Both the position numbers and the translations under genes were made by a program. A model generated the notes under the pieces. That model was not told the DNA's origin. It made no database searches and saw nothing but the letters and a program-made list of their open reading frames with translations. A DNA stretch of 64,000 nucleotides from Sphyrna mokarran (lineage: Eukaryota): positions 1,054,001-1,118,000 of the forward strand of contig JAGIQG010000043.1 of assembly GCA_024679065.1 (NCBI GenBank). The letters are read 5' to 3'. Below are positions 1 through 64,000 of this stretch, piece after piece. The number at the start of each line of letters is the position of its first letter. Within the stretch, counting starts at the first letter, position 1.

Positions 1-394
1 TGTATTCCCCAGAGGACAGACGACTGGTTATCCAATGCTTGTTCTGGTGCACATAACTAGCGAATTGGAGCCGTCCATGTTCAGACCCAAGCAAACATTT
101 GCAGCGTTGTTGTTCATTAAATCGCGGTTTCAGACATCCGGAATCATACAGATATCTAATCAGGCGTGGAATGTCTTGAAATCACGTTCAATGCCCGCAT
201 AATCCAAGCGTAAAAAATGAGGCAATATTGTCGACAATATATTCATGCATTATTAATATTTTTCCCCTGAGGAGTACGATATACCAGAGAATCGCGTAAG
301 AATGTTTTCAATGTCTGCAAAACCCGATGTCCAGATACAAAATCTCTCAGTAACAAATAGGAAGAAGATTAAGTCTATCACTCCAGTGGACATT

Positions 395-655
395 AGAACA
401 TAGAACATTACAGCGCAGTCTATGCCCTTCGGCCCTTGATGTTGTGCCAACCAGTGAAACCAATCCAATGACCCTCCCCGCTAAACTATTCTAATGTGAT
501 CAATATGCCAATCCGCTGTCCATTTGAACGACCTTAAAGTTGGCGAGTCCACAACTGCTGAAAACAAGGCATTCCACGCTCTTACTACCCTCTGAGTAAG
601 GAACCTACCTCTGACATCTATCTTATAATTAGCAGCCCTCAATTTAAAGTGTTTC
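395..655 (-). mobile_element. CR1-clade LINE 3' end fragment
   Basis: Tail AGAACATAGAACATTACAGCGCAG and 3' UTR similar to the longer LINE copies at 4722-6660 and 38478-40935. Confidence 0.75.
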
Positions 656-3600
656 AAGCATTAAGTGTTTCTTTCTATTTGGTCTCAGTTTGAATCGATG
701 ATTCAGTTGCACTGCAGAACGCGTGGGAGGTTTTCCAACCCTAGGGAATGTTGCAGGGGATAAGAATAGTGGTTAAGTGAAAAGATGCAACTGATGAATC
801 GAGGAAGGTGTTCAAATGGGAGCAAATCATTGACTGTTGATCACATGGATGCCTATATTTTCAACAATGCAGAGTGAAATGAGCAAAAAAAAACATGGAG
901 AACGGGGAAGGATCTTTCGGGTGTAGAGAATATGTGTTTATTACTGTGACTTTCGAAGATTAAGGAACAATCTGATTTTCCTTAAATAGCAGAATAACAT
1001 AATTAGGATTGACAGAGAGTAACAATTTCCTCTGGGAATGGTGCGAATATCCAGAAGAGAAGCTTCAAAATTGTGTGCAGTTAGCCTAAATCCAAGGTAT
1101 TATATTTGTTTTGGGCATTATAATGATCGTAAGATGTTTCATTCTCAGCATGATTTAATTGACCCACTCGGAATCTTTAATCAAACAAAGTTTATTTAAG
1201 AAAAAAAGTGAGAAATATAACAAACAGAAGTCGCTGAACTTTCACCAATTATAAGATTTAAATATCATACCGTATACTATTAACAGCGATCTATATCTGT
1301 TGCTCCAATTTAAAGATTTCTTCTATGTAACCTTCCTCAGAATTGTTTAACACAAAAACACGTTACCTCACGCGATACTAGATTTCCAGCCATTAATACC
1401 AATCAATAGAAATCCAAACAACAGTTTTCAGAGAAGTATATATACACAAGACAGCAAAATAATTACATAAATCTAGTTTCATCAGCTTTGAGATTTCAGA
1501 TCTTCGGGATTAAGAGAATAACTCTCTCTCTCTTTCTCTTCCTCTCTGCAGCTTCCAGAACAGCAACACTCAGAAAGCAGAATCTATAACACCAGAGAAG
1601 GGTCAGAACTGATGGTTCTATCTCAAGTCCAAACATTTAAATAGCAATGAAATTGGAATTTTCTGTGAAAGATCCGTTGTTCACGATCATATGACCTGAG
1701 CCGCACTGACCAAGTTGCTCTGCAAGCCCAAGGGAACACACACAAGAAAACAGATTGCTGCATTAGTTCAGATTGAAAAAAGGCATAATAACAAGTTCGA
1801 TGTCTCAATAACAATGGAAGATGCCGTTGCAGACAAAAGTTCGCATAAGATGCCAAGGACTGTGAGAGACATCCTGCAGATCAACATGATTAAAACACAT
1901 TAGTTCGAGGCACGGCAGCGTCACTGTGGGCTGAGTCAAGAAAATGTGGATGGGTGTAGTGGGGAGTGGCGGCCGGCGGCTGGCATATGATGTTTCTAGA
2001 TAATGGAATCTGTGTATTTGAATGTGACTTATTCACAATTCTTCAAATAAAGAAAACGGGGGATCTGTAATTCATAACTTAGAATAACTGTTGAGACGAG
2101 TACTAAAATGAACCTGAACAAACAGAAATTGATATACTGTCTTTTAGGAACTGGATAGATTTTTGGACGTGAGCTGTGCGGTTCGAGTTAAGATATTGTT
2201 ACAAGTTGGTGAAAATTAACTCACTGAAGTGTTGAATGGTCTCCTACTGTTAGCATGCATGGCGGGTGCGGGGGTGGGGGCGTGGGGGGAGGGAAGAAAA
2301 GTAATTGTGAACGCTGATAAAAGAGAAATACGTCTAATGTTCATGCTGTGATAGATAGGATGTGAAACAAAAGTACAAATTCAATCAGCCAACGAATACC
2401 AGACAGGTTCTTCCTTTGCTGTACATGGGTAAGGTTTTCTGATCCGATTCTGTAAAATCTACTGAGTGATGTTATCCAAAGCGAACATGCATTGGAAATA
2501 ATTTTTTTCTCAACAATAAATGCATCTTTGTTCATTACCACTATCAAACATGTTCCAGAATGCTCTCACTCTGCATTTTTTTTTAATTAATCCAGCGTGA
2601 ACCCTCAACGAATTACTCAACTGCCTCATGAGTTATTTACACATTTCCAAGCGCGCACACATTCACTGCAAAAATGCCTTTGTTAATTCGCTGAAAAGCT
2701 ACCGGCACCGCATTTGGGCTGAACCGATACAGGATCTGGAATAATGAGCTTACATTGGTGTTCAAAATCTGTTTCAATATATTGGTAACTTGGATACAGA
2801 TACATTTTGAATTGTTCATTGCATATTTACTGCAGACAATACAGAATGGAATTCAAAATAAATGAGGAATTAGATGAGTGAAGAGGTGAAATTGCATTGC
2901 AGGCGATATTCCATTGTAGAATGGCGGGCATTATTGGAAGAGTGTGTTTTCCCCTTTGGGCGCCATCACAGCATTGATCCGCCAATCCGGGTAGACCTTC
3001 AAAAATTACTGTGCAACAAAAGGAATGTTTCTATGCTAGATATACAGGAAATACACACTTCTCTCTGTCTCGTTCTCTTTTGTTCGTCTCAAGTTAGCTT
3101 GTTGGATCCCCACTGGAGACCAGACAAGCACAGCCTGTGGGTGAAAAATGATGCGTCAAAGTAATCCACACCATCATTACAGGGATAGGTGAGGCCATTG
3201 AGCCCCTCAATCTATTCAACTGGATTCGGGCTGAAATGTATCTTAGCTCGTACACTACCACCATTTTTAAATATTCTTTAATATTCTCCTGAATATAAAA
3301 CTATCCATCTCAGTTTTGCAATTCCCAATTGTTAACTAGCCTGATCAGCCTTTGTTCTATCTGGGGAATGTTTTCCAAAATTTGACACCAATTATGTGAA
3401 AAATCGACTTTCTAAATGGACACGGTGTCTCCTAAGTTAACATTCTGCTTCCTTGGCCGGACATCCCCGGATCTCCCCGCTCCCCACTGTTTCCTACAGC
3501 ACCGAGCCACGGCTCTATCCTCCAGTGCCACCGACGCCATTAAAGAAAAATTCACGAATTTCCCGGTGGCGGTGTGGTGTAAATGATAGGAAACCAGGTT

Positions 3601-3685
3601 GACACAAAATTCAACAACGGGCTGCACCCCTTTGCTGTGGAGGTAGGGAAAATAACCTGCATTATGGAAAATAAAACGTACCTTT

Positions 3686-3741
3686 TTATTCTGTACATGT
3701 GAGGCCTGTACATGTCAAGGCCTCATCACTTCTTGCATGGC
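3686..3741 (-). CDS. VJ-C1 antigen-receptor-like gene, copy A: cytoplasmic exon (GHARSDEALTCTGLTCTE*)
   Basis: Poly-T acceptor ttttcttctaaacag at 3742 and above; phase 1 keeps the frame from the TM exon; TAA at 3688-3686. Confidence 0.6.
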
Positions 3742-3874
3742 CTGTTTAGAAGAAAAAAAAAAATCGGGCTAAATTGCCATATATCATACATTTCATCCAC
3801 AGGATCAATAATTCAGAAGTAAATGGGAGGATTTAAGATGCCACGTGGTTGGAGAGTCTCCGCACAATCCTTAC

Positions 3875-3994
3875 CTCTCTTCCGAGTCCTGCAGCTCCAT
3901 CTCCCAGTCACACAGACCAATCCCAGAAGGAGTAGCGCCACGGCCAACACCCACCTTGAAATTGAAACAATGCATAGCGTTGTTACCGGAAAAT
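3875..3994 (-). CDS. VJ-C1 gene copy A: stalk/transmembrane exon (DFPVTTLCIVSISRWVLAVALLLLGLVCVTGRWSCRTRKR)
   Basis: Acceptor tttttctttttcag, donor AG|gtaag, 120 nt, phase 1-1; hydrophobic stretch followed by basic stop-transfer residues RTRKR. Confidence 0.8.
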
Positions 3995-4721
3995 CTGAAA
4001 AAGAAAAAAAAATAACTTTCAACTCCAGTTACAATTTTGGAAAACATAGATAAGTGATCACTTTGACCAAAACTGCCTGTCTATTTCCCGAAAATGATCA
4101 TGTGCCGTCATGTGATGGAGCAGAGACGTTGCTGAACATTTTTTTTTCAATAGGAAACAGGGGAGAGAGAACGAGAGAGACTGATTGCGACTGAGAGAGA
4201 GCCAAAGTCGAAAGGTCATCGTTCAGTGAGAGAGGAAGTGACAGATACATTTGAAAGGAGTAATTCTGAGATAAAAGAGAGCGATAGAGCAGACACATTA
4301 GACAGAATTCTTTCAGTTGGACATACATAACTGGTCAGATATAAGGGACACGTTAAGGAAACATATATAAAAACAGAGCACCCGACGTTAGAATGTTTTG
4401 AGACAAATAGCTGGCTATTTAAACGGAGCACCGTTAAACTGGACGAATCAGGCAAGAGTGAGAAAATTACATATATCAATAATTAGAGTCCGAGAAAAAA
4501 AATATAGATGGTGACAGTGAGATAAGAGAGAACGTGGTTGACACATAAATGCTCTACGCCAACTAGGGATAGACATTGAATGCTGGAGATACATCAACGT
4601 CCATGTTCCAGGAATGAATAAAGAAGAAAATCGTGACCGGAGTTGAAAGGAGGGAAAGGAGAAGGCGGGTGGATTGCGGAGAGATAGAGTGTTTAATACT
4701 GAGCGACACAGGGAGAACAGA

Positions 4722-6660
4722 GAAATAGAACATAGAACATAGAACATTACAGCGCAGAACAGGCCCTTCGGACTTCGATGTTGCGCCGACCAATTAGGAA
4801 AAAGCAATGACCCTCTAACCTAAACCATTCCCTTTACGTCCATAAACTTATCTACTAACCTCTTAAACGCCACCAAACTTGGCGCATCTACAACTGACGC
4901 AGGCAGGGCATTCCATACCCTTACCACCCTCTGGGTAAAGAACCTACCTCTGATATCCGTCCTATAACCACCACCCTTAATTTAAAGCTATGTCCCCTCG
5001 TGCTAGCTTTCTCCATCCTAGGAAAAAGGCTATCACTGTCCACCCTATCTAAACTCTAATCATCTTATATGTTTCGATTAGGTCCCCTCTTAGCCGCCTC
5101 CTTTCTAACGAAAACAACCTCAAATCCCTCAGCCTCTCTTCATAAGAACTGCCCTCCATACCAGGCAACATCCTGGTAAACCTCCTCTGTACCCTCTCCA
5201 ATGCCTCCACATCTTTCTTATAATGTGGGGACCAGAACTGCACACAATACTCCAAGTGCGGCCGCACTAGAGTTTGTACAGTTGCAACATGACGTTGCGG
5301 CTCCGAAATTCAATCCCCCTACCAATAAAAGCTAATACTCCATATGCCTTCTTAACAAACTTATCGACTTGACTGTCAACTTTCAGGGATCTATGCACAT
5401 ATACATCAAGATCCCTGTGTTCATCAAAACTATTAAGAGTCCTACCATTAGAACATAGAACATTACAGCACAGAACAGGCCCCTCGGCCCTCGATGCTGC
5501 GCCGACCAATACAAACAGCAATGCCCCTCCAAACCAAACCACCTCCTTCTCCTCCATACACCCACAAACCAAGCTCCCAAACGCCACCAAACCTGGCGCA
5601 CCCACAACCGCTGCAGGCAGGGCACTCCACTCCCGAACCACCCTTTGGGTAAAGAACCTGCCTCTGATATCCGTCCTATAACTATCACCCCTTAATTTAA
5701 AGCTGTGTCCCCTCGTGCTAGCTTTTTCCATCCTAGGAAAAAGGCTATCACTGTCCACCCTATCTAAACCTCTAATCATCTTATATGTTTCGATCAGGTC
5801 CCCTCTTAGCCTCCTCCTTTCTAACGAAAACAACCTCAAATCCCTCAGCCTCTCTTCATAAGACCTGCCCTCCATACCAGGCAACATCCTGGTAAACCTC
5901 CTCTGTACCCTCTCCAATGCCTCCACATCTTTCTTATAATGTGGGGACCAGAACTGCACACAATACTCCAAGTGCGGCCGCACTAGAGTTTTGTACAGTT
6001 GCAACATGACGTTGCGGCTCCGAAATTCAATCCCCCTACCAATAAAAGCCAAGACTCCATATGCCTTCTTAACAACCTTCTCGACCTGACTGCCTACTTT
6101 CAGGGATCTATGCACATACACACCAAGATCCCTCTGTTCATCTAGACTACTAAGAATCCTACCATTTGCCCTATACTCTACACATTTATTATTTCTGCCA
6201 TAGTGCATTACCTCACACTTTTCCACATTAAACTCCATTTGCCACCTCTCGGCCCAGCTCTGCAACTTGTCCAAGTCTCTCTGCAAACTATAACACCCCT
6301 CTTCACTATCTACCACTCCACCGACTTTAGTGTCATCTGCAAATTTACTAATCCATCCTTCAATACCCTCATCCAGATCATTTATAAAAATTACAAACAG
6401 CAGGGGCCCCAAAACAGACCCCTGAGGTACACCACTTGTCACCGAACTCCACGATGAATATCTCCCATCAACCACCACCCTCTGTCTTCTATCTGCTAGC
6501 CAATTCCTAACCCAATTAGCTAAATCACCCTCTATCCCATACATCTGCATTTTCTGCAGAAGTCTTCCATGGGCCACCTTATCAAACGCCTTACTAAAGT
6601 CCATATATACCACATCAACCGCCTTACCCCCATCCACCTCCTTAGTCACTTTTTCAAAAA
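4722..6660 (-). mobile_element. Two head-to-tail 5'-truncated CR1 LINE copies (6660->5450 and 5449->4722)
   Basis: RT motifs MDFSKAFD, GVPQGSVLGP, FADD and HLEYCVQFWSP; two separate 3' tails at about 5450 and 4722. Confidence 0.9.
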
Positions 6661-8032
6661 AAAAAGCCCGAGAGTCTGCACATTTGTTATTCAAATGGTG
6701 AGAATAGAGAAAAAAGAGAGGGAGTGATATGCAGGAAGTCGGCAAGCTGACTGCATAACAGATTATTATACATAAACAACATGAACCGAATAATAGAGGG
6801 AGAGAGAAGATGAATAACGCTAAGTTAAGCAAACGGACAGATACATCAAATGGTATGTGCTGCTTTGTTCAACTGTGATAGTTCGAAGTAGAGACGAAAG
6901 ATTGTATCAGTCATTACATATAGGTATGATTTGATAACGTTATGCGATGAAAATGGAATCACACATTTCATTTCAACCCACGGCATCATGGGCCACCGAC
7001 TTCCAACCCTTTTCCAGATGCCGCTGGAGCATGGCTGTTTCTTGCCAACTGCCCCCGGAATACCCATTACTTCTGTCATTGACTTTCGTGCTATTCTTTT
7101 AAAACTTAACTCTAAATCTCTCATACTTCCTAGAAATCTTCATATACGACTGTAGTGTTGTATGTGGCATTATATGTTACATGATGCTGCTATTCCTTTC
7201 TTTCTCCCACATGACGATGTAAATGGTAAATTTTGCCTGTGCACCGTGCAAGAAACAACACCTTTCACTCAATCCCATACATATGAGTGTAATAAATCAA
7301 ATCTAAGAACTCTACGAACGGTATAATTTTTGTTTGTATAAGAAAATATACTTTTCAATGTGGCTCAATAAATGGGACAATAACAAAATCAAATTAACTC
7401 AACTCTATGTACCCTGTCATGGTGTGTGTTTTTTTTTTGTTTCTGTGTCACGCGCATGAAACAATGCTTTTCACTGTACCTAAAAACATATGAGAATAAT
7501 AGATAAAATCTATGCACTCTGTGAACTTTATGTCTTATCGGCACAGCGCAAGAAAATGTGTTTTTTCACTGCATCCCAAATACATATGACAATAATCAAA
7601 GCAAAGCGAATCCATGTGTTCTATCAGTGGTATGTTTTGTCTTTGTAATGCGCTTAGATCAAAATGTTTCACTGTATCCCATTACATGTGAAAATAATAA
7701 GTGATCCCATATCAACACGGTGGAGCCATACATAGAAATGGGAAATTGGAGCAGGGAGAAGGCAGTCCACTTTTCGATGCTTCTCTGGCAATTTATACAA
7801 ATGGCTAATTCTATCTCAATCCTAAACATGAACAGTTCTCTGATAAAGGGCAGATTAAATTTTCAACAGACTGAACTCAAACCAAATGAGAGATTTGAGA
7901 CAGTCAAAAATGTTTTGGATTTACGTGGAAATACAGTGGAGAAAGGGGCATGTTATTCCATTAGACAGCTCTGCAGAAAGTCTGACATTCGCATTAAATC
8001 GGTGGGTTTATTAGGACATTGTGAATAGCTAC

Positions 8033-8338
8033 CTTTCTGAGATGAGACACTTTTGCTGAAAATACTTTCTTCGGGGTTGATCTGAAGGGCGCAAGTGCAG
8101 CGAGCGCCGCTTCTCCAAGTTTCCGCCGGGGGACTGATGTAACTGCTGAAGGTGTAGGTGCCGTCCGGTTCTATTGCCCCCGAATCGGTCAGTCCCGTGG
8201 TATCCCGCCCAGAAACATCCCAGCGGACGGAAATGGAATCAGGGGACAATCCTCTGATCAAACACAGCAACGGGACCCTTTCCATGACGGGAATCTGATG
8301 CTGTGGCGGGGTGAGGAGGGTTACGGTGGGAGAATCCA
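8033..8338 (-). CDS. VJ-C1 gene copy A: Ig C1-set domain exon
   Basis: VDSPTVTLL..VPLLCLIRGLSPDSISVRW..DGTYTFSSYI..W..CTC; acceptor aatacag, donor AAAG|gtagc, 306 nt, phase 1-1. Confidence 0.9.
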
Positions 8339-8439
8339 CTGTATTCGGCAAAACAGAGAGAGCCCATTAACAGATAGACCAGGACGCGTTTCAATTGCGA
8401 TTGAAATGTTTACTTCAAGGGAAGAGTGACAAAAATTAC

Positions 8440-8778
8440 CTCTAATTATTAACTTGGATCCATTTCCGAATACCAGTGGTCCCTTTTTCAGATGGCGGAT
8501 TGCACAGTAATACACCCCAGAATCATTTCTCCGCGTATCTGTAATCAGCAGTGAATACACAGCCACTGTTTCAGAATTCATTGTTGACAAGGCTTGGTTT
8601 TCCTCGACGTACTTGTCATGAATGGGAACCAATTTTATTTTGTTTCGCTGCGATTGCGTATACCAATAGACTCCAGTAGCTCCTGACTCCCGGACATAGC
8701 AGTTCAGCTTAACAGGGCGCCCCTCATGAAGTGTCTCAACCGATGGAGACTGGGACAAGATAGAATGAGATAATATGA
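8440..8778 (-). CDS. VJ-C1 gene copy A: V-set domain exon with germline-joined J (FGNGSKLII)
   Basis: SQSP..KLNC..VYWYTQ..YSLLI..DSGVYYC..FGNG in one 339-nt phase 1-1 exon; acceptor ccttctcag, donor AGAG|gtaat. Confidence 0.92.
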
Positions 8779-9224
8779 CTGAGAAGGAGAGAAAGAAAGA
8801 ACAAGAGTCATTATAAGTTGTCCTGCCTGAAAACAGCCCTCGTCAAATAAATACCAATGTAGTGACAAATCGAGAAACAACGATAAAAAAGACGAGGTGC
8901 CCAGCACAGGAACACTTAAAATCGCGCTCACTATTGTGTTGTTTGCGCTGTTTTCTTCAGTGAGCAAACTAAGACTATTCACCAGAAAATCTATTGTAAA
9001 CATTTAAGTTCATATATGGGAACAGTAAGGATTAAATATATGGAAGTACTTCAGAATACACTGCTATTTTGTCCCATCCAACACATGTTGACCTTTTTTT
9101 TTCTCTGCTGACTTCGGACTCTTGACTTTTCTTCAAGTGTTTAGAATGTCAGTTAAAAGACAACAACACCCACCCGCTCCGCAATAGTGTAAATGAAGCC
9201 AAATGACTTATTTGATAACAATGA

Positions 9225-9558
9225 TCTGGACTATCTGATGGGAAACACGACAGCTCAGTGACTATGTCTCTGCTGTGTAGATACATGGATTTGGGCCTGT
9301 GTCTGTGGGAGTTTGCGCATTCTCCCCGTACTTGCGTGGGTTTTCTCCGGGCGCTCCGGTTTCCTCCCACATCCCAAAGATGTGCTCTGAGGCTAATTGG
9401 CAAAACAAATTCTCCCTAAATTGTATTAAATTTGGTTTTTAATCCATAGATCTATAAACATGGACAGGGATCGTGTGTAGAAGTGGGAACATCGAGGTGG
9501 TGGCGCGGGTCGTTGGGCCGAAGGGCTTGTTTCCCGTGTTGTTTTGTTCTTTGTTCAA
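9225..9558 (+). mobile_element. V-domain-containing retroposon 3' fragment in intron 1 (mirror 62785-63118, minus)
   Basis: GGAGTTTGC..TTCTCCCCGT..GCGTGGGTTT..CTCCGGTTTCCTCCCACA core followed by a GGGCCGAAGGGC..(TTGTTCT)n tail. Confidence 0.75.
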
Positions 9559-9869
9559 TTGGTCACTCTCCCTCTTCTTTCCCATAATATCACAACTAAT
9601 CTTGGTCCCTTGATTCATTTCACCAATCCCCCAATTTTTAAAGTTTCTATTGAATCTGCTTTCACCACCTTTCAGAAAGGACGTCCAGATGATAACAACT
9701 CAATGCATTAAAGAAAAATGCGTTCAGTACCCCCTCCTTACAATTATCGATCATCTTCCATATTTTTTTCCTATGGTTATTAACTAAACTTGAATTGGAA
9801 ACTGTTCACTGTTAATGAGCAAATTTAAATTCTTCTCCACTCTATCTGAATATAATGAGGATATCTCAC

Positions 9870-9912
9870 CTTGGAACAGATGGAACAATGCGCAGATGCC
9901 GAGGAAACTCAT
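9870..9912 (-). CDS. VJ-C1 gene copy A: leader exon (MSFLGICALFHLFQ)
   Basis: ATG in a gcaATG context, hydrophobic peptide, 43-nt phase-1 exon ending CAAG|gtgag; splices in frame to the V exon. Confidence 0.8.
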
Positions 9913-9999
9913 TGCCCTTGACCCAAACGGCGAGACTCTGAGTCCCCGGTCCGAATCTCACTGAAAACTCGCTCTTTTTCTCTCTGCGTGAGGGAGTGT

Positions 10000-10090
10000 G
10001 AAATTTCCGTCCTGTGTGTGTTAATAAACATGCGATTGTGGTTGAAAAAATGCACCAAGGCAGACAGCTGTCTGTCGTTTTCCTGTTTAT
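10000..10090 (-). promoter_or_regulatory. Putative TATA-less lymphoid promoter (mirror at about 62255-62345)
   Basis: About 90-175 bp upstream of the ATG: ETS-like GGAA cores (10004-10009, 10080-10085), RUNX site TGTGGTT (10037-10043), E-box CAGCTG (10065-10070). Confidence 0.4.
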
Positions 10091-10629
10091 TAATTGTCAA
10101 TGTGCTGGCGTAGCTGAACATGCTTTGCTAAATACCATAGGTATCTACTCAGAGTAGTTAAGTCAAACTTGGAGAGCAAAGCACGGTTCTTCAAAATCCG
10201 GTGAGGTTAAAGAAACAATTGGAACGTTATTCTAAGGATTTCCCAAATGTTCTAGCAAAACTGATAGCTCCAAAATATCAGGGAATATTGAATAGAGTGA
10301 AGCCAGTTTCTGTAAAATAAGTGGAGATTGAGGCTTGACAGGAAATAGATGCTGCAAGTATGAAATTGTTGAAAGGACACATGTATGATTTCAAATGAAT
10401 TGGTCACCTGATTAAAATAGCGACTAATAAATGTAATTGCGAACTCAGAGATTGGGTGAAATATGATCAGATTTAATGTAAATGTACTTGATTTATTATG
10501 GTCCCATGTATTAGGAAAAAGTGCATAATATTGTTTCCTGCACGCTATTCAAACAAACACAAAATATCCATCGAGTTCACACATTTGTTTTAATTTTGTC
10601 ACAGGCATTGATGATGGCACGTTGATGGT

Positions 10630-10830
10630 GGCACGGTCTCAGAATGGTTACCACTGTTGCCTGGCAGTTGGCGTGACCTGGTTTCGATTCCCAGCAGGGG
10701 TCACTGTCTGTGTGGAATTTGAACATTTCTCTCTGTACCTGCGTGGGTTCGCTCTATGTACACTGCGTTTCTCCCACAGTCCAAGAATGTGCCGGTTAGC
10801 TGGATTGGCCGTATTAATTTGTCCCTGGTG
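10630..10830 (+). mobile_element. HE1/V-SINE-like tRNA-derived SINE (mirror 61513-61713, minus)
   Basis: GGCACGG..TGGTTA head, B-box-like GTTTCGATTCC, V-domain core. Confidence 0.7.
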
Positions 10831-10844
10831 ACAGGCAGAATTGA

Positions 10845-11395
10845 TGTAGAGATGCCGGCATTGGACTGGGGTAAACTCAGTAAAGTTTCACAACACCAAT
10901 TTAAAATCCAAACAATTTATTTGGTAGTAAATTCGCCAGCTTTCGACACTATGTGCCTTCGTCAGGCAAATGCAGTGTTCTGGTCTGCAATGGCACTCAT
11001 ACCAACACAGACAGTCATAGATTGCTGATTAGAATGCGAATCCTTACATCTAACCTGTTATTCAAGTGTTAAAGTGGCGAACAATGTGTGTGAAGGGAAT
11101 CCTGAGCATTGGTTAGAGAATTGTGTATTTTCTGCAGACAGCACAGTAAGTGAGTTTTTTTGCTAACCCAGGCAAGTTACGGGGGTTACAGATAGTGTGT
11201 CATGAAGCCAAGATCCCTACTAAGACCGTCCTCATGTGTGCGGAACTTGGCTATCAGTCTCTGCTCAGCGACTCTGCGCTGTCGTGTGTCCCGAAGGCCC
11301 CCTTGAAGAACATTTACCCGCAGGTCGGAGGCCGAATGCTCATGACTGCTGAAGTGTTCGCCCACAGGAAGGGAACTGTTTTGCCTGGTGACCTG
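10845..11395 (-). mobile_element. Penelope-like element 3' fragment (GIY-YIG C-terminus plus terminal repeat)
   Basis: Minus-strand translation SLPVGEHFSSHEHSASDLRVNVLQGGLRDTRQRRVAEQRLIAKFRTHEDGLSRD; hammerhead-like core at 10938-10966. Confidence 0.75.
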
Positions 11396-12329
11396 TCAGA
11401 GTAAATACATGGGATTTCGGGGATAGCGCCTTGGTGGGATGTGGGCCGTGCGCACTCGAAGTACCGAAAGACCTCCTTTTGCACTGCAGGGGTTCGATCA
11501 TCTGTATTCTGTGATCTATGGTCTGATTTCATTCATTATTATCACGTGTATTAGTATGCACTGAAACGTGTTTTTTTTTCTCATGTCTTATATGGACAAA
11601 ACTAGCCGTTCATAGAATACATGGGGGAGAAGGAAATGAAAGGATGCAGGATAAACTTTTCCAGTATGGCTCAGGTGTACAGAAAGATCAGCTTAAAATA
11701 TGGCAGGCGCATCCAAAACGCTGTTGGCAGGCAAGCAGGGAAGATGCTGTTTCGGAGACTGTTGATACGTGGTTTCAGAATTTTCTATTGTATTATCCGC
11801 GGCAAAAAGTTGGAAGAATGTGGAACACACTAGAACAGGAAATGAGTGAGATGAAATGAATTCAATGGAAAAGCGGTGGGAAGGCAGCAGGGAGAAAAAA
11901 GAAAGAACGCTGTGTTGAGAGGGTGATAGGAAGAAGCATTATGATGAGATATGTATGAAATATTAATTACGGCACCGAGCTGATGGGCCGAATGATCCCC
12001 TTCTGTCATTTGCACCTTACGCATTGTAATATATGAATATGTGCAAGGCACACTAAACATAAACCAAGAGGGATCCCAAACAATTTAGGAAGAAATTTTA
12101 TTTTTGGGGATTTATGAGCGTGCTTGATGTAACAAATGCGTTCTGCAAAATACAATGCTTTTGCAATGTTTTTAATAAGTTCTATTCTCGTGAGGGATGT
12201 TGCTTTTGTTTCCAGGTGAGATTTCGATTGATTGTGTTTTGGCTTTGTTAAGGTTTGTGCTATCTGTGGAGTGTCAGTAGTTGGTGTTGATGCCTGGAGT
12301 TCAAATAAATCAAAATCTCTTGATTATGG

Positions 12330-13775
12330 AGCACGTTGGGAAGGGGGAAAGCTGGAAGACCATACGGCATGGGAGCAGAGTTCGGCCACTCGGCCCATTG
12401 AGGCTGCTCCGCCATTCATTCTTGTTTCATCCCCATTCTCCCGCCTAATCCACTTATTAATCAAGAATCAATCTGTTTGTGTCTTCAAGGAACTCAACGA
12501 CCTGACCTCCACAGTTTTCTGTGGGAAATAGTTCCACAGATTCACAATGCTCTGGCTGAAGAAATCACTCGACATCTCTGATCTAAGGTCCTTCAGTCTG
12601 AGGTCTAGTTCGAGCTTTCCTACTGGTGGAAACATCGTGTCCACTACAACGGCCCCCCAATATCATTTAAGTGCCAAAAAGATGGAACATAGAATTTAGA
12701 ACATTACAGCACAGTACAGGCCCTTTGGCCCTCGATGTTGCGCCGACCAATCAAACTAATGTTATGACCCTCTAACCTAAATTAGTCCAATGTTATCCAT
12801 ATGCCTATCCAATGGCCATTTAAACGCCCTTAATCTTAGCGAGTCCACAACTGCTGCAGGGATCACCCCTCATCCTTCTGAACTCCAAAGAGTTCACACC
12901 TAGAGTCCTCAACATTTCCTCATAGCACAAGCTTATTATTCCAGAGATAATTCGCATGAAACTCCTCCGGAACCTTTGTAAGACAGCATATCCTTCCTTA
13001 AATATGGGACCAACAATGCTCACAATACTCCAAAAGTGGTCAGACCACAGCCATATCCAGTCTCAGAAGTGCATCCCTGATCTTGTATTTTATCCCACTC
13101 GAAATAGACACGAACAAGTCTTTTGCCTTTCTGACTATTAAATGAAGCTACACGTTAACCCGAAAAAAAGCTTGAAAAAGGACTGTCAAAGCTCGTGTTT
13201 TTTTTTCTGATTTCTGAAGCGTTTCCTCATTTAGGAAACAGCCTCTGCCTCCATTCCTCCTTCGAAAGTGCATAACGGCACATTTTGTCACATTGTATTC
13301 CAGTCACTGCTTCTATTGCCACTCTCTTAACCAATCCGTCATTCTGCAGCTCTCTTCCCCCGCTTCATCCACACTACTTGACCCTCTACATATCTTTGTA
13401 TCCTCTGCAAACTTAACAACAGTGCTTTCAGTTCCTTCTTCCAAATCGTTAATGTATATTGTGAAAGTTTGTCATGCCAGCACCGAACTCTGAGGCACAG
13501 CATTAGTCACCGGCTGCCATCCTGAAAAAAGTTTCTTTCATATTCAATCTCTGCCTTCTGCCAGCCAGCCAGTCTTCTATCCATGCAAAGATGTTACTCT
13601 ATCACTCAGCCAGTTGAAAAATTCGCTGGGTCCCATGAGCTGTTATTTTCTTCAACAGCTTCTCATGTGAACCGTTTCAAAATTCTTATTGAAATCCATG
13701 TCACTGCCCGCGACTACTTACCTAGTCACCTCCTCAAATTAAAACAGTCGAAGTCGTGTGGCATGATTTCCCGTT
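12330..13775 (-). mobile_element. Degenerate CR1-clade LINE with a younger LINE tail nested at about 12685-12860 (mirror 58567-60012, plus)
   Basis: IYINDLEEG..VKFAEDTK remnant; nested AGAACATTACAGCACAG tail. Confidence 0.7.
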
Positions 13776-14014
13776 GAGAGAAAAAAAACATGCTGAGAAT
13801 CCTTTTCTTAATCTTTACCTCCCCAAATGGAAATTAGTTCTGTCACTCAAACTTTTTTCCCTCCAGTTTCCTTACCAAAAGAGCTCGGCTCAATAGTCTT
13901 TAATTCTTTCATTCTTCTCCGGACAATAACATCTGTTTTGTCAACCAGCACCGAACATGTTTTTTTTTATTAATTCCCTTTTCAATACTGAAGTTCCAGA
14001 TCAGAGAGCTTGGC

Positions 14015-17000
14015 AAAGAACAACAAAGAACAAAGAGCAACACAGCACGGGAAACAGGCCCTTCGGCCCAACGAGCCCGCGCCGCCGTCCTAACGTCTTA
14101 ATGACATATCCATGACTTTAGCTATGCCTATTGTGGAACATTCCCATATAGGGACCAATATACGGACAATTTGTTACCCAATCAGCGTAAGAGCACATTT
14201 TTGGGATGTGGGAGGAAACCGGAGCACCCAGAGAAAACCCACGCGACCACGGGGAGAACGCGCAAACTCCTGCAGACACAGGCCCAAATCCATGTATCTG
14301 TACAGCAACAGCGATAGTCTCTGAGCTGTCATGTTGCCCATCAGATGGTCCAGTTTAAGCATACACTAACGACTTGAAGCACTAGGCCACTCCTGAAGTA
14401 ACATCCAAGAGCAGCCCTCGCACGACCTGCCGTATGCTTGCACCTTGTTGGTCAACAAGGTGGACCGAATTGCCTGTGGAATCAAATAAGATATTTAGAC
14501 AGTCCTGCTATATCCCTCTATCTGCAGAACGCTCATGTGGCTGTCCAAGAGACCCTTAAACAACCCTAGCGTGCCTGCTCCCACCACCTTACTCGGCAGT
14601 GCATTCCACACCCCCACTACCCTTTGTGAGAAAAACTGCCCTCTAATATTCGTCTTATACATAGCCCCCCTCACCCTAAGGCCATGACCCCTTGTTCTAT
14701 CCATTTCTAATGGTGGAAAAAGCTTACCACCATTTACTCTATCTATACCCCTTATAATCTTATATACCTCTAATAGATCCCCTCACAGCCGACGTCTTTC
14801 AAGGGAAAACAACCCCAGTGTGTTCAATCTTTCCTCGTAAGACAGCCCTTCCATACCAGGCAGCATCCTGGTAAATCTCTTCTGCACTCACTCCAAGGCC
14901 TCCACGTCCTTCCGGTAGTACGGCGACCAGAACTGGACGCAGTACTCCAAGTGAGGCCTAACCAACGTTCTATACACTTGCAACATCACACTCCTACTCT
15001 TGTATTCTATACCCCTTCCTATGAAGGCTAACATACCATACGCTATCTTTATCACATTCTCCACCTGTACTGACACCTTCAGAGACTTCTGAACCTGCAC
15101 CCCCAGGTCTCTCTGCGTCTCTATACTCCGGATAGTTTTACATTTTATCCTATAACTCCCCTCTACATTATTCCTGCCAAAATGCATCAGCTCACATTTA
15201 TTCGGATTAAATTCCATTTGTCATCTATCTGCCCAATCTACCAGCCTATCTATGTCCTGTTGTATTGTCTGGCACTGCTCCTCAGTACCCGCCAATCCAA
15301 GCATCTTAGTGTCATCAGCAAATTTGCTGATCACAACACCTACCCCCTCTTCCAAGTCATTTATGTAAACCACAAATAGAATAGGTCCTCGTACTGAGCC
15401 CTGTGGCACATCACTAGTGACTGACCTCCAGTTGGAAAAATAGCCTTCCACTACTACACGCTGTCTCCTCCTCCCAAGCCAGTTCTCAACTCACCTACAT
15501 ACCTAGCCCTGTATCCCATGCGCCTTAATCTTTTCTATCAGCCTACCATGAGGAACCTTGTCAAACGCTTCATTTACTGAAATCCATGTAGACGACATCA
15601 ACGGCTTGTCGTTTTTGTCACCTCTTCAAAAAATTCCACTAGATTCGTAAGGCACGACCTCCCCTTAACGAAGCCATGCTGCGTATCCCTGATCAGATTG
15701 CAGCGCTGAAGATGCTCATACATCCTGTCCCTGAAGATCCTCTCCATTAGCTTACCTATAACTGAAGTCAAGCTCACCGGCCTATAGTTCCCTGGGTTAT
15801 CCCTCTGTACCGTCGTAATGATTATTTCCTTTAAGGGGTCCTCAAATTTCTCAAAGCCGGAACCAGACATCAGGCCCCTTTCCTGCATGAATACAGACGC
15901 AAAGTATTCATTCAGGATCTCCCCCATTCCCTAAGGTCCAATCTTTCCTCTAACCATCTTTTTGCTCCTTACACAGGAGTAAAATGCCTTAGGATTTTCC
16001 TTAATCCTACCTGCCAAAGCCATTTCGTGGCCCCTTTTTGCCTTTCTGACACCCCTTTAAAGATCCCGTCTACACTCTCTATATTCTTCCAGCGCTGTCT
16101 CTGTCCCCAGTTGCCTAGGTCTAACGTACGCCTCCCGCTTCTTCCTGACTAAGCCCTCAATATCCCTAGTTACCCACGGTTCTCTAATCCTACCTTTCCC
16201 ATCCTTACTCCTTACCGGCACTTGTCTTTCCTGCAAAGATTTTAGTTTTCCCTTGAAAGGCTCCCACATGTACAGCGTCGACCTACCCTCGAACAGCTTA
16301 TCTCAGTCTGTATCCTTAAGATCCTGCCTAATCTGGCTGTGTCTAGCCCTCCCCCAGTTTAACACCCTCCCGTTAAGGAAGGCTTCATCATTTTCCATTA
16401 ATATCCTAAAGCAGACAGAGTTGTGGTCACTATTTGACACATGCTCTCCTACTACAACGTCAACCACCTGCCCTGGCTCATTCCCCAGAACCAAATCCAG
16501 CATAGCCCCCTCTGTAGTCGGGCTATCCACATACTGCTCCAAGGACCCTTCCAAAACACAGTGTACAAATTTCTCCCCGTCCACACCTTCCGCTCTGAGC
16601 ACCTTCCAATCTACCGCAGGGAAATTGAAATCTCCCCCTACAACCAGCCTATTCTTCCTACACTTATCTAAAATGTCCCTGCATATCCCTTCTTCCACGG
16701 CCCGCGGGCTGTTGGACGGTCTGTAGTACACACCCAACATAGCAACCACTCCCTTCCTATTCCTCAACTCCACCCATAGCGACTCAATTCCTAAATCATC
16801 CATACCACCCTCCCTCTGCACTGCTATGATGTGATCCTTAACTAATAACGCCACTCCCCCTTCTCTCTTCAAACCACCTCTGTCATGCCTAAAACACTTA
16901 TAGCTTGGAATATTCAATTGCCAGTCCTGCCCCTCCTTTAATCACGTCTCAGTCACCGCCACCACTTCTAACTTCCTCGTGAACATTATTACCTTCAGTT

Positions 17001-18075
17001 CATCTGTTTTGCCAGTCACATTCCTCGCATTAAAACACATGCACTGAAGACCCTCAGGCCCTCTCTGATCCTCCTTCCTACCCTCTGGACTTACCCTGTC
17101 ACCCATCTCTCTCCCTCTCCCAGTTCCCTCTGTCTCCCCACCCACCCTCCATATTAGTTTAAACCCTGCCAAAACACTCCAGCTAACCTCCCAGCTAAAA
17201 TATGGGTGCCCTTCCTAGACAACTGTTCCCCGTCCCTCTTGTATAGATGCCCCTCCCTCATGAAGAATTCCCAATGGTCTATGAATCTGAAACTCTCTGC
17301 CCTACACCAATCCCTCAACTACGCATTTAGTTGGAGTACCTCATTATTCCTAACTCTATCAGTCCCGGGCATTGGCAGCAGCCCAGAGAATGCCACCCTG
17401 GAGGCCCTACACTTCAGCCGATCCCCTAACTCCCTGAACTGCCTACGTATGTGCCCCCTGCACTTTGTTCCTACATCCTTCTCTCCTACGTGAACTATTA
17501 CATCAGCCTTAGACCCTCCACCCTTCAAAATTCCCTCTACCCTCTCTGAAACATCCTGGACCCCTGCTCCAGGAAGGCAGACTACCATCCTGGAGTCCCG
17601 CATTTGCCCACAGAACCGCCTGTCGATCCCTTTGACCTTAACTCCCCCACCACCATCTCACATCCCGCATTCCTGCCGTCCTCCGGGGCATTCTGATCCC
17701 CCTCCGTTGCCCTCTCTACCTCAGCTTTTGCCCTACCCTTGATATTCTGGGATGCCTCCTCTGAGGTGATCTTAATGCCGTGACTCCTTTTCTTTTTCCA
17801 CTTCCTATCTGTAACCCACCCATCCCTCCTCCTAGGCCCTGGGGTCCCCTCAGGACTATGGTCCCTATTCATTATCCCCTCATTCTCTCTGACTAAAAAC
17901 ATATCTTCCAATCTCAGCTCCAGCTGCCTCACCCGAGCCCTCAAACGTTGCAACTCTAAACTCTTTGTGCAAATGTGGGCTTTCGGGAGACGTGCTGCAT
18001 CCAAGAATGCCCACATATGGCAACGAACACAGTGGACGCGTTTATTCAAGGACCCTGACATTTTCTAGACCCCCT
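14015..18075 (-). mobile_element. Near full-length but decayed CR1 LINE (ORF1 zinc finger/zipper plus esterase; ORF2 APE plus RT)
   Basis: ORF1 CVRCHMW..LRARVRQLE and VCLPGAGVQD..VHVG; APE FNAR..VTET, GDFNFP, SDH; RT FADD; internal stops and one internal deletion. Confidence 0.9.
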
Positions 18076-21000
18076 TTAGCGTATTGAACACAGCTTGGCG
18101 TATTGAAATATTACTGAGTGACTTTAAACCACATCAGGAGCAATAAAGCTTCACAATGCCTTGTAAAAATTCCATTTTCACCTTCAAATATATGGTTTTG
18201 ATTATCCTAAGCTGTTTTCTTTACAAGAACGAGAGAAGTTTCAGCCATTTCGAGGGAAATCTGATATTGAAAACACAAAATCAGTTTAATGTGAATCCCT
18301 CACTCTCCCGTCAAATATCAGTTTGTACTTTTAAAGTCATTTTGTAATTATTTATGTTGACCACCTATGAAAGAAATATACTTTACAATATTCGCTGGAA
18401 ACATTTGCACTGAAGTGATACAGCTCCACCTATGGGCAAATTCGTATTTGCACGAGGGCCATGAGAAAGGAGGTCAGGAAACATTTGATACGATTGACTG
18501 AAGCGTTAGTCATTCGGCAGCCAGATGTTATACCTCAATAATATATTCCCCGTGATTTTAGTTCGCTTGAATTCTGAGCCAAGATTTAGCACTTCTGCCT
18601 TACAGCGTCAACAATCCAGGTTTGATCCCCCCTTGGGTCACTGTCTGTGTCGGTGTTTTCTCTGGGTGCTCCCGTTCTGTTCAACAGTCGAAATACTAGG
18701 TGAATTGGCTATGCAAATTCTCTCTCAGTTAATGCGAATATGTGTCGGAGTATGGTGAGTCACAGCTGTTGGAATTTGAAAAATTGCAACATGTTTCTTG
18801 TTGAGGAGGTGAATACAAGTTACAAAACAGGTATCTGAAGTGAAAATAAAGATCAGCCACAATGTGACTACAAGATAGAATATTCTCGAGTTACTGAATA
18901 TATCCCCTCTCCGATGTTTGAGACCACGTGACATTGTCTCTTGGGCAAGCACTGAAATGAAGTACTGTTTTCCTGACTCGGGTTTGCAGGTCAGATATAA
19001 CAAAGTTTCATTTTCTATGCCCTTGCACTGATTGCAATGCCGGATTTTGTTTTCTATCCCTGAAACGAGCGATTCGCTGGTACTGTTCTGGTATCTGAGA
19101 TAGGCAATACCAGATATAGACGGTTAGTCACCTGCGGGGGAAAAAAAATACAGTGATCGATCACATTGTCATGTTCACCATTGATTAAATTCGATTTTAA
19201 TATAATTCGTTAATTAATTTCATTTACATTTATCCATCTGTCGGGCTTGTATTTGCAATTATCCATCTTGAAATAATGACTAACACTTGCCACTCAAGTG
19301 AGTGTCTCTTAGTGAATATTTTCGGCTGGTGTGGGACAACTCTATAGTTCCTAACACACAGTGGACATTGTGATTCCCTCTGCATCGGTTGGACACCTCG
19401 ACTCTCTCCAGGTGGCCTCCATTTAAGACATGAAGTGCTTCCATCTTGCGGTCCTGCATGTCTCTGGCCTTTCCAAAATTGATTATGCTTGCATGTGAAC
19501 AGAAACAAAAAACGTCTGAGATTTTTTGAACAGTGGTCGTGGACTCATCCACTTCCCAGAGGAGCAGAACCTCCCAACGGATATATTGATGATTGTTTCC
19601 CATGATCAGCTGCAAACCATTCATTCTTTCACCATGAAATTCTGATTATAAAAAGTAGGTATTGGCTTCATTTTCTGCGTGGCTTACTCGCTCAGTGTTC
19701 TAACCCTACAATTCCGCTCTTCCAGGGGATGACTGATGCAAAGGGATGCAGCACCACCGAGGACGATACAATATTCGTGGGCTGCGGTAACTCAGAGGAC
19801 TGGAAGGACTGTTGAAAATGCACTTTTTCAGAGAGCACCGGCTGCTGTTAAAAATGGCGAACGATAAACTTCAGAACGGTGCGAATTATGGCTCAACGTT
19901 TGCTCCTCATAAGGTAAGACCCTCAGTCTGCAACGTTAAATATTTACTAGCGCCTGCCAAATACACATGAAAACTCGCCCCAATTATGTTGAAAAGGCAA
20001 TCTTACTCAATTCAGCAACAGGACTGTTTCTGGAATGAATTCGAATGGGCACAGGAGGCAGCAGAATGTTGCATTGAATTAATTCCAAACACCCTACTAT
20101 ATTTTGTTTTAAGAAAACACGTACCCAATGAAGAACGATTCAAAATGCTGCAAATAACTTTGTAACGGTTTCACTCAACATATTTCTCATTATGTCTTTG
20201 TGTCATGTTTGCGTCATAATTCACCTCTTGACTAGCGGGCTGTGGGCCATCTATTCTGGGCTGACGGTTAAGTTTCACAGGAATTTCCTCCCACTTCTAC
20301 ATAACAGCCGCCAGTCTCCAACATCCTGGTAGTTATTTCTGTTGACTCCACACGAATAGAAGTAAACTGTTTGCGTCGAACCTGACTTATTTTTCATATC
20401 TTTAAAGTTTACATTGTCTCCCCTTCCCACTTTCAGCCTTGTCTTTCTTGGAGGACAAATCGTTACCAATTCAAAGCTTGCTCTGACTATTACAATTGTC
20501 AGATTAATTTTGTCCATGTTCTGACACAAACAAACATTTCTGCGTGGTATTTTTTCACCCGTGCTTTCAGACATCCGCGAACACAAGCATGTAAATATCT
20601 GACATTGCCAGCTCAACAAAAATCGCAGTATCACAAAGAAGATATTGAATTATACGTTTACTGTTTATCAAGATCAAGACAGACAAAATTTATACAGATA
20701 GAATAATAAATTGATATTCACGCTTCAACATTTGCAAAGATGTATAGTTCCTGTGAACAATTTGAGAGGTACAATTGTCTGAATATTTTCAATGGAATTC
20801 AGGAAATTTTCTTAGCCTCGCTCAATGCTTCTTCAAATTTGAAGAACACCGTTCCAATGTAATATCCAAAACACAACGTCCAATCATTTGCAGTGAAAAC
20901 TGGATCCTCCCTTTGGCGAATGCAGGGGGAAATTTCAGTTGTTTGAAGGGAATCCCTATTGGTTTCATATTGTTTCCAAGACGCTATGGGATTTTCGAGA

Positions 21001-22019
21001 AATCTTCCTTCTGGCAGGGGCGTAGTCAGGTCACACTAAAAGAATCACAAATTATAGAGACATCGTAGATTCCCTACAGAAGGTCTTCAGCCGATATATA
21101 TTTTAGATTACCCCGAACCGTCAACGCGTTGCATAACATCATAGAATGATACAGCTCAGAAAGAGACTATTTGCCAATTGAATCCATGCTGGGTTTTTGT
21201 TGGATATGTTTCTATGACCAGTTGACAGAGATGATAATTGCATATCGGAACTTTCACCCCCTAGTCCAAAAAATGGGAAAAGGAGGGCTTGCAAAGTCGG
21301 TCTGCCAAGCGCTCCCACACTCCACCTTGCTACACTTTTACGAGTCCATTTGGAACTTATTTCCCTCCACGTATTCACGTCACCTCTGAACTGATTACGA
21401 AAAATCACAAGCATACAACTCTCAAATCTTCCAACTGTGCCATTATTAAATATGGTCAAAGAACAATCTGCCTCAAATCTTCACTGTTGAAAGGCACTCC
21501 CCACAAACTGGCAATCTTTTTTGCCTTCAGTTTTTGTTCCCAACCTCTCAATCAAATGGCAACCACAATATGGTAGTTCTGATCCCATGTTTTGCGGAGT
21601 TTGGCAATAATCGTCTCGTGACTATCTTGTGGAAGAGTCACGTGCTTAGCAGTCAGAGATAATTTACTGTCTTACTGGTTAGTAAACTCCATAGAAATTT
21701 CAAATATATTCATCACATAAGATTACACTTTAATTAAAGTGCAGTTGCACTCTCTACACAGTTTATTTTGGTGAAATGTTGGCTCATGTTAGGGTATGAC
21801 AGCAGATCCGAAAAAAAAACTATCCACAGATATTGTTGCAGTCTTGAAGATATCTGCTTTCATTTTCCGTTTTAACCCTAATCACAATTAATAGGTTATT
21901 TCAGTGGCAGATGGTGCATAATATTGAAAAATGCAAAACTTTCCACTCAAGAGGAAAGATCCGAGAGTCAAGGTATTTTTCAAACTTGAAGGGTTGGGAC
22001 ATTCTGATATTCCAGTCTG

Positions 22020-22385
22020 AGCTGCACAGTGGCACTGTGGCCAGCACTGCTGCCTCGCTGCCGCGGGGATACTGCTTTAAATACATCTTTGGGTGACCCA
22101 TCTATGTGGAGTTTGCACCTTATTTCCCTTCTGCGTGGGTTTTCACCAGTACTTCAATTTCCTCCTCCACATCAAAAATGTGCTGTTGAGATCGATGACC
22201 ATTCTTATTTGCCCTTCAATGTCCGAAGATGGACAGGTTAGATTGATTTCCCCTGCCGAATTGCCCCTTCGAGTTACGAAGATTAGAAGGGTAAATACTA
22301 GGTTTACGGGAAATGGGCTTGGAGGGGGTTGCTGCCGGTGCAGCTCCGTGAGACAAATGCATAGTCGGGATTCTACGATTTTATA
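22020..22385 (+). mobile_element. Old HE1/V-SINE-like copy (mirror 49957-50322); paralogous copy at 32250-32610 (mirror 41350-41710)
   Basis: GCACAGTGG..AGCACTGCTGCCTC head and GTGGAGTTTGCAC core. Confidence 0.65.
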
Positions 22386-25300
22386 ATTCAGATAGCTTGA
22401 ATGTTCTTGTGCAGTCCAGAGGTTTATCAGAAGGTATTCAAGCAGTTTGGAAATCCATTATACGGTTCGTATTTATTGTAATGTTGGGTGTACTTCTTGA
22501 GATCGAAGAGCAAGAAATCCATGTTGCAAACAAACCGCAAGTCACTGAGATTATGCCAAGAATGCTGAGTGCCGTTTAGTTGTCTTTAACTGAGGAAAGC
22601 TGCGTTTGCATTTCAGGTAAGATTTCGATTGTTTGATTTCTGGCAGAAAAAAAGGCTTGTCCGATCTGGAGAGAGGCCTTAGAATGGATCGACATTAGTT
22701 GCAGTTCAGAAGAGTATTGTTATTAAATGATAAAATTCAAGCTGGGATCTCAGGAATAAGATTCAGAACTTGTTTGTGCCTCGCTGCGGAGTCTTGAACA
22801 GCGCGGTCATAGTCTCAAGATAAAGACTGAAATTAGCGGACAGTTCTTCATTCATAGATCTGCGAGCATTTGAGATGTTCTGCTCCAGGGAATTTTGGTT
22901 GTTCAATCGTCGGGAACATTGAAGGCAGAAATTCGCGTTCGCGAGGAATCAAGTCAATATGAAGTTAATGTCGAGTCAGATTTTAGTTGTCTGATGGAGA
23001 AGAACGTAAGTCTTTATTTAACATAATTCAGTATGTTAAACTCACGTGATTGTTACAATTCCTCGCCCTGACCACACAGTGCCGCTTGAAAATGCCTTGC
23101 CTGAGTCAGTTGTAGATGCGCCAAGTTTGGTGGCGTTTAAGAGGTTAGTAGATAATTTTATGGATGAAAAGGGAATGGATTAGTTTAGAGGGTCACTGCT
23201 TGTTCCTAATTGGTTGGCGCAACATCGAGGGCCGAAGGGCCTGTTCTGCACTGTAATGTTCTATGTTCTATGAACATGCCCATGCATTTCTCTATTATTC
23301 AGTCCTCCCGAAGGGAATTATTGCCTATTCCCTTTTCGTTTCTCCTTTTCCCTTACCTTGTCAAACACTCGACACTTTCCCATGCATAGAGTTGTGTCCA
23401 CCATTGATTCATGATGACAAGTCATTTATTTAAATCAAAAAGCCAAAAGAAGGCATGCTCAGAATGGAAAGGGGGTGGAAATTCTTATTGGTGAGGGTTC
23501 TTCACGAGTCTGATCCTGATGCAGTTCTTTGCTGGATGATGAAAATTGTGGAAACAAATGCCGCCATTGACTATCTAATTGAGAAAATGTCTGGCTGATG
23601 TCCAAAATATGGTTGGCACCAGTATTTGGTTTTGCATAGGAGAGCACAGAGTTATTAAAAAAGAGCAAACAACAAAGCAGCATGGGAAACAGGCCCTCCG
23701 AGCCAAAGAGTCCGCGCTGCCACCTCGACGTTCTCACTTCCACCCATGATCCTTGTCTATGTTTATAGAAACCTGCATTGGTATAACAATCTGCTTTGGA
23801 ACCAAATCTGTGAGACAATTCAGGGAGAATTTCTTCTGCCAATCAGCCTAAGAGCACGTCTTTGGGATGTGGGAGGAAACCGAAGCACCCGAAGAAAACC
23901 CACGTTAGCATGGGGGGGAATGTGCAAACTCCCACAGACACAGTGCCAATTCCATGTATCTGCAGAACACAGTGAGAGTCACTGAGCTGTCGTGTTGCCC
24001 ATGAACTAGTCCAGTTCCAGCCTACAGTAACGACGGGAAGTGCTAGGATACGATCGAAAAATCCAAGAGCAGCCCTCTCACGATCCATCGCGTGCATGCC
24101 CCTTGTTGGACACCAAGGTGGACCGAAATACCTGTAGGATAAAACAGAAAAAGATCAATATCATTCATAATGTGCTCCATTCTCAGGGAACTCTTAAGGC
24201 TCATGATCCCTATTTTAAATCAGTCTTCTACATCCGTCCATCCCCATTCTGTACTGTGCCCATCGAAGTATTTCAAAACTAACTCCAGCGTGCCTGCCTC
24301 CACCATCTTACTTGGCAGTGTCTTCCATACACCCACAACCCTCTGTGTGAAAAAAAAAAACTCTCTATAGCATCCGAATTATATCTTACCCCTCTCACCC
24401 TACGGCCGTGAACCCTCGTTATATTTGATTCCAACATAGGAAAACGCTTACCACTGTTTATTCTATCTGTACGCCTCATTATCGTGTACACCTCTTTTGG
24501 ATCTCCTGGCAATCTTTCGAAAAAAAATCAGCCCCAATTTGCCGACCCTCTCCTTGCAACACAGTCCTTCAATGCTATGCAGCATCCTGGTAAACCTCCT
24601 CTGCACTCTCTCTAGAGTGTCCACGTCCTTCTAGTAGTAAGATGACGAGAACTGGTTGCAATATTCCAAATGAGATCGAACCAAAATTCTATACACTTGC
24701 AACATTAAAGACCAGCTCTTGTACTCTAAATCACTTCCTATAAAGGTGAGCATATCATATGCTTTCTTCAGAACCTTCTCCACCTGCTCTGCCACCTTCA
24801 GAGACTTGTGCACCTGCACCCCCATGTCCCTCTGCGTTTCTATATTCTTAATAAGGCTACTCTTTACCATGTACCTCCGCTCTAGATTCTTTCTCCCAAA
24901 ATGCATCACCTCGCATTTATCAGGATTGAATTCCATCTGCCATCTATCTCCCAAGCTACCAGCCTATCTATATCCTGCTGTATCACCTGACAATGCTCCT
25001 CACAATCCGCAAGTCCAGCCATCTTTGTATCGTCTGCAAACTTGCTGATCACTCCACTTACTCCCTCTTCCAAGTCATTTATATATATTACAAATAGAAG
25101 TACCGAGAAATATGGTACTGAGCCCTGTAGCACAACACTAGTGACCGGCCTCTAGCTAAGAAAAAAAAACCCTTCCACTATTACTCTTTGTCTCCTATTA
25201 CCTAGCCAGTTACTTATCTATCTAGATACCTTTCTTTGTGTTCCATTAGCCTTGACCTTTTTAACTAACCTCCTATGAGGGACTTTGACCTTGCTGAAAT

Positions 25301-25929
25301 CCATGCAGACGATATAAATGGGTCGCCCTTCATCGGCGTTTTTGTCACCTCCTCAGAAAATTCTACCAGATTCGTAAGGCACGACCTCCCATGAACAAAG
25401 CCATGCTGCCTATCCCTAATCAGATCGCAAAACTCTACCTTATTTCTAAGAATCCCCTGAATCAGCTTCCCTACCACTCACGTCAAATTCACTGGCCTAT
25501 TTGAATACATTCGCATGAGTGCCTTTTCCGAGTCTTTACGTCGCTCGTCGACGTTTTTGTCTACCACTAGCAGATCCCACGCCTTGGGCTCTTGATCTTA
25601 AAGTACCACGGGTAGCACCCCAGCCGGGGTCTACTGAAGTTACCAATTGTTGCCTGCAGACCCCAGCCGGGGTCTGCCCAGGGCATATTTCGTGGCTCGC
25701 AGAGCTCCAGCCGGGGTCTACTGATGTCATTGTGGCTCGGTTGGGCACCCTGAGTGTGTTTAGGGCAGGGTGTGAGCTGGTACCGTCGCCCCCTGATCTA
25801 ATTGGGCGTTTAGAGAACCTTTGTCGGTATTTTCGGTGCTCGGTCCTCTTGCGTGAGGTGGGAAATTTAGAATTTAAGGGAAAATTTTATTCCGAATTCA
25901 GGGAAGCCAGATTAGGTGACGTGACAATT

Positions 25930-26120
25930 GTTCATAACCAATTAACCTAGTTAGCACATTTTTGGCCATGTGGGAGGAAACCGGAGTACCCAGGGAAAAC
26001 CCACGCGAACACGGGGAGAAAGTGCAAACTCCCCCAGCCGCAAGGCCCAGGTCGGGAACCGACCCTGGGTCCAAGTAGCCGGTCAACCTCAGTGCTAATC
26101 ACTGGGCTGACGTGCTGCCC
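25930..26120 (-). mobile_element. V-SINE (HE1-like) head and V-domain embedded in the R2-related element
   Basis: GGGCAGCACG..CAGTGATTAGCACTG..GGACCCAGGGTCGGTTCCCG..GGAGTTTGCACTTTCTCCCCGTG..CTCCGGTTTCCTCCCACA. Confidence 0.8.
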
Positions 26121-26431
26121 ATTCGTACCGTGACACCTTTGGGGGGTAATCGGTGTCATTATCTTTCGTCATCGTCTGGTAGTGAACATCCAAGACAAGA
26201 CGGGGCACACGTCCCATCTCAGCGTCACCCCAGGTGCGTCTCGTTCGTCTCACCCTTTGTACCGATGGTGTGGGTAGTGGGTCGCGGTTGCTTCTACTAC
26301 CTAGGCAGGGTGAACCGCATCCGCCAGCGGATCACCAGTGCCCCCGGGCCAAGCCTGAACTTGTCGAGAACCTAGTTTTTTGGAAATTTACCGGGTTTGT
26401 AGGCATAGAAGCGTGTTGGTTATCCTCGGCC

Positions 26432-26634
26432 AGTCAGATTCCGACAGACACTCGCCTGCCAGCAGGAGTGCCTGGATTCCCTGCGGGACCATCGGTAAGG
26501 GATGACTCACTGTGGTCTAGAACAACCAAAAATACCACAGCGACGCAACACACACCATAATCCATTCCAGCTTCACCACTCTAGGATGGCAGTCCTGTGG
26601 TAGTGGTCATGGACCTGGCATGCATCGCCCCCGC
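26432..26634 (-). ncRNA. Degenerate HDV-like ribozyme-shaped unit 3
   Basis: P1 GCGGGG/UCCCGC; hairpins GCGAUGCA/UGCGUCGC and CUGUGGU/ACCACAG; P2 AGUCA/UGACU; P4 AGGCACUC/GAGUGUCU; catalytic core not canonical. Confidence 0.5.
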
Positions 26635-26650
26635 TATTTGTTTCTCGACC

Positions 26651-26799
26651 AGTCACAGAATACCCTCTCTTGTGCCCAAGGAGAAGGTACCAGGTGGCTC
26701 CCGCGGAAGGGATTGACTCGCTGTGGGTAGAAACCAGAAGACCCCACAGTTACGATTGGCCGTTAACGCCTTGTTTCGGCTAACCAATCATACCCCACC
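26651..26799 (-). ncRNA. Degenerate HDV-like ribozyme-shaped unit 2
   Basis: P1 GGUGG/CCACC; hairpins UAUGAUUGG/CCAAUCGUA and CUGUGGG/CCCACAG; P2 AGUCA/UGACU; P3 CCC-UUCCGC-GGG; P4 UACCUUCU/AGAGGGUA. Confidence 0.55.
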
Positions 26800-26862
26800 G
26801 GTCTGTAACCGCAACCTTAAGGGGCATCCAGGCATGCAATTACTCCGCATCGTTTCTGGGAC

Positions 26863-27113
26863 AGCCGCTTTAGCCGCCACCGCGATGGATGTGCGGTGAC
26901 GTTGCCCGGCGGGACCGACGTGGAGGCGCAGCTCGCTGTGCGGCAGAAACGACAAGACCCGCACAGCTAAAGTAACCAAGAAACCTCAAGAGAGTCCCCC
27001 CAAGAGAGTCCTCCTTAAGAGAGTCATAGCTACTCCCGAGGGAATAACTAGAAACCTCAAGAGAGTCCCCCCAAGAGAGTCCTCCTTAATTTTTAAGAGA
27101 GTCATAGTTACTC
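26863..27113 (-). ncRNA. HDV-like (R2-type) self-cleaving ribozyme, core 26863-26933
   Basis: P2 AGCUGC/GCGGCU, P3 GCC/GGU, L3 UCCACGUC, P1 3' strand CCCGCC, GGGCAAC junction, P4 GUCACCGC/GCGGUGGC, J4/2 GGCUAA with the catalytic-C equivalent at 26873. Confidence 0.85.
27013..27113 (-). other. Two 28S rRNA fragments matching the sequence immediately upstream of the R2 insertion site
   Basis: 27113-27093 GAGTAACTATGACTCTCTTAA (21 nt exact) and 27038-27013 CGGGAGTAGCTATGACTCTCTTAAGG (25/26) versus the conserved 28S GGCGGGAGTAACTATGACTCTCTTAAGG^TAGCC. Confidence 0.9.
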
Positions 27114-28769
27114 CAATTTCCAGAGTTACACCTACTACTCTTTTTAAACAAAGGTACAACATTGGCTATTCTCCAGTCTTATCGGATCTCACCTGCGTCC
27201 AAAAAAGAGACAAAAAATTGGGTCAGAGGCCCAGCAATTTCACCTCGTGCCTCCCTAAGCAGCCTGGGATAAATGCCATCAGGTCCTGGAGATTTATCAG
27301 TTTTAATGCTCCCTGGAAGCTCTGATACTTCCTCCCTCGGTATGGATATTGCCTTTAACTTGCCTACAGCTCCCTCGGAGACAGGACCGGTCAACAAGCC
27401 CTCTCCTTCGTGAATACTGACGCAAAGTATTCATTCAGAATCTCTCCCATTCCCTCAGACTCTAAGCATAGTTCCCCTCCTCTGTCCCTAAGTGGACCGA
27501 TATTTCCTCTAACCACTCTTTTATTCCTAACATAGGAGTAAGAAGCCGTTGGATGCCCTTAATCCTATCTGCCAAAACCATTTCATGCCCTCCCTTTTGT
27601 CCTTCTAACTCCCCATCTGAGCTCCCTCCGGCTTTCTCTATATTCCACCAGCGCTCTCTCCGTTCCCAGTTGCTTTGAACTTCATGCAATGTGGCGGCCA
27701 GAATTAAAAACAATGCTACAAATTGGGGCCCATCAAAATTAAAAAACAACTGAAACGACCAGTATCAGGGATGAATCGGGCACGGGCCCCAAATCATTGG
27801 CTACATTTCTAGATCAAAAGTCCAACGAAAACACTACGAGACCACCACTTCCTCCTCATAAGAAATAAACATTAGTCCAGAATCCTGTCTTTACTTTCTT
27901 CTAACATAGTTTCATTTTACACTTTGACATCGGCCCAAAATGTCTCCTGCTAAAAAAAACAGCATCTCAGCAACAATGTGGTACTCCCTCGACATTGCAC
28001 GGATGTAACGACACGGATCAACTGCCAAAGTTTCAAGAACAGAATTGAGAATAAGAAATCCAGATCATGAATCTGTTATGATTTAGACACTCACGAACTG
28101 GAAATAAGTGTAGGCCACTCGGAAATTCGAGTTCTGCCATTCATTTTGATTATGGCTCATGATCCCATTCAATATCCTGATCCTCTCTCCTCCAGCCACC
28201 CCTCACCTCGTCCTCCCACCTCCCTGACCACTGTCACCCACTCACCATATCCCTTGCTTCCTTTACCCCTAAGAAAATGTCTAATTTAATCTTCAAAGTG
28301 GACTCCGAGAAAGGGACTGAAATTGATTTTGGTGCCTCTCACATCCGCCAATTTCCATCACCCCATCTTTCCTGCTTTGCGGTAAGCTGACACGGACCTC
28401 AGTTCTGGAGCTCTATCCCTGAACCGCTCTGCCTTTGAGTCTCTTTAAAATAAATCTTAAACCTGTTTGCCAATATTTATAGCTTAAACGGCCTAATCTA
28501 GGCAGCATCACTGGTCAACCTCTTCTGCAACTTTTCCAAAGCAACTACGTCCTGCCTATACTGCGGCGACCAGAATTGAATGCAATACTCCAAATGCGGC
28601 TTAATCGGAGCTTCATACAGTTGCATTTGCCAGCACTTCCCGAGATGAAGATCAAATCCGGACCCTGAGAACATTAGCTGAATTTCAGGATTAATAATTC
28701 AGGATAATATAACGAGGCCAACGTCTCCTCCTTGATCAGAATAAATATTAGTACAAAGTCTTATCGTTT

Positions 28770-30165
28770 CTCATAACATTTACACACTTTGATTCAAATT
28801 GTTCTGATTCACTTCAGAGTGATGGATCAAGAGGTGTGTGCATACAATTAGCCGATGTTTATAATGTAGATAAATGTGAGTTAGTCCACCTTGGTAGCAA
28901 AAATAGGGAGGCAGTATATTATTTGAATAGGTGTAACTTAACAGAAGTAGATACTCAATGAGACCTTGGTTTCCTCGGGCATCAGTCACAGAAACAAAGT
29001 GCGTAGGTAGAGCGAGAATTAAAGGAGGAAAATGGTATGCTAGCCTTCATAGCGAGGGGATTTAAGTATATGGATAGGGAAGTTTTTCAACAATTGCATT
29101 GGGCGTTGGTACGCCACACCTGGAATATTTTGTGCATTTGTGGTGTCCTTGTCTAAGGAAAGATATAGAGAGCGCAGCGAAAGTTCACCAGGCTGATTCG
29201 TGAGATGGCAGGTCTGTCACATGAAAAAAGAGATAGAACATAAAACATACAACACTACAGCACAAACAGGCCCTTCGCCCCACAAGTTGTGTCGATCATA
29301 ACCATACATATTGTGCCACAGAATTATCTGTAACGCCCAATCCTATTTAATCCATATACTCATCCAGAAGTCTTTTAAAAGGCCCCAGCGAGTTACGCCT
29401 CCACCGCCACCGACGGCAGTCAATTCCAATCACTCACCACCCTCTGCGTAAAAAAAAACCTACCCTGCAACAGCTCTTCTGTACTTGCTGCCCAGCACCT
29501 TAAACCTGTGTCCTCTCATAGTGACCATTACAGCCCTGGGAAATAACCTCCGAGAATCCACTCTTTCCAATGCTCTCAACATTTTAAAAACCTCTATCGG
29601 GTCGCCTTTCAACCTTCGTCTCTCCAGGGAGAAGAGACTGAGCTCCCTCAACCTATCTTCATAAGGCATGCCTCCCAATCCAGACAACATCCTTGTAAAT
29701 CCCCTCTGCACCCTCTCGATAGACTCCACATCCTATATATCATATACGATTATATTCACTGGAATTTGGAAGACTGACAAGGAATCTCATGGAAACGTAT
29801 GAATTTTTTCATCAGTTTGTGATGGTGGATGCAGAAAGCAAGTTTCCGATGGTGGGGGAGTCCAGATCTAGTGTTCATATTTTGAAGGTAAGTGTTCATC
29901 TTTTAGCACTGAGCTAAGGAGACATCTCTTCACTCAGAGAGCCGTGAATATGTAGACTTAACTGCCACAGAAAGTTGTTGACACAAAAACATAGTGTTAT
30001 TTCTAGACGATACTAGGTATATCTCTTGGGAATCCAGAATTTAAGGGATATGGAAGTCAGGCGAGGTCAGGGCATGAATTTGATGATTACCCATGAACAA
30101 AATGAATGATGGAAAAGGTTTGAATGGCTGAATGGCCAACACCTGTTTCTATGCTCAGTGCTACA
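28770..30165. mobile_element. Old plus-strand LINE fragment with an inverted LINE 3' fragment nested at about 29232-29735 (mirror 43790-45186)
   Basis: ERVQRGFTRML..LFSLERRRL motif on the minus strand, flanked by colinear plus-strand LINE remnants. Confidence 0.7.
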
Positions 30166-30544
30166 ATGTAACCATTTTGACACTCCTCTTTCGAATTATG
30201 CTATGCGTACGGAGTAGCAAAATGCCCTCCCGGGAGTGAATGAATGTCAGCTTTCACTTTGACAAATAATAACAAAGGCAGGTCGTTTCTTAAATGAGAA
30301 ATTGGCAATTGTGACCAGACAACGGGGCCTAGTTATCTTTGCTCTTGAGTTACAACATGTGGGTGTATAAGCAAGTCGGAAGGTTCCCAAGGTTTGGAAA
30401 ACTTCATCGCCAAGGCACTTATGCACACTTGTAAGGGTTTCATTGATGTATATATATATAGGTTTGCCCACATGGTTATTGTTCATATTATTACCACGCA
30501 TAATTAATCTCTAGATATGCACCTACTTTCTTTTTGTTTAGCTT

Positions 30545-30892
30545 CAGACATGGGGGTGTCTAGTTGCTGAGCATTTCTTGTACCTCATTAGTTGCCCCAG
30601 GGCAGTTGAGACTCAACAACATTGCTGTGGCTCTGGAGTTCAATATAAGACAAATTTGGTAAGGATAGAAGATTCCTTTCCATAAAGGGTATTAAAAAAA
30701 CATTTTTTTTTTGTTTTTTAATAGTCGACAATGGTTTAACGGACATCAGTAGATGTTTAGTTGCACTTGCTTCTTTTTTTCTTGAATTCAAATTCCACCT
30801 TCAGCCATGACAGTATTCGAACCCGGGTCCCCAGAATATTAGCTGAGTTTCTCGATTACTAGTGAGAATGCCACTCGGCCATCGTCTCGCCT
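30545..30892 (-). mobile_element. tRNA-derived SINE, SacSINE1/Deu-like (mirror 43063-43410, plus)
   Basis: GATGGCCGAGTGG A-box, GGGTTCGAATAC B-box, GGTGGAATTTGAATTCAA body; family assigned from memory of shark SINE consensus sequences. Confidence 0.55.
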
Positions 30893-33029
30893 ATTTACTC
30901 CCTACCATCCAAAAACCCCAATCCTGTATATCCTTCGTGACGGCTCTATGTGTTTATTGTATAGGGATCTTGTGAAAGAGGGAGTAGAACAACGGTTTAC
31001 CAGGTAGATTCTTGGGTTGCCGTTCTGTCATTTCAAGAGAGACTTATCCCGTCAGTACCATATTCACTGGAGTACAGATGAGTGAAAGGGGATCTTATAG
31101 AATCATATAAAATTTCAACAGGTGTAGACAGGGTAGATTCAGAAAGAATGCCCCCAATGGTAGGGGAGTCACGAACAAGTAATCAAATTTTGAGGAGATT
31201 GGGCAAACCATTTAGAAAGGAGGGGACGTTTATTCACCCAGAGAAAGTAGCTGAGGCCAAATTGATGCCTGATTTCAAGAATAAGTTCGATTTATGGCTA
31301 AAGGGATGAAAGGAATTGGGGGAGGGGGGATCAGTATATGTTATGCGATGATAAGCCACGAACTAAATGAATGGTGGAGCAGGCTAGAAGGGCTGAATGG
31401 CCTGCTCATTTTTTTTGTCTCTGTGTTTCTATGAACAGTTGACAAACATGATTATTTCATATTGGAAATTTTGCCATCTACTCCAGGACCATGGGACCAG
31501 GAGAGTTTGTAATGTTGGTTTGCGAACTCTGCCCGCACCCCACTAAAAATCAGCTCGCTCACCACTTTAACGAGTCAGTTTCGAACTTACCGTTCCCGCC
31601 TTGCATGTGTTCACGTTCTCTCTGAGCCAATTACACAAAATCACAAATATGCAACTCTCAGTTCTGTCATCACAATCATCATCAAATATGGAAAAAGAGC
31701 AAATGTACCTCAAATCGTCATTGATGAAGGGCACTCCCCACAACCCGGGAATCGTTTTGCTTTACTCTCTGTTCCAAACCTCTCAATCAATTTGCAACCA
31801 CAACCTGAAAGTTCTAACTCCATGCAGTGCGGAGTTTGACAATAATCGCCTATTGGTCACCTTGTGGGAGAATCATGTGGTTATCATTAAGAGAGAATTT
31901 GCTATCTCACTGGATAGTAAATTCCGAAGTATTTTCAATTATACTCATCAGTCAGGACTCCACTTTAATGAAATTTTCGTTGCACTCTCTACTCAGTTCA
32001 TTTCGGTGAAGTATATGTTCATATTAGGTATGACAGCAGATCGTAATAAATTCCCCACAGCTGTTGTTACAAGCTTGAGGATATCTGGTTCCACTTCCCG
32101 TTCTAACTCTAAACGTAATTAATTGACTAATTAAGTGGACGGTGGTATGTGATATTGAAACATGTGAAAGTATTCACTCGAGTGGAAAGATCTGAAAATC
32201 AGGATTCTTGTAGAACTTGTCGGATTAGGACATTCTGACATTTCAGTATGAGCGGCACAGTCGCACAGTGGTCAGCAATGCTGCGTCACGGCGCCAGAGA
32301 CCTTTGTTTAGTTACATCCTTGGGTCACCATCTGCGTGGAGTTTGCACCTCTCCCCGTGTCTGCGTGGGTTTCCACTGATGCTTCAGTTTCCACTCACAG
32401 ACCAAACATGTGCTTATTGTGTGGACTGGCCATTTTATTTGCCCCTTAGTTTCCAAAGATGGGCAGTTTGGATTGATTTGCCCTTCTAAAATTCCCACTA
32501 CGGTCAGGAAGATTAGCAGCGTAAAAACCTGGGTTCATGAGAAATAGGTCTTGAGGGGACTGTTGCTATTATAGACTCACTGATTCAAATTCATAAGTCC
32601 TATAATTTTATGATTCAGATAGCTTTCATGTCCTTGTGCAGAACATATATTTACCAGAAGGTACCCGAGCAATTAAAAAACACATTTCTTTGCTGCTATT
32701 TACTGCAATGGTTGGAGTATTTATGATGATCAAATAGTAAGAAATACTTATTGCAAGCAAACCTTATGTCAGTCAGATTGTGCCCAGAATACTGAATGCC
32801 GTTTAGTTGTCTTTTTTATAGGAGAAAGCTGCATTTGCCTTTCAAGTAAGATTCTGAAGCTTTATTCTGGCAGGAAAGATTTGTCCTGTCTGAGCACATT
32901 CATTAGAACGGATCAACGTTAGGTGGACTTCAGGAAATGAATATCTGTTATTGAAAAGATTCGGGCTACGATTTAAGTATTGAGATTGAGAACTTGTTCA
33001 TGCCTTGCTGGTGAGTCGACAACATCGAG

Positions 33030-35480
33030 GCCTAATATTAGGCCTAATATTGATTGGAATAGCTATAAATCCAGCTCGTTAGAGGGGTCAGTTTTTGTAC
33101 AAAGTGTGCAGGAAGGTTTTTTGACTCAGTAAGTAGATAGGCCAACTAGAGGTGAGGCTACATTGGATTTGGTGCTGGGCAATGAGCCAGACCAGGTGTT
33201 AGACTTGGAAGTTGTGAACATTTTGGTGATAGTGACCACAATTCGGTTACGTTCACCTTAGTGATGGATAGGGATAGGCATGAAGCTGGGGTCAGTAGTT
33301 ATAGCTGGGGGAAGGGTAATTATGAGGCCATCAGGAGAGAATTAGGGTGCATAGATTGGACTAGGGAACTACAGGGACTGGGAACATCTGGAATGTGGTG
33401 CTTATTCAAGGAGCAGCTGCTGCGAGTCCTTTATAAGTATGTCCCTGTCAGGCAGGGAGGAAATGGACGAGTAAGAGAGCCTTGGTGTACGAAAAGAGTT
33501 GATTTGCTGGTTAAGAAGAAAAAGGAGGCTTATGTCAGGAAGAGGCTTGAAGGCTCAGGTAGTGCAATGGATAGCTATAGATTAGCTAGGAAGGAGGTAA
33601 AAAGTGAATTGAGGAGAGCTAAGAGGGGACACGAGAAGATGTTGGCTGATAGGATTAAGGAGAATCCTAAAGCTTTCCTTCGATATGTTAAGAATAGAAG
33701 ATTGGTTAGGGCAAGATTAGGGCCAGTCATAGACAGCAGTGGGAAGTTGTGCGTGGAGCTGAAGAGATTGGAGAGGCACTGAATAAATATTTCTCTTCGG
33801 TATTCACGCAGGGTGATGTAAATGTAGTTATGGAGAACACTGAGGTACAGGGTTGCAAACTGGAAAGTATTGAAGTAGATAGGGAGGATTTGCTAGATAT
33901 TCTCGAGGGTTTGAAGTTGGATAAGTCCCCTGGGCCGGACGGGATTTACCCTAGGATTCTCTGGGAGGCAAGAGAGGAGATTGCAGAGCCTCTGGCTCTG
34001 ATCTGCAGGTCGTCGTTGGTTACGGGTGTGGTTCCGGAGGACTGGAGGATAGCGAATGTGGTCCCGTTGTTCAAGAAGGGGAAGAGAGACCTTCCAGGGA
34101 ATTATAGGCCAGTGAGTCTTACTTCTGTTGTGGGCAAAGTATTGGAGAGAATTATTAGGGATAGGATTATAGTTATTTAGAGAGAAATGAATTGATTGGG
34201 GATAGTCAGCATGGTTTTGTGAAGGGTAGGTCGTGCCTTACTAACCTCATTGAGTTTTTTTGAAAAAGTGACCAAAGAGGTGGATGGGGGTAAGGCGGTT
34301 GATATGGTATATATGGACTTTAGTAAGGCGTTCGATAAGGTGGCCCATGGAAGGCTTCTGCAGAAAATGCAGATGTATGGGATAGAGGGTGATTTAGCTA
34401 ATTGGATTAGGAATTGGCTAGCGGATAGAAGACAGAGGGTGGTGGTTGATGGGAGATATTCAACGTGGAGTTCGGTTACAAGTGGTGTACCTCAGGGGTC
34501 TGTTTTGGGGCCCCTGCTGTTTGTAATTTTTTATAAATGATCTGGATGAGGGTATTGAAGGATGGATTAGTAAATTTGTGGATGACACTAAAGTCGGTGG
34601 AGTGGTAGATAGTGAAGAAGGGTGTTATAGTTTGCAGAGAGACTTGGGCAAGTTGCAGAGCTGGGCTGAGAGGTGGCAAATGGAGTTTAATGAGGAAAAG
34701 TGTGAGGTAATGCACTTTGGCAGGAGTAATAAATGTGTAGAGTATAGGGCTAATGGTAGGATTCTTAACAGTGTTGATGAACAGAGGGATCTTGGTGTAT
34801 TTGTGCATAGATCCCTGAAAGTAGGCAGTCAAGTCGATAAGGTTGTTAAGAAGGCATACGGAGTCTTAGCTTTTATTGGTAGGGGGATTGAATTTCGGAT
34901 CGCAACGACATTTTGCAACTGGACAAAACTCTAGTGCGGCCACCCTTGGAGTATTGTGTGCAGTTCTGGTCCCCACATTATAAGAAAGATGTGGAGGCAC
35001 TGGAGAAGGTACAAAGGAGGTTTACCAGGATGTTGCCTGGTATGGAGGGCAGGTCTTATGAGGAGAGGCTCAGGGATTTGAGGTTGTTTTCGTTAGAAAG
35101 GAGGTGGCTAAGAGGAGACCTTATCGTAACATATAAGATGATTAGAGGTTTAGATAGGGTGGACAGTGATAGCCTTTTTCCTAGGATGGAGAAAGTTAGC
35201 ACGAGGGGACACAGCTTTAAATTAAGGGGAGGTTGTTATAGGACGGATATCAGATGTAGGTTCTTTACCCAGAGGGTGGTTAGGGAGTGGAATGCCCTGT
35301 CTGCGGCAGTTGTAGATGTGCCAAGTTTGGTGACGTTTAAGTGGTTAACTGATAAGTTTATGGAAGAGAAGGGAATGGTTTAGTTTGGAGGTTCATTGCT
35401 TTTTTCATAATTGGTCGGTGGAACATCGAAGGCCGAAGGGCCTGTTCTGCGCTGTAATGTTGTATGTTCTATGTTCTAGG
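33030..35480 (+). mobile_element. 5'-truncated CR1 LINE (APE end plus RT plus 3' UTR)
   Basis: LDLVLGNEP..SDH, KSPGPDG and GVPQGSVLGP motifs; several homopolymer frameshifts; (GTTCTAT)n tail. Confidence 0.9.
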
Positions 35481-36419
35481 CAATTGACTCAGAGTGCAGA
35501 CAGAAATGAAGGGACAGACCTTCATTCATATATCTGTGACTTTTTGGGGTGTTCTGCAATAAGAATTCTGGATGTTCATTGAAGACACGGATCGATATGT
35601 ATGGGGAATCAAGACAATGTGGAATTGATGTACAGTCAACAATCTAATTGCCTGACGGAGATCGAATGAAGTCATTATGTAACATGGTTGAGTCTGTTAA
35701 AATCGCTGTTGTTGTTGCAATTTCTCGTTCTGACCACACCGTGCTGCTCGAAGTCTACACATCCATTTCCCTATTGCCCAGACGCCCCGAATCGCTCTTT
35801 TTTCCCCCCTTTTTCCCTTTCCTTGTCACAAGCTGACCACGTTTTCAGGCTAGGAGGGATGGTCTTAATTGATTCATGACGATAAATCATTTATTTCAAT
35901 CAAAGGCCGGCATCCTCAGAATGGATAACGAAGGGAAATTCTTATCAGCGAGGACTCTTCACGACTATGTCCCTGATATAGGCATTTGTCAGGCTCTAAA
36001 CGTTGTGGAAGCATATGCCGTCACTGACTATCCAGCTGTGAAAATGTCTGGCTGATTTCCAAAATAGAAATGGAACGAGTAATGGATTTTGCAGAGGACA
36101 GCACACAGTGTTTTTTTTTGCCTTAAACTTTATGAGCTTTATCGTCTTTTTGAAGTCTCCCTGAACCAATATCCTTAAGGAAAACTCTTCCAATTATCCA
36201 TCAAGAGGATGGTTTGGAATTATTTGGAACGTTATGGGTCCACATCTATGCGATTTTCTCAGAATCTTAACACTGTTGAGCATGTGCCAAGCTGCTACAT
36301 GCATACAAACAATCCTGCAGTGGATGAAAAGGCCAACTGGTGCCATCGAGTGGGCACCGTTTCTCCGACAAAGCATCTTATTTAGGGCTTAGTCTTTAAC
36401 TGCTTGTACTTACCGCACT

Positions 36420-36642
36420 AACTCCAGAACGCATCAACACATTAAATGTAATTTGCCATGGCCAATCAACTTGACTTACATATCTTTAGACTATGGAGAG
36501 AAATTGTCGCAACGAGAAGACTCTTGCAGAGACACGGAGAGATTGTGCAACCTGCACTCTGTTAGTGTTCCAAGCCAGGTTCCAAACCCAGGTTCCTTGG
36601 ATCTGTGAGGCAGCAAGGCTAACCATTATGCCACGGTGCCGG
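36420..36642 (-). mobile_element. Degenerate HE1-like SINE (mirror 37317-37550, plus)
   Basis: GGCACCGTGGCATAATGGTTAGCCTTGCTGCCTCACAG head. Confidence 0.65.
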
Positions 36643-36961
36643 TCTACTACATGACCACGATGTAATTTGCATATTACTTCATGGTTTTAAATGGTGCAAA
36701 ATTTTATTTTTTTCTGAACGATGGAAATTAATGACAGAAAAATTGATGGTTGTTGTATTGTTGAACCACTTCGTTTTCTTTTCATTTGAAATGCATGTGA
36801 CCTCGCCTGTATGATCGCGTCAAATCAGGAATCAGATCATACATTTTTCCTTAATATCTATAATTTTCCCCTCACTCACATCACAAATCTACGATCAGTT
36901 AGGGGCCAAATCTAGCCCTGTTAGAATTTTGTACGTTTCTGCGAAGTTGCCTCTCACTCTT

Positions 36962-37006
36962 TCTTCTCCATTGAATGTAATCCGATTTGACATAATCTCA
37001 ACCTGC
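36962..37006. other. 45-bp spacer at the palindrome axis
   Basis: Flanked by a perfect stem of about 53 bp (36909-36961 / 37007-37059). Confidence 0.9.
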
Positions 37007-38477
37007 AAGAGTGAGAGGCAACTTCGCAGAAACGTACAAAATTCTAACAGGGCTAGATTGGCTTAACTGATTCGTAGATTTTGTGATGTGCTGCGTGGGA
37101 AAATTATAGATATTAAGGAAAATGTTATCTGATTTCTGATTTGACACGATTCATAACCTGGCGAGTCACATCCATTTCAAATGAAAACAAAAACGAAGTG
37201 GTTCAACAATTACAATTAAACCTCAATTTTATAATTTTCCATCGTTTCAAAAAAAAATGTTTGCACAGTTTAAACCATGAGTAATATGCAAATTACATCG
37301 TGGTCATGTAGTAGACCGGCACCGTGGCATAATGGTTAGCCTTGCTGCCTCACAGATCCAAGGAACCTGGGTTTGGAACCTGGCTTGGAACACTGACAGA
37401 GTTCAGGTTGCACAATCTCTCCGTGTCTCTGCAAGAGTCTTCTCGATGCTACAATTTCTCCCCTTAGTCTATAGATATGTAAGTCAAGTTGATTGGCCAT
37501 GGCAAATTACATTTAATGTGTTGATGCGTTCTGGAGTTAGTGCGATAAGTACAAGCAGTTAAAGACTAAGCCCTAAATAAGATGCTTTGTCGGAGAAACG
37601 GTGCCCACTCGATGGCACCAGTTGGCCTTTTCATTCACTGCAGGATTGTTTTTTATGCATGTAGCAGCTTGGCGCATGCTCAACAGTGTTAAGAGTCTTA
37701 GAAAACCGCATAGATGTGGACCCATAACGTTCAAAATAATTCCAAACCACCCTCCTGATGGATAATTGGAAGAGTTTTCCATAAGGATATTGGTTCAGGG
37801 AGACTTCAAAAAGACGATAAAGCTCATAAAGTTTAAGGCAAAAAAAACAGTTTGTGCTGTCCTCTGCAAAATCCATTACTCGTTCCATTTCTATTTTGGA
37901 AATCAGCCAGACATTTTCACAGCTGGATAGTCAGTGACGGCAAATGCTTCCACAACGTTCAGATCCTGACAAATGCCTATATCAGGGACATAGTCGTGAA
38001 GACTCCTCGCTGATAAGAATTTCCCTTCGTTATCCATTCTGAGGATGCCGACCTTTGATTGAAATAAATGATTTATCGTCATGAATCAATGACCACCATC
38101 CCTCCTAGCCTGAAAACGTGGTCAGCGTGTGACAAGGAAAGGGAAAAAGTGGGGGGAAAGAGCGATTCGGGACGTCTGGGAAATAGAGAAATACATGGGT
38201 AGACGTCGAACGGCACGGTGTGGTCAGAGCGAGAAATTGCAACAACCACAGCGAGTTTAACAAACTCAACCATGTTACATAATGACTTCATTCGATCTCC
38301 GTCAGGCAATTAGATTGTTGACTGTACATCAATTCCACATTCTCTTGATTCCCCATACATATCGATCTGTGTCTTCAATGAACATCCAGAATTCTTATTG
38401 CAGAACACCCCAAAAAGTCACAGATATATGAATGAAGGACTGTCCCTTCATTTCAGTCTGCACTCTGAGTCAATGGC

Positions 38478-40935
38478 CCAGAATATAGAACATAGAACAT
38501 TACAGCGCAGAACAGGCCCTTCGGCCTTCGAATGTTGCGCCGACCAATTATGAAAAAAGCAACGACCCTCCAAACTAAATCATTCCCTTCTCTTCCATAA
38601 ACTTATCAACTAACCACTTAAACGCCACCAAACTTGGCGCATCCACAACTGCTGCAGGCAGGGCATTCCACTCCCTAACCATCCTCTGGGTAAAGAACCT
38701 ACCTCTGATATCCGTCCTATAACTACCTCCACTTAATTTAAAACTGTGTCCCCTCGTGCTAGCTTTCTCCATCCTAGGAAAAAGGCTATCATTGTCCACC
38801 CTATCTAAACATCTAATCATCTTATATGTTTCGATAAGGTCTCCTCTTAGACGCCTCCTTTCTAACGAAAACAACCTCAAATCACTGAGCCTCTCCTCAT
38901 AAGACCTGCCCTCCATGCCAGGCAACATCCTGGAAAACCTCCTTTGTACCTTCTCCAATCCCTCCACATCTTTCTTATAATGTGGGGACCAGAACTGCAC
39001 ACAATACTCCAAGTGCGGCCGCACTAGAGTTTTGTACAGTTGCAAAATGTTGTTGCGACTCTGAAATTCAATCCCCCTACCAATAAAAGCTAAGACTCCG
39101 TATGCCTTCTTAACAACCTTATCGACATGACTGCCTACTTTCAGGGGTCTCTGCTCAAATACACCAAGATCCCTCTGTTCATCAACACTGTTAAGAATCC
39201 TACCATTAGCCCCATACTCTACACATTTATTATTTCTGCCATAGTGCATTACCTCACACTTTTCCACATTAAACTCCATTTGCCACCTCTCGGCCCAGCT
39301 CTGCAACTTGTCCAAGTCCCTCTGCAAACTATAACACCCCTCTTCACTATCTACCACTCCACCGACTTTAGTGTCATCTGCAAATTTACTAATCCATCCT
39401 TCAATACACTCATCCAGATCATTTATAAAAATTACAAACAGCAGGGGCCCCAAAACAGACCCCTGAGGTACACCACTTGTCACCGAACTCCAAGATGAAT
39501 ATCTCCCATCAACCACCACCCTCTGTCTTCTACCTGCTAGCCAATTCCTAACCCAATTAGCTAAATCACCCTCTATCCCATACATCTGCATTTTCTGCAG
39601 AAGCCTTCCATGGGACACCTTATCAAACGCCTTACTAAAGTCCATATATACCATATCAACCGCCTTACCCCCATCCACCTCTTTGGTCACTTTTTCAAAA
39701 AACTCAATAAGGTTAGTAAGGCACGACCTACCCTTCACAAAACCATGCTGACTATCCCCAATCAATTCATTTCTCTCTAAATAACTATAAATGCTATCCC
39801 TAATAATTCTCTACAATACTTGGCCCTCAACAGAAGTAAGACTCACCGGTCTACAATTCCCTGGAAAGTCTCTCTTCACCTTCTTGAACAATGGGACCAC
39901 ACTCGCTATCCTCCAGTCTTCCGGAACTATACCCGTAACCAACAACGACCTGAAGATCAGAGCCAGAGGCTCTGCAATCGCCTCTCTTGCCTCCCAGAGA
40001 ATCCTAGGGTAAATCCCGTCCGGCCCAGCGGACTTATCTAACTTCAAACCCTCAAGAATATCTAGCACACCCTCCCTATCTGCTTCAATAAATTCCAGTT
40101 TGCAACCCTGTACCTCAGTGTTCTCCACAACTACATTTACATCACCCTGCGTGAATACCAAGAGAAATATTTGTTCAGTGCCTTTCCAATCTCTTCAGGC
40201 TCCACGCACAACTTCCCACTGCTGTCTATGACTAGCCCTAACCTTGCCCTAACCAATCTTCTATTTTTAACATATCTAAGGAAAGCTTTAGGATTCTCCT
40301 TAATCCTATCAGCCAAAGTCTTCTCGTGTCCCCTCTTAGCTCTCCTCAACCCACTCATTAGCTCCCTCCTGGCTAATCTATTGCTATCCATTGCACTAAC
40401 CGAGCCTTCAAGCCTCATCCTGACATAAGCCTCTTTTTTCCTTTTAACCAGCGAATTAACTTTTTTCGTACACCAAGGTTCCCTTACTCGACCAATTCCT
40501 CCTTGCCTGACAGGGACATACTTATGAAGGACTCACAGCAGCTGCTCCTTGAATAAGTTCCACATTTCAGATGTTCCCAGTCCCTGTAGTTTCCTAGTCC
40601 AACCTATGCACCTTAATTCTCTGCTTATGGCCTCATAATTACCCTTACCCCAGCTATAACTACTGCCTCCAACTTCATGCCTATCCCTATCCATCACTAA
40701 GGTGAAAGTAACTGAATTGTGGTCACTATCACCAAAATGTTCACCAACTTCCAAGCCTAACACCTGGTCTGGCTCATTGCCCAGCACCAAATCCAATGTA
40801 GCCTCACCTCTAGTTGGCCTATCTACATACTGAGTCAAAAACCCTTCCTGCACACTTTGTACAAAAACTGACCCCTCCAGCGAGCTAGATTTATAGCTAT
40901 TCCAATCAATATTAGGCCTAATATTGGGCCTCGAT
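38478..40935 (-). mobile_element. CR1 LINE, mirror of 33030-35480, with a 396-aa open RT segment (38575-39765)
   Basis: QHGFVKGRSCLTNL, DFSKAFD, PQGSVLGP and FADD in one frame. Confidence 0.9.
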
Positions 40936-43900
40936 GTTATCGACTCACCAGCAAAGCATGAACAAGTTCTCAACCTCAATACTTAAATCGTAGCCCGAAT
41001 CTTTTCAATAACAGATATTCATTTCCTGAAGTCCACCTAACGTTGATCCGTTCTACTGAATGTGCTCAGACAGGACAAATCTTTCCTGCCAGACATGAAG
41101 CTTCAGAATCTTACTTGAAAGGCAAATGCAGCTTTCTGCTATAAAAAAGACAACTAAACGGCATTCAGTATTCTGGGCACAATCTGACTGACATAAGGTT
41201 TGCTTGCAGCAAGTATTTCTTACTATTTGATCATCATAAATACTCCAACCATTGCAGTAAATAGCAGCAAAGAAATGTGTTTTTTAATTGCTCGGGTACC
41301 TTCTGGTAAATATATGTTCTGCACAAGGACATGAAAGCTATCTGAATCATAAAATTATAGGACTTATGAATTTGAATCAGTGAGTCTATAATAGCAACAG
41401 TCCTCTCAAGGCCTATTTCTCATGAACCCAGGTTTTTACGCTGCTAATCTTCCTGACCGTAGTGGGAATTTTAGAAGGGCAAATCAATCCAAACTGCCCA
41501 TCTTTGGAAACTAAGGGGCAAATAAAATGGCCAGTCCACACAATAAGCACATGTTTGGTCTGTGAGTGGAAACTGAAGCATCAGTGGAAACCCACGCAGA
41601 CACGGGGAGAGGTGCAAACTCCACGCAGATGGTGACCCAAGGATGTAACTAAACAAAGGTCTCTGGCGCCGTGACGCAGCATTGCTGACCACTGTGCGAC
41701 TGTGCCGCTCATACTGAAATGTCAGAATGTCCTAATCCGACAAGTTCTACAAGAATCCTGATTTTCAGATCTTTCCACTCGAGTGAATACTTTCACATGT
41801 TTCAATATCACATACCACCGTCCACTTAATTAGTCAATTAATTACGTTTAGAGTTAGAACGGGAAGTGGAACCAGATATCCTCAAGCTTGTAACAACAGC
41901 TGTGGGGAATTTATTACGATCTGCTGTCATACCTAATATGAACATATACTTCACCGAAATGAACTGAGTAGAGAGTGCAACGAAAGTTTCATTAAAGTGG
42001 AGTCCTGACTGATGAGTATAATTGAAAATACTTCGGAATTTACTATCCAGTGAGATAGCAAATTCTCTCTTAATGATAACCACATGATTCTCCCACAAGG
42101 TGACCAATAGGCGATTATTGTCAAACTCCGCACTGCATGGAGTTAGAACTTTCAGGTTGTGGTTGCAAATTGATTGATAGGTTTGGAACAGAGAGTAAAG
42201 CAAAACGATTCCCGGGTTGTGGGGAGTGCCCTTCATCAATGACGATTTGAGGTACATTTGCTCTTTTTCCATATTTGATGATGATTGTGATGACAGAACT
42301 GAGAGTTGCATATTTGTGATTTTGTGTAATTGGCTCAGAAAGAACGTGAACACATGCAAGGCGGGAACGGTAAGTTCGAAACTGACTCGTTAAAGTGGTG
42401 AGCGAGCTGATTTTTAGTGGGGTGCGGGCAGAGTTCGCAAACCAACATTACAAACTCTCCTGTTCCCATGGTCCTGGAGTAGGTGGCAAAATTTCCAATA
42501 TGAAATAATCATGTTTGTCAACTGTTCATAGAAACAGAGACAAAAAAATGAGCAGGCCATTCAGCCCTTCTAGCCTGCTCCACCATTCATTTAGTTCGTG
42601 GCTTATCATCGCATAACATATACTGATCCCCCCTCCCCCAATTCCTTTCATCCCTTTAGCCATAAATCGAACTTATTCTTGAAATCAGGCATCACTTTGG
42701 CCTCAGCTACTTTCTCTGGGTGAATAAACGTCCCCTCCTTTCTAAGTGGTTTGCCCAAACTCCTCAAAATTTGATTACTTGTTCGTGACTCCCCTACCAT
42801 GGGGGCATTCTTTCTGAATCTACCCTGTCTACACCTGTTGAAATTTTATATGATTCTATAAGATCCCCTTTCACTCATCTGTACTCCAGTGAATATGGTA
42901 CTGACGGGATAAGTCTCTCTTGAAATGACAGAACGGCAACCCAAGAATCTACCTGGTAAACCGTTGTTCTACTCCCTCTTTCACAAGATCCCTATACAAT
43001 AAACACATAGAGCCGTCACGAAGGATATACAGGATTGGGGTTTTTGGATGGTAGGGAGTAAATAGGCGAGACGATGGCCGAGTGGCATTCTCGCTAGTAA
43101 TCGAGAAACTCAGCTAATATTCTGGGGACCCGGGTTCGAATACCGTCATGGCTGAAGGTGGAATTTGAATTCAAGAAAAAAAGAAGCAAGTGCAACTAAA
43201 CATCTACTGATGTCCGTTAAACCATTGTCGACTATTAAAAAACAAAAAAAAATGTTTTTTTAATGCCCTTTATGGAAAGGAATCTTCTATCCTTACCAAA
43301 TTTGTCTTATATTGAACTCCAGAGCCACAGCAATGTTGTTGAGTCTCAACTGCCCTGGGGCAACTAATGAGGTACAAGAAATGCTCAGCAACTAGACACC
43401 CCCATGTCTGAAGCTAAACAAAAAGAAAGTAGGTGCATATCTAGAGATTAATTATGCGTGGTAATAATATGAACAACAACCATGTGGGCAAACCTATATA
43501 TATATACATCAATGAAACCCTTACAAGTGTGCATAAGTGCCTTGGCGATGAAGTTTTCCAAACCTTGGGAACCTTCCGACTTGCTTATACACCCACATGT
43601 TGTAACTCAAGAGCAAAGATAACTAGGCCCCGTTGTCTGGTCACAATTGCCAATTTCTCATTTAAGAAACGACCTGCCTTTGTTATTATTTGTCAAAGTG
43701 AAAGCTGACATTCATTCACTCCCGGGAGGGCATTTTGCTACTCCGTACGCATAGCATAATTCGAAAGAGGAGTGTCAAAATGGTTACATTGTAGCACTGA
43801 GCATAGAAACAGGTGTTGGCCATTCAGCCATTCAAACCTTTTCCATCATTCATTTTGTTCATGGGTAATCATCAAATTCATGCCCTGACCTCGCCTGACT

Positions 43901-46275
43901 TCCATATCCCTTAAATTCTGGATTCCCAAGAGATATACCTAGTATCGTCTAGAAATAACACTATGTTTTTGTGTCAACAACTTTCTGTGGCAGTTAAGTC
44001 TACATATTCACGGCTCTCTGAGTGAAGAGATGTCTCCTTAGCTCAGTGCTAAAAGATGAACACTTACCTTCAAAATATGAACACTAGATCTGGACTCCCC
44101 CACCATCGGAAACTTGCTTTCTGCATCCACCATCACAAACTGATGAAAAAATTCATACGTTTCCATGAGATTCCTTGTCAGTCTTCCAAATTCCAGTGAA
44201 TATAATCGTATATGATATATAGGATGTGGAGTCTATCGAGAGGGTGCAGAGGGGATTTACAAGGATGTTGTCTGGATTGGGAGGCATGCCTTATGAAGAT
44301 AGGTTGAGGGAGCTCAGTCTCTTCTCCCTGGAGAGACGAAGGTTGAAAGGCGACCCGATAGAGGTTTTTAAAATATTGAGAGCATTGGAAAGAGTGGATT
44401 CTCGGAGGTTATTTCCCAGGGCTGTAATGGTCACTATGAGAGGACACAGGTTTAAGGTGCTGGGCAGCAAGTACAGAAGAGCTGTTGCAGGGTAGGTTTT
44501 TTTTTACGCAGAGGGTGGTGAGTGATTGGAATTGACTGCCGTCGGTGGCGGTGGAGGCGTAACTCGCTGGGGCCTTTTAAAAGACTTCTGGATGAGTATA
44601 TGGATTAAATAGGATTGGGCGTTACAGATAATTCTGTGGCACAATATGTATGGTTATGATCGACACAACTTGTGGGGCGAAGGGCCTGTTTGTGCTGTAG
44701 TGTTGTATGTTCTATGTTCTATCTCTTTTTTCATGTGACAGACCTGCCATCTCACGAATCAGCCTGGTGAACTTTCGCTGCGCCTCTCTATATCTTTCCT
44801 TAGACAAGGACACCACAAATGCACAAAATATTCCAGGTGTGGCGTACCAACGCCCAATGCAATTGTTGAAAAACTTCCCTATCCATATACTTAAATCCCC
44901 TCGCTATGAAGGCTAGCATACCATTTTCCTCCTTTAATTCTCGCTCTACCTACGCACTTTGTTTCTGTGACTGATGCCCGAGGAAACCAAGGTCTCATTG
45001 AGTATCTACTTCTGTTAAGTTACACTTATTCAAATAATATACTGCCTCCCTATTTTTGCTACCAAGGTGGACTAACTCACATTTATCTACATTATAAACA
45101 TCGGCTAATTGTATGCACACACCTCTTGATCCATCACTCTGAAGTGAATCAGAACAATTTGAATCAAAGTGTGTAAATGTTATGAGAAACGATAAGACTT
45201 TGTACTAATATTTACTCTGATCAAGGAGGAGACGTTGGCCTCGTTATATTATCCTGAATTATTAATCCTGAAATTCAGCTAATGTTCTCAGGGTCCGGAT
45301 TTGATCTTCATCTCGGGAAGTGCTGGCAAATGCAACTGTATGAAGCTCCGATTAAGCCGCATTTGGAGTATTGCATTCAATTCTGGTCGCCGCAGTATAG
45401 GCAGGACGTAGTTGCTTTGGAAAAGTTGCAGAAGAGGTTGACCAGTGATGCTGCCTAGATTAGGCCGTTTAAGCTATAAATATTGGCAAACAGGTTTAAG
45501 ATTTATTTTAAAGAGACTCAAAGGCAGAGCGGTTCAGGGATAGAGCTCCAGAACTGAGGTCCGTGTCAGCTTACCACAAAGCAGGAAAGATGGGGTGATG
45601 GAAATTGGCGGATGTGAGACGCACCAAAATCAATTTCAGTCCCTTTCTCGGAGTCCACTTTGAAGATTAAATTAGACATTTTCTTAGGGGTAAAGGAAGC
45701 AAGGGATATGGTGAGTGGGTGACAGCGGTCAGGGAGGTGGGAGGACGAGGTGAGGGGTGGCTGGAGGAGAGAGGATCAGGATATTGAATGGGATCATGAG
45801 CCATAATCAAAATGAATGGCAGAACTCGAATTTCCGAGTGGCCTACACTTATTTCCAGTTCGTGAGTGTCTAAATCATAACAGATTTATGATCTGGATTT
45901 CTTATTCTCAATTCTGTTCTTGAAACTTTGGCAGTTGATCCGTGTCGTTACATCCGTGCAATGTCGAGGGAATACCACATTGTGGCTGAGATGCTGTTTT
46001 TTTTAGCAGGAGACATTTTGGGCCGATGTCAAAGTGTAAAATGAAACTATATTAGAAGAAAGTTAAGACAGGATTCTGGACTAATGTTTATTTCTTATGA
46101 GGAGGAAGTGGTGGTCTCGTAGTGTTTTCGTTGGACTTTTGATCTAGAAATGTAGCCAATGATTTGCGGCCCGTGCCCGATTCATCCCTGATACTGGTCG
46201 TTTCAGTTGTTTTTTAACTTTGATGGGCCCCAATTTGTAGCATTGTTTTTAATTCTGGCCGCCACATTGCATGAA

Positions 46276-48687
46276 GTTCAAAGCAACTGGGAACGGAGAG
46301 AGCGCTGGTGGAATATAGAGAAAGCCGGAGGGAGCTCAGATGGGGAGTTAGAAGGACAAAAGGGAGGGCATGAAATGGTTTTGGCAGATAGGATTAAGGG
46401 CATCCAACGGCTTCTTACTCCTATGTTAGGAATAAAAGAGTGGTTAGAGGAAATATCGGTCCACTTAGGGACAGAAGAGGGGAACTATGCTTAGAGTCTG
46501 AGGGAATGGGAGCGATTCTGAATGAATACTTTGCGTCAGTATTCACGAAGGAGAGGGCTTGTTGACCGGTCCTGTCTCCGAGGGAGCTGTAGGCAAGTTA
46601 AAGGCAATATCCATACCGAGGGAGGAAGTATCAGAGCTTCCAGGGAGCATTAAAACTGATAAATCTCCAGGACCTGATGGCATTTATCCCAGGCTGCTTA
46701 GGGAGGCACGAGGTGAAATTGCTGGGCCTCTGACCCAAATTTTTGTCTCTGTTTTGGACGCAGGTGAGATCCGATAAGACTGGAGAATAGCCAATGTTGT
46801 ACCTTTGTTTAAAAAGAGTAGTAGGTGTAACTCTGGAAATTGTAGGCCAGTGAATTTGACGTGAGTGGTAGGGAAGCTGATTCAGGGGATTCTTAGAAAT
46901 AAGGTAGAGTTTTGCGATCTGATTAGGGATAGGCAGCATGGCTTTGTTCATGGGAGGTCGTGCCTTACGAATCTGGTAGAATTTTCTGAGGAGGTGACAA
47001 AAACGCCGATGAAGGGCGACCCATTTATATCGTCTGCATGGATTTCAGCAAGGTCAAAGTCCCTCATAGGAGGTTAGTTAAAAAGGTCAAGGCTAATGGA
47101 ACACAAAGAAAGGTATCTAGATAGATAAGTAACTGGCGTGGTAATAGGAGACAAAGAGTAATAGTGGAAGGGTTTTTTTTTTCTTAGCTAGAGGCCGGTC
47201 ACTAGTGTTGTGCTACAGGGCTCGGTACCATATTTCTCGGTACTTCTATTTGTAATATATATAAATGACTTGGAAGAGGGAGTAAGTGGAGTGATCAGCA
47301 AGTTTGCAGACGATACAAAGATGGCTGGACTTGCGGATTGTGAGGAGCATTGTCAGGTGATACAGCAGGATATAGATAGGCTGGTAGCTTGGGAGATAGA
47401 TGGCAGATGGAATTCAATCCTGATAAATGCGAGGTGATGCATTTTGGGAGAAAGAATCTAGAGCGGAGGTACATGGTAAAGAGTAGCCTTATTAAGAATA
47501 TAGAAACGCAGAGGGACATGGGGGTGCAGGTGCACAAGTCTCTGAAGGTGGCAGAGCAGGTGGAGAAGGTTCTGAAGAAAGCATATGATATGCTCACCTT
47601 TATAGGAAGTGATTTAGAGTACAAGAGCTGGTCTTTAATGTTGCAAGTGTATAGAATTTTGGTTCGATCTCATTTGGAATATTGCAACCAGTTCTCGTCA
47701 TCTTACTACTAGAAGGACGTGGACACTCCAGAGAGAGTGCAGAGGAGGTTTACCAGGATGCTGCATAGCATTGAAGGACTGTGTTGCAAGGAGAGGGTCG
47801 GCAAATTGGGGCTGATTTTTTTTCGAAAGATTGCCAGGAGATCCAAAAGAGGTGTACACGATAATGAGGCGTACAGATAGAATAAACAGTGGTAAGCGTT
47901 TTCCTATGTTGGAATCAAATATAACGAGGGTTCACGGCCGTAGGGTGAGAGGGGTAAGATATAATTCGGATGCTATAGAGAGTTTTTTTTTTCACACAGA
48001 GGGTTGTGGGTGTATGGAAGACACTGCCAAGTAAGATGGTGGAGGCAGGCACGCTGGAGTTAGTTTTGAAATACTTCGATGGGCACAGTACAGAATGGGG
48101 ATGGACGGATGTAGAAGACTGATTTAAAATAGGGATCATGAGCCTTAAGAGTTCCCTGAGAATGGAGCACATTATGAATGATATTGATCTTTTTCTGTTT
48201 TATCCTACAGGTACTTCGGTCCACCTTGGTGTCCAACAAGGGGCATGCACGCGATGGATCGTGAGAGGGCTGCTCTTGGATTTTTCGATCGTATCCTAGC
48301 ACTTCCCGTCGTTACTGTAGGCTGGAACTGGACTAGTTCATGGGCAACACGACAGCTCAGTGACTCTCACTGTGTTCTGCAGATACATGGAATTGGCACT
48401 GTGTCTGTGGGAGTTTGCACATTCCCCACCATGCTAACGTGGGTTTTCTTCGGGTGCTTCGGTTTCCTCCCACATCCCAAAGATGTGCTCTTAGGCTGAT
48501 TGGCAGAAGAAATTCTCCCTGAATTGTCTCACAGATTTGGTTCCAAAGCAGATTGTTATACCAATGCAGGTTTCTATAAACATAGACAAGGATCATGGGT
48601 GGAAGTGAGAACGTCGAGGTGGCAGCGCGGACTCTTTGGCTCGGAGGGCCTGTTTCCCATGCCGCTTTGTTGTTTGCTCTTTTTTAA
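46276..48687 (+). mobile_element. Decayed CR1 LINE, uninterrupted mirror of 23655-27680 (holds the empty target site at 46842/46843)
   Basis: Continuous ..GTAACTCTGGAAATTGTAGGCCAGTG.. (the LINE PGNYRPVSL-like region). Confidence 0.88.
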
Positions 48688-51600
48688 TAACTCTGTGCTC
48701 TCCTATGCAAAACCAAATACTGGTGCCAACCATATTTTGGACATCAGCCAGACATTTTCTCAATTAGATAGTCAATGGCGGCATTTGTTTCCACAATTTT
48801 CATCATCCAGCAAAGAACTGCATCAGGATCAGACTCGTGAAGAACCCTCACCAATAAGAATTTCCACCCCCTTTCCATTCTGAGCATGCCTTCTTTTGGC
48901 TTTTTGATTTAAATAAATGACTTGTCATCATGAATCAATGGTGGACACAACTCTATGCATGGGAAAGTGTCGAGTGTTTGACAAGGTAAGGGAAAAGGAG
49001 AAACGAAAAGGGAATAGGCAATAATTCCCTTCGGGAGGACTGAATAATAGAGAAATGCATGGGCATGTTCATAGAACATAGAACATTACAGTGCAGAACA
49101 GGCCCTTCGGCCCTCGATGTTGCGCCAACCAATTAGGAACAAGCAGTGACCCTCTAAACTAATCCATTCCCTTTTCATCCATAAAATTATCTACTAACCT
49201 CTTAAACGCCACCAAACTTGGCGCATCTACAACTGACTCAGGCAAGGCATTTTCAAGCGGCACTGTGTGGTCAGGGCGAGGAATTGTAACAATCACGTGA
49301 GTTTAACATACTGAATTATGTTAAATAAAGACTTACGTTCTTCTCCATCAGACAACTAAAATCTGACTCGACATTAACTTCATATTGACTTGATTCCTCG
49401 CGAACGCGAATTTCTGCCTTCAATGTTCCCGACGATTGAACAACCAAAATTCCCTGGAGCAGAACATCTCAAATGCTCGCAGATCTATGAATGAAGAACT
49501 GTCCGCTAATTTCAGTCTTTATCTTGAGACTATGACCGCGCTGTTCAAGACTCCGCAGCGAGGCACAAACAAGTTCTGAATCTTATTCCTGAGATCCCAG
49601 CTTGAATTTTATCATTTAATAACAATACTCTTCTGAACTGCAACTAATGTCGATCCATTCTAAGGCCTCTCTCCAGATCGGACAAGCCTTTTTTTCTGCC
49701 AGAAATCAAACAATCGAAATCTTACCTGAAATGCAAACGCAGCTTTCCTCAGTTAAAGACAACTAAACGGCACTCAGCATTCTTGGCATAATCTCAGTGA
49801 CTTGCGGTTTGTTTGCAACATGGATTTCTTGCTCTTCGATCTCAAGAAGTACACCCAACATTACAATAAATACGAACCGTATAATGGATTTCCAAACTGC
49901 TTGAATACCTTCTGATAAACCTCTGGACTGCACAAGAACATTCAAGCTATCTGAATTATAAAATCGTAGAATCCCGACTATGCATTTGTCTCACGGAGCT
50001 GCACCGGCAGCAACCCCCTCCAAGCCCATTTCCCGTAAACCTAGTATTTACCCTTCTAATCTTCGTAACTCGAAGGGGCAATTCGGCAGGGGAAATCAAT
50101 CTAACCTGTCCATCTTCGGACATTGAAGGGCAAATAAGAATGGTCATCGATCTCAACAGCACATTTTTGATGTGGAGGAGGAAATTGAAGTACTGGTGAA
50201 AACCCACGCAGAAGGGAAATAAGGTGCAAACTCCACATAGATGGGTCACCCAAAGATGTATTTAAAGCAGTATCCCCGCGGCAGCGAGGCAGCAGTGCTG
50301 GCCACAGTGCCACTGTGCAGCTCAGACTGGAATATCAGAATGTCCCAACCCTTCAAGTTTGAAAAATACCTTGACTCTCGGATCTTTCCTCTTGAGTGGA
50401 AAGTTTTGCATTTTTCAATATTATGCACCATCTGCCACTGAAATAACCTATTAATTGTGATTAGGGTTAAAACGGAAAATGAAAGCAGATATCTTCAAGA
50501 CTGCAACAATATCTGTGGATAGTTTTTTTTTCGGATCTGCTGTCATACCCTAACATGAGCCAACATTTCACCAAAATAAACTGTGTAGAGAGTGCAACTG
50601 CACTTTAATTAAAGTGTAATCTTATGTGATGAATATATTTGAAATTTCTATGGAGTTTACTAACCAGTAAGACAGTAAATTATCTCTGACTGCTAAGCAC
50701 GTGACTCTTCCACAAGATAGTCACGAGACGATTATTGCCAAACTCCGCAAAACATGGGATCAGAACTACCATATTGTGGTTGCCATTTGATTGAGAGGTT
50801 GGGAACAAAAACTGAAGGCAAAAAAGATTGCCAGTTTGTGGGGAGTGCCTTTCAACAGTGAAGATTTGAGGCAGATTGTTCTTTGACCATATTTAATAAT
50901 GGCACAGTTGGAAGATTTGAGAGTTGTATGCTTGTGATTTTTCGTAATCAGTTCAGAGGTGACGTGAATACGTGGAGGGAAATAAGTTCCAAATGGACTC
51001 GTAAAAGTGTAGCAAGGTGGAGTGTGGGAGCGCTTGGCAGACCGACTTTGCAAGCCCTCCTTTTCCCATTTTTTGGACTAGGGGGTGAAAGTTCCGATAT
51101 GCAATTATCATCTCTGTCAACTGGTCATAGAAACATATCCAACAAAAACCCAGCATGGATTCAATTGGCAAATAGTCTCTTTCTGAGCTGTATCATTCTA
51201 TGATGTTATGCAACGCGTTGACGGTTCGGGGTAATCTAAAATATATATGGGCTGAAGACCTTCTGTAGGGAATCTACGATGTCTCTATAATTTGTGATTC
51301 TTTTAGTGTGACCTGACTACGCCCCTGCCAGAAGGAAGATTTCTCGAAAATCCCATAGCGTCTTGGAAACAATATGAAACCAATAGGGATTCCCTTCAAA
51401 CAACTGAAATTTCCCCCTGCATTCGCCAAAGGGAGGATCCAGTTTTCACTGCAAATGATTGGACGTTGTGTTTTGGATATTACATTGGAACGGTGTTCTT
51501 CAAATTTGAAGAAGCATTGAGCGAGGCTAAGAAAATTTCCTGAATTCCATTGAAAATATTCAGACAATTGTACCTCTCAAATTGTTCACAGGAACTATAC

Positions 51601-54266
51601 ATCTTTGCAAATGTTGAAGCGTGAATATCAATTTATTATTCTATCTGTATAAATTTTGTCTGTCTTGATCTTGATAAACAGTAAACGTATAATTCAATAT
51701 CTTCTTTGTGATACTGCGATTTTTGTTGAGCTGGCAATGTCAGATATTTACATGCTTGTGTTCGCGGATGTCTGAAAGCACGGGTGAAAAAATACCACGC
51801 AGAAATGTTTGTTTGTGTCAGAACATGGACAAAATTAATCTGACAATTGTAATAGTCAGAGCAAGCTTTGAATTGGTAACGATTTGTCCTCCAAGAAAGA
51901 CAAGGCTGAAAGTGGGAAGGGGAGACAATGTAAACTTTAAAGATATGAAAAATAAGTCAGGTTCGACGCAAACAGTTTACTTCTATTCGTGTGGAGTCAA
52001 CAGAAATAACCACCAGGATGTTGGAGACTGGCGGCTGTTATGTAGAAGTGGGAGGAAATTCCTGTGAAACTTAACCATCAGCCCAGAATAGATGGCCCAC
52101 AGCCCGCTAGTCAAGAGGTGAATTATGACGCAAACATGACACAAAGACATAATGAGAAATATGTTGAGTGAAACCGTTACAAAGTTATTTGCAGCATTTT
52201 GAATCGTTCTTCATTGGGTACGTGTTTTCTTAAAACAAAATATAGTAGGGTGTTTGGAATTAATTCAATGCAACATTCTGCTGCCTCCTGTGCCCATTCG
52301 AATTCATTCCAGAAACAGTCCTGTTGCTGAATTGAGTAAGATTGCCTTTTCAACATAATTGGGGCGAGTTTTCATGTGTATTTGGCAGGCGCTAGTAAAT
52401 ATTTAACGTTGCAGACTGAGGGTCTTACCTTATGAGGAGCAAACGTTGAGCCATAATTCGCACCGTTCTGAAGTTTATCGTTCGCCATTTTTAACAGCAG
52501 CCGGTGCTCTCTGAAAAAGTGCATTTTCAACAGTCCTTCCAGTCCTCTGAGTTACCGCAGCCCACGAATATTGTATCGTCCTCGGTGGTGCTGCATCCCT
52601 TTGCATCAGTCATCCCCTGGAAGAGCGGAATTGTAGGGTTAGAACACTGAGCGAGTAAGCCACGCAGAAAATGAAGCCAATACCTACTTTTTATAATCAG
52701 AATTTCATGGTGAAAGAATGAATGGTTTGCAGCTGATCATGGGAAACAATCATCAATATATCCGTTGGAAGGTTCTGCTCCTCTGGGAAGTGGATGAGTC
52801 CACGACCACTGTTCAAAAAATCTCAGACGTTTTTTGTTTCTGTTCACATGCAAGCATAATCAATTTTGGAAAGGCCAGAGACATGCAGGACCGCAAGATG
52901 GAAGCACTTCATGTCTTAAATGGAGGCCACCTGGAGAGAGTCGAGGTGTCCAACCGATGCAGAGGGAATCACAATGTCCACTGTGTGTTAGGAACTATAG
53001 AGTTGTCCCACACCAGCCGAAAATATTCACTAAGAGACACTCACTTGAGTGGCAAGTGTTAGTCATTATTTCAAGATGGATAATTGCAAATACAAGCCCG
53101 ACAGATGGATAAATGTAAATGAAATTAATTAACGAATTATATTAAAATCGAATTTAATCGATGGTGAACATGACAATGTGATCGATCACTGTATTTTTTT
53201 TCCCCCGCAGGTGACTAACCGTCTATATCTGGTATTGCCTATCTCAGATACCAGAACAGTACCAGCGAATCGCTCGTTTCAGGGATAGAAAACAAAATCC
53301 GGCATTGCAATCAGTGCAAGGGCATAGAAAATGAAACTTTGTTATATCTGACCTGCAAACCCGAGTCAGGAAAACAGTACTTCATTTCAGTGCTTGCCCA
53401 AGAGACAATGTCACGTGGTCTCAAACATCGGAGAGGGGATATATTCAGTAACTCGAGAATATTCTATCTTGTAGTCACATTGTGGCTGATCTTTATTTTC
53501 ACTTCAGATACCTGTTCTGTAACTTGTATTCACCTCCTCAACAAGAAACATGTTGCAATTTTTCAAATTCCAACAGCTGTGACTCACCATACTCCGACAC
53601 ATATTCGCATTAACTGAGAGAGAATTTGCATAGCCAATTCACCTAGTATTTCGACTGTTGAACAGAACGGGAGCACCCAGAGAAAACACCGACACAGACA
53701 GTGACCCAAGGGGGGATCAAACCTGGATTGTTGACGCTGTAAGGCAGAAGTGCTAAATCTTGGCTCAGAATTCAAGCGAACTAAAATCACGGGGAATATA
53801 TTATTGAGGTATAACATCTGGCTGCCGAATGACTAACGCTTCAGTCAATCGTATCAAATGTTTCCTGACCTCCTTTCTCATGGCCCTCGTGCAAATACGA
53901 ATTTGCCCATAGGTGGAGCTGTATCACTTCAGTGCAAATGTTTCCAGCGAATATTGTAAAGTATATTTCTTTCATAGGTGGTCAACATAAATAATTACAA
54001 AATGACTTTAAAAGTACAAACTGATATTTGACGGGAGAGTGAGGGATTCACATTAAACTGATTTTGTGTTTTCAATATCAGATTTCCCTCGAAATGGCTG
54101 AAACTTCTCTCGTTCTTGTAAAGAAAACAGCTTAGGATAATCAAAACCAAATATTTGAAGGTGAAAATGGAATTTTTACAAGGCATTGTGAAGCTTTATT
54201 GCTCCTGATGTGGTTTAAAGTCACTCAGTAATATTTCAATACGCCAAGCTGTGTTCAATACGCTAA

Positions 54267-57200
54267 AGGGGGTCTAGAAAATGTCAGGGTCCTTGAATAA
54301 ACGCGTCCACTGTGTTCGTTGCCATATGTGGGCATTCTTGGATGCAGCACGTCTCCCGAAAGCCCACATTTGCACAAAGAGTTTAGAGTTGCAACGTTTG
54401 AGGGCTCGGGTGAGGCAGCTGGAGCTGAGATTGGAAGATATGTTTTTAGTCAGAGAGAATGAGGGGATAATGAATAGGGACCATTGTCCTGAGGGGACCC
54501 CAGGGCCTAGGAGGAGGGATGGGTGGGTTACAGATAGGAAGTGAAAAAAGAAAAGGAGTCACGGCATTAAGATCACCTCAGAGGAGGCATCCCAGAATAT
54601 CAAGGGTAGGGCAAAAGCTGAGGTAGAGAGGGCAACGGAGGGGGATCAGAATGCCCCGGAGGACGGCAGGAATGCGGGATGTGAGATGGTGGTGGGGGAG
54701 TTAAGGTCAAAGGGATCGACAGGCGGTTCTGTGGGCAAATGCGGGACTCCAGGATGGTAGTCTGCCTTCCTGGAGCAGGGGTCCAGGATGTTTCAGAGAG
54801 GGTAGAGGGAATTTTGAAGGGTGGAGGGTCTAAGGCTGATGTAATAGTTCACGTAGGAGAGAAGGATGTAGGAACAAAGTGCAGGGGGCACATACGTAGG
54901 CAGTTCAGGGAGTTAGGGGATCGGCTGAAGTGTAGGGCCTCCAGGGTGGCATTCTCTGGGCTGCTGCCAATGCCCGGGACTGATAGAGTTAGGAATAATG
55001 AGGTACTCCAACTAAATGCGTAGTTGAGGGATTGGTGTAGGGCAGAGAGTTTCAGATTCATAGACCATTGGGAATTCTTCATGAGGGAGGGGCATCTATA
55101 CAAGAGGGACGGGGAACAGTTGTCTAGGAAGGGCACCCATATTTTAGCTGGGAGGTTAGCTGGAGTGTTTTGGCAGGGTTTAAACTAATATGGAGGGTGG
55201 GTGGGGAGACAGAGGGAACTGGGAGAGGGAGAGAGATGGGTGACAGGGTAAGTCCAGAGGGTAGGAAGGAGGATCAGAGAGGGCCTGAGGGTCTTCAGTG
55301 CATGTGTTTTAATGCGAGGAGTGTGACTGGCAAAACAGATGAACTGAAGGTAATAATGTTCACGAGGAAGTTAGAAGTGGTGGCGGTGACTGAGACGTGA
55401 TTAAAGGAGGGGCAGGACTGGCAATTGAATATTCCAAGCTATAAGTGTTTTAGGCATGACAGAGGTGGTTTGAAGAGAGAAGGGGGAGTGGCGTTATTAG
55501 TTAAGGATCACATCATAGCAGTGCAGAGGGAGGGTGGTATGGATGATTTAGGAATTGAGTCGCTATGGGTGGAGTTGAGGAATAGGAAGGGAGTGGTTGC
55601 TATGTTGGGTGTGTACTACAGACCGTCCAACAGCCCGCGGGCCGTGGAAGAAGGGATATGCAGGGACATTTTAGATAAGTGTAGGAAGAATAGGCTGGTT
55701 GTAGGGGGAGATTTCAATTTCCCTGGGGTAGATTGGAAGGTGCTCAGAGCGGAAGGTGTGGACGGGGAGAAATTTGTACACTGTGTTTTGGAAGGGTCCT
55801 TGGAGCAGTATGTGGATAGCCCGACTACAGAGGGGGCTATGCTGGATTTGGTTCTGGGGAATGAGCCAGGGCAGGTGGTTGACGTTGTAGTAGGAGAGCA
55901 TGTGTCAAATAGTGACCACAACTCTGTCTGCTTTAGGATATTAATGGAAAATGATGAAGCCTTCCTTAACGGGAGGGTGTTAAACTGGGGGAGGGCTAGA
56001 CACAGCCAGATTAGGCAGGATCTTAAGGATACAGACTGAGATAAGCTGTTCGAGGGTAGGTCGACGCTGTACATGTGGGAGCCTTTCAAGGGAAAACTAA
56101 AATCTTTGCAGGAAAGACAAGTGCCGGTAAGGAGTAAGGATGGGAAAGGTAGGATTAGAGAACCGTGGGTAACTAGGGATATTGAGGGCTTAGTCAGGAA
56201 GAAGCGGGAGGCGTACGTTAGACCTAGGCAACTGGGGACAGAGACAGCGCTGGAAGAATATAGAGAGTGTAGACGGGATCTTTAAAGGGGTGTCAGAAAG
56301 GCAAAAAGGGGCCACGAAATGGCTTTGGCAGGTAGGATTAAGGAAAATCCTAAGGCATTTTACTCCTGTGTAAGGAGCAAAAAGATGGTTAGAGGAAAGA
56401 TTGGACCTTAGGGAATGGGGGAGATCCTGAATGAATACTTTGCGTCTGTATTCATGCAGGAAAGGGGCCTGATGTCTGGTTCCGGCTTTGAGAAATTTGA
56501 GGACCCCTTAAAGGAAATAATCATTACGACGGTACAGAGGGATAACCCAGGGAACTATAGGCCGGTGAGCTTGACTTCAGTTATAGGTAAGCTAATGGAG
56601 AGGATCTTCAGGGACAGGATGTATGAGCATCTTCAGCGCTGCAATCTGATCAGGGATACGCAGCATGGCTTCGTTAAGGGGAGGTCGTGCCTTACGAATC
56701 TAGTGGAATTTTTTGAAGAGGTGACAAAAACGACAAGCCGTTGATGTCGTCTACATGGATTTCAGTAAATGAAGCGTTTGACAAGGTTCCTCATGGTAGG
56801 CTGATAGAAAAGATTAAGGCGCATGGGATACAGGGCTAGGTATGTAGGTGAGTTGAGAACTGGCTTGGGAGGAGGAGACAGCGTGTAGTAGTGGAAGGCT
56901 ATTTTTCCAACTGGAGGTCAGTCACTAGTGATGTGCCACAGGGCTCAGTACGAGGACCTATTCTATTTGTGGTTTACATAAATGACTTGGAAGAGGGGGT
57001 AGGTGTTGTGATCAGCAAATTTGCTGATGACACTAAGATGCTTGGATTGGCGGGTACTGAGGAGCAGTGCCAGACAATACAACAGGACATAGATAGGCTG
57101 GTAGATTGGGCAGATAGATGACAAATGGAATTTAATCCGAATAAATGTGAGCTGATGCATTTTGGCAGGAATAATGTAGAGGGGAGTTATAGGATAAAAT

Positions 57201-58327
57201 GTAAAACTATCCGGAGTATAGAGACGCAGAGAGACCTGGGGGTGCAGGTTCACAAGTCTCTGAAGGTGTCAGTACAGGTGGAGAATGTGATAAAGATAGC
57301 GTATGGTATGTTAGCCTTCATAGGAAGGGGTATAGAATACAAGAGTAGGAGTGTGATGTTGCAAGTGTATAGAACGTTGGTTAGGCCTCACTTGGAGTAC
57401 TGCGTCCAGTTCTGGTCGCCGTACTACCGGAAGGATGTGGAGGCCTTGGAGAGAGTGCAGAGGAGATTTACCAGGATGCTGCCTGGTATGGAAGGGCTGT
57501 CTTACGAGGAAAGATTGAACGCACTGGGGTTGTTTTCCCTTGAAAGACGTCGGCTGAGAGGGGATCTATTAGAGGTATATAAGATTATGAGGGGTATAGA
57601 TAGAGTAAATGGTGGTAAGCTTTTTCCACCATTAGATTCGGATAGAACGAGGGGTCACGGCCTTAGGGTGAGGGGGGCTATGTATAAGACGAATATTAGA
57701 GGGCATTTTTTCACACAAAGGGTAGTGGGGGTGTGGAATGCACTGCCGAGTAAGGTGGTGGGAGCAGGCACGCTAGGGTTGTTTAAGGGTCTCTTGGACA
57801 GCCACATGAGCGGTCTGCAGATAGAGGGATATAGCAGGACTGTCTAAATATCTTATTTGTTTCCACAAGCAATTCGGTCCACCTTGTTGACCAACAAGGT
57901 GCATGCATTCGGCAGATCGTGCAAGGGCTGCTCTTGGATGTTGCTTCAGGAGTGGCCTAGTGCTTCAAGTCGTTAGTGTATGCTTAAACTGGACCATCTG
58001 ATGGGCAACATGACAGCTCAGAGACTATCGCTGTTGCTGTACAGACACATAGATTTGGGCCTGTGTCTGCAGGAGTTTGCGCGTTCTCCCCGTGGTTGCG
58101 TGGGTTTTCTCTGGGTGCTCCGGTTTCCTCCCACATCCCAAAAATGTGCTCTTACGCTGATTGGGTAACAAATTGTCCGTATATTGGTCCCTATATGGGA
58201 ATGTTCCACAATAGGCATAGCTAAAGTCATGGATATGTCATTAAGACGTTAGGACGGCGGCGCGGGCTCGTTGGGCCGAAGGGCCTGTTTCCCGTGCTGT
58301 GTTGCTCTTTGTTCTTTGTTGTTCTTT
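54267..58327 (+). mobile_element. Near full-length CR1 LINE, mirror of 14015-18075
   Basis: Same ORF1/ORF2 motifs; the C-terminal 240 aa (57125-57847) are open in this copy. Confidence 0.9.
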
Positions 58328-60947
58328 GCCAAGCTCTCTGATCTGGAACTTCAGTATTGAAAAGGGAATTAATAAAAAAAAACATGTTCGGTGCTGGTTG
58401 ACAAAACAGATGTTATTGTCCGGAGAAGAATGAAAGAATTAAAGACTATTGAGCCGAGCTCTTTTGGTAAGGAAACTGGAGGGAAAAAAGTTTGAGTGAC
58501 AGAACTAATTTCCATTTGGGGAGGTAAAGATTAAGAAAAGGATTCTCAGCATGTTTTTTTTCTCTCAACGGGAAATCATGCCACACGACTTCGACTGTTT
58601 TAATTTGAGGAGGTGACTAGGTAAGTAGTCACGGGCAGTGACATGGATTTCAATAAGAATTTTGAAACGGTTCACATGAGAGGCTGTTGAAGAAAATAAC
58701 AGCTCATGGGACCCAGCGAATTTTTCAACTGGCTGAGTGATAGAGTAACATCTTTGCATGGATAGAAGACTGGCTGGCTGGCAGAAGGCAGAGATTGAAT
58801 ATGAAAGAAACTTTTTTCAGGATGGCAGCCGGTGACTAATGCTGTGCCTCGGAGTTCGGTGCTGGCATGTCAAATTTTCACAATATACATTAACGATTTG
58901 GAAGAAGGAACTGAAAGCACTGTTGTTAAGTTTGCAGAGGATACAAAGATATGTAGAGGGTCAAGTAGTGTGGATGAAGCGGGGGAAGAGAGCTGCAGAA
59001 TGACGGATTGGTTAAGAGAGTGGCAATAGAAGCAGTGACTGGAATACAATGTGACAAAATGTGCCGTTATGCACTTTCGAAGGAGGAATGGAGGCAGAGG
59101 CTGTTTCCTAAATGAGGAAACGCTTCAGAAATCAGAAAAAAAAACACGAGCTTTGACAGTCCTTTTTCAAGCTTTTTTTCGGGTTAACGTGTAGCTTCAT
59201 TTAATAGTCAGAAAGGCAAAAGACTTGTTCGTGTCTATTTCGAGTGGGATAAAATACAAGATCAGGGATGCACTTCTGAGACTGGATATGGCTGTGGTCT
59301 GACCACTTTTGGAGTATTGTGAGCATTGTTGGTCCCATATTTAAGGAAGGATATGCTGTCTTAGAAAGGTTCCGGAGGAGTTTCATGCGAATTATCTCTG
59401 GAATAATAAGCTTGTGCTATGAGGAAATGTTGAGGACTCTAGGTGTGAACTCTTTGGAGTTCAGAAGGATGAGGGGTGATCCCTGCAGCAGTTGTGGACT
59501 CGCTAAGATTAAGGGCGTTTAAATGGCCATTGGATAGGCATATGGATAACATTGGACTAATTTAGGTTAGAGGGTCATAACATTAGTTTGATTGGTCGGC
59601 GCAACATCGAGGGCCAAAGGGCCTGTACTGTGCTGTAATGTTCTAAATTCTATGTTCCATCTTTTTGGCACTTAAATGATATTGGGGGGCCGTTGTAGTG
59701 GACACGATGTTTCCACCAGTAGGAAAGCTCGAACTAGACCTCAGACTGAAGGACCTTAGATCAGAGATGTCGAGTGATTTCTTCAGCCAGAGCATTGTGA
59801 ATCTGTGGAACTATTTCCCACAGAAAACTGTGGAGGTCAGGTCGTTGAGTTCCTTGAAGACACAAACAGATTGATTCTTGATTAATAAGTGGATTAGGCG
59901 GGAGAATGGGGATGAAACAAGAATGAATGGCGGAGCAGCCTCAATGGGCCGAGTGGCCGAACTCTGCTCCCATGCCGTATGGTCTTCCAGCTTTCCCCCT
60001 TCCCAACGTGCTCCATAATCAAGAGATTTTGATTTATTTGAACTCCAGGCATCAACACCAACTACTGACACTCCACAGATAGCACAAACCTTAACAAAGC
60101 CAAAACACAATCAATCGAAATCTCACCTGGAAACAAAAGCAACATCCCTCACGAGAATAGAACTTATTAAAAACATTGCAAAAGCATTGTATTTTGCAGA
60201 ACGCATTTGTTACATCAAGCACGCTCATAAATCCCCAAAAATAAAATTTCTTCCTAAATTGTTTGGGATCCCTCTTGGTTTATGTTTAGTGTGCCTTGCA
60301 CATATTCATATATTACAATGCGTAAGGTGCAAATGACAGAAGGGGATCATTCGGCCCATCAGCTCGGTGCCGTAATTAATATTTCATACATATCTCATCA
60401 TAATGCTTCTTCCTATCACCCTCTCAACACAGCGTTCTTTCTTTTTTCTCCCTGCTGCCTTCCCACCGCTTTTCCATTGAATTCATTTCATCTCACTCAT
60501 TTCCTGTTCTAGTGTGTTCCACATTCTTCCAACTTTTTGCCGCGGATAATACAATAGAAAATTCTGAAACCACGTATCAACAGTCTCCGAAACAGCATCT
60601 TCCCTGCTTGCCTGCCAACAGCGTTTTGGATGCGCCTGCCATATTTTAAGCTGATCTTTCTGTACACCTGAGCCATACTGGAAAAGTTTATCCTGCATCC
60701 TTTCATTTCCTTCTCCCCCATGTATTCTATGAACGGCTAGTTTTGTCCATATAAGACATGAGAAAAAAAAAACACGTTTCAGTGCATACTAATACACGTG
60801 ATAATAATGAATGAAATCAGACCATAGATCACAGAATACAGATGATCGAACCCCTGCAGTGCAAAAGGAGGTCTTTCGGTACTTCGAGTGCGCACGGCCC
60901 ACATCCCACCAAGGCGCTATCCCCGAAATCCCATGTATTTACTCTGA

Positions 60948-61498
60948 CAGGTCACCAGGCAAAACAGTTCCCTTCCTGTGGGCGAACACTTCAGCAGTCA
61001 TGAGCATTCGGCCTCCGACCTGCGGGTAAATGTTCTTCAAGGGGGCCTTCGGGACACACGACAGCGCAGAGTCGCTGAGCAGAGACTGATAGCCAAGTTC
61101 CACACACATGAGGACGGTCTTAATAGGGATCTTGGCTTCATGACACACTATCTGTAACCCCCGTAACTTGCCTGGGTTAGCAAAAAACCTCACTTACTGT
61201 GCTGTCTGGAGAAAATACACAATTCTCTAACCAATGCTCAGGATTCCCTTCACACACATTGTTAGCCACTTTAACACTTGAATAGCAGGTTAGATGTAAG
61301 GATTCGCATTCTAATCAGCAATCTATGACTGTCTGTGTTGGTATGAGTGCCATTGCAGACCAGAACACTGCACTTGCCTGACGAAGGCACATAGTGTCGA
61401 AAGCTGGCGAATTTACTACCAAATAAATTGTTTGGATTTTAAATTGGTGTTGTGAAACTTTACTGAGTTTACCCCAGTCCAATGCCGGCATCTCTACA
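60948..61498 (+). mobile_element. Penelope-like fragment, mirror of 10845-11395
   Basis: PVGEHF..RRVAEQRLI..GLNRDLGFMTHYL*; CTGACGA..GAAA core at 61378-61402. Confidence 0.75.
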
Positions 61499-62430
61499 TC
61501 AATTCTGCCTGTCACCAGGGACAAATTAATACGGCCAATCCAGCTAACCGGCACATTCTTGGACTGTGGGAGAAACGCAGTGTACATAGAGCGAACCCAC
61601 GCAGGTACAGAGAGAAATGTTCAAATTCCACACAGACAGTGACCCCTGCTGGGAATCGAAACCAGGTCACGCCAACTGCCAGGCAACAGTGGTAACCATT
61701 CTGAGACCGTGCCACCATCAACGTGCCATCATCAATGCCTGTGACAAAATTAAAACAAATGTGTGAACTCGATGGATATTTTGTGTTTGTTTGAATAGCG
61801 TGCAGGAAACAATATTATGCACTTTTTCCTAATACATGGGACCATAATAAATCAAGTACATTTACATTAAATCTGATCATATTTCACCCAATCTCTGAGT
61901 TCGCAATTACATTTATTAGTCGCTATTTTAATCAGGTGACCAATTCATTTGAAATCATACATGTGTCCTTTCAACAATTTCATACTTGCAGCATCTATTT
62001 CCTGTCAAGCCTCAATCTCCACTTATTTTACAGAAACTGGCTTCACTCTATTCAATATTCCCTGATATTTTGGAGCTATCAGTTTTGCTAGAACATTTGG
62101 GAAATCCTTAGAATAACGTTCCAATTGTTTCTTTAACCTCACCGGATTTTGAAGAACCGTGCTTTGCTCTCCAAGTTTGACTTAACTACTCTGAGTAGAT
62201 ACCTATGGTATTTAGCAAAGCATGTTCAGCTACGCCAGCACATTGACAATTAATAAACAGGAAAACGACAGACAGCTGTCTGCCTTGGTGCATTTTTTCA
62301 ACCACAATCGCATGTTTATTAACACACACAGGACGGAAATTTCACACTCCCTCACGCAGAGAGAAAAAGAGCGAGTTTTCAGTGAGATTCGGACCGGGGA
62401 CTCAGAGTCTCGCCGTTTGGGTCAAGGGCA

Positions 62431-62473
62431 ATGAGTTTCCTCGGCATCTGCGCATTGTTCCATCTGTTCCAAG
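62431..62473 (+). CDS. VJ-C1 gene copy B: leader exon
   Basis: ATGAGTTTC..TTCCAAG|gtgag, identical to copy A. Confidence 0.8.
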
Positions 62474-63565
62474 GTGAGATATCCTCATTATATTCAGATA
62501 GAGTGGAGAAGAATTTAAATTTGCTCATTAACAGTGAACAGTTTCCAATTCAAGTTTAGTTAATAACCATAGGAAAAAAATATGGAAGATGATCGATAAT
62601 TGTAAGGAGGGGGTACTGAACGCATTTTTCTTTAATGCATTGAGTTGTTATCATCTGGACGTCCTTTCTGAAAGGTGGTGAAAGCAGATTCAATAGAAAC
62701 TTTAAAAATTGGGGGATTGGTGAAATGAATCAAGGGACCAAGATTAGTTGTGATATTATGGGAAAGAAGAGGGAGAGTGACCAATTGAACAAAGAACAAA
62801 ACAACACGGGAAACAAGCCCTTCGGCCCAACGACCCGCGCCACCACCTCGATGTTCCCACTTCTACACACGATCCCTGTCCATGTTTATAGATCTATGGA
62901 TTAAAAACCAAATTTAATACAATTTAGGGAGAATTTGTTTTGCCAATTAGCCTCAGAGCACATCTTTGGGATGTGGGAGGAAACCGGAGCGCCCGGAGAA
63001 AACCCACGCAAGTACGGGGAGAATGCGCAAACTCCCACAGACACAGGCCCAAATCCATGTATCTACACAGCAGAGACATAGTCACTGAGCTGTCGTGTTT
63101 CCCATCAGATAGTCCAGATCATTGTTATCAAATAAGTCATTTGGCTTCATTTACACTATTGCGGAGCGGGTGGGTGTTGTTGTCTTTTAACTGACATTCT
63201 AAACACTTGAAGAAAAGTCAAGAGTCCGAAGTCAGCAGAGAAAAAAAAAAGGTCAACATGTGTTGGATGGGACAAAATAGCAGTGTATTCTGAAGTACTT
63301 CAATATATTTAATCCTTACTGTTCCCATATATGAACTTAAATGTTTACAATAGATTTTCTGGTGAATAGTCTTAGTTTGCTCACTGAAGAAAACAGCGCA
63401 AACAACACAATAGTGAGCGCGATTTTAAGTGTTCCTGTGCTGGGCACCTCGTCTTTTTTATCGTTGTTTCTCGATTTGTCACTACATTGGTATTTATTTG
63501 ACGAGGGCTGTTTTCAGGCAGGACAACTTATAATGACTCTTGTTCTTTCTCTCTCTCCTTCTCAG

Positions 63566-63904
63566 TCATATTATCTCATTCTATCTTGTCCCAGTCTCCA
63601 TCGGTTGAGACACTTCATGAGGGGCGCCCTGTTAAGCTGAACTGCTATGTCCGGGAGTCAGGAGCTACTGGAGTCTATTGGTATACGCAATCGCAGCGAA
63701 ACAAAATAAAATTGGTTCCCATTCATGACAAGTACGTCGAGGAAAACCAAGCCTTGTCAACAATGAATTCTGAAACAGTGGCTGTGTATTCACTGCTGAT
63801 TACAGATACGCGGAGAAATGATTCTGGGGTGTATTACTGTGCAATCCGCCATCTGAAAAAGGGACCACTGGTATTCGGAAATGGATCCAAGTTAATAATT
63901 AGAG
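63566..63904 (+). CDS. VJ-C1 gene copy B: VJ exon (gene continues beyond the window)
   Basis: Reverse complement of 8440-8778, apparently identical; splice sites intact. Confidence 0.9.
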
Positions 63905-64000
63905 GTAATTTTTGTCACTCTTCCCTTGAAGTAAACATTTCAATCGCAATTGAAACGCGTCCTGGTCTATCTGTTAATGGGCTCTCTCTGTTTTGCCGAA

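Follow-up and report, generated by a model that had tools for sequence, protein, structure and literature searches.

A PRARP gene pair was reportedly described by Fu et al. 2019, and VJC1 genes of Xenopus are said to have been described by Ohta et al. 2019. Chains of the T-cell receptor (TCR) carry a cysteine before the transmembrane segment (TM). Non-rearranging VJ-C1 genes have been sought as relatives of the RAG-invaded gene, according to PMC12227049, which gives UrIg three C1 domains and nurse shark UrIg2 nine, and which locates them in the MHC or in the antigen-receptor complex; PRARP is placed in the MHC by PMC10751288. For paired receptors, the rule that LILRA combines an arginine with a short tail is stated in PMC10679719, and homogenisation of the ectodomains of opposing receptor pairs is described in PMC3210942.

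The window considered here, a stretch of 64,000 nucleotides from Sphyrna mokarran, contains on its minus strand (9912-3686) an antibody-shaped VJ-C1 membrane chain with a joined frame of 287 aa. Its parts are as follows.

9870..9912, minus strand: exon 1, split leader, 43 nt, with ATG and GT donor; paralogues carry the same 43-nt exon
8440..8778, minus strand: exon 2, VJ domain, 339 nt, a single exon with FGNG
8033..8338, minus strand: exon 3, C1 domain, 306 nt; strand F bears the C-x-C of the family
4726..6662, no strand: LINE-type insertion in intron 3, with reverse-transcriptase-like ORFs and repeats, which we take to be LINE/CR1
3875..3994, minus strand: exon 4, pre-TM Cys and TM, 120 nt, from a scan for AG..GT
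3682..3741, minus strand: exon 5, cytoplasmic, 60 nt with GT donor; 56 nt to the stop at 3688-3686
3094..3134, minus strand: exon 6 remnant, 4 nt shorter than the exon of the relatives; Tyr codon missing

The sequence-only reading had joined five in-frame exons of 43, 339, 306, 120 and 56 nt, with V and J motif in a single exon free of RSS and only 101 nt between VJ and C1, and all of this is borne out. The borders of leader, VJ and C1 are AG/GT with canonical splice sites, the joined frame is open, FGNG sits inside the V exon and the V-C intron is 101 nt. No RSS-like site (up to 4 mismatches) was found between the leader and C1. Elsewhere in the genome the same scan detected an RSS next to 6/6 split V segments of Ig/TCR and next to 0/2 joined IgL. 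The C'-D region of the VJ exon is unlike that of most of the family, and the RFS motif is absent. The choice of TM exon is beyond chance, since the exon and its borders are conserved in 34/38 modelled type-A loci; an alternative TM near 6820-6750 is hydrophobic, but was rejected for lack of conservation as an exon.

The fifth exon is present and in frame, as proposed, but it is a terminal exon only through loss. The plan of the family of which this gene is a member (type A) has six exons, namely leader, VJ, C1, TM, tail 1 and a tail 2 with a T/SxYxxL motif, the last encoding in the relatives a TLYARL-type ITIM/ITSM-like motif. In most relatives tail exon 5 measures 59 nt; the one extra base of the focal gene makes an internal 60-nt exon run into an early stop, with only a remnant of exon 6 behind it; the rest of the window downstream revealed no further Tyr-motif exon. 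Such an ITIM/ITSM-like tail is found in most type-A and type-B genes. Since the relatives carry the Tyr motif exon, the short tail, as judged by sequence comparison, is derived, and the exon 6 remnant marks the motif tail as the ancestral state of the focal gene. In the TM, the Gly-Gly of the relatives is replaced by Arg-Trp, with the Arg six residues past the pre-TM Cys. The focal gene thus has the basic TM residue and lacks the ITIM, the combination that marks activating members of paired receptors. None of five RNA runs contained half of the query words; cover from four of them, taken over a stretch without the leader exon, fell almost entirely on repeats and left the C1, TM and tail exons uncovered, which is uninformative either way.

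An inverted twin of the gene lies ~55 kb away, at the far end of the window, within a larger inverted duplication.

62431..62473, plus strand: twin leader; 0/43 differences from the focal gene
63566..63904, plus strand: twin VJ exon; 0/339 differences from the focal gene
G000:C1027:1118006-1127280, beyond the window end: twin C1, TM, 59-nt tail exon and TLYAGL exon
8344..25499, no strand: left outer arm of the inverted duplication; mate 46843-64000, 99.6%
27114..46845, no strand: inner part of the inverted duplication, self-complementary, 96.9%

The ectodomains of the two genes are 99.8% identical (2/306 differences in C1), and the twin has an uncharged TM, with 15/120 differences in that exon, and an intact tyrosine motif. 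Identity is 99.83% over 10300-6755 and then about 80%; outer-arm identity continues to 6755, the mate of that part lying beyond the window, and the LINE-type insertion is close to this point. The 3' part of the focal gene instead matches another type-A locus, J013, at 98.4%. A fold-back artefact of assembly was rejected because the arms differ (0.4% in the outer and 3% in the inner part, and one arm alone has a 1.6-kb piece) and because the two genes have different 3' halves. The one RNA-like contig cannot separate the two genes. A second inverted pair, of type B, shows the same near-identity of ectodomains with opposite TM and tail types: L065 has the motif and no Arg, L166 has an Arg and a stop directly after the TM, and the two are 99.4% identical over 3.9 kb and 82% thereafter. 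Both A genes of this second pair (L019, L034) retain the motif, and loss on both chains is thus not a rule.

In these respects the locus resembles LILRA/LILRB, PIR, NKG2A/C and KLRI1/2, for which PMC10679719 and PMC3210942 describe near-identical ligand-binding exons with opposite tails, a TM Arg and short tail set against an ITIM, and homogenisation confined to the ectodomain. It differs from them in being built from antigen-receptor-type VJ and C1 domains, not C2-type Ig or lectin domains, and possibly in having two chains.

The association between arginine and tail loss extends across the family. Among 34 TM-bearing type-A loci an Arg occurs 5-10 residues past the pre-TM Cys in four (the focal gene, J013, L030 and L042), all without the motif; of the remaining 30, the motif exon is present in 24 and was not found within the modelled stretch in 6, two of these type-A loci first scored as motif-less having later shown it. 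The four represent two events, in each of which Gly-Gly became an Arg/Trp pair, with the order of the two residues reversed between the events. Furthermore, among 103 database relatives, of which 29 were excluded as the TM or anchor was not found, 7/7 proteins with the Arg, from seven species, lack the motif, and 58/67 without it carry the motif (Fisher p=6e-6, kinship ignored); some of the nine motif-less proteins among these 67 are short models. The combination thus recurs within the genome and among further sharks and rays. Counterexamples are the B genes L064 and L066, in which Arg and motif occur together, and J017, L047 and L048 have a mid-TM Arg with the motif.

Far from standing alone, the gene belongs to a cluster of at least 70 genes of two types, a setting that the sequence-only reading missed. 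The VJ-C1-TM genes, at least 37 of type A and 34 of type B, each with one C1 exon, alternate along 2.2 Mb, not counting some identical copies on the small contigs C782, C851-853, C868, C891 and C1404, which may be haplotype duplicates. On scaffold C1027 the alternation amounts to 54 runs against 36.5 when shuffled (p=2e-5), C894 bears a lone head-to-head A/B pair, and in 9 database assemblies A and B have in common a sequence of the same length. The suggested MHC linkage was not seen, because all 53 MHC class I matches are on another scaffold; PBX and BRD matches likewise fall on scaffolds other than that of the cluster. Scaffold C1016, whose first 130 kb are largely repeats and simple-sequence arrays, has one broken family copy at its start and also bears PSMB4, SELENBP1 and DAP3, presumably markers of human 1q21-22; the scaffolds named here are not joined. 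Nicastrin is on another scaffold (C446), so that C1016 does not hold the whole of the human 1q21-23 block. Neither 240 kb round the C894 pair nor 120 kb to the left of the C1027 cluster gave a credible gene in the 150 ORFs scanned (70/288 and 80/198).

In a C1 tree with IgL, TCR-beta, IgH and UrIg (the UrIg labels assigned from position and exon number), the family forms a clade with support of 99/95, in which A and B are sister clades (97/87). The focal C1 groups with turtle and sturgeon relatives, which have the same V-C1-Cys-TM-YxxL/V plan and cluster with A and B, and lies apart from IgL, TCR-beta, IgH and UrIg. The C1 domain is nested within neither TCR-beta nor IgL, and the sequences support a non-rearranging VJ-C1 membrane gene outside IgL and TCR. 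The proposal that the gene belongs with PRARP/VJC1, or to a new lineage, and not with IgL holds as to its place outside IgL/TCR and the fit of the turtle and sturgeon relatives, and needs amending as to the short tail, which is derived. The C1 and V trees alike are unresolved in their deep branches, so that nothing in the data places the gene particularly near the RAG-invaded ancestor.

Judged by the features of PRARP/VJC1, the family is probably that group's counterpart in elasmobranchs: VJ is in one exon without RSS, VJ is followed by one C1 and a TM, and there are two linked related chains. The likeness extends to the Tyr-motif tail of most members, lost in the focal copy, and to relatives in reptiles and bony fish; the differences are a family of at least 70 genes instead of a pair, the tail-less Arg forms, and the absence from the MHC scaffold in this assembly. 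With UrIg and UrIg2, which according to PMC12227049 are likewise shark VJ-C1 genes that do not rearrange and have a split leader, the difference is one C1 against three or more, and their C1 domains fall outside the family clade. TCR and IgL share the V-C1 plan, the FGxG motif and the V fold, and TCR also the Cys before the TM, whereas the family has no RSS, a fixed CDR3 length, mostly its own Tyr-motif tail and a separate C1 clade.

Relatives are labelled in the databases as 'immunoglobulin kappa light chain-like' or as Ig light or heavy chain-like, the ESM Atlas returned automatic Ig-like names only, and a word-index search with the V exon alone matched 0/76 candidates. The gene numbers of the family that were searched for are not in the supplements of PMC12227049 and PMC10751288, and no account of the elasmobranch expansion was found in the literature searched, although papers in J Immunol or Immunogenetics may mention shark members.

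The predicted structure of the focal VJ domain is a V fold (pLDDT 83) whose best matches are TCR V domains (Z 15-15.6). The pre-TM Cys is invariant in 12/12 aligned A and B proteins. An A-B complex, folded without alignments from chains of two other species and not from the focal gene, scored 0.59 against 0.00 for the best control, with at least 88% contact agreement between runs and partner pLDDT of at least 75. The mark applied was reached by 51/78 solved and 2/108 mismatched pairs, but passes at or below 0.60 comprise only 5/78 solved pairs and all 4 passing mismatches; the pass lends weak support to a complex and may stem from likeness to Fab or TCR. In 18 intact genes dN/dS is 1.23 in the CDR-like loops, 0.58 in the framework and 0.51 in C1 (obtained by simple counting, with the loop borders drawn by eye), and the V of the focal gene differs from that of J013 in 15 non-synonymous and 2 synonymous codons. 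TM exons with an Asp, resembling CD3-zeta and FcR-gamma by their motifs, are present in the genome.

The loss of a brake-type tail together with the gain of a membrane Arg would make the focal gene the likely 'on' partner of a predicted 'off' twin; that it is an activating member of a PRARP-like paired-receptor cluster, partnered with its inhibitory-tailed inverted twin, is the explanation that we favour with modest confidence. The chain would then be displayed at the cell surface, with its pre-TM Cys probably forming a disulphide bond to a type-B chain, and its TM Arg could pair with a TM Asp in FcR-gamma or CD3-zeta for ITAM signalling, while the twin would recruit SHP-type phosphatases. Inverted duplication or gene conversion might keep both binding domains alike, and the CDR-like loops might diversify under pressure of changing ligands.

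The main rival takes the focal copy for a duplicate in decay or for a decoy that does not signal, with a tail lost by chance, an Arg that drifted in and an ectodomain left open by recent duplication, and this we hold to be a real though clearly lesser possibility. V or C1 is indeed broken in 7/34 TM-bearing type-A loci, and the other type-A Arg lineage (L030 and L042) has a frameshifted V exon and is therefore a pseudogene. In the adjacent B gene L058, tail-to-tail with the focal gene, the motif exon is dead and the first tail exon interrupted, and Phe takes the place of the first V cysteine in 5/5 local B genes (L057-L061); these changes could mean local decay. However, leader, VJ, C1 and TM of the focal gene and VJ, C1 and TM of J013 are open, and their borders canonical, in spite of ~20% divergence of the tail region from motif-bearing relatives, the TM exon is better conserved against the twin than its flanking introns (300/1415 differences, p=0.025), and Arg and tail loss coincide in all seven Arg-bearing database proteins.

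Alternatively, the genes may be paired receptors of a family that is not PRARP, either SIRP-like or a V-C1 lineage of its own, with A and B acting alone or as homodimers. We consider this improbable. Searches returned no sequence named PRARP, the cluster is off the MHC scaffold, whereas PMC10751288 places PRARP in the MHC, and the tail types of neighbouring A and B genes are sometimes mismatched. The turtle and sturgeon relatives with the same plan speak against it, as does the two-type layout, which matches the PRARP pair. The best PDB matches in sequence and fold are TCR/Ig domains, and SIRP chains were absent from the best rows of these searches, though the family may still be related to them. 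A germline-joined IgL, or a TCR chain fixed after a germ-line RAG event, is very improbable and already largely refuted, even though relatives are labelled kappa-like, the V exon finds TCR alpha and IgL V domains in the PDB, and joined IgL lambda genes exist in sharks according to PMC12227049. IgL and TCR-beta lie outside the C1 clade, and a grouping of type A with IgL is rejected by the AU test (p=0.0017); TM and tail exons are present, V and J are neither split nor flanked by RSS, the CDR3-like segment is 11 residues in 31/31 scored exons, relatives occur in bony vertebrates, and the true IgL/TCR loci are on other scaffolds.

Little is known about the diversified innate (NK-type) receptor families of cartilaginous fish. 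More broadly, and tentatively, sharks and rays may possess dozens of TCR-shaped two-chain A+B germline receptors, copied as cassettes, in which inverted twins repeatedly made matched on/off forms sharing one binding site, on the chromosome matching human 1q21-22. If true, this would be an NK-receptor-like system built on the VJ-C1 plan of the pre-RAG antigen receptor. The cluster of at least 70 genes with its predicted on/off twins offers directly testable candidates, and the focal gene and its twin, whose difference is almost confined to TM and tail, constitute a natural experiment for signalling. The cluster suggests that a two-chain VJ-C1 receptor can form a repertoire through duplication and conversion alone.

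The focal gene is a type-A chain, one of two VJ-C1-TM types (A and B), and the main features of the window are:

9912-3686, minus strand: the focal gene
8441-8776, minus strand: its V exon, ending in FGNG
3994-3875, minus strand: its 120-nt TM exon, from a scan for AG..GT segments
from 62431, plus strand: an inverted type-A copy, the twin
25499-27114: a 1.6-kb piece found in one arm only of the inverted duplication

The sequence-only reading had proposed an in-frame exon plan of 287 aa without an RSS. The joined frame of 287 aa was rebuilt, with canonical borders for the leader, VJ and C1 exons, and an RSS scan that was positive at 6/6 split Ig/TCR V segments of the same genome found none at the focal gene, so both claims stand. 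In PDB sequence searches the V exon lay nearest to TCR alpha and IgL V domains and the C1 exon matched Ig constant domains. An AlphaFold model of the V domain (pLDDT 83) resembled TCR V domains most (Z 15.2-15.6; 101-105 residues aligned at rmsd 1.7-2.3), and further V domains scored little below them.

Exon models at 38 type-A loci give a usual plan of six exons, the last carrying a tyrosine motif of the TLYARL type. In the focal gene exon 5 has one extra base and an early stop, exon 6 is a remnant whose Tyr codon is gone, and Gly-Gly in the TM is replaced by Arg-Trp; the type-A locus J013, ~270 kb away, has the same three changes.

As a whole, the window forms a large inverted duplication. 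The twin is 99.83% identical to the focal gene over 10300-6755 (leader, VJ, C1) and ~80% identical beyond; its TM is uncharged and its TLYAGL exon intact. The 3' part of the focal gene is 98.4% like J013 (21 differences in 2081 positions), and early intron 3 is about as J013-like (19/1273), which is most simply explained by the twin having received the focal gene's 5' half; we infer transfer in that direction. Whichever the direction, a single binding domain is, judging by sequence, now carried on two opposite tail types. The V exons of the focal gene, twin, J013 and two further type-A loci, J015 and J017, form a subclade in which the C'-D segment is of another kind and the family RFS motif is missing from it; this exon is open in all five genes, which are up to 17% apart, and the binding surface may be altered. 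J015 (C1027:1219000) has leader, VJ and C1 intact; no TM exon was found in ~27 kb downstream, and the gene may encode a secreted form or be truncated.

The named relatives of the focal gene are shark and ray proteins, and its source is taken as an elasmobranch on that ground. A type-A DNA search of its own genome scored 40 of 58 candidates and gave 50 matches, almost all of them on scaffold C1027; a protein search found the second VJ-C1 type interspersed among them, and in a type-B DNA search 40 of 47 candidates yielded 40 matches. The compiled C1027 positions comprise at least 37 type-A and at least 34 type-B, alternating above chance (54 runs vs a shuffled mean of 36.5, p=2e-5). The protein search also found a lone head-to-head A/B pair on C894 (2365021-2395000), both genes with the tail motif; its A gene is nearest to the conserved genes of other sharks and may preserve the ancestral layout. 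Also on C894, an ORF (L081:9207-9746) looks, on inspection by eye, like part of a retroviral envelope, and a Pfam search gave no match. All five type-B genes near the window (L057-L061) have Phe at the first canonical V cysteine, even those with an intact tail motif, and type-B V domains bear one more pair of cysteines, within the C' region. A profile search retrieved 93 proteins (87 shark/skate/ray, 3 turtle, 3 sturgeon), the 87 mostly labelled Ig chain-like or uncharacterised, and in 9 assemblies A and B were both found on sequences of equal length.

The C1 tree had 65 rows: a chosen family subset, together with Ig, TCR-beta, UrIg-like and MHC domains that were taken from the same genome and named after their motifs and positions. 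Of the TCR C domains it covered beta and not alpha, gamma or delta, and it held no SIRP. A, B, turtle and sturgeon sequences formed a single clade (99/95), with A sister to B (97/87). This separate clade, and the rejection of an A+IgL grouping by the AU test (28 rows, p=0.0017), uphold the earlier claim that the gene is not a germline-joined IgL. The V tree holds A outside IgL and TCR, its deep branches unresolved. On the empty RSS scan and the separate C1 clade, identity as a TCR chain was rejected, as was UrIg/UrIg2 identity by comparison with PMC12227049. A further VJ-C1 gene, with VJ in a single exon and a GxG motif, lies on C335:19167000-19176999 (L109:4589-5122 and 3261-3662, minus strand) and falls outside the A/B clade in both trees. 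The A/B family is probably the elasmobranch form of PRARP/VJC1. PRARP is MHC-located according to PMC10751288, whereas no MHC location of the A/B family was seen in this assembly.

All 53 MHC class I matches lie on C1548, PBX and BRD paralogues on C1548, C938 and C827, and Ig and TCR constant exons on scaffolds other than C1027. C1548 also holds, at 81.0-81.9 Mb and ~4 Mb from the class I genes, a cluster of ~30 kappa-like IgL constant exons, where the V segments are split and flanked by RSS. C1016 starts with one broken type-A copy and carries PSMB4, SELENBP1 and DAP3, whose human counterparts lie at 1q21-22; human 1q21-22 is paralogous to the MHC. Because C1016 and C1027 are not joined, an MHC-paralogous, 1q21-22-like position of the cluster is a lead only.

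Arg gain and tail loss recur. L030 and L042 form a second such type-A lineage, with a frameshifted V exon, and among type-B genes L166 and L169 carry Arg and reach a stop directly after the TM. The inverted twin of L166 is L065, which lacks Arg and keeps the motif; the two are 99.4% identical over 3.9 kb and 82% from there on. In database proteins the motif was lost in 7/7 with Arg vs 9/67 without (29/103 were excluded, having no detectable TM or anchor), an association whose p-value overstates the case, since the proteins compared are gene models and share ancestry. As exceptions, L064, L066 and three type-A genes with mid-TM Arg carry both Arg and motif. The B genes opposite the focal gene and J013 have lost the Tyr motif and that opposite the twin keeps it, which would fit an A-B unit but amounts to one event only; the B gene facing the focal gene has further damage, and in the L166/L065 inverted pair both A genes retain the motif.

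In LILRA the TM Arg partners FcR-gamma (PMC10679719); by analogy the focal chain would signal via an ITAM adaptor, and this genome encodes both adaptors of the zeta family. The twin would be the inhibitory chain. For opposing receptor pairs, homogenisation confined to ligand-binding exons is described in PMC3210942. By simple descriptive counts in 18 intact genes, dN/dS was 1.23 in CDR-like loops vs 0.58 in framework and 0.51 in C1. Alternation, a conserved pre-TM Cys and a weak complex prediction for chains of two other species (0.59 vs 0.00, scores passing this low being wrong oftener than right unless pairing is likely beforehand) suggest that A and B may form a two-chain receptor; memory of Fab/TCR structures may explain the 0.59.

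One 250-nt contig of run X1, tentatively taken as RNA, matched 8588-8780 with one difference and departs from the genome at the V acceptor like a spliced leader, its remaining 57 nt lying outside the match. Here focal gene and twin are identical and J013 differs at 11/191 positions; the contig is a hint that one of the two may be expressed and spliced.

By analogy, the A/B family would work like a paired-receptor system. What the window newly contributes is a concrete putative on/off twin sharing an identical VJ exon, with a second such twin on type B.

What the first reader, a model, noticed from the sequence alone, without database searches (positions are those of the whole stretch)
25500..27113. 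Non-autonomous, multi-ribozyme R2-related element inserted outside rDNA
Seen: a clean 1614-bp, GC/CpG-rich insertion in one palindrome arm, with no TSD, no terminal inverted repeats and no credible ORF. On the minus strand it reads: 28S target-upstream sequence twice, an HDV-like ribozyme, two more ribozyme-shaped units, a V-SINE, a repeat/hairpin tail and AAA. Known: R2 elements insert at TTAAGG^TAGCC in 28S, are co-transcribed with rRNA, are released by a 5' HDV-like ribozyme that often cuts inside 28S, and usually make no TSD. Short non-autonomous R2 derivatives (SIDEs) are known from insects. Inference: this is a vertebrate non-coding parasite of the R2 machinery whose source copy sits in rDNA and which retrotransposed off-target here. 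I know of no description of this architecture but cannot search for one.
Basis: partly seen in the sequence, partly recalled or inferred. Interest (0 to 1): 0.95.

Follow-up and report, generated by a model that had tools for sequence, protein, structure and literature searches.

The report
R2-derived non-coding retroelement outside rDNA
A 1.6-kb non-coding derivative of the ribosomal-DNA-specific retrotransposon R2, still carrying a piece of 28S rRNA and a self-cleaving-ribozyme motif, has landed outside the ribosomal genes at a site that resembles its normal target.

Summary
The insertion is real. It spans 25500-27113 (1614 bp) and sits in one arm of a ~28-kb palindrome. The empty site is in the other arm. 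There is no TSD, no terminal inverted repeat and no ORF.

On the minus strand it starts with 28S positions -23 to -3, and a second copy of this leader follows. One HDV-like ribozyme core comes next. Its P1 partner is 28S -28 to -23, which this copy lacks. Rfam HDV_ribozyme scores 25 bits with E 0.028 in a targeted search, below the gathering score.

Two further ~215-nt units are diverged tandem duplicates. They keep the helices but give no HDV match, so "multi-ribozyme" is only partly supported.

A SINE-like module and a strongly structured tail (z -5.4) end in AAA, next to TAG.

The target resembles the R2 site: only 7 of 124,612 window positions score as well.

Best reading (0.6): a SIDE-like derivative, processed from a 28S co-transcript and inserted off-target by R2 machinery.

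Unchecked first-reader notes of this scan report other R2 and SIDE-like copies outside rDNA elsewhere in this genome.

Prior art lowers novelty: Drosophila SIDEs, and R1/R2 copies outside rDNA (28S leaders on R1). I rate it a new variant of a known kind.

The parts
25500..27113 (-). Whole inserted element, 1614 bp; the sense strand is the minus strand
   Evidence: Present in the left palindrome arm and absent from the right arm. GC 0.542 and CpG o/e 0.77, against 0.43 and 0.54-0.59 in the flanks.
27084..27113 (-). 28S leader copy A. 27113-27093 equals 28S -23..-3. Then come 5 extra letters (27092-27088) and AAGG (27087-27084).
   Evidence: Coordinates. Compared by eye with the rDNA oligo printed: 21 of 21 letters match.
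27013..27038 (-). 28S leader copy B, equal to 28S -26..-1 with one mismatch (G for A at -18)
   Evidence: (family D2).
26979..27089 (-). Young 71-78-nt duplication of leader plus adjoining sequence. It holds identical 40-mers at 26979-27018 and 27050-27089, and six copies of GACTCTCTT (28S -13..-5) lie between 26988 and 27103.
   Evidence: D1 100%, D2 95%; period-14 array 26987-27025.
26936..26966 (-). Hairpin H0 of unit 1 (CTGTGCGG / CCGCACAG), lying in the J1/2 region
   Evidence: The helix is kept in all three units, with 2 compensatory pairs.
26863..26933 (-). HDV-like ribozyme core, unit 1. P2 26933-26929 with 26867-26863. P3/L3/P3' 26927-26914 (GCC UCCACGUC GGU). P1 3' strand 26913-26908 (CCCGCC). 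P1.1 26907-26906 (GG). P4 26900-26876. J4/2 26875-26868 (GGCUAAAG).
   Evidence: Rfam RF00094 matches 26939->26861 at 25.0 bits, E 0.028 in an 86-nt search, against a gathering score of 50. The core pattern is unique in the window, with 0 of 100 shuffles matching (the pattern was derived from this site). Coordinates.
26647..26749 (-). Unit 2, a diverged duplicate of H0 plus core. P2 AGUCA/UGACU, P3 UCC(C)/(G)GGA, a 9-11-bp P4, and a weak P1.1.
   Evidence: Alignments A2 and A3, pair counts, fold. No HDV match.
26428..26540 (-). Unit 3, a diverged duplicate of H0 plus core. P2 is kept; P3 has 2 of 3 pairs; P1 3' strand is CCCGCA; P1.1 is weak.
   Evidence: No HDV match.
26121..26427 (-). Spacer of unknown origin between unit 3 and the SINE-like module. 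Its first ~130 nt still align with the spacers of repeats 1 and 2.
   Evidence: No ORF. No Rfam match.
25950..26120 (-). SINE-like module: a tRNA-like head followed by a conserved core. The name 'V domain' is from recall only.
   Evidence: Part of the core (26005-26049) is 82-85% identical to four other window places and aligns with them. ARAGORN finds no tRNA. Part of the module was not searchable.
25500..25949 (-). 3' tail. It holds three 43-44-nt repeats (25620-25640, 25663-25683, 25707-25727), each a GACCCC-GGCU-GGGGUC hairpin. The last 261 nt form a long rod. It ends ...UUCAAA.
   Evidence: D3; z -5.39, 0 of 200 shuffles. No similarity to the tails that follow the other two core copies: best E 0.23 over 21 nt.
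27114..27138 (-). Upstream target flank that resembles the 28S leader (pseudo-28S half-site)
   Evidence: D2, third copy, 68%; 13 of 22 letters match at offset 2, reached by 0.69% of background positions.
25493..25499 (-). Downstream target flank TAGGCCA, directly after the element's 3' end. The 28S site reads TAGCCA after the nick.
   Evidence: and the 28S oligo.
46830..46855 (+). Empty (uninterrupted) target site in the other palindrome arm. The junction lies between 46842 and 46843.

Best explanation
This is a non-coding, SIDE-like derivative of an R2 retrotransposon that R2 machinery inserted at a 28S look-alike site outside the rDNA.

Proposed pathway:
- A source copy lay directly downstream of 28S sequence and was transcribed together with it (inferred).
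- The unit-1 HDV-like ribozyme pairs its CCCGCC strand with 28S -28..-23 and cuts there, leaving about 28 nt of 28S as a leader on the RNA. The fold is shown; cleavage is inferred.
- An R2 protein supplied in trans bound the structured 3' tail and nicked a site that resembles the 28S target.
- It primed cDNA synthesis at the nick, where the first three downstream letters (TAG) equal the 28S site. This put the element's 3' end exactly at the nick.
- The 5' end was joined without homology, with 4-5 leader letters lost and no TSD.

In its present place the ribozyme lacks its P1 partner, so this copy should not process itself.

Units 2 and 3 and the doubled leader are successive tandem accretions of the 5' module. 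The two old units keep their helices but not the catalytic-core signature.
For: - Clean insertion with an empty site and no TSD.
- 28S leader: 21 of 21 and 25 of 26 letters.
- HDV-like core with P2, P3, L3, P1.1, P4 and J4/2 in canonical order. It was the top Rfam hit on the correct strand over the full model (25 bits, E 0.028).
- CCUCCACGUCGG here, against the most conserved R2 ribozyme string CCUCCUCGUGG quoted in PMC5035012 (passages).
- The P1 3' strand is complementary to 28S -28..-23, the commonest R2 cleavage register (PMC3774820 results section).
- The target resembles the R2 site: 13 of 22 upstream letters plus TAG, matched by 7 of 124,612 positions including the site and its twin.
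- A-clade R2 N-terminal domains bind the upstream half-site, and 5' 'join' junctions with partial 28S duplication are described (PMC11204384 passages).
- Avian and testudine R2 proteins need a few template letters that pair with the nicked primer.
- The tail is strongly structured.
- No ORF.
- CpG not yet decayed, and arms 99.53% identical around the site, so the event is young.
- Weak support for more than one copy or for expression: a 98-million-letter run (kind guessed as RNA) and a 313-million-letter run of another organism label hold 27% and 20% of the sampled words.
Against: - No rDNA-flanked copy was seen and no autonomous R2 could be compared. The 3' tail's R2 identity is therefore untested.
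- The Rfam score is half the gathering score, and the 3.7-kb scan at E<=1 was blank.
- MFE z-scores of the three units are ordinary, -1.17 to +0.46.
- Leader copy A has 5 extra letters that true 28S lacks, so the immediate source may not have been a pristine 28S junction.
- The upstream target similarity is one letter out of register, and the test was defined after seeing the site.
- Downstream similarity beyond TAG is modest: 7 of 12 ungapped, by eye.
- Two protein-database searches with spurious ORFs of the element found no other copy.
Confidence: 0.6

Rival explanations
1. It is a one-off product, not a family. A full-length R2 transcript, co-transcribed with 28S, was copied with an internal template switch or deletion and inserted off-target. 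This would be a dead-on-arrival R2 copy that never propagated as a non-autonomous element.
For: - All the R2-type evidence above fits equally.
- No second copy exists in the 64-kb window or in two protein-database searches.
- Incomplete extra-rDNA R2 copies are known in Drosophila (PMC2718515 passages).
Against: - The element is longer and more elaborate than a plain 5'+3' fusion. It has three old 5' units about 40-45% diverged from each other yet with 48 of 51 helix cells still paired, plus a young leader duplication. That argues for long evolution as a unit or within an R2 5' UTR.
- Small runs hold sizeable shares of its words.
- An unchecked note of this scan reports a 1350-letter SIDE-like copy elsewhere (s1-887047).
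Confidence: 0.2
2. It is a chimeric retrocopy moved by another LINE (CR1/L2 type). An R2 5' RNA was fused by template switching to a tRNA-V-type SINE, whose tail is recognised by that LINE's reverse transcriptase. On this view R2 protein played no part in the insertion.
For: - The 3' ~600 nt look like a SINE: a tRNA-like head, a conserved core that recurs in the window, and a structured tail.
- An APE-type LINE in the window carries the same core in its 3' region.
- Unchecked notes say a CR1 family and R2 share a 3' UTR + SINE module (s1-886675, s1-887730).
- Hybrid SIDEs that pair an R2 ribozyme with another element's 3' end exist (PMC3414825 abstract).
Against: - The tail shows no similarity to the tails after the two other core copies in the window: best E 0.23 over 21 nt.
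- The insertion point mimics the R2 nick, with TAG directly after the 3' end and a 28S-like upstream flank.
- No TSD and no terminal microsatellite.
Confidence: 0.09
3. It was captured at the DNA level. A piece of rDNA-resident R2 junction DNA or cDNA was used as filler in double-strand-break repair or moved by ectopic recombination, without target-primed reverse transcription at this site.
For: No TSD. The 5' end starts inside 28S-derived sequence. The host region is a recombining palindrome.
Against: Both ends are what TPRT by R2 predicts: the 3' end at ^TAG and the 5' end inside the -28 leader. The site resembles the R2 target. There is no deletion or rearrangement of the target.
Confidence: 0.05
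4. It is an assembly artefact: a misjoined rDNA/R2 read placed into one arm.
For: Near-identical palindromes are hard to assemble. I could not lay reads.
Against: Base-exact continuity of both flanks with the other arm. A DNA run holds 65% of the sampled words, though it may be the source sample. No 28S sequence lies beyond the 21-26-nt leaders.
Confidence: 0.03

Closest known systems
R2 SIDEs (Short Internally Deleted Elements) of Drosophila (Eickbush & Eickbush 2012, PMC3414825; abstract and outline read)
   Same: Non-coding. An R2 5' ribozyme is joined to a 3' end presumed to recruit the R2 protein in trans. Propagation is by TPRT.
   Different: The Drosophila SIDEs sit in the 28S R2 site, are simple 5'+3' fusions, and are insect elements. 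This one lies outside rDNA and, I infer, in a vertebrate. It has a doubled 28S leader, three tandem 5' units and a SINE-like module. Identity of its 3' end with an R2 is untested.
R2/R1 hybrid SIDEs (same paper)
   Same: An R2 ribozyme is fused to foreign 3' sequences. This shows the ribozyme module can be recombined with another element's tail.
   Different: Those insert at the R1 site with 14-bp TSDs. Here there is no TSD, and the site is R2-like.
R2 ribozymes that cleave at 28S -28 (Eickbush, Burke & Eickbush 2013, PMC3774820; results section read)
   Same: P1 is built from 28S sequence. There is a long J1/2 and a conserved P3/L3/P1.1 core. 28S duplications at 5' junctions match the cleavage site.
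   Different: Those are single ribozymes at the 5' end of autonomous elements. Here the module is triplicated, and two of the units have lost the core signature.
R1/R2 copies outside the rDNA in Drosophila (Stage & Eickbush 2009, PMC2718515; passages read)
   Same: Extra-rDNA R2 copies occur in 5 species. Full-length R1 copies outside rDNA carry 7-28 bp of upstream 28S at the 5' junction, so co-transcribed leaders do get carried off-target.
   Different: Those are insect copies of autonomous elements. No pseudo-target analysis for R2 appears in the passages I saw.
Non-target-specific R2 families R2NS-1_SMed and R2NS-1_CSi (Kojima et al. 2016, PMC5035012; passages read)
   Same: R2-clade elements found outside 28S.
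   Different: Those are autonomous flatworm families that lost specificity. The present site still resembles the 28S target, which points to relaxed rather than lost specificity.
tRNA-V type SINEs (V-SINE superfamily; name and features recalled, original paper PMC155270 not held)
   Same: A tRNA-like head and a conserved central core that recurs in unrelated repeats of the window.
   Different: Here the module is internal to a longer element with an R2 5' end. Its tail matches no other copy in the window.

Membership tests
Autonomous R2 retrotransposon | Single ORF with zinc finger/Myb, reverse transcriptase and RLE endonuclease | tested here: not met
   Longest sense ORF is 70 aa. Stops in all three sense frames. 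No credible Pfam family in the 6 ORFs scanned; the only hit, in one ORF, was E 0.13.
Autonomous R2 retrotransposon | Inserted at the TTAAGG^TAGCC site of 28S rDNA | tested here: not met
   The flanks are a non-rDNA repeat-rich palindrome arm. The site only resembles the target.
R2 SIDE | 5' end carries the R2 HDV-like ribozyme | tested here: met
   Unit 1 core at 26933-26863. Rfam HDV_ribozyme 25 bits, E 0.028, below gathering. P1 3' strand is complementary to 28S -28..-23.
R2 SIDE | 3' end is that of the species' autonomous R2 | not testable with these tools
   No R2 of this genome could be fetched. Only unchecked notes mention R2 copies.
R2 SIDE | Copies reside in the 28S R2 site and show R2-type 5' junction variation | not testable with these tools
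The window holds a single copy.
R2 SIDE | No coding capacity | tested here: met
HDV-like self-cleaving ribozyme | Nested double pseudoknot: P1, P1.1, P2, P3, P4 in order, with a C in J4/2 | tested here: met
   For unit 1, P2 (5 bp), P3 (3 bp), P1.1 (2 bp), P4 (8 bp) and J4/2 GGCUAAAG are all present. P1 forms only with 28S -28..-23, which this copy lacks.
HDV-like self-cleaving ribozyme | Reaches the Rfam gathering score | tested here: not met
   25.0 bits against 50. Units 2 and 3 give no HDV hit at E<=10.
HDV-like self-cleaving ribozyme | Self-cleavage in vitro | not testable with these tools
   A bench assay is needed.
V-SINE (tRNA-V) | tRNA-derived head with pol III boxes | tested here: inconclusive
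   ARAGORN finds no tRNA in 26005-26200. The box-like motifs I saw are judged from recall only.
V-SINE (tRNA-V) | Central conserved V domain | tested here: inconclusive
   The core recurs at 82-85% identity at 4 window places, which are 2 independent places plus their twins. No SINE library was on hand, and part of the module was not searchable.
Deltavirus-like agent (considered because of the size, the HDV-like motif and the rod-like fold) | Delta-antigen ORF | tested here: not met
   No Pfam family in the 6 ORFs. The element starts with a 28S leader and contains a SINE-like module.

The most novel reading that the evidence does not exclude
A vertebrate genome hosts a propagating, R2-dependent non-coding family whose 5' module (28S leader plus ribozyme) has been accreted repeatedly, three old units plus a young leader duplication. 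The two old units were kept for their fold rather than for catalysis, for example as binding sites for R2 protein or as aids to folding of the active unit. The resident R2 machinery regularly integrates such RNAs and full-length R2s at 28S look-alike sites outside the rDNA. If so, natural pseudo-targets would give a direct read-out of the off-target rules of vertebrate R2 proteins.
Probability: 0.25. Interest if true: 0.8.

Novelty: new variant of a known kind. Interest (0 to 1): 0.55.

Why it matters
R2 proteins of vertebrates are being developed to write transgenes into human rDNA. What RNA they accept, and where they go when they miss, are practical questions for that work.

This copy offers three things:
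- A natural, young off-target event with its empty site preserved in the same window. It shows which parts of the 28S site were mimicked: an upstream half-site look-alike and TAG at the nick.
- A possible first vertebrate counterpart of the insect SIDEs. This would mean R2 can be parasitised in vertebrates too.
- A triplicated 5' module in which helices were kept while sequence diverged, hinting at a role of the R2 5' RNA beyond self-cleavage.

If it is only a single dead copy, it remains a neat illustration of known R2 biology: a -28 leader, a join-type 5' junction and no TSD.

Tried and rejected
- Rfam scan of 24500-28200 at E<=1 was blank. Only the targeted 86-nt search found HDV_ribozyme.
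- A scan of 26960-27130 gave only chance-level miRNA and ToxI rows.
- My first HDV descriptor had no P1 and a loose L3, and was useless: 71 hits on the sense strand, 62 on the antisense strand, and a mean of 53.9 in 200 shuffles.
- A metagenome scan with a degenerate core pattern returned 119 loci. None of the 119 had 28S motifs within 700 nt upstream, so they are chance matches in unrelated contigs.
- Two protein-database searches with spurious ORFs of the element, meant to find other copies, were blank. Given the length limits of that tool and unknown coverage of this species, the blanks say little.
- Two findings look-ups by sequence were blank.
- Deltavirus-like agent: rejected, since there is no delta-antigen ORF.
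- Hammerhead or other ribozyme families: none in Rfam.
- P1 partners for units 2 and 3: only 5-nt complements upstream (GGUGG, GCGGG), which chance gives easily. Not claimed.
- 28S-like 'pseudo-leaders' in the spacers: weak for spacer 1 (18 of 500 shuffles as good), none for spacer 2 or after unit 3.
- CR1-type tail: no similarity to the two other core-bearing repeats of the window.
- Literature: searches found no vertebrate non-autonomous R2 and no multi-unit R2 5' module. Subscription journals, Repbase/Dfam and supplementary tables were not visible. These include the R2 sequence tables of PMC13188248, which may hold the UTRs of cartilaginous-fish R2s.
- The original V-SINE paper is not held.
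Full report
**The insertion.** The window holds a palindrome whose arms run from about 8344 to 36980 and from 36980 to 64000. Left-arm blocks 25161-25499 and 27111-29172 pair with right-arm blocks 46843-47181 and 44784-46845. The left arm therefore carries extra DNA. A three-way alignment of the two junctions and the other arm puts the extra DNA at 25500..27113 (1614 bp). The uninterrupted site lies between 46842 and 46843. There is no target-site duplication or deletion; at most one G is ambiguous. None of the four inverted pairs found in 25450-27170 is terminal. The element has GC 0.542 and CpG o/e 0.77, against 0.434-0.436 and 0.54-0.59 in the 3-kb flanks. The arms are 99.53% identical over 10,389 aligned columns around it (41 mismatches, 7 gap openings), so the event is young. 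The arms differ by point changes and by this 1.6-kb indel, so they are two real copies or two haplotypes, not one molecule read twice.

**No coding capacity.** Twenty-six ORFs of at least 30 aa overlap the element. The longest is 143 aa and antisense; the longest sense ORF is 70 aa. All three sense frames are full of stops. Six ORFs were scanned against Pfam at E<=1. Five had no family and one had a chance-level hit at E 0.13. That also removes a deltavirus-like reading, which I had considered because of the size, the HDV-like motif and the rod-like tail.

**The 5' end.** On the minus strand the element begins GAGTAACTATGACTCTCTTAA (27113-27093). Read by eye against the 84-nt rDNA target oligo printed in the methods of bioRxiv 10.1101/2024.11.11.623112, this is 28S -23..-3, 21 of 21 letters. 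The same string appears among the 28S junction sequences in the Figure 5 legend of PMC3774820. The flanking G could be -24. Five extra letters and AAGG follow. A second leader at 27038-27013 equals 28S -26..-1 with one mismatch. The two leaders belong to a 71-78-nt duplication with identical 40-mers. Six copies of GACTCTCTT (28S -13..-5) lie between 26988 and 27103. PMC3774820 describes tandem or stuttered duplications of upstream 28S sequence at 5' junctions for R2s whose ribozyme cuts upstream in 28S.

**Ribozyme unit 1.** At 26933-26863 the sense strand reads, in order:
- P2 5' strand AGCUG;
- P3 GCC, L3 UCCACGUC, P3' GGU;
- CCCGCC, then GG, then GCAAC;
- an 8-bp hairpin;
- GGCUAAAG;
- P2 3' strand CGGCU.

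This is the canonical order of an HDV-like ribozyme. CCCGCC is the complement of 28S -28..-23 (GGCGGG in the oligo). P1 therefore forms only with 28S sequence. The predicted cleavage site is -28, the commonest register among R2 ribozymes and the one assigned to zebra finch (PMC3774820). The string CCUCCACGUCGG differs by one substitution and one extra letter from CCUCCUCGUGG, which PMC5035012 calls the most conserved R2 ribozyme sequence.

A targeted Rfam search of 26855-26940 gave HDV_ribozyme as the top hit. It lies on the minus strand and covers the full model, at 25.0 bits and E 0.028. The score is below the gathering score of 50. The earlier 3.7-kb scan at E<=1 was blank. The low score is expected because the true P1 5' strand lies more than 150 nt away, or is absent.

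In this copy P1 cannot form. Leader B offers 4 pairs and leader A fewer. This agrees with the scan's note s1-887584.

**Units 2 and 3.** Three tandem repeats of about 215 nt start at 26966, 26749 and 26540. They align over their whole length with 65-69% mean column identity. On the three-unit alignment I counted a structure made of hairpin H0 (7 pairs), P2 (5), P3 (3) and P1.1 (2). The results:
- 48 of 51 cells form standard pairs (94.1%).
- 5 of 17 pairs show changes on both sides.
- Slid controls pair at 32.7-43.1%.
- 13 of 500 column shuffles reach the observed pairing.
- 9 of 500 reach the number of compensatory pairs.

There are caveats. The sample is only three sequences, and I derived the structure from them. 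MFE folds recover H0, P2 and P4 in each unit, but their z-scores are ordinary, -1.17 to +0.46. P1.1 is weak in units 2 and 3, with 1 of 2 pairs and that one a G-U pair. P3 of unit 3 has 2 of 3 pairs. Searches of the same size as the one that found unit 1 gave no HDV-family hit at E<=10. Possible P1 partners are only 5-nt complements. My conclusion is that units 2 and 3 are old duplicates of the leader-ribozyme module. They keep the scaffold but not a recognisable catalytic core. 'Ribozyme-shaped' is fair; 'multi-ribozyme' is not shown. A weak 28S-leader look-alike lies in the spacer before unit 2 (18 of 500 shuffles as good). No such look-alike lies before unit 3 or after it.

**Middle and 3' part.** The stretch 26427-26121 has no match to anything I could search. 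From about 26120 a tRNA-like head is followed by a conserved core. ARAGORN calls no tRNA there. It found only four hits in the rest of the window, all to 26005-26049 (39-45 nt, 82-85%). These are two independent places and their palindrome twins. One of them lies about 2 kb 3' of an APE-type LINE endonuclease ORF. Calling the core a 'V domain' rests on my recall, because no SINE library was on hand and part of the module could not be sent to search tools.

The tail (25949-25500) has three 43-44-nt repeats. Its last 261 nt fold into a long rod at -110 kcal/mol, against -82.1 +/- 5.2 for shuffles (z -5.39, 0 of 200 shuffles as good). It ends UUCAAA. The tail has no similarity to the sequences that follow the other two core copies (best E 0.23 over 21 nt), while those two share a 59-nt piece at 90%.

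**The target.** In sense orientation the empty site reads ...GTAGTAGGTGTAACTCTGGAAATTG^TAGGCCAGTGAA. The 28S site reads ...GGGAGTAACTATGACTCTCTTAAGG^TAGCCAAATGCC. The first three letters after the nick are identical. The 22 letters ending 2 nt before the nick match the element's own leader at 13 of 22. Taking the best of six offsets, 0.69% of 124,612 positions on both strands of the element-free window reach this score. Together with TAG after the nick, only 7 of 124,612 do, and those 7 include the site itself and its twin in the other arm. I defined this test after seeing the site, and the match is one letter out of register, so it is supportive rather than decisive. It agrees with note s1-887655.

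The similarity fits what is known of vertebrate R2 proteins:
- A-clade R2 N-terminal domains bind only the upstream half-site (PMC11204384 passages).
- Avian and testudine R2 proteins need a few template letters that pair with the nicked primer.

**Mechanism.** Shown:
- the insertion and its empty site;
- the 28S leader;
- the HDV-like fold that needs 28S for P1;
- the structured tail;
- the 28S-like target;
- the absence of an ORF and of a TSD.

Inferred:
- a source copy directly downstream of 28S sequence, co-transcribed with it;
- self-cleavage at -28;
- recognition of the tail by an R2 protein supplied in trans;
- a nick at the pseudo-site, with priming helped by the UAG shared by template read-through and target;
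- a join-type 5' junction with loss of 4-5 leader letters.

The five extra letters in leader A are unexplained. They may come from the source's own 5' junction.

**Other evidence.** The run index lists five runs:
- a DNA run of organism A with 65% of the sampled words, possibly the source sample;
- a 98-million-letter run of organism A, with kind guessed as RNA, holding 27%;
- a 313-million-letter DNA run of organism B holding 20%;
- a metatranscriptome holding 13%;
- a run of organism C holding 5%.

Such shares in small runs suggest that parts of the element are multi-copy or expressed.

Unchecked first-reader notes of this scan report, elsewhere in the same genome:
- near full-length R2 copies outside rDNA with 28S relics (s1-887037, s1-886609, s1-887775);
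- a 1350-letter SIDE-like element (s1-887047);
- a 3' UTR + SINE module shared by R2 and a CR1 family (s1-887730, s1-886675).

If these hold, the 3' half here is the R2 3' UTR and the family reading gains support. I could not test them.

**Comparison with what is known.** The element works like the Drosophila R2 SIDEs (PMC3414825). I do not file it as a member, because two defining features, a 3' end shared with the autonomous R2 and residence in the 28S site, could not be tested or are not met by this copy. Copies of rDNA-specific elements outside the rDNA are in print for Drosophila, with upstream 28S at the 5' junction reported for R1 (PMC2718515). R2 families without target specificity are known from flatworms (PMC5035012). 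R2 itself is reported from cartilaginous fishes, amphibians and reptiles (PMC13188248). Five full-text searches found no non-autonomous R2 in a vertebrate and no tandemly multiplied R2 5' module. Subscription journals, repeat databases and supplementary tables were not visible. I rate it a new variant of a known kind, with interest 0.55.

**Limits.** I infer a vertebrate, probably a cartilaginous fish, only from the neighbouring Ig-type gene and the repeat content. This was not tested.

Noticed in passing
window 8344-64000: Large palindrome with an identity gradient. Outer arm blocks are 100% identical (12,789 nt and 2,486 nt). Identity is about 99.5% around 20-32 kb, and only 92-98% in the ~3.5 kb next to the centre near 36980. 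It may be a true inverted duplication or two haplotypes joined head to head.
   Followed up: partly
window 16303-16917 (-) and 14180-14300 (-): ORF with an APE-type LINE endonuclease domain (Pfam Exo_endo_phos_2, E 2e-11). About 2 kb 3' of it lies a copy of the same conserved SINE-type core as in the element. The core therefore also sits in a LINE 3' region.
   Followed up: partly
window 9280-9400 (+) and 9380-9980: Second copy of the conserved core. Its downstream sequence shares a 59-nt piece (90%) with the copy at 14180, but nothing with the R2-derived element's tail.
   Followed up: partly
window 8321-8758 (-): ORF with an immunoglobulin V-set domain (Pfam E 8e-13). It lies within the antigen-receptor-like gene noted by the scan (s1-887617).
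   Followed up: no
window 27088-27092 (-): Leader copy A has 5 extra letters inside the TTAAGG motif that copy B and the printed 28S target lack. This is unexplained, and may be a relic of the source copy's own 5' junction.
   Followed up: no
window 26800-26848 (-): The spacer between units 1 and 2 contains a weak look-alike of the 28S leader (GGAGTAA...CCTTAAGG), with 18 of 500 shuffles scoring as well. If real, each old unit was once a leader-plus-ribozyme module.
   Followed up: partly
sequencing runs X2, X3: Very small runs (98 and 313 million letters) hold 27% and 20% of the element's sampled words. This suggests multi-copy or expressed parts, in two organism labels.
   Followed up: no

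What the first reader, a model, noticed from the sequence alone, without database searches (positions are those of the whole stretch)
26432..26850. Tandem array of three ribozyme-shaped units with conserved pairing but diverged sequence
Seen: units 2 (26799-26651) and 3 (26634-26432) repeat the layout of unit 1: G-rich P1 strand, hairpin A, hairpin B (CUGUG..CACAG), YGAG, P2, P3/L3, P1', P4, P2'. Stem sequences differ but remain complementary: P1 GGUGG/CCACC and GCGGGG/UCCCGC; hairpin A UAUGAUUGG/CCAAUCGUA and GCGAUGCA/UGCGUCGC; P2 AGUCA/UGACU in both. L3 and J4/2 are non-canonical (UUCUG and AUC instead of GCUAA). A decayed 28S-like site, GCGGAGTAA..CTTAAGGTTGC (26848-26811), lies between units 1 and 2. 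Inference: the 28S-plus-ribozyme module was captured repeatedly, and internal copies lost catalysis (cutting would truncate the element) but kept the fold, possibly for RNA stability or protein binding.
Basis: partly seen in the sequence, partly recalled or inferred. Interest (0 to 1): 0.85.

Follow-up and report, generated by a model that had tools for sequence, protein, structure and literature searches.

The report
Three tandem ribozyme-derived modules in R2 element
A small, recently inserted, protein-less relative of the ribosomal-DNA retrotransposon R2 carries at its front end one normal-looking self-cutting RNA followed by two old, diverged copies of it that have kept most of their stems but probably no longer cut.

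Summary
The three units are true paralogues. Core alignments beat shuffles: u1-u2 z 13, u2-u3 z 9.2 (0/500 each), u1-u3 z 2.5 (14/500). Leave-one-out covariance models find the omitted unit at 29 bits and nothing else in the window.

On an unbiased MAFFT alignment, hairpin B, P2 and P3 are paired in 46 of 51 cells. Five of 17 pairs changed on both sides; 2/500 shuffles match this, and slid controls give 33-45% paired.

There are weak points. P1 of units 2 and 3 is no better than chance. P3 of unit 3 is only 2 bp. Units 2-3 match no Rfam ribozyme family. A loose HDV topology descriptor is not discriminating.

Context: the array heads a 1,614-bp ORF-less R2-type element (27113-25500, minus strand). 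The element sits in one arm of a >99% identical inverted duplication whose other arm is empty. The array was therefore retrotransposed uncut and recently.

Best reading: tandem reiteration of a leader-plus-ribozyme module. Only unit 1 is catalytic, and only in a 28S context. Units 2-3 are non-cleaving structured derivatives. Any function for them is inferred.

The scan had noted this same stretch before (s1-887573, s1-887584), but not on other DNA.

The parts
25500..27113 (-). Whole inserted element, 1,614 bp. It has no ORF of 80 aa or more on its strand.
   Evidence: The filled site here and the empty site at 46842|46843 lie in the other arm of an inverted duplication. ORF list.
27050..27113 (-). 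First copy of the 28S-derived leader (it starts about 22 nt before the R2 site) plus about 40 nt of element 5' sequence. It is a tandem duplicate of 27036-26979.
   Evidence: 87.7% identity over 65 columns. Alignment z 15.5, 0/1000 shuffles.
27013..27040 (-). Second 28S-derived leader. The local remnant of the unit-1 P1 strand (CUCGGG) gives only 4 of 6 pairs with P1'.
26863..26966 (-). Unit 1 core. Hairpin B 26966-26936; P2 26933-26928 with 26868-26863; P3 26927-26925 with 26916-26914; P1' 26913-26908; P4 26900-26893 with 26883-26876; J4/2 GGCUAAA.
   Evidence: Rfam RF00094 gives 25 bits, E 0.36, below the gathering score of 50, with the GGGCAAC and GGCUAA blocks matched. Stems.
26811..26848 (-). 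Decayed 28S-like leader at the start of unit 2 (GCGGAGUAA ... CUUAAGGUUGC).
   Evidence: 5/1000 shuffles against the unit-1 leader, 29/1000 against the unit-3 leader.
26651..26799 (-).
26432..26634 (-). Unit 3: P1 strand at the leader start, long hairpin A, hairpin B, UGAG, P2, weak P3, P1' UCCCGC, AGGG, P4, J4/2 GUCGGAAUC, P2'.
46820..46865 (+). Empty target site in the other arm (break between 46842 and 46843). Its upstream flank resembles the element's 28S-derived leader at the right distance from the break.
   Evidence: 11 of 15 matches, 22/2000 shuffles, 31/2899 random 31-mers of the window.

Best explanation
The stretch is the middle and rear of a head-to-tail array of three paralogous modules. 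Each module is a 28S-derived leader of 72-99 nt followed by an HDV-like ribozyme core of 105-116 nt. The array forms the 5' end of a non-autonomous (ORF-less) R2-type retrotransposon copy.

Shown:
- The three modules are homologous.
- Hairpin B, P2 and P3 keep pairing through changes on both strands.
- P4 and hairpin A are position-conserved hairpins of unrelated sequence.
- Only unit 1 keeps the canonical catalytic blocks.
- This copy inserted recently at a 28S-like site in a decayed LINE, with all three units intact.

Inferred:
- The module was reiterated in tandem. Either one junction was formed once, by a template jump or microhomology join, and then duplicated, or modules were added stepwise at the 5' end.
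- In a master copy sitting in 28S, unit 1 pairs its P1' with the G+C-rich 28S stretch at -28 and cuts there. Units 2 and 3 therefore travel inside the RNA.
- Units 2 and 3 do not cut, or cut poorly. Otherwise everything upstream of them would be lost at each round.
- Their stems were kept by selection on the RNA of the replicating lineage, most likely as a compact, stable, uncapped 5' region that resists 5' degradation and supports 5' junction formation. They were not kept as ribozymes.
For: Paralogy:
- z 13, 9.2 and 2.5.
- leave-one-out models find the omitted unit full length at 29.2 and 29.1 bits. The next hit is 12.2 bits, E 0.35.

Covariation:
- 46/51 cells paired, 5/17 pairs changed on both sides, 2/500 shuffles, slid controls 33-45%.

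Divergence:
- Core identity is 58%, 60% and 52%, and 35-44% in the P4 stretch. Yet P4 is 8-9 bp in each unit.

Hairpin stability:
- z -2.4 to -3.9, against controls of -0.45, +1.07 and -0.50.

Catalytic blocks only in unit 1:
-.

Young, intact insertion:
- Arms are 99.6% identical on one side, with 3-12 differences per kb on the other side near the site. The empty site is at 46842|46843.

Literature (passages read):
- -28 cleavage with P1 from 28S, and tandem duplications of upstream 28S at 5' junctions (PMC3774820).
- R2 reverse transcriptase template jumps in vivo, and R2 SIDEs (PMC3414825).
- The ribozyme fold, not cleavage, improves 5' module function, and its stability matters (PMC11331408; PMC12222951).
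Against: - There is only one locus and three sequences. No other family copy could be fetched, so covariation rests on paralogues, and mostly on unit 1 against units 2/3.
- P1 of units 2 and 3 is at chance level. The ancestral P1 position of unit 2 no longer pairs with its P1'.
- P3 of unit 3 is 2 bp, +0.8 kcal/mol.
- Whole-unit z of unit 2 is only -1.45.
- The MFE fold of unit 2 prefers a 7-bp outer helix that competes with P1 and P2.
- The compensated changes could date from a time when each unit was still an active ribozyme.
- Both internal J4/2 stretches still hold a cytosine, so residual cutting is not excluded.
Confidence: 0.5

Rival explanations
1. Neutral relics. Units 2 and 3 are dead ribozyme copies with no present role. 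The compensated pairs arose earlier, while each was still a working ribozyme, either in the same lineage before inactivation or in different co-existing R2 lineages before fusion. What is seen now is partial decay.
For: - Several helices are already damaged: the ancestral P1 of unit 2, P3 and the first P1 pair of unit 3, the 6th P2 pair and the 8th hairpin-B pair in both.
- Only one compensated pair separates unit 2 from unit 3.
- A and D lineages of R2 co-exist in a shark species (PMC13188248, passage).
Against: - 90% of cells are paired at 52-60% identity.
- Three unrelated P4 sequences all form 8-9 bp stems.
- The hairpin B loop is also conserved between units 1 and 2.
- The copy is young, so the divergence arose inside a lineage that kept retrotransposing.
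Confidence: 0.3
2. Units 2 and/or 3 are still self-cleaving, with unusual cores. They would give alternative, shorter 5' ends, and the array would be a set of nested processing sites.
For: - Both keep CC in L3 and GG after P1', as needed for P1.1.
- Both keep a cytosine in J4/2. Unit 3 reads GUCGGAAUC.
- Unit 3 keeps a 6-bp P1 at the leader start.
Against: - This copy was reverse-transcribed with both units uncut.
- One unpaired base lies between P1' and the GG in both units.
- P3 of unit 3 is 2 bp.
- There is no Rfam HDV-type match at E up to 10.
- P1 is at chance level.
Confidence: 0.12
3. Chance resemblance: units 2 and 3 are unrelated sequence that happens to allow a ribozyme-like drawing.
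For: - A loose HDV topology descriptor finds other, equally good 'folds' in the same sequences.
- P1 is at chance level.
Against: - Sequence paralogy at z 9-13.
- Leave-one-out models at E 3.3e-5 and 1.1e-4, with no other hit in 38 kb.
- Covariation against slid controls.
Confidence: 0.03

Closest known systems
R2 HDV-like ribozymes that cut 28 nt upstream in 28S (Eickbush, Burke and Eickbush 2013, PMC3774820)
   Same: Unit 1 has the same core blocks and a P1' complementary to the G+C-rich 28S stretch. It has a long structured J1/2 holding the 28S leader. Tandem duplication of the upstream 28S piece at the 5' junction is described there and is seen here (27113-27050 against 27036-26979).
   Different: In the passages read, that paper describes one ribozyme per element. 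Here two further diverged copies of the whole leader-plus-ribozyme module follow the first.
R2 SIDEs, short internally deleted non-autonomous R2 elements (Eickbush and Eickbush 2012, PMC3414825)
   Same: An ORF-less element with an R2 ribozyme at the 5' end and a structured 3' end. Template jumps by the R2 enzyme add foreign sequence at 5' ends.
   Different: SIDEs were found in rDNA of Drosophila with a single ribozyme. This copy lies outside rDNA, in a LINE, in a vertebrate-type genome, and carries three modules.
SIDER2 retroposons of trypanosomatids, with two in-tandem Pr77 hallmarks derived from the L1Tc HDV-like ribozyme (PMC4035085)
   Same: A non-autonomous retroposon whose 5' end holds a tandem duplication of an HDV-like ribozyme-derived signature. 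The duplicates have diverged.
   Different: A different retrotransposon clade (L1Tc/ingi, not R2). The units are 77-79 nt without a target-derived leader. The second signature there is a site of mRNA cleavage or decay.
Engineered non-cleaving HDV-like folds as 5' modules of R2 templates (PRINT; Palm et al. 2024, PMC11331408)
   Same: A folded but non-cutting ribozyme shape at the 5' end of an R2 template, with an rRNA leader inside J1/2, supports insertion. Thermodynamic stability is the stated determinant.
   Different: Those are laboratory constructs with a single module. Nothing natural with stacked inactive modules is described in the passages read.

Membership tests
HDV-like self-cleaving ribozyme (units 2 and 3) | Nested double pseudoknot: P1 and P2 crossing, with P3 and P4 inside | tested here: inconclusive
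   P2, P3 (unit 2) and P4 are present at homologous places with covariation. P1 is at chance level. P3 of unit 3 is 2 bp.
HDV-like self-cleaving ribozyme (units 2 and 3) | Canonical catalytic J4/2 with its cytosine and following purines, and P1.1 directly after P1' | tested here: not met
   J4/2 reads UUCUG (unit 2) and GUCGGAAUC (unit 3), against GGCUAAA in unit 1. One unpaired base (U, A) separates P1' from the GG in both. The canonical form is judged from unit 1 and from recalled knowledge of the family.
HDV-like self-cleaving ribozyme (units 2 and 3) | Match to a curated covariance model of the family | tested here: not met
   No HDV-type family at E up to 10 in 26420-26860 or in 26200-27300 apart from unit 1. 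Unit 1 itself reaches 25 bits, below the gathering score of 50.
HDV-like self-cleaving ribozyme (units 2 and 3) | Self-cleavage at the 5' end of P1 | not testable with these tools
   Needs an in vitro transcription/cleavage assay or RNA 5'-end mapping.
Descent from an R2 ribozyme (paralogue of unit 1) | Sequence-plus-structure homology to a canonical R2 ribozyme core | tested here: met
Non-autonomous R2 element (SIDE-like) | R2-type ribozyme with 28S-derived leader at the 5' end, and no ORF | tested here: met
Non-autonomous R2 element (SIDE-like) | 3' end shared with the autonomous R2 of the same genome, and mobilisation by the R2 protein | not tested
   No autonomous R2 lies in the window. 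Earlier notes of the scan name such copies elsewhere, but I could not read them. Indirect evidence: no target-site duplication, and a target resembling the 28S leader.
Non-autonomous R2 element (SIDE-like) | Multiple copies forming a family | not testable with these tools
   No second copy in the window. No eukaryotic genome collection is on hand.

The most novel reading that the evidence does not exclude
The internal units are selected, non-cutting 'spare front ends'. Each module packs a 28S-like leader inside a compact pseudoknotted fold. If the uncapped RNA is degraded from its 5' end, degradation stalls at the next fold. The RNA then still presents a protected end with target-like sequence for joining the cDNA to the upstream target. 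This would be a natural, stacked version of the engineered non-cleaving ribozyme 5' module, evolved by a parasite of a parasite.
Probability: 0.2. Interest if true: 0.7.

Novelty: new variant of a known kind. Interest (0 to 1): 0.5.

Why it matters
R2 ribozymes are now used as 5' modules of RNA templates for gene insertion. Two groups report that the fold and its stability, rather than the cut, decide how well the template works.

A natural element that carries one cutting ribozyme plus two diverged, apparently non-cutting copies with compensated stems would be an evolutionary experiment on that question. It would show which helices of the HDV-like fold are kept when catalysis is dispensable.

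It would also be a clean case of ribozyme-to-structural-RNA exaptation, or of its first steps.

The copy is very young and lies outside rDNA. This points to recent R2-type activity at 28S-like sites in this genome.

Tried and rejected
1. Rfam at gathering thresholds over the whole window gave nothing. With E-values, only unit 1 matched RF00094, weakly. Units 2-3 matched nothing relevant.

2. I wrote a loose HDV-topology descriptor to compare with shuffles. I abandoned it because, in the real units, it preferred other arbitrary combinations. The script also had a faulty pruning line. Its only use is to show that topology alone does not discriminate.

3. Collecting family copies failed.
- Self-BLAST and three covariance models found no further copy in the window.
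- One metagenome pattern scan gave a single chance hit in a G+C-rich 266-kb contig, L001, which is unrelated on inspection.
- A look-up of earlier findings by sequence was blank.
- No eukaryotic genome collection is on hand.

4. Reads: the run search listed 8 coded runs. The best DNA run holds 0.64 of the words, and a second organism holds 0.29.

5. Pfam on two stop-free pieces of the host LINE gave no family. That the flank is a decayed LINE reverse transcriptase rests on its translation read by eye and on recalled motifs.

6. Literature. Four full-text searches and passages of eight papers showed no R2 element with several ribozyme modules. The supplementary ribozyme structure figures of PMC3774820 and the tables of PMC13188248 could bear on this, and I did not see them.

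7. I rejected an alternative P1 for unit 2, in which the ancestral leader start GCGGAG pairs with UUCCGC. That partner is the L3 of the homologous alignment, and all three units have the same 24-nt spacing from YGAG to the GG.

Full report
WHAT IS THERE

Read on the minus strand, 27113 to 25500 is a 1,614-bp insertion. The window is a large inverted duplication. Bases 8344-25499 match 64000-46843 at 99.6%, and 27114-36900 match 46842-37065 at 97.0%. Within about 6 kb of the site there are only 3-12 differences per kb. The other arm runs straight through the site, with the break between 46842 and 46843. So the insertion is younger than the last homogenisation of the arms, and its boundaries are exact. 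There is no target-site duplication.

The host sequence translates as a decayed LINE reverse transcriptase by eye. Pfam did not confirm this on two stop-free pieces.

The 15 nt that end 8 nt before the break resemble the element's own 28S-derived leader at the matching distance: 11 of 15 matches, 22/2000 shuffles, 31/2899 random 31-mers.

The element has no ORF of 80 aa or more on its strand.

It starts with 28S sequence from about 22 nt before the R2 site. It then repeats that leader plus about 40 nt once more (87.7% over 65 columns; z 15.5). Unit 1 follows.

UNIT 1

The core at 26966-26863 carries the sequence blocks of HDV-type ribozymes. Rfam RF00094 aligns it end to end at 25 bits, E 0.36 in 1.1 kb. 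That is below the gathering score of 50, but the GGGCAAC and GGCUAA blocks are matched.

Its P1' (CCCGCC) has only a 4-bp partner in the local, mutated leader.

According to PMC3774820 (passages), many R2 ribozymes take their P1 strand from the G+C-rich 28S stretch at -28 to -22 and cut there. In some species the 5' junctions carry tandem duplications of that upstream 28S piece. Both features fit this element.

THE FINDING ITSELF

The three units are paralogues.
- Local alignment of the cores (hairpin B to P2') gives z 13.1 for u1-u2 and 9.2 for u2-u3 (0/500 shuffles each), and 2.5 for u1-u3 (14/500).
- Core identities are 61/105, 63/105 and 57/110.
- A covariance model built from units 1+2 finds unit 3 full length at 29.2 bits (E 3.3e-5 in 38 kb, both strands), with no other hit.
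- A model from units 2+3 finds unit 1 at 29.1 bits (E 1.1e-4). The next hit scores 12.2 bits, E 0.35.

COVARIATION

I used a MAFFT alignment made without reference to structure (A1) and wrote in hairpin B, P2 (as a pseudoknot) and P3.
- 46 of 51 cells form standard pairs (90.2%).
- 5 of 17 pairs carry a change on both sides.
- 2 of 500 column shuffles reach these values.
- Sliding the partners by 1-3 columns gives 33-45% paired and 0-2 such pairs.

The compensated pairs are two in hairpin B, two in P2 and one in P3. The pairwise alignment reads one of the hairpin B changes as a base pair inserted on both strands.

Four of the five separate unit 1 from units 2/3. Only one separates unit 2 from unit 3.

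P4 and hairpin A cannot be aligned between units: identity is 35-44% in that stretch. Each unit nevertheless has an 8-9 bp P4, and units 2 and 3 have an 8-9 bp hairpin A.

Against 300 dinucleotide shuffles:
- hairpin B: z -3.35, -2.46, -2.41
- hairpin A: z -2.89 and -3.88
- J/P4/J stretch: z -3.68 (u1), -3.21 (u2), but only -0.88 (u3, 55/300)
- whole units: z -2.56, -1.45 (25/300), -2.43
- three control stretches: -0.45, +1.07, -0.50

WHAT DOES NOT HOLD UP

P1, the helix that makes the fold a double pseudoknot and sets the cut site, is not distinguishable from chance. With P1' fixed at the homologous place, 831 of 2000 shuffled leaders (unit 2) and 431 of 2000 (unit 3) offer a helix at least as good.

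In unit 3 the P1 strand at least sits at the leader start, where the 28S-derived strand should be.

In unit 2 the leader start (GCGGAG, 26848) no longer matches P1'.

P3 of unit 3 is 2 bp at the homologous columns. A 4-bp alternative overlaps P2.

The MFE fold of unit 2 prefers a 7-bp outer helix that competes with P1 and P2.

My loose topology descriptor found other 'HDV-like' combinations in the real units that scored as well. Shape alone proves nothing here; homology-anchored covariation does.

ARE UNITS 2 AND 3 RIBOZYMES?

Four features argue against it.
- Their J4/2 stretches (UUCUG; GUCGGAAUC) differ from that of unit 1.
- Both have an unpaired base between P1' and the GG that should form P1.1.
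- Neither matches any Rfam family of the type at E up to 10.
- This very copy was reverse-transcribed from an RNA that still contained both, upstream sequence included.

That a catalytic cytosine in J4/2 is essential is stated in PMC11331408. The other core rules I apply are recalled.

Both units still hold a cytosine in J4/2 and the CC/GG for P1.1. Weak activity cannot be excluded by sequence.

HOW THE ARRAY AROSE (INFERENCE)

Each unit is a leader (72, 99 or 94 nt) plus a core. It resembles the unit-1 leader (5/1000) and, across the preceding tail, the start of unit 3 (AGAAAC..AU then GCGG; 29/1000).

The same junction at both boundaries suggests one junction formed once and then duplicated in tandem. 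Stepwise addition at the 5' end, giving oldest unit 3 and youngest unit 1, would also explain why the leaders look progressively more decayed. I cannot decide between the two.

R2 reverse transcriptase does jump templates in vivo (PMC3414825).

FUNCTION (INFERENCE)

The copy is young, so the 40-48% divergence between units arose inside a lineage that kept retrotransposing. Kept stems therefore point to selection on the RNA. Alternatively, they date from a past in which each unit was itself an active ribozyme.

Two laboratories report that an HDV-like fold at the 5' end of an R2 template helps insertion even when it cannot cut. They attribute this to stability of the uncapped end (PMC11331408; PMC12222951). 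That gives a plausible role for stacked non-cutting folds, but nothing here tests it.

COMPARISON WITH WHAT IS KNOWN

Already described:
- R2 ribozymes with -28 cleavage, duplicated 28S leaders and structured J1/2
- R2 SIDEs (PMC3414825)
- R2 in cartilaginous fishes, including co-existing lineages (PMC13188248; PMC5035012)
- a tandem pair of HDV-like-derived hallmarks at the 5' end of SIDER2 retroposons (PMC4035085)

I found no report of an R2-type element with several leader-plus-ribozyme modules in four searches or in the passages read. Supplements were closed.

I do not know the source organism. The run ids were coded.

LIMITS

- There is one locus and three sequences.
- There are no reads.
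- There are no other family copies.

Earlier notes of this scan on the same stretch (s1-887573, s1-887584, s1-887655) agree with the anatomy given here. Notes on other pieces of the genome name further R2 copies that I could not read.

Noticed in passing
window 8344-36900 and 37065-64000: The window is one large inverted duplication (palindrome) with arms of at least 28 kb. The outer parts are 99.6% identical. The inner 4 kb next to the centre (about 33000-36900) carries 51-68 differences per kb bin. It could be a real palindrome with gene conversion, or two haplotypes joined head to head in assembly.
   Followed up: partly
window 25500-25700 (minus strand): The last 200 nt of the element fold much better than shuffles (z -3.94, 0/300). 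They hold a motif repeated three times (CAGUAGACCCCGGCUGG-like). This is probably the protein-binding 3' end of the element.
   Followed up: no
window about 25920-26120 (minus strand): A SINE-like segment inside the 3' half of the element has at least eight other copies in the window at 78-88% identity. Earlier notes say R2 and a CR1 family share such a 3' module.
   Followed up: no
window 46808-46842 and 27114-27145: The LINE sequence just upstream of the insertion point resembles the 28S-derived leader at the right offset (11/15; about 1% of random 31-mers do as well). Other copies of this LINE family might therefore be recurrent ectopic R2 targets.
   Followed up: partly
window 26966-26936, 26749-26721, 26540-26510: The stem of hairpin B is conserved, and so is its 15-17 nt U-rich loop (GUCUU..GUUUCU), especially between units 1 and 2. 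A conserved loop suggests a contact site, protein or tertiary, rather than a mere spacer in J1/2.
   Followed up: no
runs X2, X5-X8: Runs labelled as four other organisms share 5-29% of the sampled 31-letter words of 26400-27113. Near-identical pieces of the array, or of its 28S leader, therefore exist beyond the source organism.
   Followed up: no

What the first reader, a model, noticed from the sequence alone, without database searches (positions are those of the whole stretch)
26863..26933. HDV-like ribozyme that is complete only when the element sits in 28S rRNA
Seen: AGCUGC-GCC-UCCACGUC-GGU-CCCGCC-GGGCAAC-[P4 GUCACCGC/GCGGUGGC]-GGCUAAA-GCGGCU maps element by element onto the HDV genomic ribozyme (GCC-UCCUCGCU-GGC..GGGCAAC..GGCGAA). 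The P1 3' strand CCCGCC is the exact complement of 28S GGCGGG, which starts 28 nt upstream of the R2 site, a known R2 cleavage position. The inserted copy starts at GAGTAAC, about 5 nt short of that cut. Inference: the template was a near full-length ribozyme-released RNA, and this copy has lost most of P1 (only CGGG at 27038-27035 could partly substitute).
Basis: partly seen in the sequence, partly recalled or inferred. Interest (0 to 1): 0.85.

Follow-up and report, generated by a model that had tools for sequence, protein, structure and literature searches.

The report
R2 ribozyme lacking its 28S strand
A stray, gene-less copy of a ribosomal-DNA jumping element carries a self-cutting RNA motif of a well-known type that needs six letters of ribosomal RNA to fold, letters this copy lost when it landed elsewhere; the design itself is already known from other animals.

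Summary
On the minus strand, 26933->26863 holds an HDV-like ribozyme core: P2 6 bp, P3 3 bp, P4 8 bp, L3, J1/4 GGGCAAC, and J4/2 GGCUAAA with the candidate catalytic C at 26873.

Rfam's HDV model matches full length but below threshold (25 bits against 50). The core motif is unique in the window and absent from 100 shuffles.

The core lies about 180 nt inside a 1614-nt insertion (27113->25500). That insertion is missing from the other arm of a 99.6%-identical palindrome. It has no long ORF and begins with a 28S-derived leader.

The P1 3' strand CCCGCC has no full partner in the 267 nt upstream. Its exact complement GGCGGG is 28S position -28 to -23, the most frequent R2 self-cleavage site (Eickbush 2013). 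The leader starts at -23. A second, internal leader starts at -26.

This is therefore an ordinary R2 "Rz-28" ribozyme in an ectopic, non-autonomous copy, probably disabled by a 5-nt loss at its 5' end. A full-length copy of the released RNA would carry its own P1 strand.

No cleavage, RNA or cross-species evidence was obtainable. First-stage notes report the same kind of ribozyme elsewhere in this genome; I could not check them.

The parts
25500..27113 (-). Whole 1614-nt insertion (sense = minus strand). It is an R2-derived element without a long ORF, absent from the other palindrome arm. There is no target duplication or deletion.
   Evidence: Self-BLAST: 24000-25499 = 48342-46843 at 99.5%, and 27111-29500 = 46845-44455 at 99.2%. 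Filled and empty sites were read. No sense ORF of 80 aa or more. The longest sense ORF overlapping 26010-27113 is 70 aa.
27084..27113 (-). Leader A: 28S-derived sequence beginning at position -23 (GAGTAAC...). It has a 7-nt insertion before the final AAGG.
   Evidence: The 19-mer matches at 27113-27095 with 0 mismatches. It matches the 28S strings in the PMC3774820 legend. The sequence was read.
27013..27038 (-). Leader B: internal second copy of the 28S leader, beginning at -26 (CGGGAGTAGC...), with one A-to-G change.
   Evidence: The 19-mer matches at 27035-27017 with 1 mismatch. Direct repeats D1 and D2. Sequence.
26979..27089 (-). Two perfect 40-nt copies (26979-27018 and 27050-27089) of the first element-specific sequence that follows each leader.
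   Evidence: the repeat finder family D1, 100% identity, spacing 71.
26935..26967 (-). 9-bp hairpin in J1/2 just 5' of the ribozyme core. Its 5' arm holds UGCGGG (26963-26958), a 5-bp partial partner of the P1 3' strand.
   Evidence: MFE and centroid of the 259-nt 5' region. Partner scan. Duplex -9.1 kcal/mol against -11.6 for the 28S motif.
26863..26933 (-). HDV-like ribozyme core: P2, P3, L3, P1 3' strand, J1/4 (P1.1), P4, J4/2 and P2 3' strand.
26908..26913 (-). P1 3' strand CCCGCC. It is complementary to 28S -28..-23 and has no full partner locally.
   Evidence: Literature.
26873..26873 (-). Candidate catalytic cytosine in J4/2 (GGCUAAA).
   Evidence: It aligns with the C of GGCuAA in the RF00094 consensus. 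Coordinates.
26420..26755 (-). Two further paralogous modules (about 26755-26630 and 26545-26420). Each is a hairpin plus a ribozyme-shaped fold, with diverged core sequence.
   Evidence: Alignment A1, 68% mean column identity. 87.3% of cells paired against 36-52% when slid. No HDV match from Rfam at E up to 10.
46842..46843 (+). Empty target site in the other palindrome arm (...GGAAATTG|TAGGCCAGTG...).

Best explanation
This is the 5' self-cleaving HDV-like ribozyme of an R2-type (28S rDNA-specific, non-LTR) retrotransposon. It belongs to the common class that cuts the 28S/R2 co-transcript 28 nt upstream of the insertion site.

The element encodes everything except the 5' strand of helix P1. 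It encodes P2, P3, L3, the P1 3' strand, P1.1, P4 and J4/2 with the catalytic C. The missing strand is 28S rRNA GGCGGG at -28 to -23.

In rDNA, RNA polymerase I reads through 28S into the element. P1 then forms across a roughly 100-175-nt J1/2, and the RNA is cut just 5' of GGCGGG. The released RNA keeps a 28-nt rRNA leader.

The copy here is a 1614-nt, ORF-less derivative, presumably mobilised in trans by R2 protein (inferred). It was reverse-transcribed into a non-rDNA site inside one arm of a young palindrome. Its 5' junction lies at -23, so 5 of the 6 P1 nucleotides were lost, and the ribozyme most likely cannot cut at this locus.

Shown here: the anatomy, the boundaries, the leaders, the complementarity, and the absence of a local partner. 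Inferred: cleavage activity in a 28S context, trans-mobilisation, and inactivity at this locus.
For: The core anatomy and coordinates are given.

RF00094 matches full length, with the catalytic segments near-identical to the consensus: J1/4 7 of 7, GGCUAA in J4/2, and CCUCC.CG..GG in L3/P3. Its misfit is concentrated in P1: two of its six marked non-standard pairs, a 6-position deletion next to the 5' strand and one in the 3' strand.

The core motif is unique in the window, with 0 of 100 shuffles matching. P2 plus P4 arise by chance in 66 of 200,000 shuffles.

The P1 3' strand pairs 6 of 6 with GGCGGG at -11.6 kcal/mol. The best local alternatives give -9.1, -8.0 and -5.4. No 6-of-6 partner lies in the 267 nt upstream.

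The 28S-derived leader occurs twice, against 0.01 expected. The leaders start at -23 and -26, and neither extends beyond -28.

The insertion is exact relative to an empty site in an arm 99.6% identical. There is no 28S sequence at the 3' side, as expected for an RNA-mediated event.

Literature. In PMC3774820, -28 is the most frequent site, P1 is built from 28S, P1-P1' spacing runs from 23 to over 700 nt, and truncated or tandem 28S leader duplications of 13-28 nt occur at 5' junctions. In PMC11331408, Rz-28 is the most common class and has a GC-only P1. PMC6795142 cites unpublished work placing medaka R2Ol cleavage at -28.

Three paralogous modules keep the hairpin, P2, P3 and P4 pairing, with 8 pairs changed on both sides.
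Against: The Rfam score is half the gathering score, and E is only 0.2 even for a 601-nt search. Energy alone gives z -0.9.

No R2 ORF or recognised R2 3' UTR lies in the element. The R2 assignment therefore rests on the leader, the ribozyme type and the precise insertion.

No related copy from another genome could be obtained. All 22 metagenome matches lacked the leader (0 of 22). No reads could be laid.

The covariation comes from only three paralogues, and the tested structure was derived from one of them. That inflates the slid control.

Partial substitutes for P1 exist, with 5-bp and 4-bp pairings. One natural R2 ribozyme works with a 4-nt P1, so inactivity here is not proven.
Confidence: 0.8

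Rival explanations
1. The ribozyme is still active at this locus. It would use a substitute P1 5' strand inside the element: UGCGGG in the J1/2 hairpin arm (26963-26958) or CGGG of internal leader B (27038-27035). It would then cut within the element's own 5' region.
For: UGCGGG gives 5 contiguous pairs at -9.1 kcal/mol, against -11.6 for the 28S motif. Leader B gives 4 pairs at -5.4. PMC3774820 reports a natural R2 ribozyme (N. vitripennis) with a 4-nt P1 that cleaves up to 32%.
Against: Both substitutes leave the pair next to the cleavage site unpaired. UGCGGG is locked in a 9-bp hairpin in both the MFE and the centroid structures. A single P1 mismatch abolished in vitro cleavage of the horseshoe crab R2 ribozyme.
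Confidence: 0.1
2. It is a dead relic in any context. The family's ribozyme no longer cleaves even with a 28S leader, as in the sow bug and horseshoe crab R2. The leader would be inherited from a master copy rather than made afresh by cleavage.
For: The element is non-coding and its 5' end is rearranged, with a tandem leader and a 7-nt insertion. P3 has only 3 pairs, one of them G-U. PMC3774820 documents R2 ribozymes with correct folds but no activity.
Against: L3 keeps a U, G and CC at the consensus positions, J1/4 is intact, and J4/2 keeps its C plus AA. The insertion is younger than a 99.6%-identical duplication, so the family was mobile recently. Leader A matches 28S at 19 of 19 positions.
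Confidence: 0.12
3. The 28S leader reflects random 5' truncation of an uncleaved 28S/R2 read-through transcript during reverse transcription. It would not reflect ribozyme release at -28.
For: 5' truncation is common in R2 and other LINE insertions (PMC6795142 passage). Only two leader ends are available here.
Against: Both leader ends (-23 and -26) fall within 5 nt downstream of -28, and neither lies beyond it. The P1 3' strand points at exactly that position. Leader duplications of characteristic length are the documented signature of upstream cleavage.
Confidence: 0.07
4. It is a chance resemblance to the HDV fold in GC-rich repeat DNA, not a ribozyme at all.
For: The Rfam hit is sub-threshold at E 0.2. 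Energy is not distinctive. The same degenerate core pattern hits 22 unrelated metagenome contigs by chance.
Against: The core motif occurs once in the window, and 0 of 100 shuffles match. P2 plus P4 arise in 3.3e-4 of shuffles. It lies about 180 nt downstream of a 28S leader, and its P1 strand is complementary to the known -28 site. This three-way coincidence is not expected by chance.
Confidence: 0.02

Closest known systems
R2 HDV-like ribozymes that self-cleave at 28S position -28 ('Rz-28'): earwig, silkmoths, Nasonia giraulti, flour beetle A, planaria, zebra finch (Eickbush, Burke & Eickbush 2013, PMC3774820); medaka R2Ol (PMC6795142); ZoAl prediction (PMC11331408)
   Same: The P1 5' strand is supplied by 28S -28..-23. 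P1 is GC-only. J1/2 is long and contains the rest of the leader. The core segments (L3, J1/4, J4/2) are HDV-like. Truncated or tandem 28S leaders occur at 5' junctions.
   Different: This copy lies outside rDNA, lacks any ORF, starts at -23 and so has lost P1. It carries the leader plus about 45 nt of 5' sequence twice. It is followed by two diverged ribozyme-shaped modules. No activity data exist. Sequence-level comparison with the published vertebrate ribozymes was not possible, because Figure S2 of PMC3774820 is a supplement and was closed.
HDV genomic ribozyme / Rfam RF00094
   Same: Same order of helices and near-identical catalytic strands. GGGCAAC matches 7 of 7, and CCUCC.CG..GG and GGCUAA are present.
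   Different: 25 bits against a gathering score of 50. P1 is not contiguous with the core, which costs the model its P1 pairs. P4 is short. J1/2 is about 100-175 nt instead of a few nt.
R2 SIDEs (short internally deleted elements) of Drosophila (Eickbush & Eickbush 2012, PMC3414825; abstract and outline seen)
   Same: Non-autonomous: a 5' R2 ribozyme with no ORF, presumably propagated by R2 protein in trans.
   Different: SIDEs sit in the 28S R2 site, and their ribozyme cuts at the element junction. Here the copy is ectopic and the cleavage site lies upstream in 28S. Homology of the 3' end to an autonomous R2 was not tested.
R2Bm copies outside the 28S gene (Xiong, Burke & Eickbush 1988; seen only as a reference-list entry in PMC3774820)
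   Same: R2 machinery occasionally inserts at non-rDNA sites.
   Different: I did not read that paper, so no comparison of junctions or target similarity is possible.

Membership tests
HDV-like self-cleaving ribozyme | Nested double-pseudoknot order: P1 5' strand, J1/2, P2, P3, L3, P3', P1', P1.1/J1/4, P4, J4/2, P2'. | tested here: met
   P2 6 bp, P3 3 bp, P4 8 bp, and P1.1 (CC of L3 with GG of J1/4), all in the canonical order. P2 plus P4 arise by chance in 66 of 200,000 shuffles.
HDV-like self-cleaving ribozyme | P1 helix of about 6-7 bp whose first pair defines the cleavage site. | tested here: not met
   No 6-of-6 partner of CCCGCC lies in the 267 nt upstream at this locus. The best candidates pair at 5 and 4 positions and lack the first pair. 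The feature is met only if the 28S motif GGCGGG is supplied.
HDV-like self-cleaving ribozyme | Catalytic C in J4/2 followed by purines. Conserved U, CC and G in L3. | tested here: met
   GGCUAAA has its C at 26873. L3 is UCCACGUC. Both align to the consensus positions of RF00094.
HDV-like self-cleaving ribozyme | Reaches the Rfam RF00094 gathering score. | tested here: not met
   25.0 bits against 50. The window has 0 matches at gathering thresholds.
HDV-like self-cleaving ribozyme | Mg-dependent self-cleavage that depends on the catalytic C. | not testable with these tools
   This needs a co-transcriptional cleavage assay.
R2 ribozyme of the -28 class | P1 3' strand complementary to 28S -28..-23. 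| tested here: met
   CCCGCC pairs with GGCGGG at 6 of 6, -11.6 kcal/mol. The position was counted from the leader and from the 28S strings in PMC3774820.
R2 ribozyme of the -28 class | Lies at the 5' end of an R2 element, directly behind 28S sequence. | tested here: met
   The 28S-derived leader forms the first 30 nt of the insertion, and the core starts 180 nt in.
R2 ribozyme of the -28 class | The element is an R2: R2 ORF (zinc fingers, Myb, RT, endonuclease) or a 3' UTR shared with an autonomous R2. | tested here: inconclusive
   There is no long sense ORF. The 3' 261 nt are strongly structured (z -5.4) but match no Rfam family. No autonomous R2 of this genome was available for comparison.
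R2 ribozyme of the -28 class | Residence in the 28S R2 site. | tested here: not met
   The flanks are palindrome-arm DNA. The empty site is ...GGAAATTG|TAGGCC.... This copy is ectopic.
R2 SIDE (non-autonomous R2) | A 5' R2 ribozyme joined to an R2 3' end, no ORF, and junctions typical of target-primed reverse transcription. | tested here: inconclusive
   The ribozyme is present, there is no ORF, and the insertion is precise. The identity of the 3' end as R2 was not tested.

The most novel reading that the evidence does not exclude
Borrowing P1 from the first six nucleotides of the rRNA leader may act as a lineage filter that keeps R2 in rDNA.

At the 28S site, the cDNA anneals to the target, so every new copy regains an intact P1. 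At ectopic sites the 5' junction forms by end-joining and erodes a few nucleotides (here 5, and 2 in the internal leader). Ectopic copies could then no longer release their RNA and would be one-generation dead ends.

In addition, this non-autonomous family carries three tandem ribozyme-shaped modules whose pairing is kept by compensatory changes. Modules 2 and 3 may therefore have a selected RNA function, such as folding chaperone, protein binding or 5'-end protection, that has not been described for R2.
Probability: 0.2. Interest if true: 0.6.

Novelty: new member of a known kind. Interest (0 to 1): 0.33.

Why it matters
The copy is a small natural experiment. It is a young insertion with an exactly defined empty site, and it records what the R2 RNA 5' end looked like in vivo: a leader ending within 5 nt of -28. 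It also shows what happens when the element lands where the cDNA cannot anneal.

This supports, for this genome, the upstream-cleavage model that was established in vitro mainly for arthropods. It also shows recent R2-type activity outside rDNA on a non-coding passenger.

It does not reveal a new ribozyme design. R2 5' modules are now used for RNA-templated transgene insertion (PMC11331408). Natural variants with long, structured J1/2 regions and repeated modules could therefore be of practical interest.

Tried and rejected
- Rfam at gathering thresholds on the whole window found nothing. The HDV hit appears only in E-value mode. No other HDV-like family (CPEB3 and so on) appeared at E up to 10.

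- One metagenome scan used a degenerate core pattern. It gave 22 loci, and 0 of 22 have the leader within 260 nt upstream. They look like GC-rich prokaryotic sequence; that is my judgement from composition, not a test. So no relatives were found and no cross-species covariation was possible.

- Sequencing runs: 5 runs hold part of the element. There is therefore no copy number, no junction variants and no RNA ends.

- Modules 2 and 3 as ribozymes with their own P1 partners: exact complements of their P1' candidates do exist upstream. Chance gives that in 359 and 523 of 2000 shuffles, so nothing can be claimed. Rfam sees no HDV match in them.

- Target resemblance: the 40 nt upstream of the empty site were aligned to leader B. 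The score was reached by 1265 of 5000 shuffles, and the ungapped identity is 4 of 26, so the resemblance is not significant. The downstream half could not be tested, because no tool gave me the 28S sequence 3' of the R2 site.

- R2 3' UTR: Rfam E-value scan of the 3' 500 nt gave 4 weak, unrelated matches.

- The organism was not identified, because run names are coded. A cartilaginous fish is only my guess from LINE protein motifs.

- Literature searches turned up no paper describing ectopic R2 copies that lost P1. Subscription journals and supplements were not covered.

Full report
WHAT IS THERE

On the minus strand, 26933->26863 (71 nt) reads AGCUGC-GCC-UCCACGUC-GGU-CCCGCC-GGGCAAC-GUCACCGC-(9-nt loop)-GCGGUGGC-GGCUAAA-GCGGCU. 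This is the canonical order of an HDV-like ribozyme downstream of its P1 5' strand:
- P2, 6 bp including one U-G pair
- P3, 3 bp including one G-U pair
- L3
- the P1 3' strand
- J1/4, whose first two G can pair with the CC of L3 to form P1.1
- P4, 8 bp
- J4/2, with the candidate catalytic C at 26873
- the P2 3' strand

IS IT MORE THAN CHANCE

Rfam at gathering thresholds finds nothing in the 64-kb window. In E-value mode on 26600-27200, the best of six weak matches is RF00094, the HDV ribozyme. It scores 25.0 bits (gathering score 50), E 0.2, covers model positions 1-89 of 89, and lies at 26939->26861 on the minus strand.

In that alignment the catalytic strands are nearly identical to the consensus. 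The misfit is concentrated in P1, where the model forces GCGAG to pair with the P1 3' strand: two of the six marked non-standard pairs fall there, with a six-position deletion beside the 5' strand and a one-position deletion in the 3' strand.

The core pattern CCTCCNCGNNGGN7GGGCAAC occurs once in the window at up to two mismatches, and in none of 100 dinucleotide shuffles. With the core fixed, a P4 of at least 6 bp plus a full 6-bp P2 in the right places arise in 66 of 200,000 composition-matched shuffles.

Nested folding energy alone is unremarkable: -29.1 kcal/mol, z -0.90, and 33 of 200 shuffles fold as well. That is usual for a pseudoknotted RNA, and I do not count it as evidence against.

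CONTEXT

The window is a large palindrome. 8344-25499 equals the reverse complement of 46843-64000 at 99.6% over 17.2 kb. The inner part, 27114-46845, is its own reverse complement at 96.9%.

The one large difference between the arms is a 1614-nt insertion, 27113->25500 in sense orientation. The other arm keeps the empty site ...GGAAATTG|TAGGCCAGTG... at 46842/46843. There is neither duplication nor loss of target bases.

The insertion has no sense ORF of 80 aa or more. The longest sense ORF overlapping 26010-27113 is 70 aa.

It begins with GAGTAACTATGACTCTCTT, and that 19-mer recurs 78 nt further in with one change (0.01 matches expected by chance). Figure legends of Eickbush, Burke & Eickbush 2013 (PMC3774820) quote the same string, preceded by GGCGG, as 28S sequence duplicated at R2 5' junctions. 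Counting back from the AAGG that ends each leader, the first leader starts at -23 and the internal one (CGGGAGTAGC...) at -26.

A perfect 40-nt repeat follows each leader. Then comes a 9-bp hairpin (26967-26935), and then the ribozyme core.

THE MISSING HELIX

The P1 3' strand CCCGCC has no 6-of-6 partner anywhere in the 267 nt upstream, flank included. The partial partners are:
- UGCGGG at 26963-26958: 5 bp, -9.1 kcal/mol, but buried in the hairpin.
- Two GGGGGG runs: 5 of 6 pairs with an internal mismatch, -8.0 kcal/mol.
- CUCGGG of the internal leader: 4 bp, -5.4 kcal/mol.

The exact complement GGCGGG gives -11.6 kcal/mol. GGCGGG is 28S -28 to -23.

LITERATURE

I read the Results and the first part of the Discussion of PMC3774820. 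The relevant points are:
[quoted passage not shown] - P1 and its partner are separated by 23 to over 700 nt.
- Some 5' junctions carry truncated or tandem 28S duplications of 13-28 nt, attributed to joining at the cDNA end without annealing.
- One P1 mismatch abolished cleavage in horseshoe crab, while a 4-nt P1 works in Nasonia vitripennis.

Passages of PMC11331408 call Rz-28 the most common class, with a GC-only P1. Passages of PMC6795142 report, citing unpublished work, -28 cleavage for medaka R2Ol. Passages of PMC13188248 report many R2s in cartilaginous and ray-finned fishes. The abstract of PMC3414825 describes ORF-less R2 derivatives (SIDEs) that keep the ribozyme.

READING

The feature is an ordinary R2 ribozyme of the -28 class, carried by a non-coding R2-derived element that was copied into a non-rDNA site.

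Three observations fit an RNA intermediate released at -28. The insertion's boundaries are an rRNA leader that stops within 5 nt of -28 at one end, and an element end with no 28S sequence at the other. The internal leader stops 2 nt short of -28. The P1 strand points to exactly that position.

At an ectopic site the cDNA cannot anneal to upstream 28S, so the 5' junction forms by end-joining and a few nucleotides are lost. Here that removed GGCGG, which is five of the six P1 nucleotides.

An HDV-type ribozyme lies entirely 3' of its cut, so the released RNA carries its own P1 strand. A full-length ectopic copy would therefore be complete anywhere. This copy is incomplete because of the 5-nt loss.

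Whether the crippled ribozyme retains any activity through the partial partners cannot be decided in silico. I think it unlikely (about 0.1), because both substitutes leave the cleavage-site pair unformed.

RESULTS AGAINST, OR MISSING

- The Rfam score is sub-threshold.
- There is no R2 ORF and no recognisable R2 3' UTR. The 3' 261 nt are strongly structured, z -5.4.
- No relative from another genome was found: all 22 metagenome matches to a degenerate core pattern lack the leader.
- No reads could be laid.
- Five runs hold part of the element's words, including runs labelled as two other organisms and a metatranscriptome. Without laying them I cannot say which part they hold.
- The resemblance of the target's upstream half to the 28S leader is not significant: 1265 of 5000 shuffles reach the same score.

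SIDE OBSERVATION BEARING ON THE FOLD

The hairpin-plus-ribozyme unit is the first of three paralogous modules about 213 nt apart (hairpin motifs at 26940, 26725 and 26514). Aligned, they share 68% mean column identity.

I tested a structure derived from module 1: hairpin, P2, P3, P1.1 and P4, 27 pairs in all. It is kept in 87.3% of 79 cells, against 36-52% when the partners are slid by 1-3 columns. Eight pairs are changed on both sides, and P2 is paired in 100% of cells.

There are only three sequences, and the structure came from one of them, so this is suggestive only. Modules 2 and 3 have lost the consensus catalytic strands and give no HDV match.

EARLIER NOTES OF THE SCAN

First-stage notes on this window (s1-887573, s1-887585, s1-887655) describe the same element, its three modules and the empty site. 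I confirmed the boundaries and the empty site. I partly confirmed the modules.

Notes on other pieces of the same genome (s1-887037, s1-887047, s1-886609, s1-887775, s1-887087, s1-887125, s1-886709) report R2 copies outside rDNA with 28S leaders and -28-type ribozymes. I could not see those sequences. If those notes are right, the phenomenon is recurrent in this genome.

VERDICT

The kind is already well known, so this is a new member of it. Interest is moderate to low (0.33).

Noticed in passing
window 8344-64000: The window is a large palindrome. 8344-25499 equals the reverse complement of 46843-64000 at 99.6% over 17.2 kb. The inner 27114-46845 is self-reverse-complementary at 96.9%, with its centre near 36,980. 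The R2-derived insertion is the one large arm difference seen.
   Followed up: partly
window 26420-26970, minus strand: Three paralogous modules about 213 nt apart, each a 9-bp hairpin plus a ribozyme-shaped fold. Pairing is kept (87.3% of cells, 8 pairs changed on both sides). Only module 1 keeps the HDV catalytic strands.
   Followed up: partly
window 26972-27113, minus strand: The 28S leader plus about 45 nt of element 5' sequence is present twice. The 40-nt core is 100% identical between copies. Leader A has a 7-nt insertion (AAATTAA) before AAGG. Leader B is preceded by TTCCCT and starts at -26. The origin is unresolved: a template jump, an aberrant junction in a master copy, or a DNA-level duplication.
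   Followed up: partly
window 26855-27113, minus strand: The 259-nt 5' region folds far better than shuffles (-110.8 kcal/mol, z -4.4, 0 of 200). The pyrimidine-rich leader (CUCUCUU) pairs with the G-rich element segments. The repeats may inflate this value.
   Followed up: no
window 26872-26877, minus strand: A second GCGGCU overlaps the end of P4 and the start of J4/2. It is identical to the P2 3' strand and could compete with it for the P2 5' strand, giving a possible misfold (seen when the script picked it first).
   Followed up: no
window 25500-25760, minus strand: The 3' end of the element is strongly structured (z -5.4, 0 of 200 shuffles). It has a twice-repeated CAGUAGACCCCGGCUGG motif and a near-palindromic GCAGACCCCGGCUGGGGUCUGC. 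No Rfam family matches.
   Followed up: partly
window 46803-46872 and flanks of the insertion: The insertion sits exactly 5' of TAGGCC in what reads like a LINE reverse-transcriptase ORF. That is my reading of the translation, with no search run. Similarity of the upstream 40 nt to the 28S leader is not significant (1265 of 5000 shuffles).
   Followed up: partly
element 25500-27113 (runs X1-X5): Runs labelled as two other organisms and one metatranscriptome hold 5-20% of the element's 31-mers. The family or a part of it may be shared between species.
   Followed up: no
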